DNA of 64,000 bases from Aulosira sp. ZfuVER01 (GCA_034530615.2 JAVRCV020000022.1:32001-96000); one strand, 5' to 3'. Shown: positions 1 through 64,000, numbered from the stretch's first letter. Made by a program: numbers and translations. Notes: generated by a model not told the origin, from the letters alone.

Positions 1-73
1 CTAGGCGACAGTTTAGAGATTGCCACTGGTAGATCCAAGTTTCCATCCCCGTGAGGGGTAATGTTTTGAAAAC
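1..73 (-). CRISPR. Leader-proximal repeat (39-73) and partial spacer of a CRISPR array running off the left edge
   Basis: Reverse complement GTTTTCAAAACATTACCCCTCACGGGGATGGAAAC, 1 mismatch to the repeat of the 4101 array; homologous leader at 74-270. Confidence 0.85.
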
Positions 74-270
74 CCTACCCTTTTAGAAGCCTTATCCAGA
101 TAGGGTTACAGATACCCATTTTAGCGGGGGGTCTAATTTACCTGTCAATAATCTCAATTTATTGAGAATTAAAGGCTAGTAGACCATCCTCAAAAGCTTA
201 CTGTGTAGGCTTTTAGCGGGGGTTAACGAAAGAATAAGGGTTTCAGCGATCGCCTGACCCCCGCTAAAAA
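74..270 (-). promoter_or_regulatory. CRISPR leader of left array
   Basis: Inverted homolog of 3900-4100, with TTAGCGGGGG/CCCCGCTAA motifs. Confidence 0.75.
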
Positions 271-408
271 TTTACGCACACAAAGTCAAAACAAGTACTT
301 TGAGATTCAGCCGGAAACGTTATATTCAGTTTTCAAGGTTCTATGCTTTTAAACAGAAGTATAACAAAGTACTTAAACTTTTGAAAGCTTAAAACATTAA
401 CTTTTCTA

Positions 409-1158
409 TCAAGCAGTAATCATATAATCTGTATACCAAAGTTGATATTCGCCGTGTTCATGCACGTATTCTAGTAACTCCGTTAAATGAGTTGCATCTA
501 GTTCCAAAACCTCATCATTCTCTTGGGTTAACCAGTCTAATGTAGGTACTTCTTTGGTAATGACTGCGATAATTTCTTCCTTACCGGGAGTTCCTTCGAC
601 TGGGAAAGCTGTCATTGGTGAACCCTCTTGAGGCAAACTTGTTGTACCAGTATTCAAGTGTGGCTTTTGAGCAAAACATGAGGGACAAAAGCACCACATT
701 TGCCCAGATGTATCTTTTTGCAGTAGCAATAAATATCCGGGAGTTGACAAATTGATCTCAACTCGAATGTAACTACCCAGTTGCACCGATTTTTCGTACC
801 TTCCTGGAATTTTCTTCCCCCAGCCGAGAGTTTCTTCTTTGACTAAGACTAGTCCCATTTGTTCGGTGGGGGAACCTAATGATTGAAGTTGTTGCCAAAG
901 ATTATCGAAGGGTGTGAGTTCTTGGGGTTCTTCCTCACCAAATACAGCAATATCTTGCCAGTTTAAACCCAGGAATACACAAATCTCTTGGAAATTGGTG
1001 CGATATATCGGTTTAGCGTTGAAGAAATTACTAACTGTTGTGTAACCTAATCTTACTTCCGCCGCAAAATCTGTTTGGGTTAAATTTTTGGCTTTTAGGG
1101 CTTTCCTTGCCAGTTTAACGCCTTCAGTTGATGCAACCAGAGTCCGGGACATAAACAA
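409..1158 (-). CDS. XRE-type HTH protein with C-terminal DUF4384-like domain
   Basis: N-term LTQTDFAAEVRLGYTTVSNFFN HTH; C-term GYLLLLQKDTSGQMWCFCPS...GTPGKEEIIAV resembles DUF4384. Confidence 0.65.
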   Translation of the reverse strand: MFMSRTLVASTEGVKLARKALKAKNLTQTDFAAEVRLGYTTVSNFFNAKPIYRTNFQEICVFLGLNWQDIAVFGEEEPQELTPFDNLWQQLQSLGSPTEQMGLVLVKEETLGWGKKIPGRYEKSVQLGSYIRVEINLSTPGYLLLLQKDTSGQMWCFCPSCFAQKPHLNTGTTSLPQEGSPMTAFPVEGTPGKEEIIAVITKEVPTLDWLTQENDEVLELDATHLTELLEYVHEHGEYQLWYTDYMITA

Positions 1159-1447
1159 GTAAAAAGTAAAAAGTTAAAAGGTAAAAGAGAAGCTGAGATA
1201 AAAGTTAGCACATAATGATATTGCGATCGCACTTCCAGCAAATCTCTGATGGTTTTGGCTACACAGTGATGGTGGTGTTCGGTGATGAAATTACGCAAAT
1301 AAGCAAGCAAACCGCAGTTTGAGAAAATAATACAGCCTTTTTCAGGTAAATGAATGTAGGGGCACAAGCATTGCTGTGCCCTGACGATAGATGTGGTTGA
1401 AATACGTGAATCTGCTGTAAACGACATCCTCTGACATCGACATCTCT

Positions 1448-1504
1448 AAGTCATATACGAAGTCATATACAAAATTAAATAACCCATACACGAACTCATA
1501 TATA
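1448..1504. promoter_or_regulatory. Four 12-bp direct repeats in divergent promoter region, possible operator
   Basis: AAGTCATATACG, AAGTCATATACA, AACCCATACACG, AACTCATATATA. Confidence 0.35.
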
Positions 1505-1730
1505 GCACTGCAACAATTAAATTAAACCTACTACAAAAAACCAAAAATTGTCGGTTGGGTTGGCGGCAGGAAATCCAACACTGATAATCATCTTGAGTTG
1601 TCAAAATATATGTTGGGTTTCGCCGTCGCTGTGTTAAGAAATTTGCGGTGCCGTACTCTCACCGATACACACCCTACACATATTTCTTTTACCTTTTACC
1701 TTTTACCTTTTTACTTTTTACTTTCATACC

Positions 1731-3752
1731 ATGTTCACTCTAGAACATCTCAATTTCGCATGGCTACAAGTCCGTGCGGGTAGTAAGACTGCGGGAATTG
1801 ATGGGATTTCTGTTGAATTATTCGAGTCTATGGCTACCGAACAATTACAGCATATCGCCTATCAAATCCAGCATGAAACTTATACTGCAAGTCCCGCTAA
1901 AGGGTTTTATATACCCAAGAAAAACGGCGATAAGCGCTTAATTGGTATCTCTACTGTGCGGGATAGAATTGTGCAGCGCTTGCTGCTTGATGAATTGTAT
2001 TTTCCCTTAGAAGATACATTTCTAGATTGTAGCTATGCCTATCGTCCGGGACATAGTATCCAGCAAGCAGTACAGCATTTATATGGATACTATCAGTATC
2101 AGCCAAAATGGATTATTAAAGCCGATATCGCTGATTTTTTTGACAATCTTTCTTGGGCGTTGCTGTTAACAGCATTGGAAGAATTATCGCTTAATTCCAG
2201 TGTCATGCAATTACTCCAAGGACAGTTGCAATCGGGAATCATCATTGCTAAACAACATATCAACCCAGGTAAAGGAGTATTACAAGGTGGGATACTTTCT
2301 GGTGCTTTAGCAAATTTATATCTGACTAATTTTGATCGAAAATGTCTCAGTCAAGGTATTAACTTGGTACGATATGGGGATGATTTTGTTATCGCCTGTA
2401 ATAGTTGGCTAGAAGCAAACCGTATCCTCGACAAAATTACCGCTTGGTTGGGCGAGGTTTATTTAACTCTCCAACCAGAGAAGACACAGATTTTTACTCC
2501 CAATGATGAGTTTACTTTTTTAGGTTATCGCTTTGCTGGTGGTGAAGTTTATGCGCCACCACCACCTAAACCTGTACGCCCAGGCGAATGGGTAATTAAT
2601 GATTCGGGTTCACCTTATTTTCGCACCAAACCAAGACCGAGAAAACCAGTTTCTCATCCTCCCAAAGCTTGCAGTATCGATAAGCCGATTAATTTCCCAA
2701 AAGCATCTCTATCCCATTATTGGCAGGAAAGTATGACTACTTTATATATAACCGATCAAGGTGCATATTTGAGTGTCAAAAATCAGCAGTTTCAGGTATT
2801 TTATCAGCGAGAGTTACGAATTAAAGTTCCAGTTTCGCGGGTGAGCAATATTGTTCTATTTGGTTCTTGTAATGTATCGCATGGCGCTGTGAGTATGGCG
2901 TTGCGGCGACGGATTCCGATTATGTATTTATCGCAGAAAGGCAGATATTTTGGGAGGTTACAAGTAGAAGGTGATGCCAAAGTTGAATATTTGATGTTAC
3001 AGGTTGAACGTTGTCAAAATCCTGAGTTTGTCAAAAAGCAAGCTGAAGCGATAGTTAAGGCAAAGTTGCATAACTCCCGAATTTTGCTAATGCGATTAAA
3101 TCGTCGTCGGAAATCTAAAGATGTAGATGAAGCAGCTATTAAAACCGCCGTTCATGATTTAGAGATTTTGATCAGCAAGCTACCTTTTGCAGATAGTATG
3201 GATATGCTGCGGGGCTATGAAGGAAAAGCGGCGACAATTTATTTTCAAGCGCTAGGAAGTTTATTTTCTGGTGCATTTAAATTTGAAAAGCGCACCAAGC
3301 GTCCACCCACTGACCCGATTAATAGTATGCTCAGTTTAGGGTACACTCTATTAAGCCAAAATGTTTATTCGTTCATCCAATCTGTAGGATTGCATACTCA
3401 TTTTGGGAATTTACACGTTCCCCGCGATTATCATCCAGCGCTAGTTTCTGATTTGATGGAAGAATGGCGGGCTGGCTTAGTCGATACTTTGGTAGTTTAT
3501 TTAGTCAATTCTGAAGTTTTTACAATTGATGATTTTACCTTACCTGACGAACGCGAAGGGGTGTATTTTCAACCTCACGCACTCAAGAAGTTTCTGAAGC
3601 ATTGGGAAGAGAAATTGCAATCAGAAGTGACGCATCCTCATACTGGACAAAAAGTAGTATACCGTCGCGCTCTTGAGTTGCAGGTACGGGAATACATTTC
3701 TTGTTTAAAGGGTGAAGTAGAAATTTACCGCCCGATGACTTGGGAGAGATAG
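1731..3752 (+). CDS. cas1: Reverse transcriptase-Cas1 fusion
   Basis: Group II-like RT motifs (AGIDG, DRIVQ, SYAYRPG, ADIADFFD, QGG, RYGDD) then Cas1 domain (TLYITDQG, RGYEG, RPPTDPINSMLSLGY, LVSDLMEE); between two arrays. Confidence 0.95.
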   Translation: MFTLEHLNFAWLQVRAGSKTAGIDGISVELFESMATEQLQHIAYQIQHETYTASPAKGFYIPKKNGDKRLIGISTVRDRIVQRLLLDELYFPLEDTFLDCSYAYRPGHSIQQAVQHLYGYYQYQPKWIIKADIADFFDNLSWALLLTALEELSLNSSVMQLLQGQLQSGIIIAKQHINPGKGVLQGGILSGALANLYLTNFDRKCLSQGINLVRYGDDFVIACNSWLEANRILDKITAWLGEVYLTLQPEKTQIFTPNDEFTFLGYRFAGGEVYAPPPPKPVRPGEWVINDSGSPYFRTKPRPRKPVSHPPKACSIDKPINFPKASLSHYWQESMTTLYITDQGAYLSVKNQQFQVFYQRELRIKVPVSRVSNIVLFGSCNVSHGAVSMALRRRIPIMYLSQKGRYFGRLQVEGDAKVEYLMLQVERCQNPEFVKKQAEAIVKAKLHNSRILLMRLNRRRKSKDVDEAAIKTAVHDLEILISKLPFADSMDMLRGYEGKAATIYFQALGSLFSGAFKFEKRTKRPPTDPINSMLSLGYTLLSQNVYSFIQSVGLHTHFGNLHVPRDYHPALVSDLMEEWRAGLVDTLVVYLVNSEVFTIDDFTLPDEREGVYFQPHALKKFLKHWEEKLQSEVTHPHTGQKVVYRRALELQVREYISCLKGEVEIYRPMTWER

Positions 3753-3899
3753 GCGAGAAAACTTATGTTAAGTTTGCGGCTGACGCTGTGAAAAGTCCAG
3801 AGTACTTTGTTATACTGTCTAACAAAATCACAGTACCTTGAAAACTTAATTTTTCGTTTCCAAGTGAAAGCAAAAGTATTTGTTTTGACTAGACACACG

Positions 3900-4100
3900 T
3901 AAGTTTTTAGCGGGGGTAGAGCGATCGTCAAAACCCTTATTCTTTCGTTGACCCCCGCTAATCGCTTACTGTACAAGGTTTTGAGTAGGGTCGATGAGTC
4001 CCCTATTCTCAATAATTTGTGCTTATTGACAGATAATTTGACCCCCCCGCTAAAATGGCTATCTGTAACCCTTTCTGGGTAAGGTTTCTAAAAGGGTAGG
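3900..4100 (+). promoter_or_regulatory. CRISPR leader
   Basis: Non-coding, abuts first repeat, homologous to 74-270. Confidence 0.75.
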
Positions 4101-5226
4101 GTTTTCAAATCATTACCCCTCACGGGGATGGAAACGAGTTCTGAGATTGTCTCATTACTAGGCCCAACACCAAGTTTTCAAATCATTACCCCTCACGGGG
4201 ATGGAAACGTCTAATCTTTACATCAGTTAAATCAGTTACAAGAAATTGTTTTCAAATCATTACCCCTCACGGGGATGGAAACGCGTAGTAGTCTTTCGTA
4301 ATTCGATATACCTGTGGTTTTCAAATCATTACCCCTCACGGGGATGGAAACGTGTTTGGGCTTGCTTCGCCAAGGCTTCGGCTTGAGCGGGTTTTCAAAT
4401 CATTACCCCTCACGGGGATGGAAACGAGACATCACTTGGTGGAGTACCTACTCCAACTGCTATTAGTTTTCAAATCATTACCCCTCACGGGGATGGAAAC
4501 TGTCTGGAAACTGGGTAATCACATTGAACCCATATTGTTTTCAAATCATTACCCCTCACGGGGATGGAAACTTTCCAGTGCGCCTGGAACAATATAGGTC
4601 GGTAGAAGGTTTTCAAATCATTACCCCTCACGGGGATGGAAACTGGTTGGTGAGAAGTTTTTGCTTCTGAAACAATAGGGGTGGGTTGTTTTCAAATCAT
4701 TACCCCTCACGGGGATGGAAACATTCTCTGCATAAGTAATCTTATGCAGAATATATTGTTTTCAAATCATTACCCCTCACGGGGATGGAAACTGGTGTTA
4801 CTAATGCCATCGGATTCGACTTTATTAACTGTTTTCAAATCATTACCCCTCACGGGGATGGAAACCCTTGGCTTTCTTCGTAACTCAATTCGATATTTGT
4901 TTTCAAATCATTACCCCTCACGGGGATGGAAACTCTACAGGAGTGGGGATGAAAATAATGATAGGGTATGAAGTTTTCAAATCATTACCCCTCACGGGGA
5001 TGGAAACTGTATAGGGCTAATTGCAAACGCACTCATAACAAGCGGTTTTCAAATCATTACCCCTCACGGGGATGGAAACAAACAAAAAGAAATCCGAAAG
5101 CAATTTTATCCTGATGGGTTTTCAAATCATTACCCCTCACGGGGATGGAAACTTTTTCAAAGCTAAGGATTCTGAATGTCTCAGACCCATCGTTTTCAAA
5201 TCATTACCCCTCACGGGGATAATAAA
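4101..5226 (+). CRISPR. CRISPR array, 16 repeats (last degenerate) / 15 spacers, probably type III
   Basis: 35-bp repeat GTTTTCAAATCATTACCCCTCACGGGGATGGAAAC at 4101, 4174, 4248 ... 5118, 5192; next to RT-Cas1. Confidence 0.97.
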
Positions 5227-5280
5227 TTTTAGATAAAATAAGTAATTGATAAAAAATATCCAAACATCTGGAATTAGCAG

Positions 5281-8200
5281 ATGAAAAAACTTATAAAAAA
5301 ATTAAATCAACTAAATTTACAAGTTGTAGAATTAGCTGGAGAAGGCAACCTAGAACAAGCAATAATCGTTGCCCAACAAGCTGTAAATATTGGCGAGACT
5401 CACCAAATAACCGAAAATCCTGAATACTGCGATAGCTTAAATAACCTCGCCGAACTATATCGGATACAAGGAAGTTACTTATTAGCTCAACCTTTATACT
5501 TACAAACCCTAAATCTCAGAAAAAAACTTCTAGGTTACGAACATCCTGATGTCGCCCAATCTCTAAATAATCTCGCCGCCTTATACCATGCACAAGGCAA
5601 TTATGTAGAAGCAGAAAAACTCTTTCTAGAATCACTAGAATTGTGGAAACATATCTTTGGCGAATCACATTTTCAAATTGCCACTAATTTAAATAACCTC
5701 GCCGAAATATATCGAGAACAAGGCAAATATTTCCAAGCTGAACAAGTACACTTAGAAGTGTTAGCAATGCGAAAACGCTTGTTTGGTGAGTCACATCCTG
5801 ATATTGCCCAAACTCTAAATAATTTAGCCAATATTTACACCACACAAGGCCGCTATGCTGATGCAGAAAGAATGCATTTAGAAGCCTTGGCGATGAAACA
5901 AAGCTTATTTGGCGATACACATCCAGAAATTGCTGTTAGCTTAAATAACTTAGCTGCATTATATGACTCACAAGGGCGTTATTTAGAGGCAGAAGAAAAG
6001 TTTCTCGAAATCTTAGATAAATGGCAAAAAATCCTCCCCAACGAACATCCATACATCGCCTCTACCTTAAATAATCTTGCCAGCAATTACAAAGAACAAG
6101 GACGTTACCGAGAAGCAGAACAGATATATCTCCAAGCTTTGGCGATGCGGAAATGCTTACTCGGAAATCTACATCCTGATGTCGCAGTAAGCTTGAGTAA
6201 CTTAGCCGAAGTTTATCTCAGCCAAGGACGCTATGAACAAGCTGAACAATTGTATTTAGCAGCCCATGAAATGAGAAAGCAATTATTCACTGATGAACAT
6301 CTTGATATTGCTGATAGTTTAAGGAATATAGCCGTAGTTTATACATTTCAAGGACGCTATGACCAAGCCGAACAAAAATATTTGGAAGTCTTACCCATTC
6401 TAGAAAATTTTCTAGGGTTAGAGCATCCAGTCATTGCCGAGCATTTCATTAATCTAGCAGCACTTTATGAAGAACAAGGACGTTATTCGCAAGCCGAACA
6501 GAAATATTTAGCTGCTTTAGAAATTCAAAGAAATATTTTTGGTCATGAACATCCAGAAATTGCCCATACTTTCAACCAAATAGCCGTACTTTATCGCCTC
6601 CAAGGACGATATGCAGAATCCGAACAACTGCATCTAGAATGTTTGGCAATGACTAAACGTCTGTTAGGAGAACAACATCCATTTGCGGCAGTTATTCTGA
6701 ATAATTTAGCAGTATTATATGATGATTTAACTCAATATCAAAAAGCCGAATCATTATTTTTACAAGCTTTAGCAATTGTTAAAACTGCCTTCGGTACTGC
6801 ACACCCCCAAGTAGCAACTACAATGAATAACTTAGCTGTTATTTATGATTTTCAAGGGCGTTACCAAGAATCAGAAAAACTGCATTTAGAAACCTTAAAA
6901 CTGAGAAAATCATTATTAGGGGAAGAACACCCAAAAGTTTCTATAAGTCTGAATAATCTTGCAGAACTCTACTTTTCACAAGGGCGCTTTGCGGAAGCAG
7001 AACAGAAGTATGTCGAAACTTTGGCGATGCGAAAACGCTTATTGGGAGAAGAACATCCCGACGTAGCTTTTAGTATGAATAATCTCGCTACTGTCTTAGC
7101 TGCTACTAACCGCCCAGAAGCAGCTTTAGATTATCGCATCCAAGCAAGCTTAATTAATGACAAGATTATACGTAACATATTTGCCTTCAGTTCGGAAAGC
7201 GATCGCCTGGCTTTTCTGCAAAAAATTAGAAATAATTTCGATTTATTTCTCTCCTTAGTCTACAACCACCTATCTGACTCGAATCATGCCAAACTTGCAG
7301 CAATCGATTTTGTCTTGAAACGCAAAGGACTAACAGCATCAGCACTGGCGGCGCAAAACCAAGCCCTATATAGTGGACGCTATCCCCAACTCCAAGAAAA
7401 GTTCCGTCAGCTAAGTGATTTAAATACGCGACTGGTACACCTCACTTTCTCTGTCCCCCAAACCGATGAGACAGCCACACCAGAGAAAACCTCGCGCCAG
7501 TTCACAGCCTACCGAGAAAACTTAACCCAACTGCAAGCACAGTATAACTACTTGCAAAAACAACTAGCATTGCAAGTACCAGAAATTCAGTTATCTGAGC
7601 AAACTTTTGACCGTGAAGCTATAGCCACAGCATTACCCCCTGATTCTATTTTAATTGAATTTGTCCGCTTTGATGTCTTCGATTTTCAGGCGATCGCCGC
7701 CAATGGAGAAACCCAATGGTATCCACCTCGGTATCTAGCATTTATTCTCAAAGCCGGACAACCAGATGCAGTGCAAACGATCGACTTAGGAGCAGCCGAC
7801 ACAATTGATAGCCTAATTCAGATATTTCGCTTAGAAGCATCCGATTATGCACAGCCAACATTAGCTCTTAGGAAAACTAAAGACAAACCAACGCTGCATA
7901 TTAAAGCTTATGATTCCACTGCTGCTATTCAACTGAGTCAATTGCTGTTTGCACCCATCCGTGAATTCGTCAAAGATTGCAGACATCTGATTATTGCACC
8001 CGATGGAAACTTAAACTTAGTCCCGTTTCAGATTTTGCCTATTGATAGTACAGGTCAACGTCTACTAATGGATGAATATACCATCAGTTATCTCAGTGTC
8101 GGCAGAGAAATTCTCCGCACCAAAGTTCAGCCATTGACACGTTCCATCTCTGCACCACTCATCCTTGCTGATCCTGATTTTGATTTAACAGCAGACTTAG

Positions 8201-9090
8201 ATAGAGAAACTATCAACAACCAGGAATTACCTCCAGCTAATCTACCTAGAAAATTAACAGCAGAATTACTTCATACTCTCACAGGGAAAAGCCTCAGTCG
8301 TGCTGCGGGTACAAGATTTTTAGGTGAAAGTGTCGCGAAAAAGTTGCGAGATGCACAACTGTACTTGGGTACAGAAGCAGTAGAAACCCGTTTAACAAGT
8401 AGTGAGTGTCCCAGTATCATGCTAATTGCCACTCACGGCTTATTTTTAAGCGACTCTGAGCGAGAATTAGGCGATCGCAAACGTAACTTATTGACTATAG
8501 ATCGTCTGCGAACAACCAAGGTAGAAAATCCCATGATGCGTTCTGGATTGGCTTTAGCGGGTGCTAACACATGGCTATTCGGTGGAACTCTCCCCCCAGA
8601 TGCAGGTAAAGGCTTTGTTTTTGCCCAAGATATCGCTAGTTTAGATTTGTGGGCTAATGAATTAACGGTTCTCTCTGCTTGTGATACCGCCAGAGGCGAT
8701 ATTAAAATTGGCGAAGGTGTGTTTGGTTTACGTCGTGCTTTTGCCGTAGCAGGATCGCAAACCCTGGTGATGAGCCTATGGCCAGTCCCTGATAAAGTAA
8801 CCGCCCTGTTGATGGAACGTTTTTTTGATAATTTACAGTCTGGTATGGGGCGTTCCACTGCGTTACATCAGTCTCAGGATTATATACGTATAATTACTGT
8901 AAAACAATTACGGCAATCGACCTTGGGTATTGAGGTACTAAAAGAACTTTTAAAAGTCAATGAATTATCAGCAGACACTCAGATTGATTGTCAAGAAGAA
9001 GACACGCCCTTGCAGCATCCTTTTTACTGGGGAGCCTGGATTTGTCAAGGAAATACGGAGTCACTAACAGTTAGGGCTATTTTCAGATAA
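5281..9090 (+). CDS. TPR-repeat CHAT (caspase-like) domain protein
   Basis: Many 42-aa TPRs (HPDVAQSLNNLAALY..QG.Y); CHAT motifs IAPDG.L, IATHG (His), VLSACDT (Cys), SLWPV.D, HPFYW. Confidence 0.92.
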   Translation: MKKLIKKLNQLNLQVVELAGEGNLEQAIIVAQQAVNIGETHQITENPEYCDSLNNLAELYRIQGSYLLAQPLYLQTLNLRKKLLGYEHPDVAQSLNNLAALYHAQGNYVEAEKLFLESLELWKHIFGESHFQIATNLNNLAEIYREQGKYFQAEQVHLEVLAMRKRLFGESHPDIAQTLNNLANIYTTQGRYADAERMHLEALAMKQSLFGDTHPEIAVSLNNLAALYDSQGRYLEAEEKFLEILDKWQKILPNEHPYIASTLNNLASNYKEQGRYREAEQIYLQALAMRKCLLGNLHPDVAVSLSNLAEVYLSQGRYEQAEQLYLAAHEMRKQLFTDEHLDIADSLRNIAVVYTFQGRYDQAEQKYLEVLPILENFLGLEHPVIAEHFINLAALYEEQGRYSQAEQKYLAALEIQRNIFGHEHPEIAHTFNQIAVLYRLQGRYAESEQLHLECLAMTKRLLGEQHPFAAVILNNLAVLYDDLTQYQKAESLFLQALAIVKTAFGTAHPQVATTMNNLAVIYDFQGRYQESEKLHLETLKLRKSLLGEEHPKVSISLNNLAELYFSQGRFAEAEQKYVETLAMRKRLLGEEHPDVAFSMNNLATVLAATNRPEAALDYRIQASLINDKIIRNIFAFSSESDRLAFLQKIRNNFDLFLSLVYNHLSDSNHAKLAAIDFVLKRKGLTASALAAQNQALYSGRYPQLQEKFRQLSDLNTRLVHLTFSVPQTDETATPEKTSRQFTAYRENLTQLQAQYNYLQKQLALQVPEIQLSEQTFDREAIATALPPDSILIEFVRFDVFDFQAIAANGETQWYPPRYLAFILKAGQPDAVQTIDLGAADTIDSLIQIFRLEASDYAQPTLALRKTKDKPTLHIKAYDSTAAIQLSQLLFAPIREFVKDCRHLIIAPDGNLNLVPFQILPIDSTGQRLLMDEYTISYLSVGREILRTKVQPLTRSISAPLILADPDFDLTADLDRETINNQELPPANLPRKLTAELLHTLTGKSLSRAAGTRFLGESVAKKLRDAQLYLGTEAVETRLTSSECPSIMLIATHGLFLSDSERELGDRKRNLLTIDRLRTTKVENPMMRSGLALAGANTWLFGGTLPPDAGKGFVFAQDIASLDLWANELTVLSACDTARGDIKIGEGVFGLRRAFAVAGSQTLVMSLWPVPDKVTALLMERFFDNLQSGMGRSTALHQSQDYIRIITVKQLRQSTLGIEVLKELLKVNELSADTQIDCQEEDTPLQHPFYWGAWICQGNTESLTVRAIFR

Positions 9091-9280
9091 AAAGATTATT
9101 TCTGCTTCTAAGTACTTTGGGAGTAAATCAAGTAGTTTATTATTTTAAGCAATATTACGTAGATAAGCAAGGAGATTAAGCTTTTTGTTTATTCAACCTT
9201 GACATTTCAACTTTTTCTACAGATATAATTATAGATGAAATTAAATAAAACCAGAAAAGTGAAAATTAAATATTCAACCT

Positions 9281-9310
9281 AAGCCGGGGATGTAAGTCTC
9301 CGGCTTTTTT
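9281..9310 (+). terminator. Rho-independent terminator-like hairpin
   Basis: AAGCCGGGGA...TCTCCGGCTT followed by T run. Confidence 0.55.
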
Positions 9311-9401
9311 GGTAAGTCAACAAAAATCCTAATAAATGTCAAATTAATTGAGGATATTAGCCCCATAACTACTTGCAACAAATTAGTAATTTATTAAGAA
9401 A

Positions 9402-10268
9402 ATGAATCAAAAAACAATTCCCCTACAGGCAGAAGAACTTAAACCAGGTATTTACAATCCAAAAATCTGGAGATTGAATGTACAAGGTAAAGAAAAGCCT
9501 AGCCAAAACGACTATATTCAAGCGTTTGGACTTTTACCAGATTTTGTTCTCCAGGCTAATGCAATTTTAATCTCTGAGCAAAAGGAGAGGGATTTAGGAG
9601 TATTAATTTCGTCTCATCGAGATGCTTTTAAGGCTATACATAAGTGGTTAGTTCACTTTGATAGCACTATCAATAATAGCTCTTCCGTTGATCCACCAGA
9701 GCTACATTTTAGTTGGGAGTTTGACTATAAACCCCATGCTAAACAATCTTGGGCTTTGCTAAATCTTTGCAGAGAAATTCTCAAACGCGACCAATTTGGA
9801 TGGAAGGAGTCAATTAAACATCTTTCTGCTGCTGAACTTTGGTTTAGCTGCGAATTTGAGAAATTGGAGAATACTTTGACAAGAACAGGAATTTTAGGAA
9901 CAAGTACTTGGAGGGGAAAAAATTCTGACTGTGATGCAATGTCAAAACGAATCGCCGAAAACTTTAATTCTCTTCCTTCACGAAGATTTGCAGAAGCTTG
10001 TAACTTTCCGGAACATCAAATTCAAAGTTGGGATTCTACAGACGAAGCTATCAGAGTACACGCTGAAAAAATTGCACAACAGGATATTGAGTTTAGTATT
10101 ATCTACCATGACTACATCAAGATTCGGAAACAGACTCTCAGAAGTATTCGCAATAATCCCAATCTACAGTTTGCTGCTTTAGGAGAAAATGGTCTTCTAT
10201 CTGTCGGTGGAAAGGGTAAGCGAGGCAAAGGTCGAAAACCTTCAAAGGGGTTTTGTAAACAAAAGTAA
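9402..10268 (+). CDS. Hypothetical protein with basic C-terminal tail
   Basis: 288-aa ORF followed by terminator; no recognised motif. Confidence 0.65.
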   Translation: MNQKTIPLQAEELKPGIYNPKIWRLNVQGKEKPSQNDYIQAFGLLPDFVLQANAILISEQKERDLGVLISSHRDAFKAIHKWLVHFDSTINNSSSVDPPELHFSWEFDYKPHAKQSWALLNLCREILKRDQFGWKESIKHLSAAELWFSCEFEKLENTLTRTGILGTSTWRGKNSDCDAMSKRIAENFNSLPSRRFAEACNFPEHQIQSWDSTDEAIRVHAEKIAQQDIEFSIIYHDYIKIRKQTLRSIRNNPNLQFAALGENGLLSVGGKGKRGKGRKPSKGFCKQK

Positions 10269-10303
10269 CAAGTTTCAAAAAAGATGCACAAAGGATGAAA
10301 TTT

Positions 10304-10344
10304 AAAATCTGCTCTGACAAGCTAGTTTCAGAGCAGATTTTTTT
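10304..10344 (+). terminator. Rho-independent terminator
   Basis: AAAATCTGCTCTGA / TCAGAGCAGATTTT plus T run. Confidence 0.65.
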
Positions 10345-10583
10345 AGGAGGTGACACAAACGAGTAAATAATAGTTTTTGTTTTCTAATTTCTATTTGGAA
10401 TTGACGGACAAAATAGATTGTAAAGGAGTAGTTTAAACATGAAATAATCCCTTGACTTGACTAGCTTTTGTGCATAACCAGCAGGAAGTGGATAAGCACA
10501 AAAATCTGCTAATATTTTCGTATTAATTAAGCATCAATATGAATGGATACCGAATAAACTTAACTCAATGAGAAAGGAGGAAA

Positions 10584-12125
10584 ATGATCATTGAATTAGA
10601 AAAAACCAAAATAATAGTTGGTTATGCTAGAGTTTCTTCTCGTGAACAAGCCGTTGATTCTCATGCCTTGGAACAACAGATAGCAAGACTTAAAGCAGCC
10701 GGAGCAACCGAAATATTTCAAGATATTCAATCTGGTAGTAAGGATAACAGACCTGCTTTGAAAGAATTGATGAAATCAATCATCGAAGGGAAGACGGATG
10801 AAGTCATCATCACTAGAATAGATAGGATTGCAAGGTCTTTACCAAAGCTACGAGAATGTATAGAAATTTTTGTAACTACTGGAGTAAATCTCCAAATTCT
10901 AGACCAGCAAATTGATTTGACGACATCCCAAGGCAAATTAATGGTTAATTTATTAGGCTCTCTTGCCGAATGGGAAACTGACCTTCTATCAGAACGAGTA
11001 CGTCATGGTAAAAAGTACCGTCGCGATAAAAAAGCAGCTAGCGAATCGTATCCTTGGGGCTATAAAACTGTTAACGATCAATATCAACTCAATGAAGCTC
11101 CATTTCTCTGTCTCATATCCAATAGACCATCTAATTATCGCGAACTTTACCAGGAAACAGATGTAACAAAACTAAATGGTTTAACAGTCAAGGAGATTGC
11201 CAGAGATTGCATTGATATTTTTTTTGATGCTAAAGGAGCTACTAGAGCTTTAAAAGTCATATTTCAAAAATATGGTTTAGCTAAAATCAATTATCGGAGA
11301 ACTGGTAGCGATGGGAAATTGCATTGGACAGTTACAGGATTTATTTGGTGGTTAAGTAATCCTGTGTTATGTGGTCATACTGCCTATCGGCAACGAATTA
11401 ATCTAGGGAAAGGTAAAAGAAAGAAGAATCAACGCGAAAACTGGGAATTTATCTATAATACACATCCTGAACACAGACTCATTACTGATGAAGAATACTT
11501 AGAAATTCAGCGCATACTCAAGTTTAATAACAAGAAAGGGCCAATCGCAAATCCAGAAATTGATGGGACTAACTCATATCGAGAATATGCGTATCAAAGT
11601 GGGCTTGTTTTTTGTGCTGAATGTGGTTCTAAATGCATTACTAAAAGTGCTAAACGTAGAGACGGAGGAAAATATTACTACTTTGCCTGTAGATACGCAG
11701 GTATGGGATGTAAAAATCTCATATCTACTCGGAAACAAAATATTGAGGATGTTCTGATTCAGACTTTAGTGCAACGTTCTCAGACTCTCGCAAGTGAGTC
11801 AGAACAATCTCCCTTACCACAGGAAAAGTCAGAGAAGTTAAAGGAATTGGAGTCTAGACTAGATGCTCTCAACAGAATTCCGGGTTTTGATCCAGACTTG
11901 GAAAACCTTAAGGCTAAGGTTCGTCAGCAAATAGAGGAGGAAATTAATCCTTTTATCTCTGATTCTATTTTGAATAAAAGTACAGAGGAAATTATTCGTG
12001 CAGGGAATAATTTGGCAATCTGGCACACACTTTCGCCTGATGATAAGGTCAAAATTTTTCCGCAGATTGTCCATAGGATCGCCGTCCAGAACAAAGAAGT
12101 TAAAGAAGTTACTCTCAAAATTTGA
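10584..12125 (+). CDS. Large serine recombinase, XisF-like paralog
   Basis: GYARVSS catalytic motif, TRIDRIAR, NPVLCG recombinase domain, CAECG...FACR zinc ribbon; RBS AAGGAGG. Confidence 0.9.
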   Translation: MIIELEKTKIIVGYARVSSREQAVDSHALEQQIARLKAAGATEIFQDIQSGSKDNRPALKELMKSIIEGKTDEVIITRIDRIARSLPKLRECIEIFVTTGVNLQILDQQIDLTTSQGKLMVNLLGSLAEWETDLLSERVRHGKKYRRDKKAASESYPWGYKTVNDQYQLNEAPFLCLISNRPSNYRELYQETDVTKLNGLTVKEIARDCIDIFFDAKGATRALKVIFQKYGLAKINYRRTGSDGKLHWTVTGFIWWLSNPVLCGHTAYRQRINLGKGKRKKNQRENWEFIYNTHPEHRLITDEEYLEIQRILKFNNKKGPIANPEIDGTNSYREYAYQSGLVFCAECGSKCITKSAKRRDGGKYYYFACRYAGMGCKNLISTRKQNIEDVLIQTLVQRSQTLASESEQSPLPQEKSEKLKELESRLDALNRIPGFDPDLENLKAKVRQQIEEEINPFISDSILNKSTEEIIRAGNNLAIWHTLSPDDKVKIFPQIVHRIAVQNKEVKEVTLKI

Positions 12126-12147
12126 AGGTTTATTCCAATTTGGCATT

Positions 12148-12528
12148 ATGAACACTCAAAAAATTTTCGATTTCAATAAACTTAGATGCGAAGTTGCTAT
12201 GCAACAAGCTCTACAGGAATGGCAACCACAGCCTAGAACTTATGGTATTGGATGTCCCAGGTGCAATCCCACTCGGCTTGTGAAAATTGGTAGACTTGAT
12301 GGAATACAAAAATATGTATGTAATGACTGCGATCGCACTTTTAAAGAAAAACCAAGATTTGTATGTGAATGTTTAATCCCAGGAACTCAGGTAAAGTGCC
12401 AATCATGTCCTCAGTTCAAGGAGTTTTTAGGCATAGTCAAGCAACAGATAGATGAATTGCGTTCTTTGAGCTTTCAGGAGTTAGAAAACCTCCAATCTTC
12501 TTATACTGTGGCTGAAACACTTGATTAA
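12148..12528 (+). CDS. Small Cys-rich zinc-ribbon protein (InsA-like N-terminal ribbon)
   Basis: CPRC...QKYVCNDCDRTF and CEC...CQSC; ATG at 12148. Confidence 0.6.
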   Translation: MNTQKIFDFNKLRCEVAMQQALQEWQPQPRTYGIGCPRCNPTRLVKIGRLDGIQKYVCNDCDRTFKEKPRFVCECLIPGTQVKCQSCPQFKEFLGIVKQQIDELRSLSFQELENLQSSYTVAETLD

Positions 12529-12815
12529 TATAGTTACTCAAGTACAATTCATGACTCAATTGTTTAAAGTCGCTACGTAACACCTAGTTCTTTAACAGGG
12601 TTGCATCTCCTCGAAAAATTTCTGCAACGCAAATACTTCTACTATTAAACTGCGCATTACCCTATCTCAAGTGCTGTAGTCCTGTGGTTATCTCTTCAGT
12701 TCCTCTATCTCAGCTACTTCTAACATTTTGTTCTCTCCAAACATTCTGCTTGCAAGCGATCGCTTGCGATGAACAAAAAAAATTTCAACTTTCGCTATCC
12801 TCAAATTAACAAACA

Positions 12816-12956
12816 ATGATACTTATGGCTTACGAATCTTGGTCACAAGTGGTAATTCGCACAGTTTTGGAATGGGAGAAACGTAAAGCCGAGCTACAAT
12901 CAACCTCGGCTATTCCAGAACAAGAAAAAACAAAGTCCAAAAACAAAACTGCATAG
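12816..12956 (+). CDS. Small hypothetical protein (46 aa)
   Basis: Hand-read ORF MILMAYESWSQVVIRTVLEWEKRKAELQ... Confidence 0.3.
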   Translation: MILMAYESWSQVVIRTVLEWEKRKAELQSTSAIPEQEKTKSKNKTA

Positions 12957-13386
12957 TAACGATACTGGCGTTGCTGAATGAAGGGATGAATCGATATGTC
13001 ACAGAGATTCGTGTATACGCCTTCGGGGGATGCGGTCGAGATTGGGGAAATGATGGAGAGGTATCCTATTATGGGCTTGGTTTGCCAGTCTTAAGCGATC
13101 GCATCAAAAATCACTAGCGAAACATCATTACCCACCATCCCATTTGAGAGACGCGATACATTGCCTATTCCAAAAAATGCAGCGTTATCTCAGTTGCGAT
13201 CGCATATTTGATAAACTGGTTTTAATGATGAGGTACACCCAAAAGCAATCGCATTTTCACTCCATCTTAATTGCGATCGCCAGCAAACTGAATCCTTCTG
13301 GCTAGCTCTTCCAAAAAGAAGTTACAATCAGATGATTGTCTGACAAAGCTAATTAGTTCTCATCTGGAAACAGACTGGAGACTTTT

Positions 13387-13983
13387 ATGACCCCAGCAAC
13401 AATAGCAACACTTACAAAAGAATTACCCCTGTTGTTTGAGGTACTGACCTGGAGAGAGTTTAAAGCCGTTGAGCAGTTGTTAGACCGTCCAGGATATCGG
13501 TTGTCTTTCCTGGATGGTGTTTTGGAGATACGCAGAATGCCTGGAGAACCACACGAAACCGTTAAGGAAAGGATCGGCGCACTGTTGGAGCTTTACCTTT
13601 TGATGGCAGGATTTGACTTTACTCCAACTGGCTCAATGACTTTGGAGAGTGAATCGGGTGCTGTCAAGCGAGAGGCAGATAAATCCTATAAACTGGCTCC
13701 AGGTCGAGTGCGTCCTGATTTAGTAATTGAGGTGGTGTTTACCAGTGGCGGAATCGACAAGCTAGAGGCATATAAGCGGCTAAAGATTCCAGAGGTATGG
13801 TTTTGGGAAGATGGTGTGTTAGAAGTCTATCACCTGCGCTATGAGGGCAATGCGCTTCACTATGAAAGAGTTACCAATAGTGAGGAATTAAAAGGGATTG
13901 ATCTAGATTTGTTATTACGCTGCATTAATATGGTGAATCATGTGGATGCGATCAAGACTTTTCAACAGGCGCTGGTGAAATAG
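13387..13983 (+). CDS. Uma2 family endonuclease
   Basis: EADKSY, PDLVIEVVFTSG, KLEAYKRLKIPEVWFW. Confidence 0.85.
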   Translation: MTPATIATLTKELPLLFEVLTWREFKAVEQLLDRPGYRLSFLDGVLEIRRMPGEPHETVKERIGALLELYLLMAGFDFTPTGSMTLESESGAVKREADKSYKLAPGRVRPDLVIEVVFTSGGIDKLEAYKRLKIPEVWFWEDGVLEVYHLRYEGNALHYERVTNSEELKGIDLDLLLRCINMVNHVDAIKTFQQALVK

Positions 13984-14009
13984 CAATCTGTTGTTTGATA
14001 TCAAAAACT

Positions 14010-14588
14010 CTATTCTGCTTCTGATTCCAATACAACCCCTTCATACAGAAGTGCGATCGCAAATTCAAATTCGATGCTGGATAGGGTAATAATATCTCCC
14101 TCAGTGTAGGGGTAGTAAAGCCACATTCTTCCCTCTCCGCGACAGTAGCGTTCAATGGAGATTGTTTCGGAATCTATCAATAAATATTCTTGTAAAGAAG
14201 GCATTTTCAGATAATTAGTGAATTTTTCGCCCCTATCTTTACTGCTTGTACCAGGGGAGAGAACTTCGGCAATTATTTTTGGGTTTTGAATAAATTTCCG
14301 AGCATTGAGGTCTTGAGGGTCGCAGCTGACAACAACATCAGGATAATAATAAGGACTTTGAGGTGTAACTTGCACTTTCACATCCAACACATTTACTCGG
14401 CAACCTCTAGCACTTAAATGTGGATATAAGGCTCTATAAAAATTAAGTGCAATGTCATTGTGGGGAATTGTACCACCTGTCATCGCAAAAACTTCGCCGT
14501 TGACGTATTCGTAGCGAAGGTCTTGCTGGGGTTCCCATGCGAGATATTCCTTGATGGTCATTTTTTGTGGTTGTTGGGAGCCTACCAT
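14010..14588 (-). CDS. Uma2 family endonuclease
   Basis: RYEYVNGEVFAMTGG, YYPDVVVSC, EVLSPGT, DRGEKF. Confidence 0.88.
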   Translation of the reverse strand: MVGSQQPQKMTIKEYLAWEPQQDLRYEYVNGEVFAMTGGTIPHNDIALNFYRALYPHLSARGCRVNVLDVKVQVTPQSPYYYPDVVVSCDPQDLNARKFIQNPKIIAEVLSPGTSSKDRGEKFTNYLKMPSLQEYLLIDSETISIERYCRGEGRMWLYYPYTEGDIITLSSIEFEFAIALLYEGVVLESEAE

Positions 14589-14838
14589 AGCAAGATTTTT
14601 CGAGTTTGTTTTGATTTTAGCTTGGAGGGTATGGGAACAAGCACGAACTGCCTGAGTTTGCCTTTTGGTAGCGCATGACCTTGGTTAAAATTCAGATGTA
14701 TACCTGAAGTAGTTCTTACAACAAGGCTAGAAAAAGCGATCGCTATGACTACAGCAACCAAAAAGCTCGACTGTATCCTATGCATTTTCGATATGCTGGA
14801 TCTAGAAAAGCAGTCAGCAGATTTATTGGGAGGTATGT

Positions 14839-15417
14839 TTGACAAAGATCAACTTTCCTTTATGTATCTGGTTAAAACAGTACCGTATGGTTGTTAGTGG
14901 TATGCTACTAGCGATAGCCATCACAGGCTGTAATAACTCTGGCACATCACAACTATCTTCTGTGAATAGCCCATCGGTTGCCCATATATCAGACACATCT
15001 AGTCCAACTTCCTCACCAGTGTCTCCCACACCAAACACTGCTGATAAGCCACTTAAGCAAGAAGCAGTTCGAGTCATTCGTGACTATTACAGTGCAATCG
15101 CTCGTCACGACTATAAACAAGCCTACTCAGCTTGGCAAGGAGATGGCGCTGCTAGCCAACAATCATTTGAGCAGTTTCAGCAGGGTTTTGCTAATACCGC
15201 ATCTGTTGCTGTAGAGGTTGGAGAACCAGGTATATTAGAAGGGGCAGCAGGTTCACTGTACATTAATATTCCGGTTACTGTTACTGCCGTCACTGCTAAT
15301 GGAACGCCGCAGCGATTTCGCGGTAGCTATGTGTTACAGCGAGTGAATAATGTTCCTGGCTCAACTCCAGAGCAGCGTCAATGGCATATATACTCAGCGA
15401 AGATTACTCAAGTGTAA
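14839..15417 (+). CDS. Putative lipoprotein
   Basis: Hydrophobic stretch ending ITGC, Ser/Pro linker, globular C-term domain; start uncertain. Confidence 0.6.
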   Translation: MTKINFPLCIWLKQYRMVVSGMLLAIAITGCNNSGTSQLSSVNSPSVAHISDTSSPTSSPVSPTPNTADKPLKQEAVRVIRDYYSAIARHDYKQAYSAWQGDGAASQQSFEQFQQGFANTASVAVEVGEPGILEGAAGSLYINIPVTVTAVTANGTPQRFRGSYVLQRVNNVPGSTPEQRQWHIYSAKITQV

Positions 15418-15740
15418 TTAGGGAACTCCAAAAAATAAATTATTTCCATTTCTGCACTACATCACTGTTTCGCTCCTCTAAGACTACTTAAACAATTCAA
15501 GAATGAATTTCGCACTTTAACTAAGCCAGTGGCGTAATGGCAAAAGCCGATCAATTGAGTAAATCTGTTTACAGATATTGTTTAATATACTTAATGGAGT
15601 TATCCACTTTACCTTTATCATTAGCAACGCTTAATGATAAAGGTAATTGCACATTGATTGCACTTTTATACTTACTTAATTCCAAAATTGAATTGTCCGA
15701 TCAGTTTAAAGTATTACTCGTCCGGTCATTTAGGTATCTT

Positions 15741-16556
15741 ATGAAAAAATTGATTAGAGGCTTAAGAGAATTCAAAAGTAGTTATTTTAGTGCTAATGAA
15801 GAACTGTTTGAACAACTTTCTCATGGTCAAAAGCCTAGGGTACTATTTATTACTTGTTCAGATTCGCGTATAGATCCAAACCTGATTACACAAGCCGGGT
15901 TAGGTGAATTATTTGTTATTCGCAATGCAGGCAACATTATTCCACCATTTGGTGCTACTAATGGCGGTGAAGGTGCAACAATTGAATATGCTATTCAAGC
16001 ATTAGATATTCAACAAATTATTGTCTGTGGCCACTCACATTGTGGTGCCATGAAAGGGTTAATGAAGTTAGACAGCTTGCGGGTAGAAATGCCGCTTGTA
16101 CATGACTGGCTCAAGTATGCAGAAGCAACCCGACGGCTGGTGAAAGACAACTACAGCCACTACGAAGGGGAAGAACTTTTAGAAATAATTATTGCTGAAA
16201 ATGTACTCACCCAAATCGAAAATCTACGGACTTATCCGGTGATTCGCTCTAAACTCTACCAAGGAAAACTTAGTATTTATGCTTGGATTTACCAAATTGA
16301 GGCAGGAGAAATTTTGGCATACGACCCACAAAAGCACGCCTATGTTTTGCTCCAACATCAGCTTCCTCCATCAGAGATAGATGATACGTTACTTAGCCCA
16401 TCTTTAACTGGCAATGTGGAAATAGATTCTGTTGAAACTCAACAACAAGCGTATCTATTACCCCGGGAACTCCCTAGTTCGGAACATGAATGGTTTCCAA
16501 TGACAGTGCTATCTCCAGAACAAATGGAGCGAATTTATCGAGGCTCAACAACATAG
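15741..16556 (+). CDS. Beta-class carbonic anhydrase
   Basis: CSDSR, RNAGN, GHSHCG motifs; likely start MKKLIRG at 15741. Confidence 0.9.
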   Translation: MKKLIRGLREFKSSYFSANEELFEQLSHGQKPRVLFITCSDSRIDPNLITQAGLGELFVIRNAGNIIPPFGATNGGEGATIEYAIQALDIQQIIVCGHSHCGAMKGLMKLDSLRVEMPLVHDWLKYAEATRRLVKDNYSHYEGEELLEIIIAENVLTQIENLRTYPVIRSKLYQGKLSIYAWIYQIEAGEILAYDPQKHAYVLLQHQLPPSEIDDTLLSPSLTGNVEIDSVETQQQAYLLPRELPSSEHEWFPMTVLSPEQMERIYRGSTT

Positions 16557-16569
16557 TAGTAATTTCCAA

Positions 16570-16909
16570 ATGGCTACAAGCGATCGCAGTTGCAGATGGA
16601 AATGTTACTTGGCAATTTGCTTAGTGATCGGGGAAGCGATCGCCTTTTGCAATTCTGCACTAGCCCAAATCGCACCTGATCGCCAATGGTTCTCAAATAG
16701 AGGCAAGTACTTTGGGGTCACAAGCTGGCGGAACTTTAGCGATCAATGCTAGTGAGCGGTTGGATGTTAGTGGTACATCTGTTGAAGGTCATTCCACTGG
16801 CTTAGGTGCTATTGTTTACCCAGGAGCAACTGGGAATGCCGGAGATTTGAAAATTAACACAGGTGAGTTGCTGATTCGAGATGGGGCAGAGGTAGGGGAG
16901 GAAATGTGA
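16570..16909 (+). pseudogene. Filamentous-hemagglutinin-like exoprotein remnant
   Basis: Signal-like ...ALAQIAPD, then after a frame change GGTLAINASE...GNAGDLKINTGELLIRDGAEV. Confidence 0.6.
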
Positions 16910-16966
16910 CAGTCACAGCAAACAAAATTCAATTGATTGGTACGTTTAGCAGTGCGATCGCAATAT

Positions 16967-18511
16967 TTAGTAACGATACTCAATTGCTGTAACGAAGTTC
17001 CCATCTACGCAGATTTTTTTAACGCAGCCATTGAGGATTGCTCTTTTATCTTGAGCATTAAGTCCTTGCCAGTAACTTTTATTTGCAAAAGCCCTTATAA
17101 TGCGTTCCTTCGCAATCAAGGATTCTCTGGATGCATTATTGATTGCTCCCAGTGCGATCGCAATTTGTTCTTTGAGATCATTTTTGATTTGTTCGATGGC
17201 TGAACTTGGTGGTAAGGTTTCCAGATTATTCAGCGATGCGCGGAGAGTTTTGACTTCTGGGGGTTCCTCTACAATAGGTGGCTCATCTGTTTCCACCAAG
17301 TTCGCTAACCTTTCGGCTTCTTGTGCCAATAAATCTACCACTTGGATATCTAATATTTTTGATGAAATCATAGTTTTATTGCTACAGTTGCCAGCTTTAT
17401 ACAAACGGCACTGAAAATAATAGATAGCTTGTCCCTGCTTATCTACTCGTTTTGCATGGCGCGTCATTGAACCTCCACAATGAGCGCATTTGATTAAATT
17501 AGAAAATGGGTTGATTTCGTTATCTTCTCTGGAAGCCCATCGGTTATGACGATTACTGCGGATCGTTTGTTTTATTTGCTCGTGTTCGGCGCAAGTAATG
17601 ATGGCTTCATCGTCGTGGGTTCCCCATTTTACCTTCCACTCATCAAAATGTTTGCGCTTTCCCTTTGATTTCACATAAGTATCAAAAGGTAAGCCTCCTG
17701 CATAGACAGGGTTGACTAATAATGCTTTTAAACCTGGAATTGACCATCTCAATCCAGACCAAGGATAACGCAAGGGGTGGTTAGCTTTAGCTGGTGTAAA
17801 TACAATTGTATCTAAGTCGTCATCGCTGATAATTCGTGAAGATTTCTCTGGTTTATGCCAATCAAAAGCTTTTGTTTCTATGCCAAAATCTGAGTGCAAT
17901 TTACGAACGGTAGCCGCAACGGAACCACACTCAAAAAAAGTATTAAAAATATATCGAGCTACGTCAGATACAGTTAACTCTCTTCGCTCTTCTAACAAGC
18001 AAACGCATGGTGAATCATCGCGGACATATTTATCGTTGTGGATGCGGTATCCTAATGGCGCAACTCGGTGACTTTTTCCTTGAGTTACACGATGACGGCG
18101 TTCGCTCTTTAACCTCTCCGTCACCATTTTGACCTCAAATTTGGCAGCAGCAAGCAACATATCAATAGTTAATTCTCCGCCCAAACTGTCTGGATCGACT
18201 CCTTGATCTAAAGCGATGAGTTTAATTCCTTTGGAACGCAATACTTCCAACAATGAATAAAACAACCTTGATGATGAACCAATGCGATCAATCCGGGTAA
18301 ATTGCAGAGATACTATCTTACCCTTTGCAGATGTCTTCAAGTCATTGATTAATTGTTGTAGTCCTTCCCTGACTTCGGTTGTCCGTGACTGAATATCCCA
18401 GTATACTTTTGAACAACCAGCATTTTGCAAGCGTTCTATTTGTTTACGCAACGCACCTTTATCTGTTTGCTGCTCCTCACCGCTGACCCTTGCGTAACCC
18501 CAACTTTCCAT
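16967..18511 (-). CDS. xisF: fdxN element excisase, serine recombinase
   Basis: MESWGYARVSGEEQQTDKGALRKQIERL matches XisF N-terminus; adjacent to fdxN breakpoint. Confidence 0.95.
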   Translation of the reverse strand: MESWGYARVSGEEQQTDKGALRKQIERLQNAGCSKVYWDIQSRTTEVREGLQQLINDLKTSAKGKIVSLQFTRIDRIGSSSRLFYSLLEVLRSKGIKLIALDQGVDPDSLGGELTIDMLLAAAKFEVKMVTERLKSERRHRVTQGKSHRVAPLGYRIHNDKYVRDDSPCVCLLEERRELTVSDVARYIFNTFFECGSVAATVRKLHSDFGIETKAFDWHKPEKSSRIISDDDLDTIVFTPAKANHPLRYPWSGLRWSIPGLKALLVNPVYAGGLPFDTYVKSKGKRKHFDEWKVKWGTHDDEAIITCAEHEQIKQTIRSNRHNRWASREDNEINPFSNLIKCAHCGGSMTRHAKRVDKQGQAIYYFQCRLYKAGNCSNKTMISSKILDIQVVDLLAQEAERLANLVETDEPPIVEEPPEVKTLRASLNNLETLPPSSAIEQIKNDLKEQIAIALGAINNASRESLIAKERIIRAFANKSYWQGLNAQDKRAILNGCVKKICVDGNFVTAIEYRY

Positions 18512-18558
18512 AACAGCGCATAGACACAACCTTTATTATATTTGATAGAGGATACTTC

Positions 18559-18624
18559 TATTCTCAGAAATTCTCTGAGCAGTTGCAAAAGCGTCAGCCC
18601 CAAGTGATAGAAGCAAAAGCATAA
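18559..18624 (+). CDS. fdxN: 3' fragment of interrupted ferredoxin FdxN
   Basis: Begins at TATTC core; translates YSQKFSEQLQKRQPQVIEAKA*; upstream of nifS. Confidence 0.85.
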   Translation, partial: YSQKFSEQLQKRQPQVIEAKA

Positions 18625-18778
18625 TATAGAGGCCCTTTGGGATGCTTGCCGCAACCTAGGATGAAGCCAGATAATTAGGCTTCATCCTACAGTCCGACGA
18701 ACGCCCTACAGACTTCACACTTCATATTATTGGTATTACCTCAAAATTTTGGCTCTTATCTCATCAAAATTGGAAGCA

Positions 18779-19987
18779 ATGCAAAATAGCTGCATTTATC
18801 TCGATAATAATGCCACCACTAAGGTAGACCCAGAAGTTGTAGAGGCGATGCTGCCCTACTTAACTGAATATTACGGCAATCCTTCTAGTATGCACACCTT
18901 CGGTGGGCAAGTTGGCAAAGCGGTGAAAACAGCAAGAGAACAACTTGCAGCCCTTTTGGGAGCCGATGAATCGGAAATTGTCTACACTAGTTGCGGAACT
19001 GAAGGCGATAACGCCGCCATTCGCGCCGCACTGTTGGCGCAACCAGACAAGCGACACATTATTACTACCCAGGTTGAACACCCCGCAGTACTGAATGTCT
19101 GCAAACAATTAGAAACCCAAGGTTATAGTGTTACCTATCTTTCGGTAAATGGTCAGGGACAGATAGATCTAAATGAACTAGAAGCTTCTTTGACTGGTAA
19201 CACCGCCTTGGTGACAATTATGTATGCCAATAACGAAACTGGCGTGGTTTTTCCAATCGAGCAGATTGGATTGCGAGCAAAAGAATATGGCGCTTTATTC
19301 CACGTCGATGCGGTGCAAGCAGTAGGGAAAATTCCCTTAAATATGAAGACTAGCACCGTAGATATGTTGACACTATCCGGTCACAAGATTCACGCACCCA
19401 AAGGAATTGGGGCTTTGTATGTCCGACGCGGGGTGAGATTCCGTCCCTTATTGATTGGTGGACACCAAGAACGTGGTCGCCGTGCGGGAACAGAGAACGT
19501 TCCAGGAATTATTGCTCTCGGCAAAGCTGCCGAATTGGAACTGTTGCATTTAGAAGAGGCGATCAAGAGAGAAAAAAGGCTGCGCGATCGCCTAGAAAAA
19601 ACCTTACTTGCTACAATTCCTGAGTGTGAAGTTAACGGCGATATTACGCAGAGATTGCCAAACACCACTAACATCGGCTTCAAGTATATCGAAGGTGAAG
19701 CCATCTTACTCTCCCTGAATAAATACGGTATCTGTGCCTCATCTGGTTCTGCTTGTACCTCTGGCTCTTTGGAACCTTCCCACGTATTACGGGCAATGGG
19801 CTTACCCTACACCACCTTGCATGGTTCCATCCGCTTTAGCCTCTGTCGCTACACCACAGACGCCGAAATCGACCAAGTAATTGCAGTGATGCCGGAGATT
19901 GTAGAACGTTTGCGTGCCCTGTCGCCCTTCAAGAATGATGAAGCGGGTTGGCTGCAAGCGCAAGAACAAACACTGGCTCATCGCTAA
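18779..19987 (+). CDS. nifS: Cysteine desulfurase NifS
   Basis: YLDNNATT, SGHKIH, SSGSACTS; nif context. Confidence 0.97.
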   Translation: MQNSCIYLDNNATTKVDPEVVEAMLPYLTEYYGNPSSMHTFGGQVGKAVKTAREQLAALLGADESEIVYTSCGTEGDNAAIRAALLAQPDKRHIITTQVEHPAVLNVCKQLETQGYSVTYLSVNGQGQIDLNELEASLTGNTALVTIMYANNETGVVFPIEQIGLRAKEYGALFHVDAVQAVGKIPLNMKTSTVDMLTLSGHKIHAPKGIGALYVRRGVRFRPLLIGGHQERGRRAGTENVPGIIALGKAAELELLHLEEAIKREKRLRDRLEKTLLATIPECEVNGDITQRLPNTTNIGFKYIEGEAILLSLNKYGICASSGSACTSGSLEPSHVLRAMGLPYTTLHGSIRFSLCRYTTDAEIDQVIAVMPEIVERLRALSPFKNDEAGWLQAQEQTLAHR

Positions 19988-19990
19988 TTA

Positions 19991-20150
19991 GGGAATGGGG
20001 CATGGCGCATGGGGCATAGGAAATAAAACCAATGCCCAATGCCCGATGCCCAATCCCCCAATTCAAAATCCGTCTTGGAAAGTTTGCTCAAGTCGGCAGA
20101 GCCGCCCACGCAACTTTCCGCAAAATCTAAAATCCAAAATCTAAAATCGG
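19991..20150. repeat. Heptamer tandem repeats (STRR) with an inserted ~50-bp palindromic small dispersed repeat (20072-20121)
   Basis: GGGCATG/ATGCCCA and AAAATC(T/C) heptamers; GTCTTGGAAAGTT...CAACTTTCCGC similar to 48214-48261. Confidence 0.65.
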
Positions 20151-20152
20151 TT

Positions 20153-21064
20153 ATGTGGGACTACACAGATAAAGTATTAGAATTGTTTTACAATCCCAAA
20201 AATCAGGGAGCTATTGAAGAAGCTGAGGAATCTGGAGTGAAGGTAGCCACTGGAGAGGTAGGTAGCATTGCTTGTGGTGATGCTCTGAGACTCCACCTGA
20301 AGGTTGAAGTTGCCAGCGATAAGATTCTCGATGCTCGCTTTCAAACTTTTGGTTGCACTAGTGCGATCGCATCTTCCAGCGCTCTCACTGAAATGATCAA
20401 GGGTTTAACCTTGGATGAAGCCTTAAATGTCTCCAATAAAGATATTGCAGATTACTTGGGTGGTTTGCCAGAAGCAAAGATGCATTGCTCTGTGATGGGG
20501 CAAGAAGCGCTAGAAGCGGCTATTTATAATTATCGTGGCATTCCCCTAGCTGCCCATGATGACGATGATGAAGGCGCACTCATTTGTAGTTGCTTTGGTA
20601 TCAGCGAATCCAAGATTCGGCGCGTGATTTTGGAAAATAACCTTACTGATGCCGAGCAAGTAACAAACTACGTCAAAGCTGGTGGCGGATGCGGTTCTTG
20701 TCTAGCAAACATTGATGATATTATTAAAGATGTACAGCAACAAGCCGCAACACCTGCAATCAATAACTATGGTGTGAAAGTTGCAACCGATATTGCTACT
20801 GCTAAACAATCACAACGCGCATTAACTAATGTGCAGAAAATCGCACTCATCCAAAAGGTCTTAGATGAAGAAGTCAGACCAGTACTGATTGCTGACGGCG
20901 GCGATGTGGAACTGTACGATGTAGATGGCGATCGCGTTAAGGTTCTACTGCAAGGAGCGTGTGGTTCTTGTTCTAGCAGCACAGCAACTCTCAAGATTGC
21001 CATAGAAGCCAGGTTGCAGGATCGAGTCAGTAAGAACCTGATAGTAGAAGCGGTTGAGCCATAA
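20153..21064 (+). CDS. nifU: Fe-S scaffold NifU
   Basis: MWDYTDKV start, ACGD, FGC, MHC, CSCF..GGCGSC, GACGSC. Confidence 0.97.
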   Translation: MWDYTDKVLELFYNPKNQGAIEEAEESGVKVATGEVGSIACGDALRLHLKVEVASDKILDARFQTFGCTSAIASSSALTEMIKGLTLDEALNVSNKDIADYLGGLPEAKMHCSVMGQEALEAAIYNYRGIPLAAHDDDDEGALICSCFGISESKIRRVILENNLTDAEQVTNYVKAGGGCGSCLANIDDIIKDVQQQAATPAINNYGVKVATDIATAKQSQRALTNVQKIALIQKVLDEEVRPVLIADGGDVELYDVDGDRVKVLLQGACGSCSSSTATLKIAIEARLQDRVSKNLIVEAVEP

Positions 21065-21260
21065 CTCTAGATTTTACGCACTGCCCAAATACTTCCTCAT
21101 GTGCATCAGCTACGACACAGAAAGTAGGATTTGACTCCTAAAATTCGCTTCGCATCAATAATTCAGTCCTACAGACAACAGACAGCTAAAGCACATAGGC
21201 AAGGTATTCAACGCCTAATTGCGAATTCCATAATCCAACTCGCTTCAAAGGAATAAGGAT

Positions 21261-21617
21261 ATGAGCGCACTCTACGAAAAAATTGGCGGACAAGCAACTC
21301 TCGATAAAATAGTTGCAGATTTGCACAAACGCATTCAAGCAGACAGCAGCGTGAATACATTCTTCGCTAAGACAGATATGGCGAAGCAACGCGGTCACTT
21401 TGTTGCTTTTGTATCTCAGTTACTTGAGGGACCAAAGCAATATGCCGGTCGACCAATGGACAAAACCCACACAGGTATGAATATACAGCCCCAACACTTC
21501 GATGCAGTTGCAAAACACCTGAGTGATGCAATGGCTGCAAATGGAGTGGCTGCTGATGACATCAGCGCTGCAATGGCTCGCGTCGCCAATGTTAAAGGCG
21601 CTATTTTGAACAAGTAA
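21261..21617 (+). CDS. glbN: Cyanoglobin (group I truncated hemoglobin)
   Basis: 118 aa, LYEKIGG, GPKQYAGRPMDKTH; between nifU and nifH. Confidence 0.92.
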   Translation: MSALYEKIGGQATLDKIVADLHKRIQADSSVNTFFAKTDMAKQRGHFVAFVSQLLEGPKQYAGRPMDKTHTGMNIQPQHFDAVAKHLSDAMAANGVAADDISAAMARVANVKGAILNK

Positions 21618-21671
21618 TTGGACTTGAGGATTGATAGTGAAAGCAGACATCAGTCAAGTCCTACTGGGTAA

Positions 21672-22802
<1,131 letters not shown>

Positions 22803-22954
22803 ACCATGTTTTAGGAAAAGGGAATACCTGCATCACTTCCCTTTTACCTTTGATCTAACTTTTATCCCCCACGGGGACTTAGAGTCCCCAACCCCATAGG
22901 GGAAATCCCCTTCCCTGACTATCCCGGTTCCTTAGGAGCAAGAGAGACTTAAAG

Positions 22955-24317
22955 ATGACTCCTCCAGAAAACAACAACATCATTGAAGAAAGAAAAGAAC
23001 TAATTAAAGAAGTTCTCAACGCCTATCCCGAAAAAGCAGCGAAAAAACGGGAAAAGCACTTAAACGTATACGAAGAAGGTAAGTCCGACTGCGGCGTTAA
23101 GTCTAACATTAAGTCCCTTCCTGGTGTAATGACCGCCCGTGGTTGTGCTTATGCAGGTTCCAAGGGTGTGGTTTGGGGTCCTATTAAGGACATGATCCAC
23201 ATCAGCCACGGGCCTGTTGGTTGCGGTTACTGGTCTTGGTCTGGTCGTCGTAACTACTACATTGGTACAACTGGTGTTGACACCTTTGGTACCATGCACT
23301 TCACCTCCGACTTCCAAGAACGTGACATCGTTTTCGGTGGTGACAAGAAACTATTTAAGCTGATTCAAGAACTCGAAGTTCTCTTCCCTCTCAGCCGTGG
23401 TGTTTCTATTCAATCTGAATGTCCCATCGGTTTGATTGGGGATGACATCGAAGCAGTTGCTAAGAAAGCTGCGAAAGAAATTAACAAGCCTGTTGTACCT
23501 GTACGTTGCGAAGGCTTCCGTGGTGTTTCTCAGTCCTTGGGTCACCACATCGCTAACGACATGATCCGTGACTGGGTATTCCCCAGAGCAGATCAAGCCA
23601 AGAAAGATGGCACACTCAAGTTTGAAGGTACTCCTTATGATGTAGCCATCATTGGTGACTACAACATCGGTGGTGATGCTTGGGCTAGCCGCATCCTCTT
23701 AGAAGAAATCGGCTTGCGCGTAGTCGCTCAGTGGTCTGGTGACGGTACTATCAACGAAATGTTGATGACCCCCAATGTGAAGATGAACCTCATCCACTGT
23801 TATCGGTCGATGAACTACATCAGCCGTCACATGGAAGAAAAATATGGTATTCCCTGGTTGGAATACAATTTCTTTGGTCCTACCAAGATTGCTGAATCTT
23901 TACGGGAAATTGCTTCTAAATTTGACTCGAAGATCCAAGAAAACGCTGAGAAGGTTATTGCTAAGTATCAGCCGACAATGGATGCGATCGTTAAGAAGTA
24001 TCGCCCCCGTTTGGAAGGTAAGACCGTCGCTATGATGGTTGGTGGTTTGCGTCCTCGCCACGTTGTACCCGCTTTCCAAGATTTGGGTATGAAGATGATT
24101 GGTACAGGTTATGAGTTCGCTCATAATGACGACTACAAACGTACGACTCACTACATCGAAAACGGCACCATCGTTTATGACGACGTTACCGCTTACGAAT
24201 TTGAAGAGTTTGTTAAAGCACTCAAGCCAGATTTGATTGCTTCCGGTGTGAAAGAGAAGTACGTCTTCCAAAAGATGGGTCTTCCTTTCCGTCAAATGCA
24301 CTCTTGGGATTACTCCG
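22955..24317 (+). CDS. nifD: Nitrogenase MoFe alpha chain, 5' part (interrupted)
   Basis: [22 protein letters not shown] ending in GGATTACTCCG. Confidence 0.97.
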
Positions 24318-24642
24318 AACCTAGCGATCGCCCTTAGAACTCTCGATTCTAGCAGGTTTTTTGGTGGCGGTAGAAAAAAGCTTCTATTTATAGCCTAAAT
24401 GCAAGTTGCAGCGTTATCGACTAACAATCTTTTTTGATACTTTAGACAATACAAATCTTATTCTGTATGGTTTTGAGATTTTGCTTGCATGAGTTTTAAA
24501 GGAAAACTGTTAAATTAAAAACTATTTTGAATGACATTTTTTAGATTAAATGATGCGAGCGCTACTCATTTGGGTTGTTAACCTGCGGTTTATCATAATT
24601 TATTTTGCAATCAGGTTTTCAGAATTTTTACCAGAATTTGGT

Positions 24643-26799
24643 TTATTCTACATCTTCACTTAGACCTTCGAGAAAGGCGATCGCTCCTTTACCCCAAACA
24701 CTCTGTTCAACAAAATGTTCTCCCATTTTGAATGTCGCTTTTTTACCACCATTCCAGAGGCGTTTAAGATTGAGAAGGCTTTGCCAACGCTTTGGGTCTT
24801 TAGCTTCAATAAGTTTAGCTTCTACATCAATTATTTGTGTGACAGCAGCTTCATCATTTAGTTTAGGGTATTTGGTTTGAAGACTGTCAATAAATTGTTT
24901 AAATTCAGAGAACAGGATATCAAAGTTTTGCTCAGTAATCTGGTTATTCTGTGTGACAAGCTGATTTTGTTGAACAGTGTCAGCTATGCCGCCTACATAG
25001 GCATTACGTAAATCATATTTGGGTGCTTCTGCCATTTTTCCTATCCTCTCTATTAATTTATCTATCTGTCCTTTTTGGTCATCAATCTGCCGACGTTGAG
25101 CGTGATTCTCTCCTTCAAGATAGCTAATTTGGTGTACAGCTGCCTGTAAGCGTTGTTCTGCAACAGCACTTTCTGTAGCTTTAAAGGTTCTAGCTACCTC
25201 TAGTTCCGCAGCTTTTGGAATTCCTCCTATTGAAACATTTAACGACTTATCACTTAGCTTAGATAATCCTTTGATTTCAGCCTTAGGATTGTTTTGAAGA
25301 AGTTGAGCAAGAGCAACACGAAAAGCTACAGGATCGCTGCCTGTGTGAAACAGCAAATCGAGAGTATCACCAAATGTTTTATATACTGCTGAAAAATCGC
25401 CATCGGCAAATTCTCCAACAAGAGGACGGCGGCTTTCGGGGGTGCGATCGCTCGAAAGATAAATGAAATCACATTTAACATCATCAAACTTTGTTTCCAA
25501 GTCAATCAGCCAACTTTGAATACAAGCTCCTGTTAAATTAGCACCCCTCAAATTTGCTTGAGAAAGTGTTGTATGAGTCAGATTGGAGTGTGATAAATCT
25601 GCATTTTGCAAGTCTGCTTCATGTAGATTAGCATTAACAAAGCTTGCATTCGATAGATTACAACTGCTTAAGTTTGTAAACCTCAAGTCCATATTATTAA
25701 AAATCCCATACTTTCCCTCCCCTGTAACAGCTATATTGAACACATCAACCTCGTTTTTATCCAAGGAAATAGAGGGAAAATCATAAAAATCACTTTGAAT
25801 AAAACAGTCTCTCCAATTTGTCTGATAGCAACATGCTTCTTCAAATTTAGTTCGGGCTAAATAAGCTCTAGTAAAATTAGCTTTTCTTAAATTAGAACCT
25901 TTGAAAGTTGTATAAATGCTAATATAACCTCCATATAATCCTATAGTCAGCAATATAATCAAAAATGTAACAACCGCTATCATCAAATAGCCAGTGTTAG
26001 ACAAAATATAACCATCTTCTTCATTTATAAGTATAAGATTTTTCGGAAAAATATTATTTGACTCGAGAGATGTCCAGATTGTAAATATGCTAAATAATAA
26101 ACAAAACAAAGGAATTGTAAAAACAAAAATATAGCTTTTTCTACCATCAATATTCCTTAGAATATTGATAGACAATTTTTCTGCTTTTTTCTCATGTGAA
26201 TATCCAAGGAATAAAGAATTAAAAACTCCTAAAAAAACTACGTCTACAATAAATTTCTTGTTGAATAATGAAGATAATTCTTTTTTTTGTGAAAGAAAAT
26301 ATTGTTTGGCGGACTGGACAATATCTCTACTTGATTTTGAAGAAAAGACAACAGATGGAATCTCAATTATAATTGAATGGGCTGTCAAAATGATTGAGAT
26401 GGCAATAAAGAGCACAACTGAACATAAATAACAGATGATGCCTAATCCTACTAAAAAAAGAGTTAGATTAAAAATATCATTAGCACACAAAACTATTATA
26501 TATACCCAAACAATTCCTGAAAAAACTACCCAAGCTTCTTTATAGCCTGCTTTCGCTTTCGTAAAGTCAGCTTCTTCTAGAAAAGAATAGCTGAAATTGG
26601 TACCTCGAATGTCAGCACCAATAAATTTTGTTTGTCTTAAAGTAGCCTTAGTAAAATTTACCCCTCGAAGATTCGCGCCACTAAAATCTGAACCTGACAA
26701 GTCTTTACCCTTAAAAGACAGTCCCCGCAGATCCATACCTCTGAAGGAGCGATCGCGTAGATCCTGAGACAAGAGTTGGGCTTTAAGCTCACGGTTCAT
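24643..26799 (-). CDS. Pentapeptide-repeat membrane protein
   Basis: A(N/D)L/F.. pentapeptide blocks, hydrophobic helices, coiled-coil C-term. Confidence 0.8.
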   Translation of the reverse strand: MNRELKAQLLSQDLRDRSFRGMDLRGLSFKGKDLSGSDFSGANLRGVNFTKATLRQTKFIGADIRGTNFSYSFLEEADFTKAKAGYKEAWVVFSGIVWVYIIVLCANDIFNLTLFLVGLGIICYLCSVVLFIAISIILTAHSIIIEIPSVVFSSKSSRDIVQSAKQYFLSQKKELSSLFNKKFIVDVVFLGVFNSLFLGYSHEKKAEKLSINILRNIDGRKSYIFVFTIPLFCLLFSIFTIWTSLESNNIFPKNLILINEEDGYILSNTGYLMIAVVTFLIILLTIGLYGGYISIYTTFKGSNLRKANFTRAYLARTKFEEACCYQTNWRDCFIQSDFYDFPSISLDKNEVDVFNIAVTGEGKYGIFNNMDLRFTNLSSCNLSNASFVNANLHEADLQNADLSHSNLTHTTLSQANLRGANLTGACIQSWLIDLETKFDDVKCDFIYLSSDRTPESRRPLVGEFADGDFSAVYKTFGDTLDLLFHTGSDPVAFRVALAQLLQNNPKAEIKGLSKLSDKSLNVSIGGIPKAAELEVARTFKATESAVAEQRLQAAVHQISYLEGENHAQRRQIDDQKGQIDKLIERIGKMAEAPKYDLRNAYVGGIADTVQQNQLVTQNNQITEQNFDILFSEFKQFIDSLQTKYPKLNDEAAVTQIIDVEAKLIEAKDPKRWQSLLNLKRLWNGGKKATFKMGEHFVEQSVWGKGAIAFLEGLSEDVE

Positions 26800-27072
26800 G
26801 GGCAGCAAGTTAAGGATCGACCAAGTTTAGGAAGCAGCGTTCAAATAAACTACTAGTTAACAACCATTATTAAAATAATATACAGAAATTTTCCGTTTAA
26901 TTACTTAATTATCCTGCTATCTTGCTGAAATGCTGATGATTGCGTGTTAATAAAATTAATTTACGGGATAGTGCGATCGCGCCTAGTACCTGTTATTAAC
27001 GCTTTGAGGCTCAACCCTCACCAGTAGCTTTCAGCTAAGATATGATACTTGATATTAATTTTTGCCTGATTC

Positions 27073-27735
27073 ATGACAATCTTAACTGTAGAAGGTCTCT
27101 GCTCAGAAGCAGCAATATTTTCAGCCGCAGAGTCTCTACACCCAGAACCCTTACTCTACGGTGTGACTGATGGTAAAGCTGTCGGAACATACTTAGAACA
27201 AAAGTTTAGACTGTATCTCAAAGAGCGATATGAGTTTGTAGAAGGGAATTCTGCAAGCGGGATTGACTTTCCAGGGTTGCTTGTAGATATCAAAGTAACA
27301 AGCATTAGACAACCACAGTCATCCTGTCCTTTCAAGTCAGCACGCCAAAAGATTTTTGGGCTTGGCTACTCGCTGCTGATTTTTGTATACGATAAAACAG
27401 ACAATAGCACCAACCGCACAGCAACCCTAAATATTTTGCATACCATTTACGTGAGTGCTGAAAGAACAGCAGATTTCCAAATGACTCGGGGAATTCGCAA
27501 CATTTTGGCGAATGAGGGTAATAAAGATGATTTAATTGCCTTTATGAGCGATCGCAATTTACCCGTTGATGAAATTGAGGTAGGTAACATCGCCGATGAA
27601 ATACTGATAAATCCGCCTGTACAAGGATTTTTGACTATTTCTAATGCTTTACAATGGCGACTCCAGTATGGAAGAGTAATAGAACGCGCTGGCCAAGAAG
27701 ATGGCATAATTGCTGTTTATAGAATTAGCCCATGA
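27073..27735 (+). CDS. Type II restriction endonuclease (NspV-like, tentative)
   Basis: 220 aa; ID...DIK PD-(D/E)xK-like motif; overlaps downstream methyltransferase start (ATGA). Confidence 0.65.
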   Translation: MTILTVEGLCSEAAIFSAAESLHPEPLLYGVTDGKAVGTYLEQKFRLYLKERYEFVEGNSASGIDFPGLLVDIKVTSIRQPQSSCPFKSARQKIFGLGYSLLIFVYDKTDNSTNRTATLNILHTIYVSAERTADFQMTRGIRNILANEGNKDDLIAFMSDRNLPVDEIEVGNIADEILINPPVQGFLTISNALQWRLQYGRVIERAGQEDGIIAVYRISP

Positions 27736-29174
27736 CTCGTATTGCACATAAAGCACAAATAGAATATGGAGACTTCCAGACACCACTAGAACTAGCTCAG
27801 AAGGTATGTCAAAAGCTGGTAGAACTTGGTGTTAAGCCAGATGTTATAGTTGAGCCTACCTGTGGAGTGGGTAATTTTCTTGAAGCTGCTTCCTCTTCAT
27901 TTCCATCAGCCAGCAAAATTATCGGTGTTGAAATAAATTCTAATTATCTAGAAGCACTTAAAAGAAAAAGCCAATTTTTGCATGATGAAAGAATTGAAAT
28001 TAAATATGGTAATTTTTTTCAATTTGATTGGTCATCACTAACAAGCCAATTCCAAAAGGAAACATTAGTGCTTGGTAATTTCCCTTGGGTTACCAATTCA
28101 CAGCAGGGTATTATTGGTGGGGGAAATATACCTGAAAAGAGAAATTTTCAAAATCATAGGGGATTAGATGCAATTACTGGTAAGAGTAACTTTGATATAT
28201 CAGAGTGGATGCTAATCCAAGTTGTTCAATGGTTACAGAACCGTAATGCTTACCTTGCTATGCTTTGCAAGACTTCTGTTGCTAGAAAAATATTGGGCTA
28301 CCTTCATGCTAAAAAATTAAATGTTGCTTATTGTGCGACTTACAAAATAGATGCTAAAAAATATTTTGATGCAACCGTTGAAGCTTGTTTGTTGTTCTGT
28401 AAATTTGATTTAAATTCAAAAAATTATTTTTGTGATGTATTCAGTAACTTTGAAAGTTCAGATTATTATCGAATAGGATATCGAAATAATATTCTTGTTA
28501 AAAATCTAACAAGTTTTGAAAACTTAAAATACTTATATAATGTAAAATCTGAAACAAGGTGGCGTTCTGGTATTAAGCATGATTGCGCGAGTGTGATGGA
28601 ATTTTGCAAAGTGAATAATACTCTCATCAATGGATTAGGAGAATCTGTTGATATTGAAGAAACCTATGTTTTCCCTTTACTTAAAGGTTCTTATGTTGCC
28701 CAGAACCAAGTACAGGCTACTGACAGATATATTTTAGTTACCCAGAAATTTGTTGGTGAATCTACTGAACATATAAAAGATTCGGCTCCTAAAACATGGA
28801 GCTATCTGGAAAGTCATGCAAAATATCTAGATAAAAGAAAAAGTAAGATTTATCAAAATAATCCTCGATTTTCTATTTTTGGTGTCGGTTCATATACTTT
28901 TGCACCCTGGAAGATTGCAATTTGTGGACTTTACAAGAAATTAGATTTTAGATTGATAAGTCACATAGAAGCAAAACCTGCGGTTTGTGATGATACTATT
29001 TACTTCCTCAGCTTTGATGATGAGCAAGTTGCATATAAAAATTTTCAACTTTTAAGTTCTTCCTTAGCGAAAGAATTTTACTCTTCTTTAATATTTTGGG
29101 ATGAAAAGCGTCCAATCAAGTCCAGTATTTTAAATTGCTTAAATTTGACTGACTTAAGCGAAGCAAGATTTTAA
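27732..29174 (+). CDS. DNA methyltransferase (NspV-like, tentative)
   Basis: GDFQTP, VEPTCGVGNF (SAM motif I), GNFPW (motif IV variant). Confidence 0.8.
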   Translation: MTRIAHKAQIEYGDFQTPLELAQKVCQKLVELGVKPDVIVEPTCGVGNFLEAASSSFPSASKIIGVEINSNYLEALKRKSQFLHDERIEIKYGNFFQFDWSSLTSQFQKETLVLGNFPWVTNSQQGIIGGGNIPEKRNFQNHRGLDAITGKSNFDISEWMLIQVVQWLQNRNAYLAMLCKTSVARKILGYLHAKKLNVAYCATYKIDAKKYFDATVEACLLFCKFDLNSKNYFCDVFSNFESSDYYRIGYRNNILVKNLTSFENLKYLYNVKSETRWRSGIKHDCASVMEFCKVNNTLINGLGESVDIEETYVFPLLKGSYVAQNQVQATDRYILVTQKFVGESTEHIKDSAPKTWSYLESHAKYLDKRKSKIYQNNPRFSIFGVGSYTFAPWKIAICGLYKKLDFRLISHIEAKPAVCDDTIYFLSFDDEQVAYKNFQLLSSSLAKEFYSSLIFWDEKRPIKSSILNCLNLTDLSEARF

Positions 29175-29218
29175 TTTGATAGTTAAAACTGCGATCGCCT
29201 GACTCTCAAAGCCTGACA

Positions 29219-30034
29219 TTATATTTTATAGCTACGTTTAATGATAGAAAAATACCAGCTATCGGGTAGTAGTTTACGCAGCATCAGCAACAGTGGCGCA
29301 GGTTGACCCACAGAATAACGCATCTTGCTGCTGCGATCGCTTGCCGCTTGAAAAATCACCTTAGCAACTACTTCCGGTGGTTCCCCATTTCGCCCAGCTT
29401 CCTGGGAAACCTTTTCTACTGTATCGACTAACGATTTATACATGGGTAAATCATCACTCATGATAAACTGCCGACTGCTACCGTAAAACTCGGTTTTAAT
29501 CGCGCCTGGTTCGATAATTTTAACTTTAATATTGAAAGGTTCTAATTCATAGTGCAATGATTCGCTAAATCCTTCTACTGCCCATTTAGAACTGTGATAA
29601 ATGCTGTATAACGGGAAAGTAACTCGACCTCCCATACTGGCGATTTGAATAATTGTACCGCCACCTTGTTCGCGAAAATGGGGAATGATGGCTCGGGTGA
29701 CTCGCATTAATCCAAACAAATTGGTATTGAATTGCTGCTCAATGATTTCATCGTTCATGGCTTCAAATACGCCATCTACACCAAAACCTGCATTGTTAAC
29801 TAAAACATCAATTTGACCGAAATCTTGGATAGCAGATGCGATCGCACTCTGAATACTGTTATTGTCTGTAACGTCTAAGGAATATAACTTGACGTTGGAT
29901 AAGTTAGACAAATCTTTGTCTTTGCTGGGGTTACGCATGGTTGCAGCAACGTTCCACCCTTGTTGAGCAAAGTACATTGCAGTCAGTTTACCAATACCAC
30001 TGGATGTTCCGGTGATGAGGACTGTTTTAGGCAT
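29219..30034 (-). CDS. SDR family oxidoreductase
   Basis: TGTSSGIG, NNAG, YHSSK. Confidence 0.92.
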   Translation of the reverse strand: MPKTVLITGTSSGIGKLTAMYFAQQGWNVAATMRNPSKDKDLSNLSNVKLYSLDVTDNNSIQSAIASAIQDFGQIDVLVNNAGFGVDGVFEAMNDEIIEQQFNTNLFGLMRVTRAIIPHFREQGGGTIIQIASMGGRVTFPLYSIYHSSKWAVEGFSESLHYELEPFNIKVKIIEPGAIKTEFYGSSRQFIMSDDLPMYKSLVDTVEKVSQEAGRNGEPPEVVAKVIFQAASDRSSKMRYSVGQPAPLLLMLRKLLPDSWYFSIIKRSYKI

Positions 30035-30139
30035 TGTTTCCGGGAGATTAAGTAAAATGTAGCGTAAACAAAAATACTATCTGCTTTGGTAATTGCGTTA
30101 AATATACTTAAATGATTATCTTCGATGCGATCGCTATTG

Positions 30140-30723
30140 TCAGCGGCTCAATGGATTTTTGTTCTGTGCTGCTGATGTTATGGTTTGCTCAATTCTCCTC
30201 AACCTTGTCTCTGGACGTTTAGCGCTATCAATCCAAGATAGGATATTTTTCTTGGATGAGTTACTAAACGCCTCAAAATACCTATTAGCAGTTTCATTTG
30301 CTGCTAATGCTAGTTTTAAATCTGTTGGGATTGTTAATGCTTCAATCGCATCTAAGCTAGTCCATGAACCATCTTGTTTTGCAGCTTCAATCTTTTTTAA
30401 ACCAGCTTCAGTCATCAAATCTTGGGTAATGAGTTCTTCAATATATTGCTTATTTAATTTTGACCATACACTTTTTGGTTTTCGAGGTGTAAATATTTGT
30501 CTATATCGTTCTTCGTCCAATGATTTTACTTTACTATCAATCCAACCAAAGCATAAGGCTTCTTTTACTGCTTCACTATATTTGATGCTTGGCTTTCCAC
30601 TTTTTACTTTGTAGTAAATCAGCCATACTCCGATAGAACTATGATGATTTTTTCCAACCATTCTCGCCATTCTTGACGGTCTTGGGCATAAACTGTTTCT
30701 AGTTGGTTCTCAAATTTTGGCAT
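30140..30723 (-). pseudogene. YdeI/OmpD-associated family gene with a 1-nt frameshift
   Basis: MPKFENQLETVYAQDRQEWREWLEK shifts frame in A6 run (30648-30653) before NHHSSIGVWL...ALCFGWIDS...AKRPETR. Confidence 0.7.
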
Positions 30724-30783
30724 AGCAGAAATTTAACAGAGGAAACTTAACCATTAATAATAATTTGCCTCAAACTAATAGTT

Positions 30784-31113
30784 TCAAACTTTTGCCATAC
30801 AATCTCCAATCGCTTGAACAACAAATGGTGCGCCTAAAATTTTTGGTTTCCAGCCAGCTTGTATTGCTTGCAATATCCATCTGGCTGCATCTGAAGGTTT
30901 CACTGGTTTAACTTCAGCTATCCAATTTTGGGGGTGAGGTTTATCGGTGTAGATGACTAATACTGAACCAGGTACTTGAGCATGTTCTACTGCAACATGA
31001 ATATACCCACAACCATAATCTGCTTGAGAGTTGGTAGCTTGTCTTCGGATTAGCCAAATAAAAGGCTCTCCATCAACTACAATTTTTCTTGTGCCTCGCT
31101 TTGGTATTGACAC
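30784..31113 (-). CDS. Hypothetical protein
   Basis: 109-aa ORF, GTG start with GAGGAG upstream. Confidence 0.6.
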   Translation of the reverse strand: MSIPKRGTRKIVVDGEPFIWLIRRQATNSQADYGCGYIHVAVEHAQVPGSVLVIYTDKPHPQNWIAEVKPVKPSDAARWILQAIQAGWKPKILGAPFVVQAIGDCMAKV

Positions 31114-31183
31114 TTGCTTAGGCTCTCCTCAGTTCTCCAACATAGCAATTGTTTTCAGGTTTCAAAAATCTAAATGCATTGAG

Positions 31184-31711
31184 CTACGAAGATATTTCAA
31201 TTAATTGCATATTTGCCTTGATTGGATCAAAACCCAATCGGAACTTTGTACTAGAGCTATACTTCGCTCCTGTAAAGTTAGCCTCAGTAATGACTGCTTC
31301 GGATAGGTCAGATCCACTTAAATTTGCTTCACTCAAGTCTGCTTCTCTCAGACGGGTTTCCCTCAAATTCGTTCGCAAAAGTGTAGCACCACATAAGGTT
31401 GCTCTCAACAATATGGTTCTCGTTAAATTAGCCCCTGACATGAATGAATAACTCAGATTAGCACCTGTAAGATTGGCTCGGCTCAATTCAGCTTTATTCA
31501 AAATAGAGGTGCTGAAATTGGTTTGAAACAAAAGTGCGTCGCTCAGATTAGCTCCAGTAAAGTCAGTTTTTCTCAGGTCTGCTCTACTAAAATTAATTCC
31601 TGTCAATATGACTCCACTCAAATTCATTCCACTTAAATTAGAACCTTCAAAATTGCGTTCTCCAAGGTTGTACTGTTCTAGCAATTGTTCAGCACTATTG
31701 ACTTTGGGCAT
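31184..31711 (-). CDS. Pentapeptide repeat protein
   Basis: GERNF start then ANLS/ADLR repeats. Confidence 0.88.
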   Translation of the reverse strand: MPKVNSAEQLLEQYNLGERNFEGSNLSGMNLSGVILTGINFSRADLRKTDFTGANLSDALLFQTNFSTSILNKAELSRANLTGANLSYSFMSGANLTRTILLRATLCGATLLRTNLRETRLREADLSEANLSGSDLSEAVITEANFTGAKYSSSTKFRLGFDPIKANMQLIEISS

Positions 31712-31815
31712 TCAGCTATCCTTTGGTAATTGCACACCGCTTCCAAATTAACCGCTCAATGCGCCTAATGTCCAAAATCAGCGGCGGTAAATAATCTTAG
31801 TATCTCCGACGCCTT

Positions 31816-32250
31816 TCAACTGTCCGCTACGTTGATAACAGGTAGCCAGGGAATATCTGTAACGCCTGGTTCGTAGCCCAATTGCTTGATTAGGGTTGTG
31901 GCTTGTCCTCAATGATGAGTTTGATGGTTGAATATATGGGTAACTAAAACCCAAGTTGGTAATATGCGCTGCTGACGATCTACATTGCTGATATATTCAA
32001 AGGGTTGGTTCAGCCAGTTAGAATCAAGATGTTTAGACCATTCTAGAATTTGTTGATCTGTATTTTCTCGTTCTCTTCTTAAATCATCAAAATCAGCATA
32101 CAATTGTTGACCAATCATTGTCATAGAAAACGGATTACTGGTAAATCTTCCCATCCATGCTTTATCACCATAAAGTAAGCGATTCAAAGTACCATGAATT
32201 GATTTAAAGAATGCGCCAAGATCCTGTTTACGTTTCTCAATTAAAATCTT
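31816..32250 (-). pseudogene. DinB family remnant
   Basis: FFKSIHGTLN...HIFNHQTHH*GQATTLIKQLG: in-frame TGA at the usual HHRGQ; N-terminus missing. Confidence 0.7.
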
Positions 32251-32400
32251 GGCAGCAGTGTTCATGGTCATGGATCGTGTCTGCTATGTACTAATGCCAA
32301 ATTTATTAATTTTGCACTATTTTGGGTGTTTGAGTTTTCCTCTGTTTGCGTGGCTTCTAGCTGAAGGCGTAAAATACACCCTACCAATACTAGAATTTGA
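32249..32400 (+). pseudogene. TraX-like N-terminal fragment
   Basis: FMVMD...LSFPLFAWLLAEG resembles TraX N-terminus, then diverges. Confidence 0.45.
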
Positions 32401-32451
32401 TAGCATTAACAGAGTGGGCGATCGCAAAAGCAACAGATTTGCAAAAACACT

Positions 32452-33030
32452 ATGGCAAAGCGTAAAAAAAGCAATCTTCAGTGGATTAAAGAAACGCTTG
32501 AACTAAAACCTGACCATCGCTGGGAATCACCTTCAGGTTACAAAATTTTTGTCGCCAATCGGGGGGCTGTACGCTTCAATGTACCCCAGGATTGGGTTTT
32601 TGAGCCAAAAGAAAAATCGTTTAAGTTTCTCGATAAAAAACCACCTAACGACGATTGCTGTCTGGAAGTATCTTTCAATCAGCTACCACCTAATGATTGG
32701 AGCCTGTTTCCGCTAAAATCTGCCTTGAAGAAAGTGATGGATGAAGACAGTCGTGACATCATTGAGCGAGGAGAGATCATTACTGTCAAACGTCAAACAG
32801 CCAAGATTGTCTGGACAGAGATTAAGTTTATCGACACCCAAGCAGAACCACGGGGAGCGTTTTCGCGGACTTGCATTGGTTTAGGGTCGAATATTCAGTG
32901 CTTGATTACATTTGATTATTGGGCAGATCAAGCAGAGCAACTCATACCCGTTTGGGATGAAGTGATGCGATCGCTTACACTAGGTCTATATATCCGTGAC
33001 CCGATGACTGGTGTGGCTTTCCCAGACTGA
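32452..33030 (+). CDS. Hypothetical protein
   Basis: 192-aa ORF with normal composition. Confidence 0.7.
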   Translation: MAKRKKSNLQWIKETLELKPDHRWESPSGYKIFVANRGAVRFNVPQDWVFEPKEKSFKFLDKKPPNDDCCLEVSFNQLPPNDWSLFPLKSALKKVMDEDSRDIIERGEIITVKRQTAKIVWTEIKFIDTQAEPRGAFSRTCIGLGSNIQCLITFDYWADQAEQLIPVWDEVMRSLTLGLYIRDPMTGVAFPD

Positions 33031-33288
33031 AGCCTAAAAATTTGGTACTGCATAATGTGTTGTTGCCAAGAACAACGCACCATGATTTTTTAGAAAAATT
33101 GGTAGGGCGCGATCGCATATTAAATTTGTTTGCAACGCCTGCTTTAATATTCGTTCTCATACAAAAAGTTAGTATTCCTTTGAATAAATATAAAGCTTAT
33201 AAGTGTGTTGCGTAGGAGCGATCGCCTATACAATGGCCTTTAATGCATCCAGCCAGCACAACAAAAAATGCGATCGCTCTTTGCTCAA

Positions 33289-34086
33289 TTACAAGTTGTT
33301 TTGCAATAATTCTAGAACGTGTTGCCAAGCATCAGGAGCCGCTTGGGGGTTGAAACTGGGATGCTGGGCTAAGAATGGGTATCGATCTACAAAGAAGCCA
33401 GCGAAAAACCCATGTCCTGCATCATAGCGAAATATTTGATGATTTATCTGATGTTTCTTTAACTCAGCCTCAATTTGCTCGTTTTCTGCTTGAGAAATGA
33501 ATTGATCTCTTGTGCCAAAAAACAGATAAATAGTGCCTTTAATTTCTGAAGTGCGATTAACAGTGGGAGTTTCTTCACCATAACTAGAAGTGGTAATCCC
33601 AGCGCCGTAAAATGAAGCCGTGGCTTTGATATCGGGTAAAGTTGCAGCCATGTAAGCAACATGACCACCAAAACAAAAACCCACAGCACCGATTGCATTA
33701 TCTTTGACATTGGGTAAAGTTTTCAGATAAGCGATCGCTGCTTGAATATCGCTGAATATTTCTTGATACTTTACCTGTTGATAGTATTGCAAACCTAGCT
33801 GATAAGCTTCTGGACTAAACCCGATATGTTCTGAGCTAAAGTCAGCTTCAAAACCAGGAGCAATACGCTGATACATCGCCGGGGCTATTGCCACATATCC
33901 TTGTTTAGCTATTAATTCAGTAATATCCCGAATATTACTGTTAATTCCAAAAATTTCAGGAAAAACTATCACAGCACCAAACATACCTTCATCTGCTGGT
34001 TGAGCCAAGTAAGCATCAATTTCTAAGCCATTGTTAGGTACTTTGACTTTTGTAGTTTTAATTTCGATGTTTTTTACTTGTATCAT
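33289..34086 (-). CDS. Dienelactone hydrolase family protein
   Basis: EIFGIN, GFCFGG, AGHGF. Confidence 0.92.
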   Translation of the reverse strand: MIQVKNIEIKTTKVKVPNNGLEIDAYLAQPADEGMFGAVIVFPEIFGINSNIRDITELIAKQGYVAIAPAMYQRIAPGFEADFSSEHIGFSPEAYQLGLQYYQQVKYQEIFSDIQAAIAYLKTLPNVKDNAIGAVGFCFGGHVAYMAATLPDIKATASFYGAGITTSSYGEETPTVNRTSEIKGTIYLFFGTRDQFISQAENEQIEAELKKHQINHQIFRYDAGHGFFAGFFVDRYPFLAQHPSFNPQAAPDAWQHVLELLQNNL

Positions 34087-34342
34087 TTTTACTTCAGCTT
34101 ATTTTAGAGTGGATTTGACTGTTTTCGACAGAGATGAGCGATTGCTACGTGAATAGTTAGTATGGCACTTTGTCACAAGGCACAGCTAACCGAATCAATC
34201 ATAGGCATTCTAAAAACAAATGATTTCTAACTTTTGGCTAGATGGCATCTCAAACTTCTGGACGACACTAAGGGTTTTTGATTTGTGCGACCTTACATAG
34301 GTAAGCATAAAGACTCAACATTAACAAGCACAAGAATCAACT

Positions 34343-34882
34343 ATGCCAGATCAAACATTTAGAAAAAACATTCCAGAAGTTGACCCAACAGAGATTGAAG
34401 ATTCTCGAACTGCGATCGCTGACGCAAATCGCTCGTTTTTAGAAAAAGTCATGGTTCAAGCCGGATTTGCGGATCTATATGACGCAAGAGACTTTAGCGA
34501 AGTTGTATTTCGCGTCATGCGCGACTTAATGACAACAGAAGCAAGCGATCGCGTCGAGGCAGAACTGCATCATGAGGCTGTATCTACAGATGAAAAAGCA
34601 CTCCAGATGGATGTGGCTGAACTTTGGAAAGACACAAATCCAATTGTGAGATTTTTAAGTCGAGTACGTAAACCGTTAAGAGGCCCAGCCCCCGTTGGAA
34701 TTGATTCCAATTTATTTCTCACCAGAGTTGCCAATGAAGGCGGACTCCCAGGAACAGTTGACCGAGATCGGGCAATTAAAGCAGTGTTTTCTGCCACCAA
34801 AGAAGAACTTTCCCAAGAGCGAAGTCAGGAAGTTGCTAGCTGGCTCCCCGATGCTATCCGTCAGCTTTGGGAACAAGCTTAA
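34343..34882 (+). CDS. DUF2267-like protein
   Basis: FLTRVANEGG, IKAVFSATK, LPDAIRQLW. Confidence 0.65.
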   Translation: MPDQTFRKNIPEVDPTEIEDSRTAIADANRSFLEKVMVQAGFADLYDARDFSEVVFRVMRDLMTTEASDRVEAELHHEAVSTDEKALQMDVAELWKDTNPIVRFLSRVRKPLRGPAPVGIDSNLFLTRVANEGGLPGTVDRDRAIKAVFSATKEELSQERSQEVASWLPDAIRQLWEQA

Positions 34883-34902
34883 TTAAAAGCATCAAAAATT
34901 CC

Positions 34903-34941
34903 AGCCTGTTTGCGAGCGATCGTTACAAACAGGCTTTTTTT
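34903..34941 (+). terminator. Rho-independent terminator
   Basis: AGCCTGTTTG/CAAACAGGCT stem plus T run. Confidence 0.7.
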
Positions 34942-35204
34942 GTAACTCTCAAGTTATCTGTTAGTTGGTTTGTAAGATTACGGTAGCAGTGGTGAGGCTA
35001 AACTTGCATTTCATAGTGCGTTATGCCTTGGGCGATCGCTCTCTGTAAAATGAACAATAAATTCTATTAGCAGTTACGATTTATGAAGAAAAACAACTAA
35101 AAATGCTGTGGTTTCAATAACAAAAAATTTTAACTGGTTAATAGATTGCCAAGTTGGGAACTCTAAAAAGATTAATACTTAAAACTAATTTTGAGATTTT
35201 ATAG

Positions 35205-37025
35205 ATGTTGCCAACACAAGCTTTGCCAAAAGTCCGTATTCGATTTAATCGCAACCTCGTAATTGGGTTTTTCATTCTGCTACCCGTTCATTTTGCCCTA
35301 GCCAAGTTAGCAACAGCAATTACATTTTCAGATGGTTCAGCTGCAATTTGGCCTTCATCTGGCGTGTTTTTGGCAACAATACTGTTATTTGGACGGCGTT
35401 TTTGGATTGTCTTGCTACTTTGCGACTTTATTGTTAACCGAGTGCTATTTTTCAATACACCTGCTTCTTTTGTGGTTGCGTCCCTCAACACGATTGATCC
35501 AGTAATTATTACCACATTAGTGGCTCGCTTCATCCAACAACCCTACCCATTTAATAAAGCACAAGATGCTATTAAATTTATTGCTTTCCTGCTTCCCTTT
35601 ACACCCTTCACAGCTTTAATCGGAGCTACAACGCAGTGTATTGTCGGCATTTCAAACTGGGACAACATTCGGATGGTTTGGCTGGGGTGGTTTATTAGCA
35701 CTGATGTGAGTATGTTAATTATTGCTCCTGCATTAGTAACATTGTTTCATCGCCTCCGCACTCGTCAGCGATCGCATCGAAAGTTGCTTGGAGAATTTTT
35801 TCTCGTCTTAGCACTGTTAATAGGAATTGGATGTGCAGCTTTTTGGAGCAACAACCCAGTAGAGTATATGATGGTGTTGCCATTGCTGTGGGCTGCCTTT
35901 CGGTTAGAACAGTGGCAGACCACACTTTTAATTATCTTCATGGCAATCATTGCGATTGTGGGTACATCTAAAGGATTGGGGTCATTTGCCAAAGACACTG
36001 TTGGCACTTCCATGCTGCTCCTGCAATCTTTTATGAGTGCGTTGACCATTGTCACATTAATTTTGTCGGCAGCAATGCAAGAAAATCGCACCTCTGCAAC
36101 GCAACTAGAGCAAGCCAAAAACGAGCTAGAACATCGTGTTGAAGAGCGAACTTCTGAACTGATGCAAACTCTACAAGAGCTTCAGACTACTCAGGCGCAA
36201 CTTGTTCAGAAAGAAAAAATGTCAAGTTTGGGGCAATTAGTAGCAGGTGTAGCGCACGAAATTAATAATCCAGTCAACTTTATTCACGGCAACCTTGCCC
36301 ACGTACAGGAGTATACTCAAAATTTATTAGCGTATGTAGAGTTACATGAGCAATATAATTCCGATCCTGCTCCGGAAATTCTCACCGCTGCCGAGGAGCT
36401 AGATTTAGAGTTTTTGCAAGAAGACTTACCGAAAATGTTGTCTTCCATGAAACTAGGTACTGAGCGCATTCGTCAAATTGTTTTGTCGCTACGAAACTTC
36501 TCTCGCATAGACGAAGCTGAATTTAAAGGCGTTGATATTCACGCAGGTATTGACAGCACCCTAATGATTTTGCAACATCGCCTCAAAGCAACATCAGAAC
36601 GCTCAGAAATAGAAGTGATTAAAGATTACGGTAATTTGCCCTTAGTAGAATGTTATGCGGGGCAACTCAACCAAGTATTTATGAATATTCTAGTAAACGC
36701 AATTGATGCCTTAGAAGAACACAAAATTCAAAATGAGCCGCATCAAATTACGATTCGCACAGATGTTGTGAATGCAACTTGGTTAGAAATTGCGATCGCA
36801 GATAACGGTGTTGGTATTCCCTGCACCATTCAGCAACGCATATTCGATCCCTTCTTCACCACCAAACCCATTGGCAAAGGCACCGGGATGGGAATGTCCA
36901 TCAGCTATAAAATTGTTACGGAAAACCATAACGGTAAACTAGCGTTTCGCTCAACTCCTAACGAAGGAACTGAGTTCATCATTCAAATTCCGCTTCAGCA
37001 ACGAGTTCATAGCGCGGTTAATTGA
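35205..37025 (+). CDS. MASE1-domain sensor histidine kinase
   Basis: IWPSSG membrane domain; AHEINNP H-box, N, DNGVG, FFTTK, GTGMG boxes. Confidence 0.92.
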   Translation: MLPTQALPKVRIRFNRNLVIGFFILLPVHFALAKLATAITFSDGSAAIWPSSGVFLATILLFGRRFWIVLLLCDFIVNRVLFFNTPASFVVASLNTIDPVIITTLVARFIQQPYPFNKAQDAIKFIAFLLPFTPFTALIGATTQCIVGISNWDNIRMVWLGWFISTDVSMLIIAPALVTLFHRLRTRQRSHRKLLGEFFLVLALLIGIGCAAFWSNNPVEYMMVLPLLWAAFRLEQWQTTLLIIFMAIIAIVGTSKGLGSFAKDTVGTSMLLLQSFMSALTIVTLILSAAMQENRTSATQLEQAKNELEHRVEERTSELMQTLQELQTTQAQLVQKEKMSSLGQLVAGVAHEINNPVNFIHGNLAHVQEYTQNLLAYVELHEQYNSDPAPEILTAAEELDLEFLQEDLPKMLSSMKLGTERIRQIVLSLRNFSRIDEAEFKGVDIHAGIDSTLMILQHRLKATSERSEIEVIKDYGNLPLVECYAGQLNQVFMNILVNAIDALEEHKIQNEPHQITIRTDVVNATWLEIAIADNGVGIPCTIQQRIFDPFFTTKPIGKGTGMGMSISYKIVTENHNGKLAFRSTPNEGTEFIIQIPLQQRVHSAVN

Positions 37026-37148
37026 TGAGTATGGTCGGTGGGTGTGTTGTCACGCTGTGCAATGCGCCTTGTGTGAGGAATGCGATCGCCTTTAGCGGCG
37101 TAAACTAAAAATGGGAATCCTATTCTTGGAAGAATACAGTGAAATAAT

Positions 37149-37790
37149 ATGGCATCCAAGAAGTATTACGCAGTCTTGCATGGTAGGGAAACAGGCATAT
37201 TTACCAGTTGGGCAGAATGCGAAAAGCAAATAAAAGGTTTTAGTGGAGCAGTATATAAGTCTTTTAAAACCAGACGTGAGGCAGAAGAAGCATTAGGAAT
37301 GATTGAGCAACTATCAATTCTGCCAATTAACGAGGATGGAATCAAATGGCAGGACACAAGAGAGAAAATTATCCCTGCCACTGAGTTAATTCTGGATAGT
37401 GTTTGTGTTGATGCTTCATGTATTGGCAATCCTGGTGATGTTGAATATAGAGGTATGTATACAGCAACACGAGAGGTGATTTTTCACAAGCGTCCCATGC
37501 AAAATGGTACAAATAATTTGGGAGAATTTTTAGCGATCGTTCACGCCTTAGCTCATCTGAAAAAGCAAGGAAGCGATTTACCTATTTATTCAGATTCAGA
37601 GACAGCTATTATTTGGGTAAGAAATAAGAAAGTGCGAACAAAATTGATACAAGATACAACCAATCAAGAAATATTTAATTTAGTAGAAAGAGCATTAAAT
37701 TGGCTAAATAATAATGAGTACGTAAATTCTATTTTGAAATGGAATACATCTGAGTGGGGTGAGATTCCTGCCGATTTTGGACGCAAGTAA
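37149..37790 (+). CDS. rnhA: Ribonuclease HI with N-terminal hybrid-binding domain
   Basis: KYYAV..GRETGIFTSW, VDAS, TNNLGEF, IYSDS, WGEIPADFGRK. Confidence 0.88.
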   Translation: MASKKYYAVLHGRETGIFTSWAECEKQIKGFSGAVYKSFKTRREAEEALGMIEQLSILPINEDGIKWQDTREKIIPATELILDSVCVDASCIGNPGDVEYRGMYTATREVIFHKRPMQNGTNNLGEFLAIVHALAHLKKQGSDLPIYSDSETAIIWVRNKKVRTKLIQDTTNQEIFNLVERALNWLNNNEYVNSILKWNTSEWGEIPADFGRK

Positions 37791-37812
37791 ATTGTAGCAG
37801 TTGAAAGTAATG

Positions 37813-37980
37813 CCTCTTTTGTCACTACGGGGAGAGAATAATAGTCTACCCAATCTGAACCTTAGACAAAATCATCAATTGAGCGATCGCATGATCATTT
37901 TCTCATTTAACTTAGCTTGTTGATAAATAACCCAATAATAAGACTTAGGGATTATTCTCTGCTGAAAGTAACAAAAGAGG
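37813..37980. repeat. 168-bp MITE-like element with ~30-bp terminal inverted repeats, copy A
   Basis: CCTCTTTTGTCACT...GAGAATAAT / ATTATTCTC...AGTAACAAAAGAGG; homolog at 41240. Confidence 0.6.
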
Positions 37981-38085
37981 GATAAGGCGATCGCATTATC
38001 AACAATATACTATAACTGGGGCAAATCACCTTTGCATTATCACTGTATTTGTTACATCTGCTACAAAGCCGTTGTTAGGCTGAAT

Positions 38086-40281
38086 TTAACTTTCTAGCTT
38101 TTTCAAGAAGTCTGCAAGCAAAGTCTTGTTTTGAAAAGTTGCTCGAATTGTATCGTTATTACTGTAATCAATGATGACTTCAAACCGCTCAAACGTACCG
38201 CTTGGATTATCGATGTCAAGTGTATTTAGCTCTGTAAGTGCATCATCAAGGCTCTGAAACTCGTATTTTGCACCAAAAAGCGGAATCAGAGTTATGTTGG
38301 CAATATAACGCTCAAGACAATTTCTCAGCGTATCTATAAATTGATCGACTTCTTGTTTTGAAACATGCATCAAAGCTTGTCGAAGTTTCTCTTTATCTAA
38401 ACTAGTGAGACTAGCTAAACTTTTTGAAGCTTTGGTATAAATTTCGTCTGGAGTTTCTTCGTTAAACGCAACATCAAAATCAATCTCCTTAAATGCTGCT
38501 ACCACATCTTTATAAGGAATATAAATAATTGCAAATCCATTATTTCTTAGTTGGTCTAAAGCTGGTTTCGTGAAATCTCCAGCTAACACTGCGCCATAAA
38601 ATGGTGCTGATAAATGATGAAGTTCAATAATAGGTAGTATGGCACCTTGAATTTCTTGAGCTTTATTTTTTGAGTGTTTTGTATATCTACGCCATGCGGA
38701 CTCGATAAATGCAACAGGTCTACCAAGCCGATCGTCTGTACCATCAATCTCAATTACAAAGTCTAAATCATGCTTGTTTCCGTATTTATCTTCCCAAGTA
38801 ACTTTTTTACCACTTCTAGCAGGACGAGATCGCTGCCAATCGAGGTAGTAGTTTTTAGTTTGTGCAAACTGTTGCAGTCGAGGTTTAAGGATATCGTCAA
38901 GCACAATATCTTCAAGCAGTTTACCTAAATCTTGCCCAAACTTGTGTGATGGAGATTGTGCCATAAATTTACCTTCTATCCAAAGTCTTCCTTCATGTAG
39001 TGGAACATTATGTTTTCGATTTTTCCACTTAATATTACGCTGTCTAATCTCCTCAAAAGTCCAGAAATCAAACCCTGCTGCAATAGCCAGTTTACCAAGA
39101 AATTTCTCAACTGGAACATATACTCCATAAGGAGCCGAATCTCCTACTACAAAGCAAACTTTGCAATCAGAGGTTGCAACTCTTTGCAGGGAATGAAATA
39201 CAAATCCCATATCAACAAAATATGCGGCAATCATTGTATGATATGCTTTATTACCACTTTTAGTTCCGCGAATATTTTCTAGTTCTTGACATATAGGTAG
39301 CAACTCATCTCGAATTGGATTAGTAATCGATTCAGCTATCAAATTATCTAAGCTAAGTCGCTCTTTTGAAACATGTTGTGAACTTGAACGGATTAGAAAT
39401 TTACGAACTGTATCGTGTAAATCACCCCAAGAATTAACCTCACCCCAAAAGGTCATTTCCAGACGTGTAGCATCTGCATAATCATAGTTATTTGCGTAAG
39501 GGGGAGAAGTGATTATTAAATCTATTAAATTATCTGGAATACTTTTTAAACTTCTGGCATCATCTTGAATGAGATTAGCTTGACTTGATTGGGTAATAGA
39601 TTGCATTTGATACATATCTTTTTGCATCAAATCAACCTGCCTTTCTAGTGCCTCAAATGGGTCATAAACTTTAGCTTTGCGCTTATTAGGGAGAATATAC
39701 TGCCACTGTGCTGTACCTACGTGACTTGATGACCTGAGGATGGAAGAAATCGCCAAAAAAATTAGAGATTGTAATTCTTCAGATAAAGATGGAGCTATTT
39801 CAAGATAAGCTTGTCTAATTTTGAATAGGTCTATTAATGAATCATTTGTGTAGCATTTGCTTAATAATACGGGAATTTTTTCTGGAAGCTTTGGCTGAAG
39901 ATTTGTAGCAAAACGCTTAATTGTGCTAATTGCTGCCAAAAACCCATCAATATCAACTACCCATGCAAGCTTTCCCTTCGCAAGCCTGTAAACAAAAGGA
40001 TGCGCTTCAATTCCATAAGAATTTACACCAAGTTTATCAGCAGCAATACAGACAGTACCAGAGCCGACAAATGGATCGAGAATATTTTGAGGTGCCAATT
40101 GTGTAATTATGCTTTCAACCCAATCTGCTGAAAATCCCGCCGAATAGCGAAACCACCTATGGATAGGCAATTTCATGTTGTCGGTGAAAGTACCTGTCCT
40201 CTGATTAATCACTCGTGCTTGAGCATTGTCATGCGATTCAGGTATCAAATTGAAAAGCTGAAGCTGAGAAGGCTTAGTCAT
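38086..40281 (-). CDS. Amino-DNA methyltransferase fused to a putative restriction endonuclease
   Basis: DPFVGSGT and TSPPY motifs; second domain from M440 (MAQSPSHKFG...DLDFVIE...FIESAW). Confidence 0.75.
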   Translation of the reverse strand: MTKPSQLQLFNLIPESHDNAQARVINQRTGTFTDNMKLPIHRWFRYSAGFSADWVESIITQLAPQNILDPFVGSGTVCIAADKLGVNSYGIEAHPFVYRLAKGKLAWVVDIDGFLAAISTIKRFATNLQPKLPEKIPVLLSKCYTNDSLIDLFKIRQAYLEIAPSLSEELQSLIFLAISSILRSSSHVGTAQWQYILPNKRKAKVYDPFEALERQVDLMQKDMYQMQSITQSSQANLIQDDARSLKSIPDNLIDLIITSPPYANNYDYADATRLEMTFWGEVNSWGDLHDTVRKFLIRSSSQHVSKERLSLDNLIAESITNPIRDELLPICQELENIRGTKSGNKAYHTMIAAYFVDMGFVFHSLQRVATSDCKVCFVVGDSAPYGVYVPVEKFLGKLAIAAGFDFWTFEEIRQRNIKWKNRKHNVPLHEGRLWIEGKFMAQSPSHKFGQDLGKLLEDIVLDDILKPRLQQFAQTKNYYLDWQRSRPARSGKKVTWEDKYGNKHDLDFVIEIDGTDDRLGRPVAFIESAWRRYTKHSKNKAQEIQGAILPIIELHHLSAPFYGAVLAGDFTKPALDQLRNNGFAIIYIPYKDVVAAFKEIDFDVAFNEETPDEIYTKASKSLASLTSLDKEKLRQALMHVSKQEVDQFIDTLRNCLERYIANITLIPLFGAKYEFQSLDDALTELNTLDIDNPSGTFERFEVIIDYSNNDTIRATFQNKTLLADFLKKLES

Positions 40282-40515
40282 TGAGCTTCATGAGTCCAAT
40301 ACTCTCATAGAGAACTATGACATCTTACCCTAATAGCTTGTTTACCAACCTTCATCGTCATCAAAAATGTTCATCAAGTTGGAGATCGCCCCAAATCTCT
40401 AATTTAATGTAGTGGCGTGGCAAGCCTAAAATGTTGCAATAAAAAAGGTTCGTAGTTGCGCTTTAGCGCCCTATCAATTAGAAATTTAATGCACAACTTT
40501 AGCCTTGCCATCCCA

Positions 40516-40548
40516 GTAGGGTGTGTTGTCGCGCAGCGCAACGCACCA
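40516..40548 (+). repeat. REP sequence left of RAYT
   Basis: GTAG foot plus palindrome GTAGGGTGTGTTGTCGCGCAGCGCAACGCACC. Confidence 0.8.
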
Positions 40549-40594
40549 CATCAATTATGGGCATCCTAAAAATAAACTTCATCTCCTCACACCC

Positions 40595-41146
40595 ATGCCC
40601 AACTACCGCAGATATCATCATTCTGGTGGCACCTACTTCATCACTCAAGTTACCTACCAACGCCAACCCTGGCTTTGCTCAGATACAGGACGCACTGCTC
40701 TCCGCACCGCCTTTCAGCACGTCCGGCAGAATTACCCTTTCTCCATTGATGCCTTTGTTCTCTTACCCGATCACTTTCATACTTTATGGACTCTACCTGC
40801 GGGAGATAGCAATCTATCTATGCGAATGCTTTTAATTAAACGCTTTGTAACCAAATACTACGGGCATCAGCTAGGGCTTCAAGTCGGTATCTCCCGTTCA
40901 CGAGAAAAGCGAAAAGAACAAAACCTATGGCAACGCCGCTTCTGGGAACATCTGATTCGAGATGATGTTGACTTTGCTAATCATTGCGATTATATTCATT
41001 ACAATCCTGTGAAGCATCAGCTTTGTGTATCACCGCAACAATGGGCTTTTTCAAGTATTCATCGTTTTATTGAGCAGCAGATTTATCCCTTAGATTGGGG
41101 TAGCGGTAATGAGATTCAGCTTGTATCGGGTATTTGGGATGTTTGA
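40595..41146 (+). mobile_element. REP-associated tyrosine transposase (RAYT/TnpA-REP)
   Basis: MPNYRR, GGTYFIT, LPDHFH (HUH), WQRRFWEH, YIHYNPVKH; inverted REPs on both sides. Confidence 0.9.
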
Positions 41147-41151
41147 GATGA

Positions 41152-41184
41152 TGGTGCGTTGCGCTACGCGACAACACACCCTAC
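41152..41184 (-). repeat. REP sequence right of RAYT (further copies at 41780-41811 and degenerate ~37037)
   Basis: Inverted copy ending CCCTAC. Confidence 0.8.
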
Positions 41185-41239
41185 GTAAGAGATGCGATCG
41201 CACTATAGTTTTACAACGTAGATAACACACAGAGTAATC

Positions 41240-41407
41240 CCTCTTTTGTTACTACGAGGAGAGAAAAATACTGTCCCACTTCTGAACGCTAAACAAAATA
41301 ATGAATTGTGCGATCGCCAGCCCACTTTATCATTTAAATACCTTTGTTGAGAAGAGACGTAAAAATAGGAGTCTCAGATTATTCTCTGCCGAAGGTAACA
41401 AAAGAGG
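41240..41407. repeat. 168-bp MITE-like element, copy B
   Basis: Same length, TIRs and central HIP1 as copy A. Confidence 0.6.
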
Positions 41408-41752
41408 GGTAATAGCATGATGCCCTACATTCATAGCACGCGGCATCTCATCAGTAGAAGACGACCAGGAACTATAATATTCAGGCTTTGGTACTAAATG
41501 CCGATGATGGTGAATGACTCTAAAGTAATCTGGTGCGCGTTCTTGATCTTTTTCTCGACCTTCAGGAAATGGAACTTTATTTTCTAATTCGTAATCACTC
41601 CAATTAATTTGTAAGGTTGTTTCGATGGCAGGAACTTCACCGTAAAATCGTCCCCAACCTCCATAGCCAGATGGTGGATGATTATGTTGTTTTACATACT
41701 CCATGAATTGTTTTTCATCATCTACTAGCGCAATCTGGCATAACACAGACAT
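41330..41752 (-). CDS. Hypothetical protein (3' end runs into MITE-like repeat)
   Basis: 140-aa ORF. Confidence 0.45.
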   Translation of the reverse strand: MSVLCQIALVDDEKQFMEYVKQHNHPPSGYGGWGRFYGEVPAIETTLQINWSDYELENKVPFPEGREKDQERAPDYFRVIHHHRHLVPKPEYYSSWSSSTDEMPRAMNVGHHAITPLLLPSAENNLRLLFLRLFSTKVFK

Positions 41753-41832
41753 AATTTCACCTATTTACTGGAGTTTAATGTAGGGTGTGTTGTCGCGTAG
41801 CGCAACGCACCGCCTCAATTTTATCAACACAT

Positions 41833-43251
41833 TTAACTCCGTTTATAAACTAACTCCATTTTCAACTTCTCAATCTCCAACTTTAATTTTTCATTCTCCA
41901 TCCTCAACTTCGCATTTTCTTCCCTAATCAACTCAATTTCATCCCTTTTACTCAAAGCCTGATTAATCGCCAACTTCCGCATATCTAGCGAAAACCAACG
42001 CTGATAAGTTTGCGTATGCACTTGCACGCTATGCCCTAAATTATCCGCTGCTGCTTTAATTGGTATACCTAAAATATGCGCTCGAATTGCCCAAGCATGA
42101 CGTAAATCATAAGGCTTAAAATCTAAGCCAATTTTCCGGAACCACCAACTGACTCGTTGTGTTAAGGCTGTTATTTCTGCATGATTATTCTTATCTTTTT
42201 TACTAATTGCCGTTGACAACATTTCTAAATATTTCGGTTTTCTTAAATCAAACTCATCAATCCATTCTTTATGTAATGGTAATGCTTGCCTTTCCCCTGT
42301 TTTACAATCTTTATGGACTTTCCATATCAAATCTACATTCTCTTGGCTTAACCACCAATCAATATCAGGATTAATAAATAATTCTCGTGGACGTAAACCA
42401 AAAACTGCTAACATCCCATAAGTCCAACGCCAAAGCTGCCAGCTATCTTTAACTTCTTGGTTGACTTGATTACCTCTGGTATTCAGATAATCTTCAAATT
42501 TGGCAATCCCGGTGGCTATTTCGGTATCGGTTGGGATGTTCCGAGAATTGCGATCGGGCATTTTGGAATATTTAGATAAATCAATTTCGATTTTGAATGC
42601 TTGGCAAAATGCAGATATTGCTCTGGCTGCATTATATTTAGCCCATTCTTTATCGATGATTTCAATTGAAGTTATCAGATTTTCAGCCGTGGCGATATCT
42701 TGAGGATTCGTGAAGCGCTGGGTTCGGGAAAAGTAATAAAAAAAAGTATGTTCGCTTTTTGTAGTGCGTTTATGAGTTTTAAAATACTCGTCTTCAAATC
42801 TTCCGAGTAATTCCCCGATTGTTTTAAACTCTTTTTTAATTGCCTCGTTTCCTAAATATTTATCATTCCATTCAAAAGTATGCCGTGCAATTAACTTACC
42901 TAATTCATAAGCTTCTTCTTCCGCCGTTTTCAGCCCATCTAAGTTGGCGGGAATATTCAAGCTGATATTATATTGTTTTCTGCCAGTGCCGTTTTTGTCT
43001 GTGTCTCCTGGTTTAATTGGTAACGTCGCCCGTAATTGCAGACTTCCATTGGATTCCCTAACTGTGACTTTTGTCTTTGCAGACTTCAAACGCAGATTAA
43101 CTTTCTCTAACTCTTGCAGTACTTTTGTTCTCATGTGTTCTCTTTGCTGCTGTGCTTGCAGACTTGAGCCAAGAAAACTGCCATCGGTAGAGGAAACAGG
43201 CTCCAAGTCAGCAAAAGCTTGTTGATATTTGTCTTGACCCTGGTTATGCAT
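41833..43251 (-). CDS. xisA: nifD element excisase, tyrosine recombinase
   Basis: GLRPRE, KTGER, YDLRHAWAIR, LGHS...Y; 472 aa; C-terminal leucine zipper. Confidence 0.97.
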   Translation of the reverse strand: MHNQGQDKYQQAFADLEPVSSTDGSFLGSSLQAQQQREHMRTKVLQELEKVNLRLKSAKTKVTVRESNGSLQLRATLPIKPGDTDKNGTGRKQYNISLNIPANLDGLKTAEEEAYELGKLIARHTFEWNDKYLGNEAIKKEFKTIGELLGRFEDEYFKTHKRTTKSEHTFFYYFSRTQRFTNPQDIATAENLITSIEIIDKEWAKYNAARAISAFCQAFKIEIDLSKYSKMPDRNSRNIPTDTEIATGIAKFEDYLNTRGNQVNQEVKDSWQLWRWTYGMLAVFGLRPRELFINPDIDWWLSQENVDLIWKVHKDCKTGERQALPLHKEWIDEFDLRKPKYLEMLSTAISKKDKNNHAEITALTQRVSWWFRKIGLDFKPYDLRHAWAIRAHILGIPIKAAADNLGHSVQVHTQTYQRWFSLDMRKLAINQALSKRDEIELIREENAKLRMENEKLKLEIEKLKMELVYKRS

Positions 43252-43290
43252 CGCGGTATTTTTAGCCTATATTTAGCCTAAAAATAAATG

Positions 43291-43337
43291 TGTTCTGGAC
43301 GAACAATGTTTGAAACTGACATTGATTGCGGTGAACA
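43291..43337. promoter_or_regulatory. Tandem TGT-N9-ACA sites upstream of xisA (NtcA-type)
   Basis: Perfect sites at 43291-43305 and 43307-43321, near-match at 43323-43337, 16-bp spacing. Confidence 0.6.
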
Positions 43338-43380
43338 TTAGGCTACTGAAAGTTATTGAACCACAAAAAGGATTACTCCG

Positions 43381-43514
43381 GTCCTTATCACGGTTATGAC
43401 GGATTTGCCATCTTCGCCCGCGACATGGATTTGGCACTCAACAGCCCAACCTGGGGTCTAATTGGCGCTCCTTGGAGCAAGAAAGCTGAAGCTAAAGCTA
43501 AAGCTGCCGTTTAG
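43381..43514 (+). CDS. nifD: nifD 3' fragment
   Basis: (DYS)[25 protein letters not shown]...AAV* in frame after the repeat. Confidence 0.95.
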
Positions 43515-43738
43515 GGAAATGGAACAGAGAGATTAGTAGGGGCCTGGGGCTAAAACCCCAGGGGGGATTTGGGAATTCCAAGATTCAAAATTAAAAATTC
43601 AAAGTTGTCAATTTTGGTTTTGCATTTTGAGTTTTGAATAATATTCCCACTCCCCAACCTGAATTCTCGTTTCTTGAACCCGCAAGAAATGCTCATTGTT
43701 TGACCAGTCACGAATTCAGTCAGCTTGGAGATCCAAAA

Positions 43739-45026
43739 ATGCCTCAGAATCCAGATAAAATTCAAGATCACGTAGAACTGTTCCACCAACCGGAATACCA
43801 ACAATTATTCCAAAACAAGAAAGAATTTGAAAACGGTCACGACCCTGAAGAAGTAAAACGGGTTGCAGAATGGACAAAGAGTTGGGATTATCGTGAAAAG
43901 AACTTCGCTCGTGAAGCTTTGACCGTTAACCCTGCTAAAGGTTGCCAACCTTTGGGCGCTATGTTCGCTGCTGTTGGCTTTGAAGGTACTTTACCTTTCG
44001 TTCAAGGTTCTCAAGGTTGCGTTGCTTATTTCCGTACCCACTTAACCCGTCACTACAAAGAACCATTCTCTGGCGTTTCTTCTTCCATGACTGAAGACGC
44101 AGCGGTGTTCGGTGGTCTGCAAAACATGATTGATGGCTTGGCAAACTCTTACCAACTTTACAAGCCAAAAATGATCGCAGTCTGCACCACCTGTATGGCT
44201 GAGGTTATCGGTGATGACTTGGGTGCGTTTATCACCAACTCCAAGAACGCAGGTTCAGTTCCTCAAGATTTCCCAGTACCTTTTGCTCACACTCCTAGCT
44301 TTGTTGGTTCCCACATCACTGGCTACGACAACATGATGAAGGGAATTCTGACTACCTTAACCGCAGGTAAGCAGAAATCTGCTAGCAATGGCAAAATCAA
44401 CTTCATCTCTGGTTTTGACACCTACGTTGGCAACCTCCGGGAAGTAAAACGTATCGCTTCTCTGTTCGGCATTGACTACACCATCCTCTCTGATAACAGC
44501 GATTATCTGGATGCACCTAACACAGGTGAATTTGATATGTACCCAGGTGGTACAAAGCTGGAAGATGCAGCTGATGCTATTAATGCTAAAGCTACAGTTG
44601 TTATGCAAGCTCACTCTACTCCTAAGACCCGTGAGTACATCGCCAAAGAGTGGAAGCAAGATGTTGTAGTTTCCCGTCCCTGGGGTATCAAGGCTACCGA
44701 TGAGTTCTTGATGAAACTCAGCGAACTGAGTGGTAAACCAATTCCCAAAGAATTAGAAATCGAACGCGGTCGCGCAGTTGATGCGATGACTGACTCCCAT
44801 TCATGGGTTCACGGTAAGCGCTTCGCTATCTACGGCGACCCCGATTTAGTTTACAGCGTAGTTGGCTTCATGCTGGAAATGGGTGCTGAACCTGTACATA
44901 TTGTGGTTCACAACTCCAATGAAGTGTTTGAAAAAGAACTTCAAGCATTGCTAGATTCTAGCCCCTTCGGTAAGGATGGAAAAATCTGGGCTGGTAAAGA
45001 CTTGTGGCACTTACGTTCTCTTTTGT
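43739..45026 (+). CDS. nifK: Nitrogenase MoFe beta chain, 5' part (interrupted)
   Basis: [18 protein letters not shown]; homology stops at [11 protein letters not shown], stop at 45043; usual FTEPVD...DRHH C-terminus absent. Confidence 0.93.
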
Positions 45027-45180
45027 GTTTGCTATCAGGCTAATTAAAGGTTTTGACTTTGCAATGATTGATAGCGATCGCCTAATCTCTATACTTGGAT
45101 ACTGCAATCCAAAATTTACAATTAGTATCAATTATAACATAACATTTAAAATTGCATAGAATACAGACTATGAACATTCG

Positions 45181-45726
45181 TTAGGCTGACGCACCATCTT
45201 TAAAGTTAGTCTGATTTTCAATTGATTCAAAAAACTGCGAAATTTGTTTAGTCGAGCGAATGTGATAAACACTTTTGATGCTTTGAGCCTGCTCGATGTA
45301 CTTGCGATATTTTGGGGTCAAATATTTATGACATAACCAAAGCACGCGGTAGCTACTAAGCGAACTCTTGAATATTGGAGTGTTTTCCGGCCAGCCTTGT
45401 GGCGGTTTAAAGTAACCTGTGATCAATCGTTTAGTTACCCACCACCCATGCATATATAGCGGGAGATCGACAAAAACCAGAGTATCCGCCTCTTCCAGTC
45501 GTGGCCAGAGGGTTTCCATGCAACCAAACCCGTCAATAATCCAGCGATCGCTAGCTAAAATTTGTTCATGGGCGCGCTTATAGTCTTCATGTGGAACCTC
45601 AGCACCCCCTGGTTGATATTGAATCTTGTCCAAGACATGAAGTGGCAAACCAGTGATTTGGGATAATTTCTGGCTGAGAGTTGATTTACCGCCTCCAGCA
45701 TTGCCAAACACCGCTACTTTTTTCAT
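45181..45726 (-). CDS. Adenylate kinase-like / FlaR-type P-loop protein
   Basis: GNAGGGKST, LD, WIIDG. Confidence 0.8.
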   Translation of the reverse strand: MKKVAVFGNAGGGKSTLSQKLSQITGLPLHVLDKIQYQPGGAEVPHEDYKRAHEQILASDRWIIDGFGCMETLWPRLEEADTLVFVDLPLYMHGWWVTKRLITGYFKPPQGWPENTPIFKSSLSSYRVLWLCHKYLTPKYRKYIEQAQSIKSVYHIRSTKQISQFFESIENQTNFKDGASA

Positions 45727-45967
45727 TGCCAGTCTCCTTTTAGCGCCATCCAGTCCTGAAATTTTTGCGTTTATCCGGAATAAAAACCATGCTGTTCCAA
45801 ATTGTGTAATCCCATTCTCACAATCGCTTCCACTTATCCTCATCTATCCGGCAACTGCTATATTTCAGTTGATCATCTAGAGATTATGCCGCTCGTCTAA
45901 AATCTGCTTTTAGTAATCCATACAAATAATCATCAATACAGTAAATAAATGAATCTCTTATCTTTTG

Positions 45968-47179
45968 TTAGCCACCATCCCCGGATAAATTTAGCTCCCC
46001 ATAAACATTGATATCAAATGTAAATTGAATATGGATGTATTTGTTGGGATAGCCTGTAGGCAAAGGTGCAAAGGGTGCAGATCGCTGTACGGCGCTGAGT
46101 GCTGCTCGATCGGTAATGCTAAATCCAGAAGTTTGTGCTAGCTGGAGATTGCTCAGTTGACCGGAACGGTTAATACTGAAGTTAAGCACCGTTCGCCGGG
46201 AAGACTGGCTCACTCCTGGAAGCCATTGCTGCTTCACACGTTGCTGTAATTCTTTTAAGTAAGAGGTAATATCTATATCTTGGCTTGTGGCATCAATACC
46301 ATCAGGAGCTTGGCGATCGCGGTTGGAATTAGGTAAGGCTGCCAAATTATCGCCACTAAAATTGCGACTAGATACACTCATAGTACCGCCCAGCAAACTA
46401 GCTGCACCTGTTTTAGAAGGCATTGCTGGAGGCTGAGTTCGTCCACTTAATCTAGTTCCTCGCTGGCCTAAATTCTGAGGATTAGGTACTGGTGATGTTG
46501 CAAGCGCTGTTTTTCGCGGTAGGGCTGGCGGTGGTGTAGTTGGCGCTACGGCAATTTTCTTCGGCTTGGGTGCTGGTGGTGTGGTTGCACTTGCGATCGC
46601 TGTTGGCTCAACTTTGGGCGCTGGTGGTGTAGTTGTTGCTAAGGCAATTTTCTTCGGCTTGGGTGCTGGTGGTATGGTTGCACTTGCGATCGCTGTTGGC
46701 TCAACTTTGGGCGCTGGTGGTGTAGTTGGTGGTATGGTTGCAGATGCTAACTTTGTTGTTTGCGGCTTAGGTTGTTGAGGAGATAGATTTGGTGATTCCG
46801 CTTTCTGTGGCCTTAGTTTTGGCTGGAATACCTCTGCTGGAGATAAGGCTTTTAAGTCAGAAGGACTCTTGCTAGAAGCTTTATGTGCATCTATTCGCGG
46901 TTTAACAGCAGAAACAGGCCTTTTTGGTAAAGCTTTACCACCCGCAATTGAATCTTTAGTAGCTCGAAATGAGGATTTTGGGGGTAGCTGCGTTTCATTG
47001 GGAGAAACTTCAACTATCTCAATTGGAATCTCTTGCTTAGGCTCAGGCATAAAAGCTTTGAGCCAATACTTGCTCCCCATCATTAAAGTAGAATGCAGAA
47101 GGATCGAAGTTACTAAACCTAGGAGCATCTGTGCTGGGCGCACTCTCCGATAGCGCTGAAATTCATGAGAAAAAGCCAT
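45968..47179 (-). CDS. TonB family protein
   Basis: S..LH TM anchor, Pro-rich repeats, TonB_C (SG...DRAALSAV...APFAPLP). Confidence 0.85.
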   Translation of the reverse strand: MAFSHEFQRYRRVRPAQMLLGLVTSILLHSTLMMGSKYWLKAFMPEPKQEIPIEIVEVSPNETQLPPKSSFRATKDSIAGGKALPKRPVSAVKPRIDAHKASSKSPSDLKALSPAEVFQPKLRPQKAESPNLSPQQPKPQTTKLASATIPPTTPPAPKVEPTAIASATIPPAPKPKKIALATTTPPAPKVEPTAIASATTPPAPKPKKIAVAPTTPPPALPRKTALATSPVPNPQNLGQRGTRLSGRTQPPAMPSKTGAASLLGGTMSVSSRNFSGDNLAALPNSNRDRQAPDGIDATSQDIDITSYLKELQQRVKQQWLPGVSQSSRRTVLNFSINRSGQLSNLQLAQTSGFSITDRAALSAVQRSAPFAPLPTGYPNKYIHIQFTFDINVYGELNLSGDGG

Positions 47180-47419
47180 GTTATTGTGCTTTTGCGTGAT
47201 AGATTACAGCCTCAGTCGTCTCTTTCCAGGGTACAAGCTTTACCGATACTCTTGGCACAGGCTAAACAAAGTTCTATCGTTTTACATGGCAGTGTTGAAG
47301 AAAAATTCAAAGGTCACAAGACAGGAGCATAAATTTTGACTCCTGACTCCTGAATTATATTTGGATAAACTTTTGTAATTAATACCCAATAACTCTTTAG
47401 TTTCACTGATGATGACGGT

Positions 47420-47892
47420 GTTTCCATCCCCTTTCGGGGCGATGTGATTGGAAAGACATGTGTAACATATGCTACATACGTATGGAATCAAATGTTTCCA
47501 TCCCCTTTCGGGGCGATGTGATTGGAAAGACCTGCAAAGTGCTGGCGCAAAGTACGACATTTGTGTTTCCATCCCCTTTCGGGGCGATGTGATTGGAAAG
47601 TCAGCGTTAGGAATCGACCCTGACAAACCTGTAGTTAATCGTTTCCATCCCCTTTCGGGGCGATGTGATTGGAAAAGTAAAATTTTTTACACACCCAGCA
47701 GTCAGCAGTTTGAGTTTCCATCCCCTTTCGGGGCGATGTGATTGGAAAGTGACTTGGTTAGCTATGAAAATAGTGATACCAGGGGTTTCCATCCCCTTTC
47801 GGGGCGATGTGATTGGAAAGTACTTCTACTGCTACTGCTCCTACCAACCCTCCAACGTTTCCATCCCCTTTCGGGGCGATGTGATTGGAAAG
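47420..47892 (-). CRISPR. Orphan CRISPR array, 7 repeats / 6 spacers
   Basis: 36-bp repeat CTTTCCAATCACATCGCCCCGAAAGGGGATGGAAAC (minus) at 47420, 47494, 47565, 47641, 47714, 47785, 47857; leader 47893-48080. Confidence 0.95.
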
Positions 47893-48271
47893 AGTTCACT
47901 TTTGGAAGCCTTACAGAGACAGGGTTTGAGATACCCGAATCGACGCATCTCTGAAAAATTGCAAAAAGTTTTCCAAAAATTGTCAATTTTGCAGTCCCAA
48001 AGCCTTACTAGGCAAGTCATCGACGCACCTTAACGAAGTTATGCGGTTTTCAAGGTTCGGACGAGATGCGTCGATGAGCGACGCACGCTATTTTTAAAAT
48101 ATAACTTTTTAGATATTTAAGTCAAATTTATTACATAAAGTTTACAGAGAACTGAGTGATGAGCGATCGCATCTCCCCACCAAGAATTTTTGACGGCTTA
48201 ATAGGCGATGTCTGTCTTGAAAAGTTCAGATCGGCGGAAGCCGCCGCTCCGACTTTTCGCTACGACGGGCT

Positions 48272-48511
48272 ATGCCTACGCGCAATTTTGAGCCAACAGA
48301 CAAGATATGCGATCGCTCGTTAACAAGGCAAGCACTTTCTTTAACAAACCAAGCACGCTTAGTTAGTGGTGTAGCGTCGAAGTATGGCAAAGACAGTCGG
48401 GAATATGAACTAGCAGGTGCGGTACGAAAAAGCGAACGCGCTCGTAAAGCTACCATCACGCGGTTAAAATCAAGCGCAGAGGCAAAAGCAACTTCTACAG
48501 AAATACCATAA
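48272..48511 (+). pseudogene. 3' remnant of a hypothetical gene
   Basis: GVASKYGKDSREYELAGAVRKSER; 5' part replaced by repeats; tail duplicated at 59177. Confidence 0.45.
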
Positions 48512-48567
48512 TTTGAATGTGCGATCGCTTCTACAACTCAAACATCACCAGTTACAAGAGCGATCGC
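48432..48567 (+). repeat. 136-bp direct repeat, left copy
   Basis: Homologous to 59177-59312; last ~48 bp identical, bounded by two HIP1 sites. Confidence 0.85.
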
Positions 48568-48652
48568 TTTAAACTAGCAAGTGAAGTCCTTTGTCATTTG
48601 TCAACGCCTTTTTTACTTCTGAATTCTAGATTCTGACTCCTGAATTCTGCTT

Positions 48653-49432
48653 CTAATTAATCCCCAGTAACTCTTTAGTAGCTGTAGCATTGCCAACCAT
48701 ACGCGAATCGCTGAAAATTTGATTGAGAAATTCTTTGGTAGCATCAACAGCTAAAGCTCGTGCATTTGAAAATCCCTGTCGGCTATCATCGTCTTTATTT
48801 AATCCGGTGGGACAGAGAACTGGGACGCCATGACGGCATTTGCCTGTAGGAACACCACATAAACCTTGGCTGATGAGGAAATACCCAGAAGTCAATTGAT
48901 TTAAACCTGCACCGCCGAGTGTACTGGGATCTTGAGGACAAGTTGGTGTATTTTTATCGGCTCCGGAGAATTCTTCCCGTCCTAATTTAGTGTTAATGTT
49001 AGGGCTGCTATGTCCCATTTCTACCCAATTACTGTGAGCGTAAAAGTCTTGGAGAGTATGCAAGGCTCCGCCTAAATCTTTACGTGCTGAAGACGCTTCT
49101 GGATCTGAATCAATAACTTTAGTAATGCTTCTTTCTTTAAGGCGGATCAAGCGTTTACTACCACCCAGAAAATCTTCACCATCAAAATGCTTTTCTGTAT
49201 CAGCCTGGTTGACTGGTTGATCCGTATCTTTATTAGCATCAACAATTTGCTGGATAGCTCGCTGGGAAAATTGTAACTTCTCATTATTAATTACAGGTTG
49301 AGTAGCAGCCAGTGCCTCTCTTGTGATTGCTTCATGTATAGGAACCTTAAAAGCTAAGGCCGATTTAGGCATCCATAAAATTAGTGCTAATGTCAATAGC
49401 ACCGCCATAGTAATTTTTTTCAAACTTTGCAT
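48653..49432 (-). CDS. Secreted HET-C/VWA7-N-like (Zn phospholipase C/P1 fold) protein
   Basis: Signal peptide ALA|F, HE, HFD, LHTLQDFYAHSNWVE, LNKD. Confidence 0.65.
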   Translation of the reverse strand: MQSLKKITMAVLLTLALILWMPKSALAFKVPIHEAITREALAATQPVINNEKLQFSQRAIQQIVDANKDTDQPVNQADTEKHFDGEDFLGGSKRLIRLKERSITKVIDSDPEASSARKDLGGALHTLQDFYAHSNWVEMGHSSPNINTKLGREEFSGADKNTPTCPQDPSTLGGAGLNQLTSGYFLISQGLCGVPTGKCRHGVPVLCPTGLNKDDDSRQGFSNARALAVDATKEFLNQIFSDSRMVGNATATKELLGIN

Positions 49433-49478
49433 ACCTGAATATCTCCAAAGTACAGGAAAAAAACCTTAGTGGGGAATG

Positions 49479-51200
49479 CTACTCGTAGCTAGAATCGTAA
49501 TGATAATCTGAAGCTAAAACCAGTCGCCAACTAGTATCTTGAGTGAGTTCTAGCGCGTATTGATGATAATTTAATAAGGTAGATCTGTGACCAACGCTGA
49601 TAAAAGTTGTTTCAGTTTGTCGCAATTGTTGGTAGAGATTTTCCTCATTCTGCAAATCTAAAGCACTAGTTGCTTCATCCAAAATAACGTAACGCGGACG
49701 TGTCACTAATATGCGTGCAAAAGCGAGACGTTGTTGTTCTCCTAAAGACAATATATTTTCCCAATACACCTCTGCATCCAAACCACCAACTCTTGCAAGT
49801 AAGTTTTGCAGATTGACTTGTTCTAAAACTTGTTCGAGTTCCCGATCTGTAACAGCAAGATTTCTATTGGGATATAATAGTTGTTCTCGCAGAGTTCCCA
49901 AAATTAGATAGGGACTTTGGGGTAAAAACATCATTTCTGCTAAATTTGGTCGTACTAAATGACCTGTACCAGTGTTCCACAAACCGGCAATTAGTCGTAG
50001 CAGAGAACTTTTACCAGAGCCGCTAGAACCTACAATTAACAATCCACCAGGTTCAACTGATACTGATAAATCTTGAACTAAAACTCTCTCATAGTTAGGA
50101 GTTTGTAAAGTGACTTGTTCGAGGGAAATACGCTCTGCTTCTACTGTTTCAATAGTACTACCAGAAACTGTTGTATTTGCTGCTAAAGCATTTAAAAAAG
50201 TAGCGGCGCGATCTATCAAACTTGCCAGTGAACCGAAAGAGCCAAACTGAGAGATAATAACTGAAAACGCACCTGCGACTTGAGCGCAAGCTATAGTTGC
50301 TTGAGAAATTTCTCCTAGTTCTATTTGACCGACGAAATATAAAGGTGCTACCGTTAAAAACGGAACTATATAGAGAAAAGATTGATAACCATTGATAAAT
50401 AATTGAAGATTTCGCTGCCAATCTAGAATATTATTTGAGCTTTCAATCAGTTTAGTAAATCTTCTATTCAGAATACTTGATTCCTGAGCTTCTCCTCGGA
50501 AAAAAGCAATAGATTCAGTATTGTTGCGAACATGAGTTAAAGCATAGCGGTAATCAGCTTCTGCTTTAAATTTATCCGTATTCATATTACTCAGTTCGCG
50601 ACCGAGGAAAATTGTTATAGCATTGCCTATAATGGCATAAATAATTAAAACAAATACTATTAGTTTGGAAATAGACCAAAGAATTCCAATAAAAGCCATA
50701 ATTACCAGAGTTTTTTCCAAAACAATGAACAAAAAATTTAGCAATCCGTTAGGAATTGGTTCAAGCTCCTGAGATATGCGTTGGTCTGGATTTTCAATTT
50801 CTGGCTGAAAGGTAATTTGATAGTAAGCTTGTCCACGAAAATATTTATCCAGGAGATATGTGTTTAGCCATTGATACCAATCGAGAGCTAGCTTTTTTCT
50901 TAAGTACTCAGAGAACACTATTAGTGGCGTAATTACCGCAAAAGTCCCAATGTAAAGAAATAATAGGCGAAAAAAGTTTGGTGCATCTTTTTGTTCCAAT
51001 ACATCAAACAAGTCACGATTGATATAGCTGTTATATGCATTGAGGCTATTGTAAGATAGCAGTAATAACAGCAGTAAAGCTAACATAAACCATGACCACA
51101 AAATTTGTGGAATCGTCCTGAATCTTTCTTCAGAGGGATACCAGTAAAGTTTAGCAATAGTCAAAAATTGATTCCACAAATGACTGTCAAATATATTCAT
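49479..51200 (-). CDS. ABC transporter, fused permease/ATPase (YddA/ABCD type)
   Basis: NPDQRI, ESIAFFRG, GSSGSGKSS, LSLGEQQR, ILDEATS. Confidence 0.93.
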   Translation of the reverse strand: MNIFDSHLWNQFLTIAKLYWYPSEERFRTIPQILWSWFMLALLLLLLLSYNSLNAYNSYINRDLFDVLEQKDAPNFFRLLFLYIGTFAVITPLIVFSEYLRKKLALDWYQWLNTYLLDKYFRGQAYYQITFQPEIENPDQRISQELEPIPNGLLNFLFIVLEKTLVIMAFIGILWSISKLIVFVLIIYAIIGNAITIFLGRELSNMNTDKFKAEADYRYALTHVRNNTESIAFFRGEAQESSILNRRFTKLIESSNNILDWQRNLQLFINGYQSFLYIVPFLTVAPLYFVGQIELGEISQATIACAQVAGAFSVIISQFGSFGSLASLIDRAATFLNALAANTTVSGSTIETVEAERISLEQVTLQTPNYERVLVQDLSVSVEPGGLLIVGSSGSGKSSLLRLIAGLWNTGTGHLVRPNLAEMMFLPQSPYLILGTLREQLLYPNRNLAVTDRELEQVLEQVNLQNLLARVGGLDAEVYWENILSLGEQQRLAFARILVTRPRYVILDEATSALDLQNEENLYQQLRQTETTFISVGHRSTLLNYHQYALELTQDTSWRLVLASDYHYDSSYE

Positions 51201-51351
51201 TTTGGTTCTCTAGCTTCGACTATCTAAAATTTGAATCTTGGGCTAAGTTAAGTGTGGATATGTTTGCATATCAATGTAGACTGCCTACGATTTTCCTTGC
51301 ACATAAATTATATTTTGGACTAATCTATGAAGTGGCAATCTTGTCAAACTC

Positions 51352-52236
51352 CTATATTACTCCTAAAGTCATTTGGTAATACAGGTTTAAATTTTCCACT
51401 TTTCCGGCTAGTAATTCTCGTTCTCGAAAAGCGACGATTGTTCCTCTTATAGGTTGTTTTTGATAATAAGCATGTACTTTATCTGCTACATGATTGCGTA
51501 AGTTACCAATAAAATTCTCCGGATCTGAAGTAGGGCAATATAGGATTGTCTCTGGGTTAGCTTTAGAGAAACCAAACCCAAATGCCCAGCATTTATCTAA
51601 AAGCTCTAAAGCCACTGGAGACAAAAGTTTTGCTAGTAGCTGTTGTAAGTTAACTGCTGCTTGTAATTCTTGTTTGAGGATTCTCGTATACACTTCAATG
51701 GTGCTATAACCATTTAAGAAAAAATCAAAACCTACTACCACTAGACTGCTTTCCAAAATTAGTGGTTGCATCTCTGGCGGTGGGTTCCCCAAAGCAATTG
51801 CTTTTTCTATTTTTTCTGGATACTCTTGCATCACAAACCAGAGTTTCAGGCGCGAAGCTAATAGTTCGGGACGCAAATCGACTCCCACTAATATTTGTGT
51901 GAGTTTGTGAGGCTCAAAATCATTACCTAAAAATTGATGCAATAACCCATAATCTAATTGCACTCCATTTTTTGCTTCTACTTGGTTAAAAAAATTGAGT
52001 ACAGCATTGAATTGTTCAAAATCTGGGTGATTGCGAAATAGGTTAAATCGAGCGGGATATAGCTTGTCTTTCTCAATCTTACAAGAACACTCCAGCCCCC
52101 AATCTTCTGCTTGTTGAACAAAGTTCTCGAAAATATCTAACGGATAAAATGATTCAACTTGGAATACACGTTTATGTTCGCTAATAAAGTCTAGGTTTTG
52201 ATGGCTATCGAGCAAGGTTTTATTGGTAGTAATCAT
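51352..52236 (-). CDS. LynF/TruF/PagF family peptide prenyltransferase
   Basis: FISEHKRVF, YPLDIFE, LECSCKIEKDKLYPARFNL, GVDLR...SRLKLWF, NLYY. Confidence 0.88.
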   Translation of the reverse strand: MITTNKTLLDSHQNLDFISEHKRVFQVESFYPLDIFENFVQQAEDWGLECSCKIEKDKLYPARFNLFRNHPDFEQFNAVLNFFNQVEAKNGVQLDYGLLHQFLGNDFEPHKLTQILVGVDLRPELLASRLKLWFVMQEYPEKIEKAIALGNPPPEMQPLILESSLVVVGFDFFLNGYSTIEVYTRILKQELQAAVNLQQLLAKLLSPVALELLDKCWAFGFGFSKANPETILYCPTSDPENFIGNLRNHVADKVHAYYQKQPIRGTIVAFRERELLAGKVENLNLYYQMTLGVI

Positions 52237-52433
52237 TATTCGCAAAAGACCTAATTTGATAAGATATGGTCTTAACTAACATTTAGATCCGCTAAATTCT
52301 TCATGGACTATAGCGCGGATGAGCCAATTAGCATTATTTGTGTTAATGCTGCTTTAAAAGCTGAATGGGATGCTCGTAAGTTAGGTGCAGCATCGATTAT
52401 GAGAAAAGCAATCAGAATCTAGGCTTTATTAAA

Positions 52434-52976
52434 TTATGCTTGTGGCTTGTTAGGGCCAGGTAAACCAGCAGGCGTGTAGACAGGGGATTCACTCGCTAGT
52501 CGTCCGATAATGGTTAAGGTTGTAGTTGCTAGCAACATGGTGATATTCAGGATGCTACCAGGATCGATTCTCCCTGTTTTTTGAAACTTGTCGATCAGAT
52601 CGGCGATCGCAGGTAAGATTGCTAAAAGGGCTGTTGAAACTGCTCCCCAAAAAGTTTTACTTTCAAAAATGCTTTTAGATTGACTAAACTCTGTCCTATT
52701 AGGGCCGGGGAGACTATCAGGTGTATATACAGGTGTCTCAGCATCAATCCGTCCAATAATTGTTAAGCCTGTTGTTGCTAGTAACAATGAGATTTTGAAA
52801 ATGGTGAGGGGAGAAATTCTGCCATTCTTCAAAAACTCTTTAACCATGTCGGTAACGGCTGGAGTAATAGCCACAACAGCTGTCGAAACTGCTCCCCAAA
52901 AAGTTTTGCTTTCAAAAATACTTTTAGATGGATGAGAAGCAAAGACGGGTAGAACTGGTTCGGCAGAACTTTGCAT
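52434..52976 (-). CDS. Small membrane protein of two tandem repeats
   Basis: SKSIFESKTFWGAVSTA...LLATT.LTIIGR...PVYTP..LPGPN occurs twice. Confidence 0.7.
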   Translation of the reverse strand: MQSSAEPVLPVFASHPSKSIFESKTFWGAVSTAVVAITPAVTDMVKEFLKNGRISPLTIFKISLLLATTGLTIIGRIDAETPVYTPDSLPGPNRTEFSQSKSIFESKTFWGAVSTALLAILPAIADLIDKFQKTGRIDPGSILNITMLLATTTLTIIGRLASESPVYTPAGLPGPNKPQA

Positions 52977-53655
52977 AAAAATTCTCCAACTGAACGTTCT
53001 GTTTGAAGTAGTTTAATGAATCAAGCTGTAGAGGGCTGCAAATTTTGGAGTTATCTTGACCTAACTTAGTACTTCTCAAGCCTATATCTTGAGTTGGGTA
53101 ATAAAAAGTTACTTTTTCACCATTTATTTTCTGCAAAGGATTTGTATTCTACGGTAATACTTAGTGGCTAGCTAGTAACATCCTCCGGCAGATATAATTC
53201 ACAGGACTGAACTTAGCTCTAATTTTCTACAAAAAGAAGTATTGCCAATTACTGATGCAGATGTATATCAAATAGCATAAGATTACACTAACGCAGATAT
53301 AAAAAAATATTAGTTTTACTGAATAATATTTGCATATTTTTGGTGAATATTTCAAAAATCATCTAACTAAAAATATTAAAGAACTACTGGTGTTAGATTA
53401 ACAATATTTTGTTGAGTTTAAGTAAGTGTATTTTTGCAATCTCCAATCTGTATAAGTTTTACTGTAAAAAATAAAGTTATTACATATATATATAGTAATT
53501 TTAAATACATTATTTTGTTCATATTTTAAGACAATTATGTCTTTTTATCGTTAAAATTTGTAAATTTACTGCTTACTAAATAAAAAAATCTTTAATGATC
53601 GATGTGTCGACTTTAACAGTTTGATTAAGCTGAGAATTCAGTTGAGAGGTAATTT

Positions 53656-53937
53656 ATGTCTACCAATACTGTTAAGCAATCCTCTGCTAACTACTTAGAG
53701 CAGTTATTGCAGCGATCTGCGGTTGATGCAACATTTCGGGATGAATTAGCGGCTAATCCTGAATCTTTTGGTATTTCCTCTGATAGTAACCTTGTACTGC
53801 CAGCCGCAGTTCTAGAGCAAGAACAGTCCTGTATCGAATTGACTGATGATATTGCAGATAGGCTAATAATTGCAGCATGTCAAACCAGCTGCACTGGTGG
53901 CCCATACACTATCGTTTGTGATGGTTCAACCAAGTAA
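53656..53937 (+). CDS. Cinnamycin-family lanthipeptide precursor
   Basis: NHLP-like leader (RSAVDATFRDELAANP); 19-aa core CQTSCTGGPYTIVCDGSTK vs cinnamycin CRQSCSFGPFTFVCDGNTK. Confidence 0.92.
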   Translation: MSTNTVKQSSANYLEQLLQRSAVDATFRDELAANPESFGISSDSNLVLPAAVLEQEQSCIELTDDIADRLIIAACQTSCTGGPYTIVCDGSTK

Positions 53938-54189
53938 GTAATGCAATAATTTCATATTTCACAGTTGCATCCTGCTAAACCAGCTGTAAACTCTGGTTTT
54001 TGCATAAATGGGTGCAAAGAAAATTCCAAGTTTAGTAGCCCTTATTTCCCAGAGGAGCTAACTAAGCTGTATTTTCTCGTGAAAGAAAATCATTTTTTAG
54101 GCTAGCGTCGCAATATTTCTCATGTGACGCTAGTTTAATTCACTCAAACTCATATCTGGTACCTACATCCTGATAGGGTATAGATCGCA

Positions 54190-57100
54190 ATGCTTGATAG
54201 CTATTCACTCATTGAATTTGCCAGCCGCGCTAGCAATCTATCTGAGCGCACTTCGATTATTAAGCAATTAGCTGAACACGATTTACAGGTAGAGTGTATT
54301 AATCAAATTAATCCTCTTGATACCTGGATTGTGGACAAATTAGCAGGAAAATTAGCTATAAAGTCTATTAAGAAGAACTCTAATCAAAATCAGCAGGAAT
54401 TTGAGCTAGCTACAAAAACTGCTGATTTCAAAGAAATACTCACTAACTATAAATTCTATGAGTTAAATTTAGCTAATTTACCTGAATCAGATAGGTGGGA
54501 ATTTATTAAACCCCATAGTAAATGGTTAGATACATACCAAGCAGCTTTAGCAACATTAGATTTACCAATAAAGGATTTTAATACTAGTTACTGGTATCAA
54601 CCTAATATTTACTACGGAAAATTTGCTAAAGTTTGCGAACCATTTCTACGACTATTACAGCAAAAATTACATCTATCTACAGCTAGCAGCTATCAAATTA
54701 ATCCGCAAGTCTTAACTGACATTCAGATGCACCTGCTAAAGCGCTTTGAACTTTCTTTAGCTTGGGCATTGGAAGCAGATATAAATGTTTACTGTGCTAA
54801 AAATAATATCGCTAAAACAGCTGATTCTCTTGATGCTTACATCGCTTATTTGGAAAATACATTTAGTAGCGAGGAAGATTACCATCGCTTTTATAGCAAG
54901 TTTCCTGTACTCGGACGTTGGTTAGCTCAAATCACTAATTTTCTTTACACTGTTGCGGAGAAACTGATACAGCGTTTGACTTTGGATTTGGAAGAAATTA
55001 GTTCCACATTCTTTGATGGTAGACAAATTTTACAAATTAAATCCTTAAAGTTAGGTCAGTCCGATCATCATGCTGAGGGTAATAGTGTCATAATTATTGA
55101 ACTAGAGTTAATCAATGGTGAAATTGTCACTCTTGTTTATAAACCTCGCTGTTTGCAATCTGAAGTAGCAATGCAAGGGTTTTTAGAAACTTTAAACCAA
55201 GCAAAAGTTATCGAATTCGCTACTTATCGAGTGCTTTGTCAGGATGGTTACGGTTATGCAGAGTTTATTACCTCTGGAAAAAATCATGTTCAAAGCGAAA
55301 AAGACATTGAGCAGTTTTACAACCAACTTGGTGGATATTTAGCAATATTTTATATTCTCGGCGGCGGCGATATGCATTATGAAAATATTCTTGTCGCCAA
55401 TGGTAATGCGTTTATTTGTGACTGCGAAACAGTTTTAGAAGTCATACCCCAGAGATTAGATAAGTTACCAAATACGGTATTTGATTCTGTATTTAAAACT
55501 GTAATGCTGGATTGGCCTCGCCCAAAAGCTGCGGGAAAAAATATCAGTATAACTGGTTATAGTGGTGGTGAATCTTATGAGTCTCCATTTACTGTGACTA
55601 AAATTAATGACTATCGAATGTCATTAGCTTTAGCAGTAGAATCCAAGGTTGGGGAAGAGGTTAAGGTAGAAGCAACAAATCGCATCTATTATCAAGGAAA
55701 GCTAGTCAAACCGCAGAATTATCAAGACTACATTGTTGGTGGATTTAACAAAGTTTATAGTTGGTTTCAAGATAATCAAACCCTAGCAATAGAGCAGATA
55801 AAACAACTATTTACACCTTCATCAGTACGTTTTATTAATGTAGGAACACAAGCTTATGTTAAGTTGATTGCTGCCGCCCAACATCCTAAATGTTTAGCCG
55901 ATCCATTAGAAGTAGATGTAATATTCAACAGTTTAATTGAGTGTAGTAAGGAGTGGGATGAAAATAATCAGATAGCTGAATGTGAAGTTGCGGCTTTATG
56001 GCAATTAGATGTTCCTTTGTTTACAGCTAAAGCAAATGATGCCGAGCAACTAATTTATAACTATCAACATTCGCTATCATGTCATTTAGTAAGTTCGCCC
56101 TTGGATAATGCTGCCAAGCGTATTCAGAAGTTAACTCGAGAAAACCAAATTAGACAAAATCAATATATTTATGCCAGCTTGTCTACCGAGGAAATTAATA
56201 ATCAATATTTCATTGCTGCGGCTGTTAATTATGCACAACAAATAGGCTGGCAATTGTGCGACTTACTAGAGCCACCCATAAGCAATGCTCCGTGGAAAAA
56301 TTATGAATTCACAGGTACTAGTAAAAACTTAGTAGATATTCGGTCTGATTTATATGCTGGGACGGCAGGAATTTGCCTATTTTTAGCTTACCTAGATTAT
56401 GTACAACCACAGCCTGAATTCCGCCAAGCGGCAGAAAGAGCTTTAGATTATTCTATTAAGCGACGTGATACTACAACCATTGGCGTATTTCAAGGAGCAA
56501 CTGGTTTAATTTATCTGTTAACACACCTTGCTCAACTATGGAATAAACCAGAACTACTCGATTTAGCTGTTAACTTGATTGATGAACTAATTCCTATTAT
56601 TAATCAAGACAAATACTTTGACGTTCTTCATGGTGTTGCCGGGATTATTCCTGTGATGCTAACTTTAGCAGAAGCTGGATATGAGTCAGCACTCGATTGT
56701 GCTAACAAGTGTGCAGAACACTTGCTCAAACATGGAATTTGTGAAAACGGTACGCTGAGTTGGCCTTGTCATCCACCAGAATTAGCACAAGCAAATTTAA
56801 CTGGCTTTTCTCACGGTGCTAGTGGTATTGGCTGGGCGTTAATTTTGCTTGGTTGCTATCTACAAAAAGATGAATACGTTCAAGCCGGACGCCAAGCTTT
56901 TGCTTATGAAACTACTAAATTTGATGTAGCCGAGAGAGATTGGTATGACTTGCGGACATCAATGATGAAATCAAATTCAAATATGCCACATTTTGCTAAC
57001 GCTTGGTGTAATGGTGCATCTGGAATTGGTTTAAGTCGTATTGCTAGTTGGGCTGCTTTAGGCAAAGTTGATGAGGATTTATTGCGCGATGCTTATGCAG

Positions 57101-57435
57101 CATTGAGTGCAACATTACGCAATTTTCAGCAGTTAGGAAATGATTCATTATGTCATGGTAGAGCAGGCAATGCGGAATTGCTATTACGGTTTGCCGAGTT
57201 GAGGGATGAGCCTTATTTACAGATGGAAGTAAATATCCAAGCACAAGCACAATGGCGAAATTTTGAGAATACACGTCATTGGATTTGTGGTACTGGTGGT
57301 AGCGATGTTGTCCCCGATTTAATGTTGGGATTAGCAGGTATTGGCATACACTTTTTACGTTTAGCCTATCCAAAAGAGATTCCTTCACCCCTGCTATTAG
57401 ATCCGCCATCTAAGAGTGTATTGATGAAATCTTAA
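54190..57435 (+). CDS. lanM: Class II lanthipeptide synthetase
   Basis: SDHH, VYKP, DMHYENI, DCET dehydratase; GFSHG, WCNG, LCHG cyclase motifs. Confidence 0.95.
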   Translation: MLDSYSLIEFASRASNLSERTSIIKQLAEHDLQVECINQINPLDTWIVDKLAGKLAIKSIKKNSNQNQQEFELATKTADFKEILTNYKFYELNLANLPESDRWEFIKPHSKWLDTYQAALATLDLPIKDFNTSYWYQPNIYYGKFAKVCEPFLRLLQQKLHLSTASSYQINPQVLTDIQMHLLKRFELSLAWALEADINVYCAKNNIAKTADSLDAYIAYLENTFSSEEDYHRFYSKFPVLGRWLAQITNFLYTVAEKLIQRLTLDLEEISSTFFDGRQILQIKSLKLGQSDHHAEGNSVIIIELELINGEIVTLVYKPRCLQSEVAMQGFLETLNQAKVIEFATYRVLCQDGYGYAEFITSGKNHVQSEKDIEQFYNQLGGYLAIFYILGGGDMHYENILVANGNAFICDCETVLEVIPQRLDKLPNTVFDSVFKTVMLDWPRPKAAGKNISITGYSGGESYESPFTVTKINDYRMSLALAVESKVGEEVKVEATNRIYYQGKLVKPQNYQDYIVGGFNKVYSWFQDNQTLAIEQIKQLFTPSSVRFINVGTQAYVKLIAAAQHPKCLADPLEVDVIFNSLIECSKEWDENNQIAECEVAALWQLDVPLFTAKANDAEQLIYNYQHSLSCHLVSSPLDNAAKRIQKLTRENQIRQNQYIYASLSTEEINNQYFIAAAVNYAQQIGWQLCDLLEPPISNAPWKNYEFTGTSKNLVDIRSDLYAGTAGICLFLAYLDYVQPQPEFRQAAERALDYSIKRRDTTTIGVFQGATGLIYLLTHLAQLWNKPELLDLAVNLIDELIPIINQDKYFDVLHGVAGIIPVMLTLAEAGYESALDCANKCAEHLLKHGICENGTLSWPCHPPELAQANLTGFSHGASGIGWALILLGCYLQKDEYVQAGRQAFAYETTKFDVAERDWYDLRTSMMKSNSNMPHFANAWCNGASGIGLSRIASWAALGKVDEDLLRDAYAALSATLRNFQQLGNDSLCHGRAGNAELLLRFAELRDEPYLQMEVNIQAQAQWRNFENTRHWICGTGGSDVVPDLMLGLAGIGIHFLRLAYPKEIPSPLLLDPPSKSVLMKS

Positions 57436-57448
57436 CCAGGAATACTTA

Positions 57449-58372
57449 ATGATGCTAAAACAAGCTATTTTAGAGTTTCATAAAAAAATCTCCAAAAGCG
57501 AGGAGATGCAACAGCAAATTAGGGCAATTACAACTTATCAAGAATTAATTAAGTTTGGTGAAAGGTACGGCTATTCCTTTACGAAGGAAGATATTAGAAA
57601 TGCGAGTAGTTCTATCAATGAGAATGAGCCAGAAGTTCCTGTAAGGCAAGCTGTTTCTAGTTCAAGTAAAATTTCTCAGCAGAAGTATCATCATGAATTC
57701 AAATGCTTAGATATTCCCGAATTAGCAAAAATTGCTCCAGAGTTTGATAAGTTAAAAATTAAGCCAAGTACGGTAGATATTAACCACTTTGACAGTTATT
57801 TTAGAAAGGATGATTTTAACTTTCTTTCTCTCTCTCCGGCTGCACAAGAATTCAATTCTCGTCATCATGAGATTGTTACGTCAGAGAGTAGTTCCGCAGT
57901 TCTGGAACCTTATCCTGAATACACTAAACGTTCGTTTCACTTAATAAATTTGGATCTTCATGTCGATCACTTAGTTTATGAACAGTATTTTCTGACTAAA
58001 TTGAAAATAATTAAATATCTAGAAAATCTTTTTGAAACTGAAGTTAGATTTTCGGGCAGCTTATGGTATCCGCCTAATTCTTATAGATTATGGCATACCA
58101 ATGAAACCCAGCCTGGTTGGAGAATGTATTGGATCGATTACGATGGTTTTGAGCAAGATACTCGCGATCGCCCATTTTTTCGCTATATGAATCCTGAGAC
58201 TAAGGAGTTGGTAACACTTGAGGAACAATCGAAGATAGTCAGGTTTTTTAGGGTCGAAAATGATGCCAATAAATTATTCTGGCATTGTATAGCTAACCCA
58301 ACAAAATTTAATCGCTGGAGTTTCGGATTTGTTGTTTCTAACAATTGGATGGATAAATTATTTTGTGGCTGA
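57449..58372 (+). CDS. Nif11-like domain fused to putative Fe(II) oxygenase/cupin domain
   Basis: N-term ILEF..K...QQI...ELIKFG..YGYSFTKEDI; C-term YPP...WHTN...WHC...RWSFGF. Confidence 0.55.
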   Translation: MMLKQAILEFHKKISKSEEMQQQIRAITTYQELIKFGERYGYSFTKEDIRNASSSINENEPEVPVRQAVSSSSKISQQKYHHEFKCLDIPELAKIAPEFDKLKIKPSTVDINHFDSYFRKDDFNFLSLSPAAQEFNSRHHEIVTSESSSAVLEPYPEYTKRSFHLINLDLHVDHLVYEQYFLTKLKIIKYLENLFETEVRFSGSLWYPPNSYRLWHTNETQPGWRMYWIDYDGFEQDTRDRPFFRYMNPETKELVTLEEQSKIVRFFRVENDANKLFWHCIANPTKFNRWSFGFVVSNNWMDKLFCG

Positions 58373-58413
58373 GAAAAACACAAGTAATAAATTGAAGATA
58401 GAGGTAGATTGGC

Positions 58414-59133
58414 GTGAATAGCAATGTATTAGAGTCTTCTCCCATCGCTCCACGAAACTGGCAATCAGTATTAGAAGTATATCAAGCTTCTGCGCCATTC
58501 AATTATGCAGTGATGGATAATTTTCTCCATCCTGATATATGCCATAAACTTCATCAAGAACTGCTAAATCATTGGGGATGGAGCTATCAAGAGCATCTGG
58601 AACACCCTGTAATTAGTAATACAGCACCAGAAATTGAGACCATTTTTATGATTGCAGAATCGCTCAAAGCTCATTGTTCTTCTTTATTGTTAGGTTATGA
58701 ATTAGTTGAACACTGGGCACTGATATATCCTAAAAACGCTCCAGGGAAAGTGCATTCTGATATTGGCGCTATTACTTTAAATATTTGGTTGACACCAGAG
58801 CAGTTCAACTTAGATTCTAGCAGTGGCGGCTTGATTTTTTTTGATGTCAAGCGGCAATCTGAAGCTACCTCGAATCAGTCTGTATCATATCTTTGGTCAG
58901 AGCAGTATTTGAAAGATTTTACCCAAGGACAAAAAGCTACTGTTAATTATAAATGGAATCGTGCATTACTATTTGACGCTAAAACTTTTCATCAAACTGA
59001 TACTTTTTGCTTTGCCAATTTGCAACCGGATTCTCACCGCATTAATCTTTCTTTAGCATTCGACAATCCTGAACTTTATGGCGATCGCATTGACTCGTTT
59101 AAAAAAATGTTGAAGACTTCTCAATCCAGTTAG
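58414..59133 (+). CDS. Putative 2OG-Fe(II) oxygenase
   Basis: HSD...GGLIFF...NRALLFD..TFH...RINL. Confidence 0.7.
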   Translation: MNSNVLESSPIAPRNWQSVLEVYQASAPFNYAVMDNFLHPDICHKLHQELLNHWGWSYQEHLEHPVISNTAPEIETIFMIAESLKAHCSSLLLGYELVEHWALIYPKNAPGKVHSDIGAITLNIWLTPEQFNLDSSSGGLIFFDVKRQSEATSNQSVSYLWSEQYLKDFTQGQKATVNYKWNRALLFDAKTFHQTDTFCFANLQPDSHRINLSLAFDNPELYGDRIDSFKKMLKTSQSS

Positions 59134-59176
59134 GGCATAACGTATGGGTAAAGCGATGGCTTCGCCAACGCCAAGG

Positions 59177-59312
59177 GCGAACGCGCTCGTAAAGCCACGA
59201 TTACTCGCTTAAAATCAATCGCAGACGCAAAAGCAACTTTTACAGAGACGCCATAATTCAAATCTGCGATCGCTTCTACAACTCAAACATCACCAGTTAC
59301 AAGAGCGATCGC
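59177..59312 (+). repeat. 136-bp direct repeat, right copy
   Basis: Homologous to 48432-48567. Confidence 0.85.
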
Positions 59313-59853
59313 AAAGCCTTCATAACCTATACATCTTTTTTGATTTGTCAAGTTCATACTATACCAAGCTTCTACTGTAGACAACTTATGGTTGCAGTCA
59401 CATTTGTAGCAACACTAAGGGTAACGCAAACAAGCCGATTTGCATAAATCAAGCTGAAATTGAGACATTCTTGACTAGATTAGTAAACTTTTATCACGAG
59501 AATGCGCACATTGAAGTCTTGAAGTTTACACTGACTTTTGACATAGCGTGGAGAACACAAGGGTTATTCTTCTAACAAACAACTCTAGGTAGCTGTCAAT
59601 CTGTTCTGTGATCCGCCTAATTGGTGTAGTAAACATCAAATTTTCACTCTTTGCATACTGTTGAGATCGACTTCCCGAAAATTGTTCACCCGCCCGGAAA
59701 CTAATATTTTTTTTGCAGAGCTAGAACTACTGTAGAAATTGAGGTACAAGTTCACCATGACTTTGGCAAGCGTTATTGCTTGTCGTTAGTTAATGGTGAA
59801 ATGTCACGAGCGATCGCAGTCAAACACAGTCCTCGCATAAGTTAGCTTTGGCT

Positions 59854-60792
59854 ATGTTGAGTCAGATTTTTGATGCTTTGAATATGTATCTTCCACCACC
59901 AGTACCACCATTACCGGCACCTAGCCTTTCAGCGATCGGTGTGACGGAACGGACAATTGGGCTGGGAAACCGTCGCGGTAACGAGACACGTGGGGGTATT
60001 GCTGTAGTCGCCTTAAAGGGGGGAAGACTGGATGCAGTAGTGCGGTTTCAACTTTGGGCTAGCCAATTCGATGAAGTAGAGACGGCACTGATTGAGTTAC
60101 GCGATCGCTTAGAAGCAGATAAAGTAAATTTACGGTCTCAAGGCTTTCTGCGCTTTGCTTTAGAAGCCATATCCCAAGCCGAGTTTAACCCCACTCTCAA
60201 TGCCTGGTTCAAAACCCTCGATTGCAAAGTTTTATACGAGTTTTACTACCAAGACACTGACGGTGCTGAAAGCTTAATTACTCGCATTCCCGTGGCTATC
60301 AATGGGGAATACAGTGAGTCTACCATCGTGACTGGGGACATGGTGCGTTGGGATAACGAGCGATCGCCAACCCTCGTTGTACAAGGATCTTTGATAATTA
60401 GCCGTTTGACAGCTTTAGTCTTTATTCCTGGTACAACGCCTGCTGGTGCGGTACTCCTCACACGTAGGGATGGTTCGGCTAGTTCGCCCACAATCTACCC
60501 CACCTTAGCAGCATTTCTGAGTGCGATCGCAGATGCCAAAGCCCCGACTCGTAATGCTTTGGTCATCTTTCCCACTTTCAGCGATTTCTTGAGTGCCTTT
60601 CAAGCAGCAGGCGATCCTGTAACCTTGGGTGACTGGAATCAAGATGGAGTACCAGACACTTACCAATCGCGGGCACTGGTACTGAATCCAGCCATTGAGC
60701 TAGCAAATTTTACAGACCGTTTAGAGATTGCTTATCAAGATACTGCTCTTAACCAGGTTGCCGTAGTTTATTTACGCGCTGGACGCAAATAG
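59854..60792 (+). CDS. Hypothetical protein, first gene of tail-like operon
   Basis: ~312-aa ORF directly upstream of sheath gene. Confidence 0.65.
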   Translation: MLSQIFDALNMYLPPPVPPLPAPSLSAIGVTERTIGLGNRRGNETRGGIAVVALKGGRLDAVVRFQLWASQFDEVETALIELRDRLEADKVNLRSQGFLRFALEAISQAEFNPTLNAWFKTLDCKVLYEFYYQDTDGAESLITRIPVAINGEYSESTIVTGDMVRWDNERSPTLVVQGSLIISRLTALVFIPGTTPAGAVLLTRRDGSASSPTIYPTLAAFLSAIADAKAPTRNALVIFPTFSDFLSAFQAAGDPVTLGDWNQDGVPDTYQSRALVLNPAIELANFTDRLEIAYQDTALNQVAVVYLRAGRK

Positions 60793-60863
60793 AGCATCTA
60801 GAGCTATTCCCCATGACTAAACATGGTTATTTCATCTCCCCAAATTAAGGAGGATACGCAAAC

Positions 60864-62003
60864 ATGACAGATATTTTGCCAGGTGTCTATATTCAAGTGC
60901 GAGCCGAGGGATTGATTGTCCCTGGTGGGATTTCATCAGGCAATATTGGTATTGTCGGTACTGCCAAACAAGCAAAAGATTCCCAAGGTAACGATATTCC
61001 AAATTTGACAGTCGTACCTCTGGGCAGTTACGACGAGGCAAAACAAATCTTCGGAGACTACGATGCCTTTGATCCCACTAAAGCAGTAGAAGATTTTACT
61101 TTAGTGCGGGCTTTAGAAATAGCCTATTCCAACGGTGCTTCCTCAGTTTATGCAGTCAAAGTTCCGACTACCAGTGACACTGACTATAAAGCAGGTTTTG
61201 ACAAGTTATTGACCGAAGATGTGCAAATCGTAGTGGCTGCCGGTAAAGGCTTGGGGGCTAGCGACACAGGTATCGGTAATGAACTACAGTCCCATGTCGC
61301 TCAAGCTTCAAACGACGATTTTAAAAATGAACGGATTGCGGTGATTGGTGGCCCGCTCAACGCGACAGTAGCTCGGTTAAAGGCCAACAATCTCAGTGAT
61401 GCTGATGGTCGTATTATCCTCGTCGCGCCAGGGATTAGATTTACTGACGCCGCAGCTAAAAATGCTGATGGTAAAGTCGAACCGAAAGATGTCATTCTCC
61501 CAGCAGCTTACACGGCGGCGGCGGTTGCCGGATTACTTAGCTCTCGTAGTCCACAAGTGAGTTTAACTAATAAAACGCTGTCAGTAGCAGGGTTAGAAAC
61601 CAAGTTTAACGCCACCGAACTCAAAGACCTAATCAACGCAGGGGTATTGGCTCTAGAAGAACGGCGGGGCTTCCGTGTGGTTAGGGCTGTGACGACTGGT
61701 TTTAATGGAGGTGCTTTCGGGCAAATTACTACTCGTCGGATTGTAGACTTTGCCCGTAAAGGAGTACGTTCTGCATCTGAACCTTATATTGGTTTACTCA
61801 ACAACGACCGAGTGCGTAAAGCTCTCAAAGGTTCCATCAACGGCTTTTTAGCAGGGATGGTGGATGATGAGCAGTTGATTAGTTATGACTTGGATGTCAC
61901 CGCCACAAGAGATGAAGAGATTCGAGGCATTGCGAAAGTAACTCTGACTGTGCGTCCAACCTTCAGCATCGAATTTATCAAGGTAGTAATGTTCCTCGCT
62001 TAA
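60864..62003 (+). CDS. Contractile phage tail sheath protein
   Basis: LPGVYI N-term, IGIVG, RRIVD, YIGLLN, VRPTFSIEFI C-term. Confidence 0.88.
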   Translation: MTDILPGVYIQVRAEGLIVPGGISSGNIGIVGTAKQAKDSQGNDIPNLTVVPLGSYDEAKQIFGDYDAFDPTKAVEDFTLVRALEIAYSNGASSVYAVKVPTTSDTDYKAGFDKLLTEDVQIVVAAGKGLGASDTGIGNELQSHVAQASNDDFKNERIAVIGGPLNATVARLKANNLSDADGRIILVAPGIRFTDAAAKNADGKVEPKDVILPAAYTAAAVAGLLSSRSPQVSLTNKTLSVAGLETKFNATELKDLINAGVLALEERRGFRVVRAVTTGFNGGAFGQITTRRIVDFARKGVRSASEPYIGLLNNDRVRKALKGSINGFLAGMVDDEQLISYDLDVTATRDEEIRGIAKVTLTVRPTFSIEFIKVVMFLA

Positions 62004-62015
62004 GGAGAATCTTAA

Positions 62016-62519
62016 ATGCCCAATACTAACGTTTTCCGTGGCTCTGATGCCACCTTGACCCTCGCTAGTGAAGACTCACCAGAGGGACAAGCAGCTAACG
62101 AAATCATTGAATTCTACCAACTTAGCCCCGTCGGTCGGGCAACGAGTGTAGAAGTTTACGTGCAGACAGAGCTAGAACTATTTCATGAAATTGGTAGACG
62201 CCATCCAGCGGCCCTACGACCAGGCAACATCAATATCAGTGGTAAGATTGGTCGAGCTTATATCAACGGCGCTCTGTTGCGGCTGCTGCTAGGTAAAGGG
62301 GCATTAGTAGCTCGCGAAGCCGAACCCTACCCCCAACCATCCTTTAATTTGCTATTGGATTTGAAAGATCCAGCTATACCCAACACTAGCAGTACTCTGA
62401 CCATACATGGTGTGAAGTTCGAGAACTGGGCATATAGTCTACCTGAAGACGACTTTGTCATGGAATCTGTGAGCTTCAAGGGTCTGTTTATCACTGTTGA
62501 AGATAGAGAAGCTGCATAG
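62016..62519 (+). CDS. Probable tail tube protein
   Basis: 167 aa after sheath; HEIG...PGNINISG, FVMESVSF. Confidence 0.7.
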   Translation: MPNTNVFRGSDATLTLASEDSPEGQAANEIIEFYQLSPVGRATSVEVYVQTELELFHEIGRRHPAALRPGNINISGKIGRAYINGALLRLLLGKGALVAREAEPYPQPSFNLLLDLKDPAIPNTSSTLTIHGVKFENWAYSLPEDDFVMESVSFKGLFITVEDREAA

Positions 62520-62553
62520 AGATAACTAAAAATTGGGAAATTTTTGATTGCTT

Positions 62554-63024
62554 ATGACTCTCAGTGCTGAAGAGTTACTGGCTGGCAGTACTTTAACTCA
62601 CGAAGTAGAAATTCCATTTGACTTGCTAAGTACCAACGGTAACGGTACAGCTGATACCAGAGTAGTGTTGCGTCCGCTAACTGTACGCGATTTGCAAAAA
62701 ATTGCCAAGGCAGCTCGTGATGACGAGCAATTGTCTGCAACATTGATGATCCAACAGGGACTAGTTGAACCAGCGCTGAAACTAGAACAGGTTTCGCAAT
62801 TACCCGCAGGTATGGCGCGCTTTTTGGTGGAACGCATCAATACAATCAGCGGCATCAGCACCCCCCGCGACGCCTTGGCGGAGTTAGTGCAAACGCCCTT
62901 AGCCAGGGCCTGCTTCTTTCTAGCCAAAGAGTTTGGTTGGACACCAGAAGAGGTGAGTGGAATGACTATCGGTCAAATTCTGCTTTACCTGGAAATGGCT
63001 CGTGGAGGTGATGCTACGGGATGA
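62554..63024 (+). CDS. Probable tail assembly chaperone-like protein
   Basis: VVLRPLTVRD, LAKEFGWTPEEVSGMT. Confidence 0.6.
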   Translation: MTLSAEELLAGSTLTHEVEIPFDLLSTNGNGTADTRVVLRPLTVRDLQKIAKAARDDEQLSATLMIQQGLVEPALKLEQVSQLPAGMARFLVERINTISGISTPRDALAELVQTPLARACFFLAKEFGWTPEEVSGMTIGQILLYLEMARGGDATG

Positions 63025-64000
63025 ACCAAGCGAACAGTTTGTGGCAATGGGTACAGCCTTTGTCTGCAACTTTGGCTGGGGGAAAAGCACCAGTCTACTG
63101 GCAGCGCGATTTGCAGCTAACCTATGAGCGCCTAGATATTTTATGGCAACAGTCTGCTTGGGTAGCTCAAATCGCTCCCATCCGGTTAAATTTATCCGAT
63201 CAACCTTTGCTCGGTCATTCCTTAATAGCGCTGACTGAAGTGGGAACTCGTCCGTCTCAGGCGGAATCTGAATCTTCCTTACCTCAGCGATCGCGGTTGA
63301 CCTGGGAGAATTTACGGAGTGAAAAAGTAGACTTAATTACTCAACCTGTTCGCACAAACAAGATTCGGGCTGTACCCATCCCCAACAACCCAAGCAATCG
63401 CACCATCAGTCAATTTCCTGACAGCGACAGTCTCACAACTGCCAGACTCCCACCCGATGTTCCCCAAACATCATCTCAGCACTCTGTAACAATGGTGTTG
63501 CAACAATCGCCTCAAGTCAGCCAACAGTTGCTGTATCGTCTCGCTAGCGAAACTGATGCGAATTCTTGGCAACCGACTTGGAAAGAAGTGCGATCGCAGT
63601 ATCAAAATCAGTTAACCACAGCACAGCCAAAATCATCTCAGCAGCAGACAACACCATTCAATGGAGGCTCAATCAATAGAAATTTAAGTCCTATATTTAA
63701 CTCCAACTCTATCAATAGAGCTAACTTATCTTGGACACAAAGCCAGCCGCAAGCATGGCAACTGCGTTTAGTTGAGCGCGCGATCGCTTCCTTGAATCGA
63801 GAAAAATTTGCTCCAGCAACTGGGAATCGACTAGTCAAACCCGAACGCCCAGCTATTACCCTATCCCTAACTCAGCAGTGGTCAACACCGCTTAACGGTA
63901 AGACTGTTAACCGAGAAACTCTCAAACGTTTAGCTAATCCAAGCGTACCGGAAAACAACAGTTCCACTAGTAATGCTACCAAGGAGAAGGAGGTATCACA
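63021..64000 (+). CDS. Large Ser/Gln/Pro-rich hypothetical protein, incomplete
   Basis: ATGA overlap with previous stop; frame appears open to window end. Confidence 0.6.
   Translation, partial: MNQANSLWQWVQPLSATLAGGKAPVYWQRDLQLTYERLDILWQQSAWVAQIAPIRLNLSDQPLLGHSLIALTEVGTRPSQAESESSLPQRSRLTWENLRSEKVDLITQPVRTNKIRAVPIPNNPSNRTISQFPDSDSLTTARLPPDVPQTSSQHSVTMVLQQSPQVSQQLLYRLASETDANSWQPTWKEVRSQYQNQLTTAQPKSSQQQTTPFNGGSINRNLSPIFNSNSINRANLSWTQSQPQAWQLRLVERAIASLNREKFAPATGNRLVKPERPAITLSLTQQWSTPLNGKTVNRETLKRLANPSVPENNSSTSNATKEKEVS

What the first reader, a model, noticed from the sequence alone, without database searches (positions are those of the whole stretch)
48432..59312. Repeat-bounded cassette for a putative prenylated cinnamycin-like lanthipeptide
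Seen: a precursor with a cinnamycin-type 19-aa core, lanM and two oxygenase-like genes. Divergently transcribed are a cyanobactin F-family prenyltransferase, an ABC transporter, a membrane protein and a secreted HET-C-like protein. All lie between 136-bp direct repeats. No cyanobactin precursor or PatA/PatG protease is in the cassette. Known: LynF/PagF prenylate Tyr and TruF prenylates Ser/Thr in cyanobactins. The core has Tyr10 (Phe in cinnamycin) and extra Thr3/Ser17. Inference: a hybrid pathway making a lipidated duramycin-class peptide. I know of no described example but cannot check the literature.
Basis: partly seen in the sequence, partly recalled or inferred. Interest (0 to 1): 0.88.

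Follow-up and report, generated by a model that had tools for sequence, protein, structure and literature searches.

The report
Prenyltransferase-bearing cinnamycin-like lanthipeptide gene cluster
A cyanobacterial gene cluster for a cinnamycin-like ring peptide has recruited a lipid-adding enzyme from a different peptide pathway, probably to put a prenyl group on one tyrosine, and the whole cluster sits inside a large DNA insert that splits a nitrogen-fixation gene.

Summary
All eight genes and the 136-nt direct repeats are at the stated coordinates.

The hybrid reading is supported by comparison, not by experiment:
- The prenyltransferase (PT) is the only F-family PT in the genome, and no cyanobactin protease is present.
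- Its two nearest relatives in 389 same-family genomes, and one further public contig, also sit in cinnamycin-type LanA-LanM clusters. These PTs form one well-supported clade.
- All 4 PT-linked precursors have Tyr10. None of 11 canonical precursors in 8 genomes without an adjacent PT has it.

- The product is probably not a full duramycin-class peptide. Position 6 is Thr, not Ser, and no DurN lysinoalanine synthase is found in the genome. DurN is present in 9 of 9 Ser6 genomes.
- The HET-C-like, ABC and second oxygenase genes belong to the lanthipeptide cluster and occur without the PT elsewhere.
- The repeats are diverged 3' ends of a small gene family with at least 13 copies.
- The cassette is cargo of an element of at least 70 kb that interrupts nifK.

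Natural lanthipeptide prenylation has been in print since 2024-25. A PDB entry, SmiF (about 70% identical), shows this PT clade is already being studied. I rate it a new variant of a known kind, interest about 0.6.

The parts
48272..48511 (+). 79-aa remnant ORF of a small multi-copy gene family (about 128 aa when complete). Its 3' end forms the first 80 nt of the left repeat.
   Evidence: tblastn with the complete copy at C10:64005-64388 finds 14 places in G000, this one among them.
48432..48567 (+). Left copy of the 136-nt direct repeat: the last 26 codons and stop of the small gene, plus 56 nt downstream.
   Evidence: It is 90% identical to the right copy, and the last 48 nt are identical.
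48653..49432 (-). Secreted VWA7_N/Het-C-like protein (259 aa, N-terminal signal-like segment). Role unknown; part of the lanthipeptide cluster.
   Evidence: PF25107 E 7e-29. Orthologues lie beside LanM clusters in G284, G454 and G515.
49479..51200 (-). ABC half-transporter (ABC_membrane_2 plus ABC_tran, no peptidase domain). Probable exporter.
   Evidence: It is 78%, 71% and 71% identical in the G454, G515 and L056 clusters, and 42% in G284.
51352..52245 (-). F-family (LynF/TruF/PatF) peptide prenyltransferase. The ATG at 52236 is the likelier start, since relatives begin there.
   Evidence: PDB 9vt8 SmiF, E 4e-136. It is the only TIGR04445 match in the genome. Clade membership.
52434..52976 (-). 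180-aa membrane protein made of two repeats of about 85 aa. Function unknown.
   Evidence: An orthologue (70%) lies beside the PT in G454, and a partial match (57%) sits at the edge of the G515 cluster.
53656..53937 (+). Precursor LanA, 93 aa, with C-terminal core CQTSCTGGPYTIVCDGSTK.
54190..57435 (+). Class II lanthipeptide synthetase LanM (1081 aa).
   Evidence: It is 62-77% identical to the LanM of seven related loci.
57449..58372 (+). Ox1: N-terminal Nif11-like domain plus a 2OG-oxygenase-fold domain. Inferred CinX-type Asp15 beta-hydroxylase.
   Evidence: Present in 6 of 6 related loci seen whole.
58414..59133 (+). Ox2: Fe(II)/2OG oxygenase with a prolyl-hydroxylase-like fold. Accessory; substrate unknown.
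   Evidence: Present in G284, G320, G454, G515 and L056; absent from G050 and G065.
59177..59312 (+). Right copy of the 136-nt repeat. Its coding part is a 34-codon 3' stump of the same gene family, cut off by an upstream stop.
43634..45043 (+). Context: the 5' part of nifK. The gene is interrupted at about 45026. The cassette lies 3.4 kb inside the interrupting element.
   Evidence: TIGR01286 positions 1-433 of 516. (the last 87 residues map to contig C56:41183-41443).

Best explanation
The interval encodes a complete class II lanthipeptide pathway of the cinnamycin family. It has acquired a dedicated F-family prenyltransferase that descends from cyanobactin pathways.

Proposed order of events:
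1. LanM dehydrates Ser/Thr in the 19-residue core and forms the three cinnamycin-type thioether rings (Cys1-Thr18, Ser4-Cys14, Cys5-Thr11). This is inferred from the conserved Cys/Ser/Thr pattern.
2. Ox1, the universally linked 2OG oxygenase, hydroxylates Asp15 as CinX does (inferred).
3. Ox2 adds a further oxidation, possibly on Pro9 (weak inference).
4. The PT prenylates the phenol of Tyr10, most likely after cyclisation. This adds a lipid anchor on the face that cinnamycin inserts into membranes.
5. The ABC protein exports the peptide.

The genome has no DurN and position 6 is Thr. The product therefore most likely lacks the lysinoalanine bridge, making it a prenylated, lysinoalanine-free relative of cinnamycin.

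Shown here: gene identities, folds, conserved linkage and residue co-variation. Inferred: every chemical step, the prenyl donor and the regiochemistry.
For: Pathway identity.

The PT has no other plausible client in the genome.
- It is the only TIGR04445 match in G000.
- No PatA/PatG-family protease passes the cut-off.

The linkage is conserved.
- Of 389 same-family genomes, the two closest PT relatives (G454 67%, G515 64%) both lie in LanA-LanM-Ox1 clusters.
- A further contig, L056 (63%), does too.
- In a quick tree of 75 PTs, these fall in one 17-row clade with SH-aLRT 100.
- Outgroup PTs from G743 and G164 sit beside ORFs whose N-termini look like PatA/PatG subtilisins. This was judged by eye, not scanned.

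The acceptor co-varies with the PT.
- Tyr10 is present in 4 of 4 PT-linked cores (G000, G454, G515, L056).
- It is absent from all 11 canonical precursor genes of 8 genomes without an adjacent PT (G284, G320, G050, G065, G500, G493, G723, G513).
- Five such genomes were scanned and have no F-family PT at all. The same search finds the PT in G000.
- The G000 core has no Trp, His or Arg, the other known side-chain acceptors besides Ser/Thr.

Loss of lysinoalanine.
- DurN (PF19375) is found in 9 of 9 genomes whose core has Ser6.
- It is found in 0 of 2 Thr6 genomes, G000 and G454, which are 99.99% and 100% complete.
- The third Thr6 locus, L056, ends in Ala19 instead of Lys19.

Equal 'longest contig' lengths of PT and Ox1 hits suggest three more linked pairs: P0001/P0077, P0012/P0078 and P0005/P0079. 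This is an inference from lengths only.
Against: - No chemistry or expression data exist. No RNA run holds the locus.
- The PT-linked loci are kin. In the LanM tree, G000 and G454 are sisters (100/100) and the place of G515 is unresolved. The Tyr10-PT association may therefore rest on only one or two evolutionary events.
- Tyr at the equivalent position occurs once without any PT, in a divergent double-core precursor of G456 (L074). Tyr also occurs at other positions in PT-less cores (G493 Tyr7 and Tyr13, G320 Tyr17).
- In one named genome the clade PT (P0004, longest contig 28 kb) and the Ox1 homologue (P0083, longest contig 164 kb) have different longest-contig lengths, so they appear to lie on different contigs.
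- Other acceptors are not excluded: undehydrated Ser/Thr, the N-terminus, Lys19.
- The Ox1 = CinX assignment was not checked against a CinX sequence.
- The function of SmiF, the solved structure about 70% identical to this PT, is unknown to me and could point elsewhere.
Confidence: 0.62

Rival explanations
1. The PT does act on this lanthipeptide, but at a site other than Tyr10. Candidates are an undehydrated Ser/Thr (TruF-like), the N-terminal amine or the C-terminus (MusF-like), or Lys19, which is free because no lysinoalanine forms.
For: - F-family enzymes are known to use many acceptors (PMC12715784 introduction, read in full). The nearest named relatives are AcyF (47%) and MusF1 (40%), neither of which I recall as a Tyr O-prenyltransferase.
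- The core has spare Thr3, Thr6 and Ser17 and a free Lys19.
- Three of the four PT-linked cores also share Thr6.
Against: - Tyr10 is the only residue that is both invariant in the 4 PT-linked cores and absent from all 11 canonical PT-less ones.
- Thr6 and Lys19 are each missing in one PT-linked core (G515 has Ser6, L056 has Ala19).
- Thr3/Ser3 and Ser17/Thr17 also occur in PT-less cores.
Confidence: 0.17
2. The PT is a passenger. It would be an orphan or decaying cyanobactin enzyme that landed beside the lanthipeptide genes, or an enzyme for some unrelated small molecule, and the lanthipeptide is not prenylated.
For: - Cyanobactin F proteins can be inactive; PatF is one (recalled).
- 8 of the 11 genomes with canonical cinnamycin-type precursors have no adjacent PT, so the PT is dispensable for the scaffold.
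- The cassette lies in a variable island of acquired DNA.
Against: - The ORF is intact and 63-90% identical across a clade of at least 17 rows under evident constraint.
- The linkage recurs in four loci with three different gene orders.
- There is no cyanobactin machinery in the genome.
- A matching acceptor residue appears exactly where the PT is present.
Confidence: 0.1
3. The 136-nt repeats are the ends of a self-contained mobile cassette (att-like sites) that moved the eight genes as one unit, rather than chance neighbours from a multi-copy gene family.
For: - The eight genes fill the interval exactly, with 86 nt and 44 nt of spare sequence at the ends.
- The two copies are closer to each other than to any of the other copies. 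They share an identical 48-nt 3' segment that no other copy in the genome has.
- The upstream coding parts differ mostly by synonymous changes, as expected if one arm came with the incoming DNA (read).
- Cassette GC is 0.37 against 0.41 for the genome.
- None of the 14 same-genus genomes has a cinnamycin-type LanA, and none has a close PT relative (E <= 1e-60).
Against: - No integrase or transposase lies between the repeats.
- The gene family has at least 13 other copies, so flanking remnants could be coincidental or the result of homologous recombination.
- No family member was found in the parts of the related clusters that were fetched.
- No empty site was found in relatives.
Confidence: 0.35

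Closest known systems
Cinnamycin/duramycin biosynthetic clusters of actinomycetes (CinA/DurA, CinM, CinX, Cinorf7/DurN)
   Same: - The precursor family matches (NF033431, PF19398).
- The 19-residue core has the same Cys1/Cys5/Cys14, Ser/Thr4, Thr11, Thr18 and Asp15-Gly16 pattern.
- There is a LanM and a linked 2OG oxygenase. Ox1 has 45-46% identical homologues in actinomycetes.
   Different: - No DurN, and Thr instead of Ser at position 6, so probably no lysinoalanine.
- Extra genes: an F-family PT, a second 2OG oxygenase, a Het-C-like secreted protein and a duplicated membrane protein.
- The host is a cyanobacterium.
- The gene names and the cinnamycin core sequence are recalled, not taken from a call.
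Cyanobactin F-family prenyltransferases (PagF, PirF and LynF on Tyr; LimF, DciF and others)
   Same: - Same protein family: TIGR04445 over the cut-off. PDB sequence matches to PagF and PirF at E 1e-48 to 1e-52, and to LimF and DciF at 1e-52 to 1e-68.
- A Tyr acceptor is the best-supported guess.
   Different: - No PatA/PatG protease in the genome; a cyanobactin precursor was not searched for.
- The enzyme belongs to a separate clade that sits in lanthipeptide clusters.
- Cyanobactin PTs act on leaderless macrocycles. Whether this one needs the leader is unknown.
MppC/MppE/MppM of Moorena producens (Wakeel et al. 2025, PMC12715784, whole text read) and steromaze (Hubrich et al. 2024; seen only as citations in PMC12715784 and PMC13647313)
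   Same: These are natural cyanobacterial class II lanthipeptides that are prenylated after ring formation by a soluble ABBA-type PT encoded in the cluster.
   Different: - MppC geranylates Trp C5 on a heptapeptide core, depends on a Nif11-type leader, and is longer (it has residues 336 and 340).
- The precursor here is cinnamycin-type and the PT is a canonical F-family enzyme of about 294 aa.
- Relatedness to MppC was not tested. The paper's supplement listing further BGCs could not be read.
PDB 9vt8 'SmiF'
   Same: It is the closest solved relative: E 3.9e-136 and 456 bits over 293 residues. That is about 70% identity, judged from the printed alignment and from hits of equal score. It is closer to the G000 PT than the lanthipeptide-linked PTs of G454 and G515 are, so it very probably belongs to the same clade.
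   Different: Its source, gene context and substrate are unknown to me. Two searches found no paper naming it as a prenyltransferase or lanthipeptide enzyme; a third search returned only unrelated uses of the acronym among the 15 rows it listed.
Divamides (cinnamycin-like lanthipeptides of a cyanobacterial symbiont; recalled, not read here)
   Same: A cinnamycin-type scaffold made by a cyanobacterium with extra tailoring.
   Different: As I recall them, divamides keep lysinoalanine and are N-methylated, not prenylated. Among the loci seen here, a methyltransferase occurs only in the G515 cluster.

Membership tests
Cinnamycin/duramycin family lanthipeptide | The precursor matches the family model over its curated cut-off. 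| tested here: met
   NF033431 98.8 bits against 35; PF19398 91.5 bits against 26.6.
Cinnamycin/duramycin family lanthipeptide | The core carries Cys1, Cys5 and Cys14 with Ser/Thr at 4, 11 and 18 for three (methyl)lanthionine rings, and a LanM is present. | tested here: met
   The core is CQTSCTGGPYTIVCDGSTK. LanM scores TIGR03897 592 bits. Ring formation itself was not tested.
Cinnamycin/duramycin family lanthipeptide | Asp15 together with a CinX-type beta-hydroxylase. | tested here: inconclusive
   Asp15 is present. Ox1 has a 2OG-oxygenase fold, is linked in 6 of 6 whole related loci and has actinomycete homologues. It was never aligned to CinX itself.
Cinnamycin/duramycin family lanthipeptide | A Ser6-Lys19 lysinoalanine bridge made with DurN/Cinorf7. 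| tested here: not met
   Position 6 is Thr. PF19375 has no match in G000 (99.99% complete) at E <= 0.01, but is found in 9 of 9 Ser6 genomes. Lys19 is present.
Cyanobactin pathway | PatA/PatG-type proteases and a PatE-type precursor accompany the F protein. | tested here: not met
   The best TIGR03895 match in the genome scores 102 bits against a cut-off of 421, and it lies on another contig. A PatE-type precursor was not searched for.
LynF/TruF/PatF (F-family) peptide prenyltransferase | The sequence matches the family model over its cut-off along its full length. | tested here: met
   TIGR04445 275 bits against 140, profile positions 1-281 of 282. PF19156 E 1e-76.
LynF/TruF/PatF (F-family) peptide prenyltransferase | Catalytic competence (Mg-diphosphate binding residues) and donor-size gate residue. 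| not tested
   PagF and PirF sequences could not be brought into an alignment with these tools. The only result is that 88 columns are invariant within the 15-sequence clade alignment.
Leader-dependent lanthipeptide prenyltransferase (MppC type) | Binding of the precursor's leader is required for activity. | not testable with these tools
   No tool here can show leader binding or its requirement for activity; an enzyme assay with and without the leader is needed.
Heterocyst-specific interruption element (nifK element) | A nif gene is split into two parts that together give the intact protein. | tested here: met
   Residues 2-442 of the intact NifK of G425 map to C22:75703-77025, and residues 438-524 map to C56:41183-41443.
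Heterocyst-specific interruption element (nifK element) | A Xis-type recombinase lies at one end, and a short direct repeat at both junctions. | tested here: met
   A 520-aa ORF at C56:39584-41146 ends 40 nt from the junction. It was judged a serine recombinase from its N-terminal motif by eye only, without a family scan. A core of about 12 nt is shared by both junctions. This agrees with the XisF-like recombinase reported for nifK elements (PMC4874684, passages read).
Heterocyst-specific interruption element (nifK element) | Excision during heterocyst differentiation. | not testable with these tools
   This needs DNA from heterocysts.

The most novel reading that the evidence does not exclude
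A natural family of Tyr10-prenylated cinnamycin-type lanthipeptides exists in heterocystous cyanobacteria. It is made by an F-family prenyltransferase clade recruited out of cyanobactin pathways. One branch, which includes this genome, has given up the lysinoalanine bridge (no DurN, Thr6, and in one relative Ala19). In that branch the prenyl-tyrosine may replace the lost cross-link and the lost Phe7 as the membrane-binding element. In this genome the whole pathway is cargo of a nifK interruption element of at least 70 kb. It would therefore be cut out of the chromosome when a cell becomes a heterocyst, tying a membrane-active lipopeptide to cell differentiation.
Probability: 0.3. Interest if true: 0.78.

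Novelty: new variant of a known kind. Interest (0 to 1): 0.62.

Why it matters
Cinnamycin-class peptides are the reference ligands for phosphatidylethanolamine, and they are used as probes and drug leads. Lipidation is a main route to tune how peptides act on membranes.

A natural version that carries a prenyl-tyrosine and lacks lysinoalanine would have three uses:
- It would show which parts of the scaffold are dispensable.
- It would provide an F-family prenyltransferase evolved for a thioether-bridged, possibly leader-bearing substrate.
- It would give a clean example of a tailoring enzyme moving between RiPP classes.

The Tyr10/PT and Ser6/DurN co-variation rules found here can be used directly to sort such clusters in genome mining. 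The location inside a developmentally excised nifK element raises a testable question about where and when the peptide is made in a filament.

Tried and rejected
- Complex prediction of the PT (alignment A4) with LanA (A5): score 0.02 against a mark of 0.32, verdict 'no answer'. I draw nothing from it.
- The look-up of sequencing runs: no RNA holder is listed. Three DNA runs hold the stretch and may be its source. No reads were laid.
- The search for related loci in genome contigs with the single PT protein returned only two distant relatives at 31-33%. The genome search was used instead.
- The search of earlier findings by words, by sequence and by place returned nothing.
- Sequence searches of Ox1, Ox2 and the Het-C-like protein against PDB chains gave nothing meaningful.
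- PADLOC gave nothing for the Het-C-like protein, the membrane protein, Ox2, the small-gene family or the ORF at 59848-60792.
- The small-gene family has no Pfam family over a cut-off.
- Literature: the search for SmiF, DciF, OcyF and FjoF as bare words returned unrelated acronyms. 'SmiF' plus 'prenyltransferase' returned 0 papers.
- Hubrich 2024 is not held. The supplement of PMC12715784 is too large to read. Either could hold a cinnamycin-type example that I could not see.
- Considered and rejected: that the PT serves a cyanobactin pathway elsewhere in the genome.
- Considered and rejected: that the repeats are a fresh target-site duplication. They differ at 14 of 136 positions, mostly at synonymous sites.
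- Donor specificity (the PagF Phe / PirF Gly switch) could not be read, because those sequences could not be aligned here.


Full report
**What is there.** The interval holds eight genes in two divergent groups.
- On the + strand: a 93-aa precursor, LanM, Ox1 and Ox2.
  - The precursor scores over the curated cut-offs of the cinnamycin family models (NF033431 98.8 against 35 bits; PF19398).
  - The class II synthetase LanM scores TIGR03897 592 bits.
  - Ox1 is a 307-aa protein whose only family match is an N-terminal Nif11-like domain.
  - Ox2 is a 239-aa protein with no family match.
- On the - strand: a duplicated 180-aa membrane protein, an F-family peptide prenyltransferase (TIGR04445 275 against 140 bits), an ABC half-transporter without a peptidase domain, and a secreted VWA7_N/Het-C-like protein.
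- The 136-nt direct repeat is real: 90% identity, with the last 48 nt identical and none expected by chance.

**The two 'oxygenases'.** Ox1 has more than 311 homologues.
- They include homologues 45-46% identical over the full length in actinomycete genera. Most are mis-named 'Nif11-like leader peptide precursor'.
- A model built on 32 sequences (pLDDT 84.8) has a helical N-domain and a jelly-roll domain. Foldseek matches it to prolyl-hydroxylase-type Fe(II)/2OG oxygenases at E about 1e-5 with low TM of 0.3-0.45.
- Ox1 is present in all 6 related loci that I could see whole.
- I take Ox1 to be the CinX-type Asp15 hydroxylase. This is an inference, because I could not align it to CinX.

Ox2 has 1040 relatives at E <= 0.001.
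- It has an invariant H114-x-D116...H193 triad.
- Its model is confident (pLDDT 93.6) and resembles PHD2 and SnoN (TM 0.5-0.64).
- It is accessory. It is present in G284, G320, G454, G515 and L056, and absent from the genomes G050 and G065.
- Five of the six Ox2-linked cores have Pro9. The two Ox2-less ones have none. Pro9 is therefore a possible target, at low confidence.

**Does the prenyltransferase belong to the pathway?**
- It is the only F-family gene in the genome.
- No PatA/PatG-type protease passes its cut-off.
- In an even sample of 401 genomes of the phylum, cinnamycin-type precursors occur in 5 and F-family relatives in 14.
  - The four other precursor loci have LanM and Ox1 but no PT nearby.
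  - Two of those genomes have distant PT homologues (31-37%) on other contigs.
- In 389 genomes of the same family, the two closest PT relatives, G454 (67%) and G515 (64%), both sit inside LanA-LanM-Ox1 clusters.
  - None of the 14 same-genus genomes has a PT relative at E <= 1e-60.
  - The G454 cluster has the same eight genes as here. Its Ox2 lies just beyond the fetched stretch.
  - The G515 cluster also has DurN and a methyltransferase.
- A scan of metagenome contigs returned 7 loci, 4 of them with full-length PT relatives.
  - Two are the G454 and G515 loci again.
  - One is a second, truncated PT of the G515 genome with no lanthipeptide genes.
  - One, L056 (63%), is a new PT-Ox2-ABC-LanA-LanM locus.
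- In a quick tree of 75 F-family proteins, the linked PTs fall in one clade of 17 rows with SH-aLRT 100. The careful search did not finish.
- Outgroup PTs of G743 and G164 lie next to ORFs that look like PatA/PatG subtilisins, judged by eye from their N-termini.

The PT clade therefore looks like a one-time recruitment from cyanobactin pathways into cinnamycin-type clusters.

**Which residue?** The four PT-linked cores are:
- CQTSCTGGPYTIVCDGSTK (G000)
- CQSTCTGGPYTIVCDGTTK (G454)
- CASTCSFGPYTVICDGTTK (G515)
- CRTSCTQGPYTIVCDGSTA (L056)

All four have Tyr10.

The 11 canonical precursor genes of the 8 genomes without an adjacent PT have Ile, Phe, Leu, Ala or Val at position 10.
- Of these 8, G493, G500, G513 and G723 were scanned and have no F-family PT; the double-core genome G456 has none either.
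- I set aside three divergent double-core precursors (G666, and G456 twice) and one sub-threshold match (G713).
- One of the set-aside precursors (L074) has Tyr at the equivalent position although G456 has no PT.

So a PT always comes with Tyr10, but Tyr there does not require a PT.

The association is not many independent events. In the LanM tree, G000 and G454 are sisters, and G515 is unresolved among the PT-less loci. The G000 core has no Trp, His or Arg, so Tyr is the most plausible acceptor. The alternatives are spare Ser/Thr, the termini and Lys19.

**Not a full duramycin.** The small gene upstream of LanA in relatives is DurN (PF19375 97.8 bits; PDB 6c0g lysinoalanine synthase, E 6e-14).
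- DurN is found in all nine genomes whose core has Ser6: G515, G284, G320, G050, G065, G493, G500, G513 and G723.
- It is found in neither Thr6 genome, G000 or G454. Both are essentially complete.
- The third Thr6 core, L056, has even lost Lys19.

The G000 product therefore most likely lacks lysinoalanine, a defining feature of the class.

**The repeats.** Each copy is the last 26 codons, plus 56 nt downstream, of a small gene of about 128 aa that has at least 13 other copies in the genome.
- The left copy ends a degenerate 79-aa ORF. The right copy is a 34-codon stump.
- In the coding part the two differ mostly at synonymous sites (read). They are diverged gene ends, not a fresh duplication.
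- Yet they are each other's closest relatives, and they alone share the identical 48-nt tail.
- This fits an old att-like or homologous-recombination junction. With no recombinase between them and no empty site in relatives, mobility of the cassette as a unit remains open.

**Wider context.** The window is a nif cluster: NifS, NifU, NifH, a 3'-truncated NifD, and NifK truncated at profile position 433 of 516.
- Residues 2-442 of the intact NifK of a same-genus genome map to the window at 43703-45025. Residues 438-524 map to another contig, C56:41183-41443.
- An ORF read by eye as a serine recombinase (N-terminal motif; no family scan) abuts that junction. A core of about 12 nt is shared by both junctions.
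- DNA conservation with all 14 same-genus genomes stops exactly at the break.
- The cassette is thus cargo of a nifK interruption element that runs to the end of contig C22 and resumes in C56, at least 70 kb if the two contigs abut.
- A CRISPR-like array and a contractile-injection-system cluster are cargo of the same element.
- Such elements, including nifK elements with an XisF-like recombinase, are known (PMC4874684, passages read).

**Novelty.** Natural prenylation of cyanobacterial class II lanthipeptides is in print.
- MppC is described in PMC12715784 (read in full). That paper cites Hubrich et al. 2024.
- Hubrich et al. 2024 is not held here. Its product, steromaze, is named in PMC13647313 (passages read).
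- Engineered prenylation of lanthipeptides by cyanobactin PTs is also known (PMC12715784).
- Six searches found no cinnamycin-type cluster with an F-family PT. The library lacks most subscription papers.
- The PDB holds a 2025-26 series of F-family structures. One of them, SmiF (9vt8), is about 70% identical to this PT.

Someone is therefore working on this clade. I rate the finding a new variant of a known kind. The comparative rules (Tyr10 with the PT, Ser6 with DurN) and the nifK-element location are, as far as I could check, new observations.

Noticed in passing
window 43634-45043; G000 C56:39584-41443: nifK is split at about window 45026. Its last 87 codons lie on contig C56, next to a 520-aa ORF read by eye as a serine recombinase (not scanned), and both junctions share a core of about 12 nt. 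Everything from about 45026 to the window's end, the lanthipeptide cassette included, is cargo of this nifK interruption element (at least 70 kb if C22 and C56 abut). A same-genus genome (G424) is interrupted at the same codon but lacks the cassette.
   Followed up: partly
window 22955-24337 and 24643-43251: NifD is truncated at profile position 436 of 466. It is followed by about 19 kb that hold pentapeptide-repeat proteins, a type II restriction enzyme, a DNA methylase, an IS200-like gene and a 472-aa protein with a weak tyrosine-recombinase match. This looks like a nifD element with an XisA-type recombinase at its nifK-proximal end.
   Followed up: no
window 1731-3752, 10584-12125, 16967-18529: A reverse-transcriptase-Cas1 fusion lies upstream of nifS, together with two proteins that pass the XisF model cut-off (536 and 523 bits against 375). 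This is probably the end of an fdxN-type element, so the nif cluster may carry three interruption elements.
   Followed up: no
window 47419-47897: A CRISPR-like array of seven repeats of about 37 nt at a period of 71-76 nt lies just left of the cassette, with no cas genes beside it.
   Followed up: no
window 59848-64000; G000 C56:2623-12249: A contractile-injection-system-like cluster starts right of the cassette (phage sheath domains at 60864-62003, a tail-chaperone-like ORF at 62548-63024). It appears to continue on contig C56. No DNA match was found in 14 same-genus genomes.
   Followed up: no
G000 C10:64005-64388 and at least 13 other places: There is a family of small proteins of about 128 aa with no Pfam family. 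Several copies carry an in-frame insert reading SDGFANAKGE, which suggests a small repeat that inserts into coding sequence.
   Followed up: partly
window 57449-58372 and its homologues: The Ox1 family consists of enzymes of about 305 aa with a 2OG-oxygenase fold. Public databases widely annotate it as 'Nif11-like leader peptide family natural product precursor' because of its N-terminal Nif11-like domain. This is likely a systematic mis-annotation. The domain might instead bind the precursor peptide.
   Followed up: partly
L066, L067, L074 (G666, G456): Some cinnamycin-model matches are precursors with two core-like modules in one ORF, and the last core ends without Lys. This is a divergent subfamily that I did not study further.
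   Followed up: no
L050:8349-9170 (G515): The G515 cluster carries a SAM-dependent methyltransferase between the ABC gene and the PT. The G000 cluster has none.
   Followed up: no
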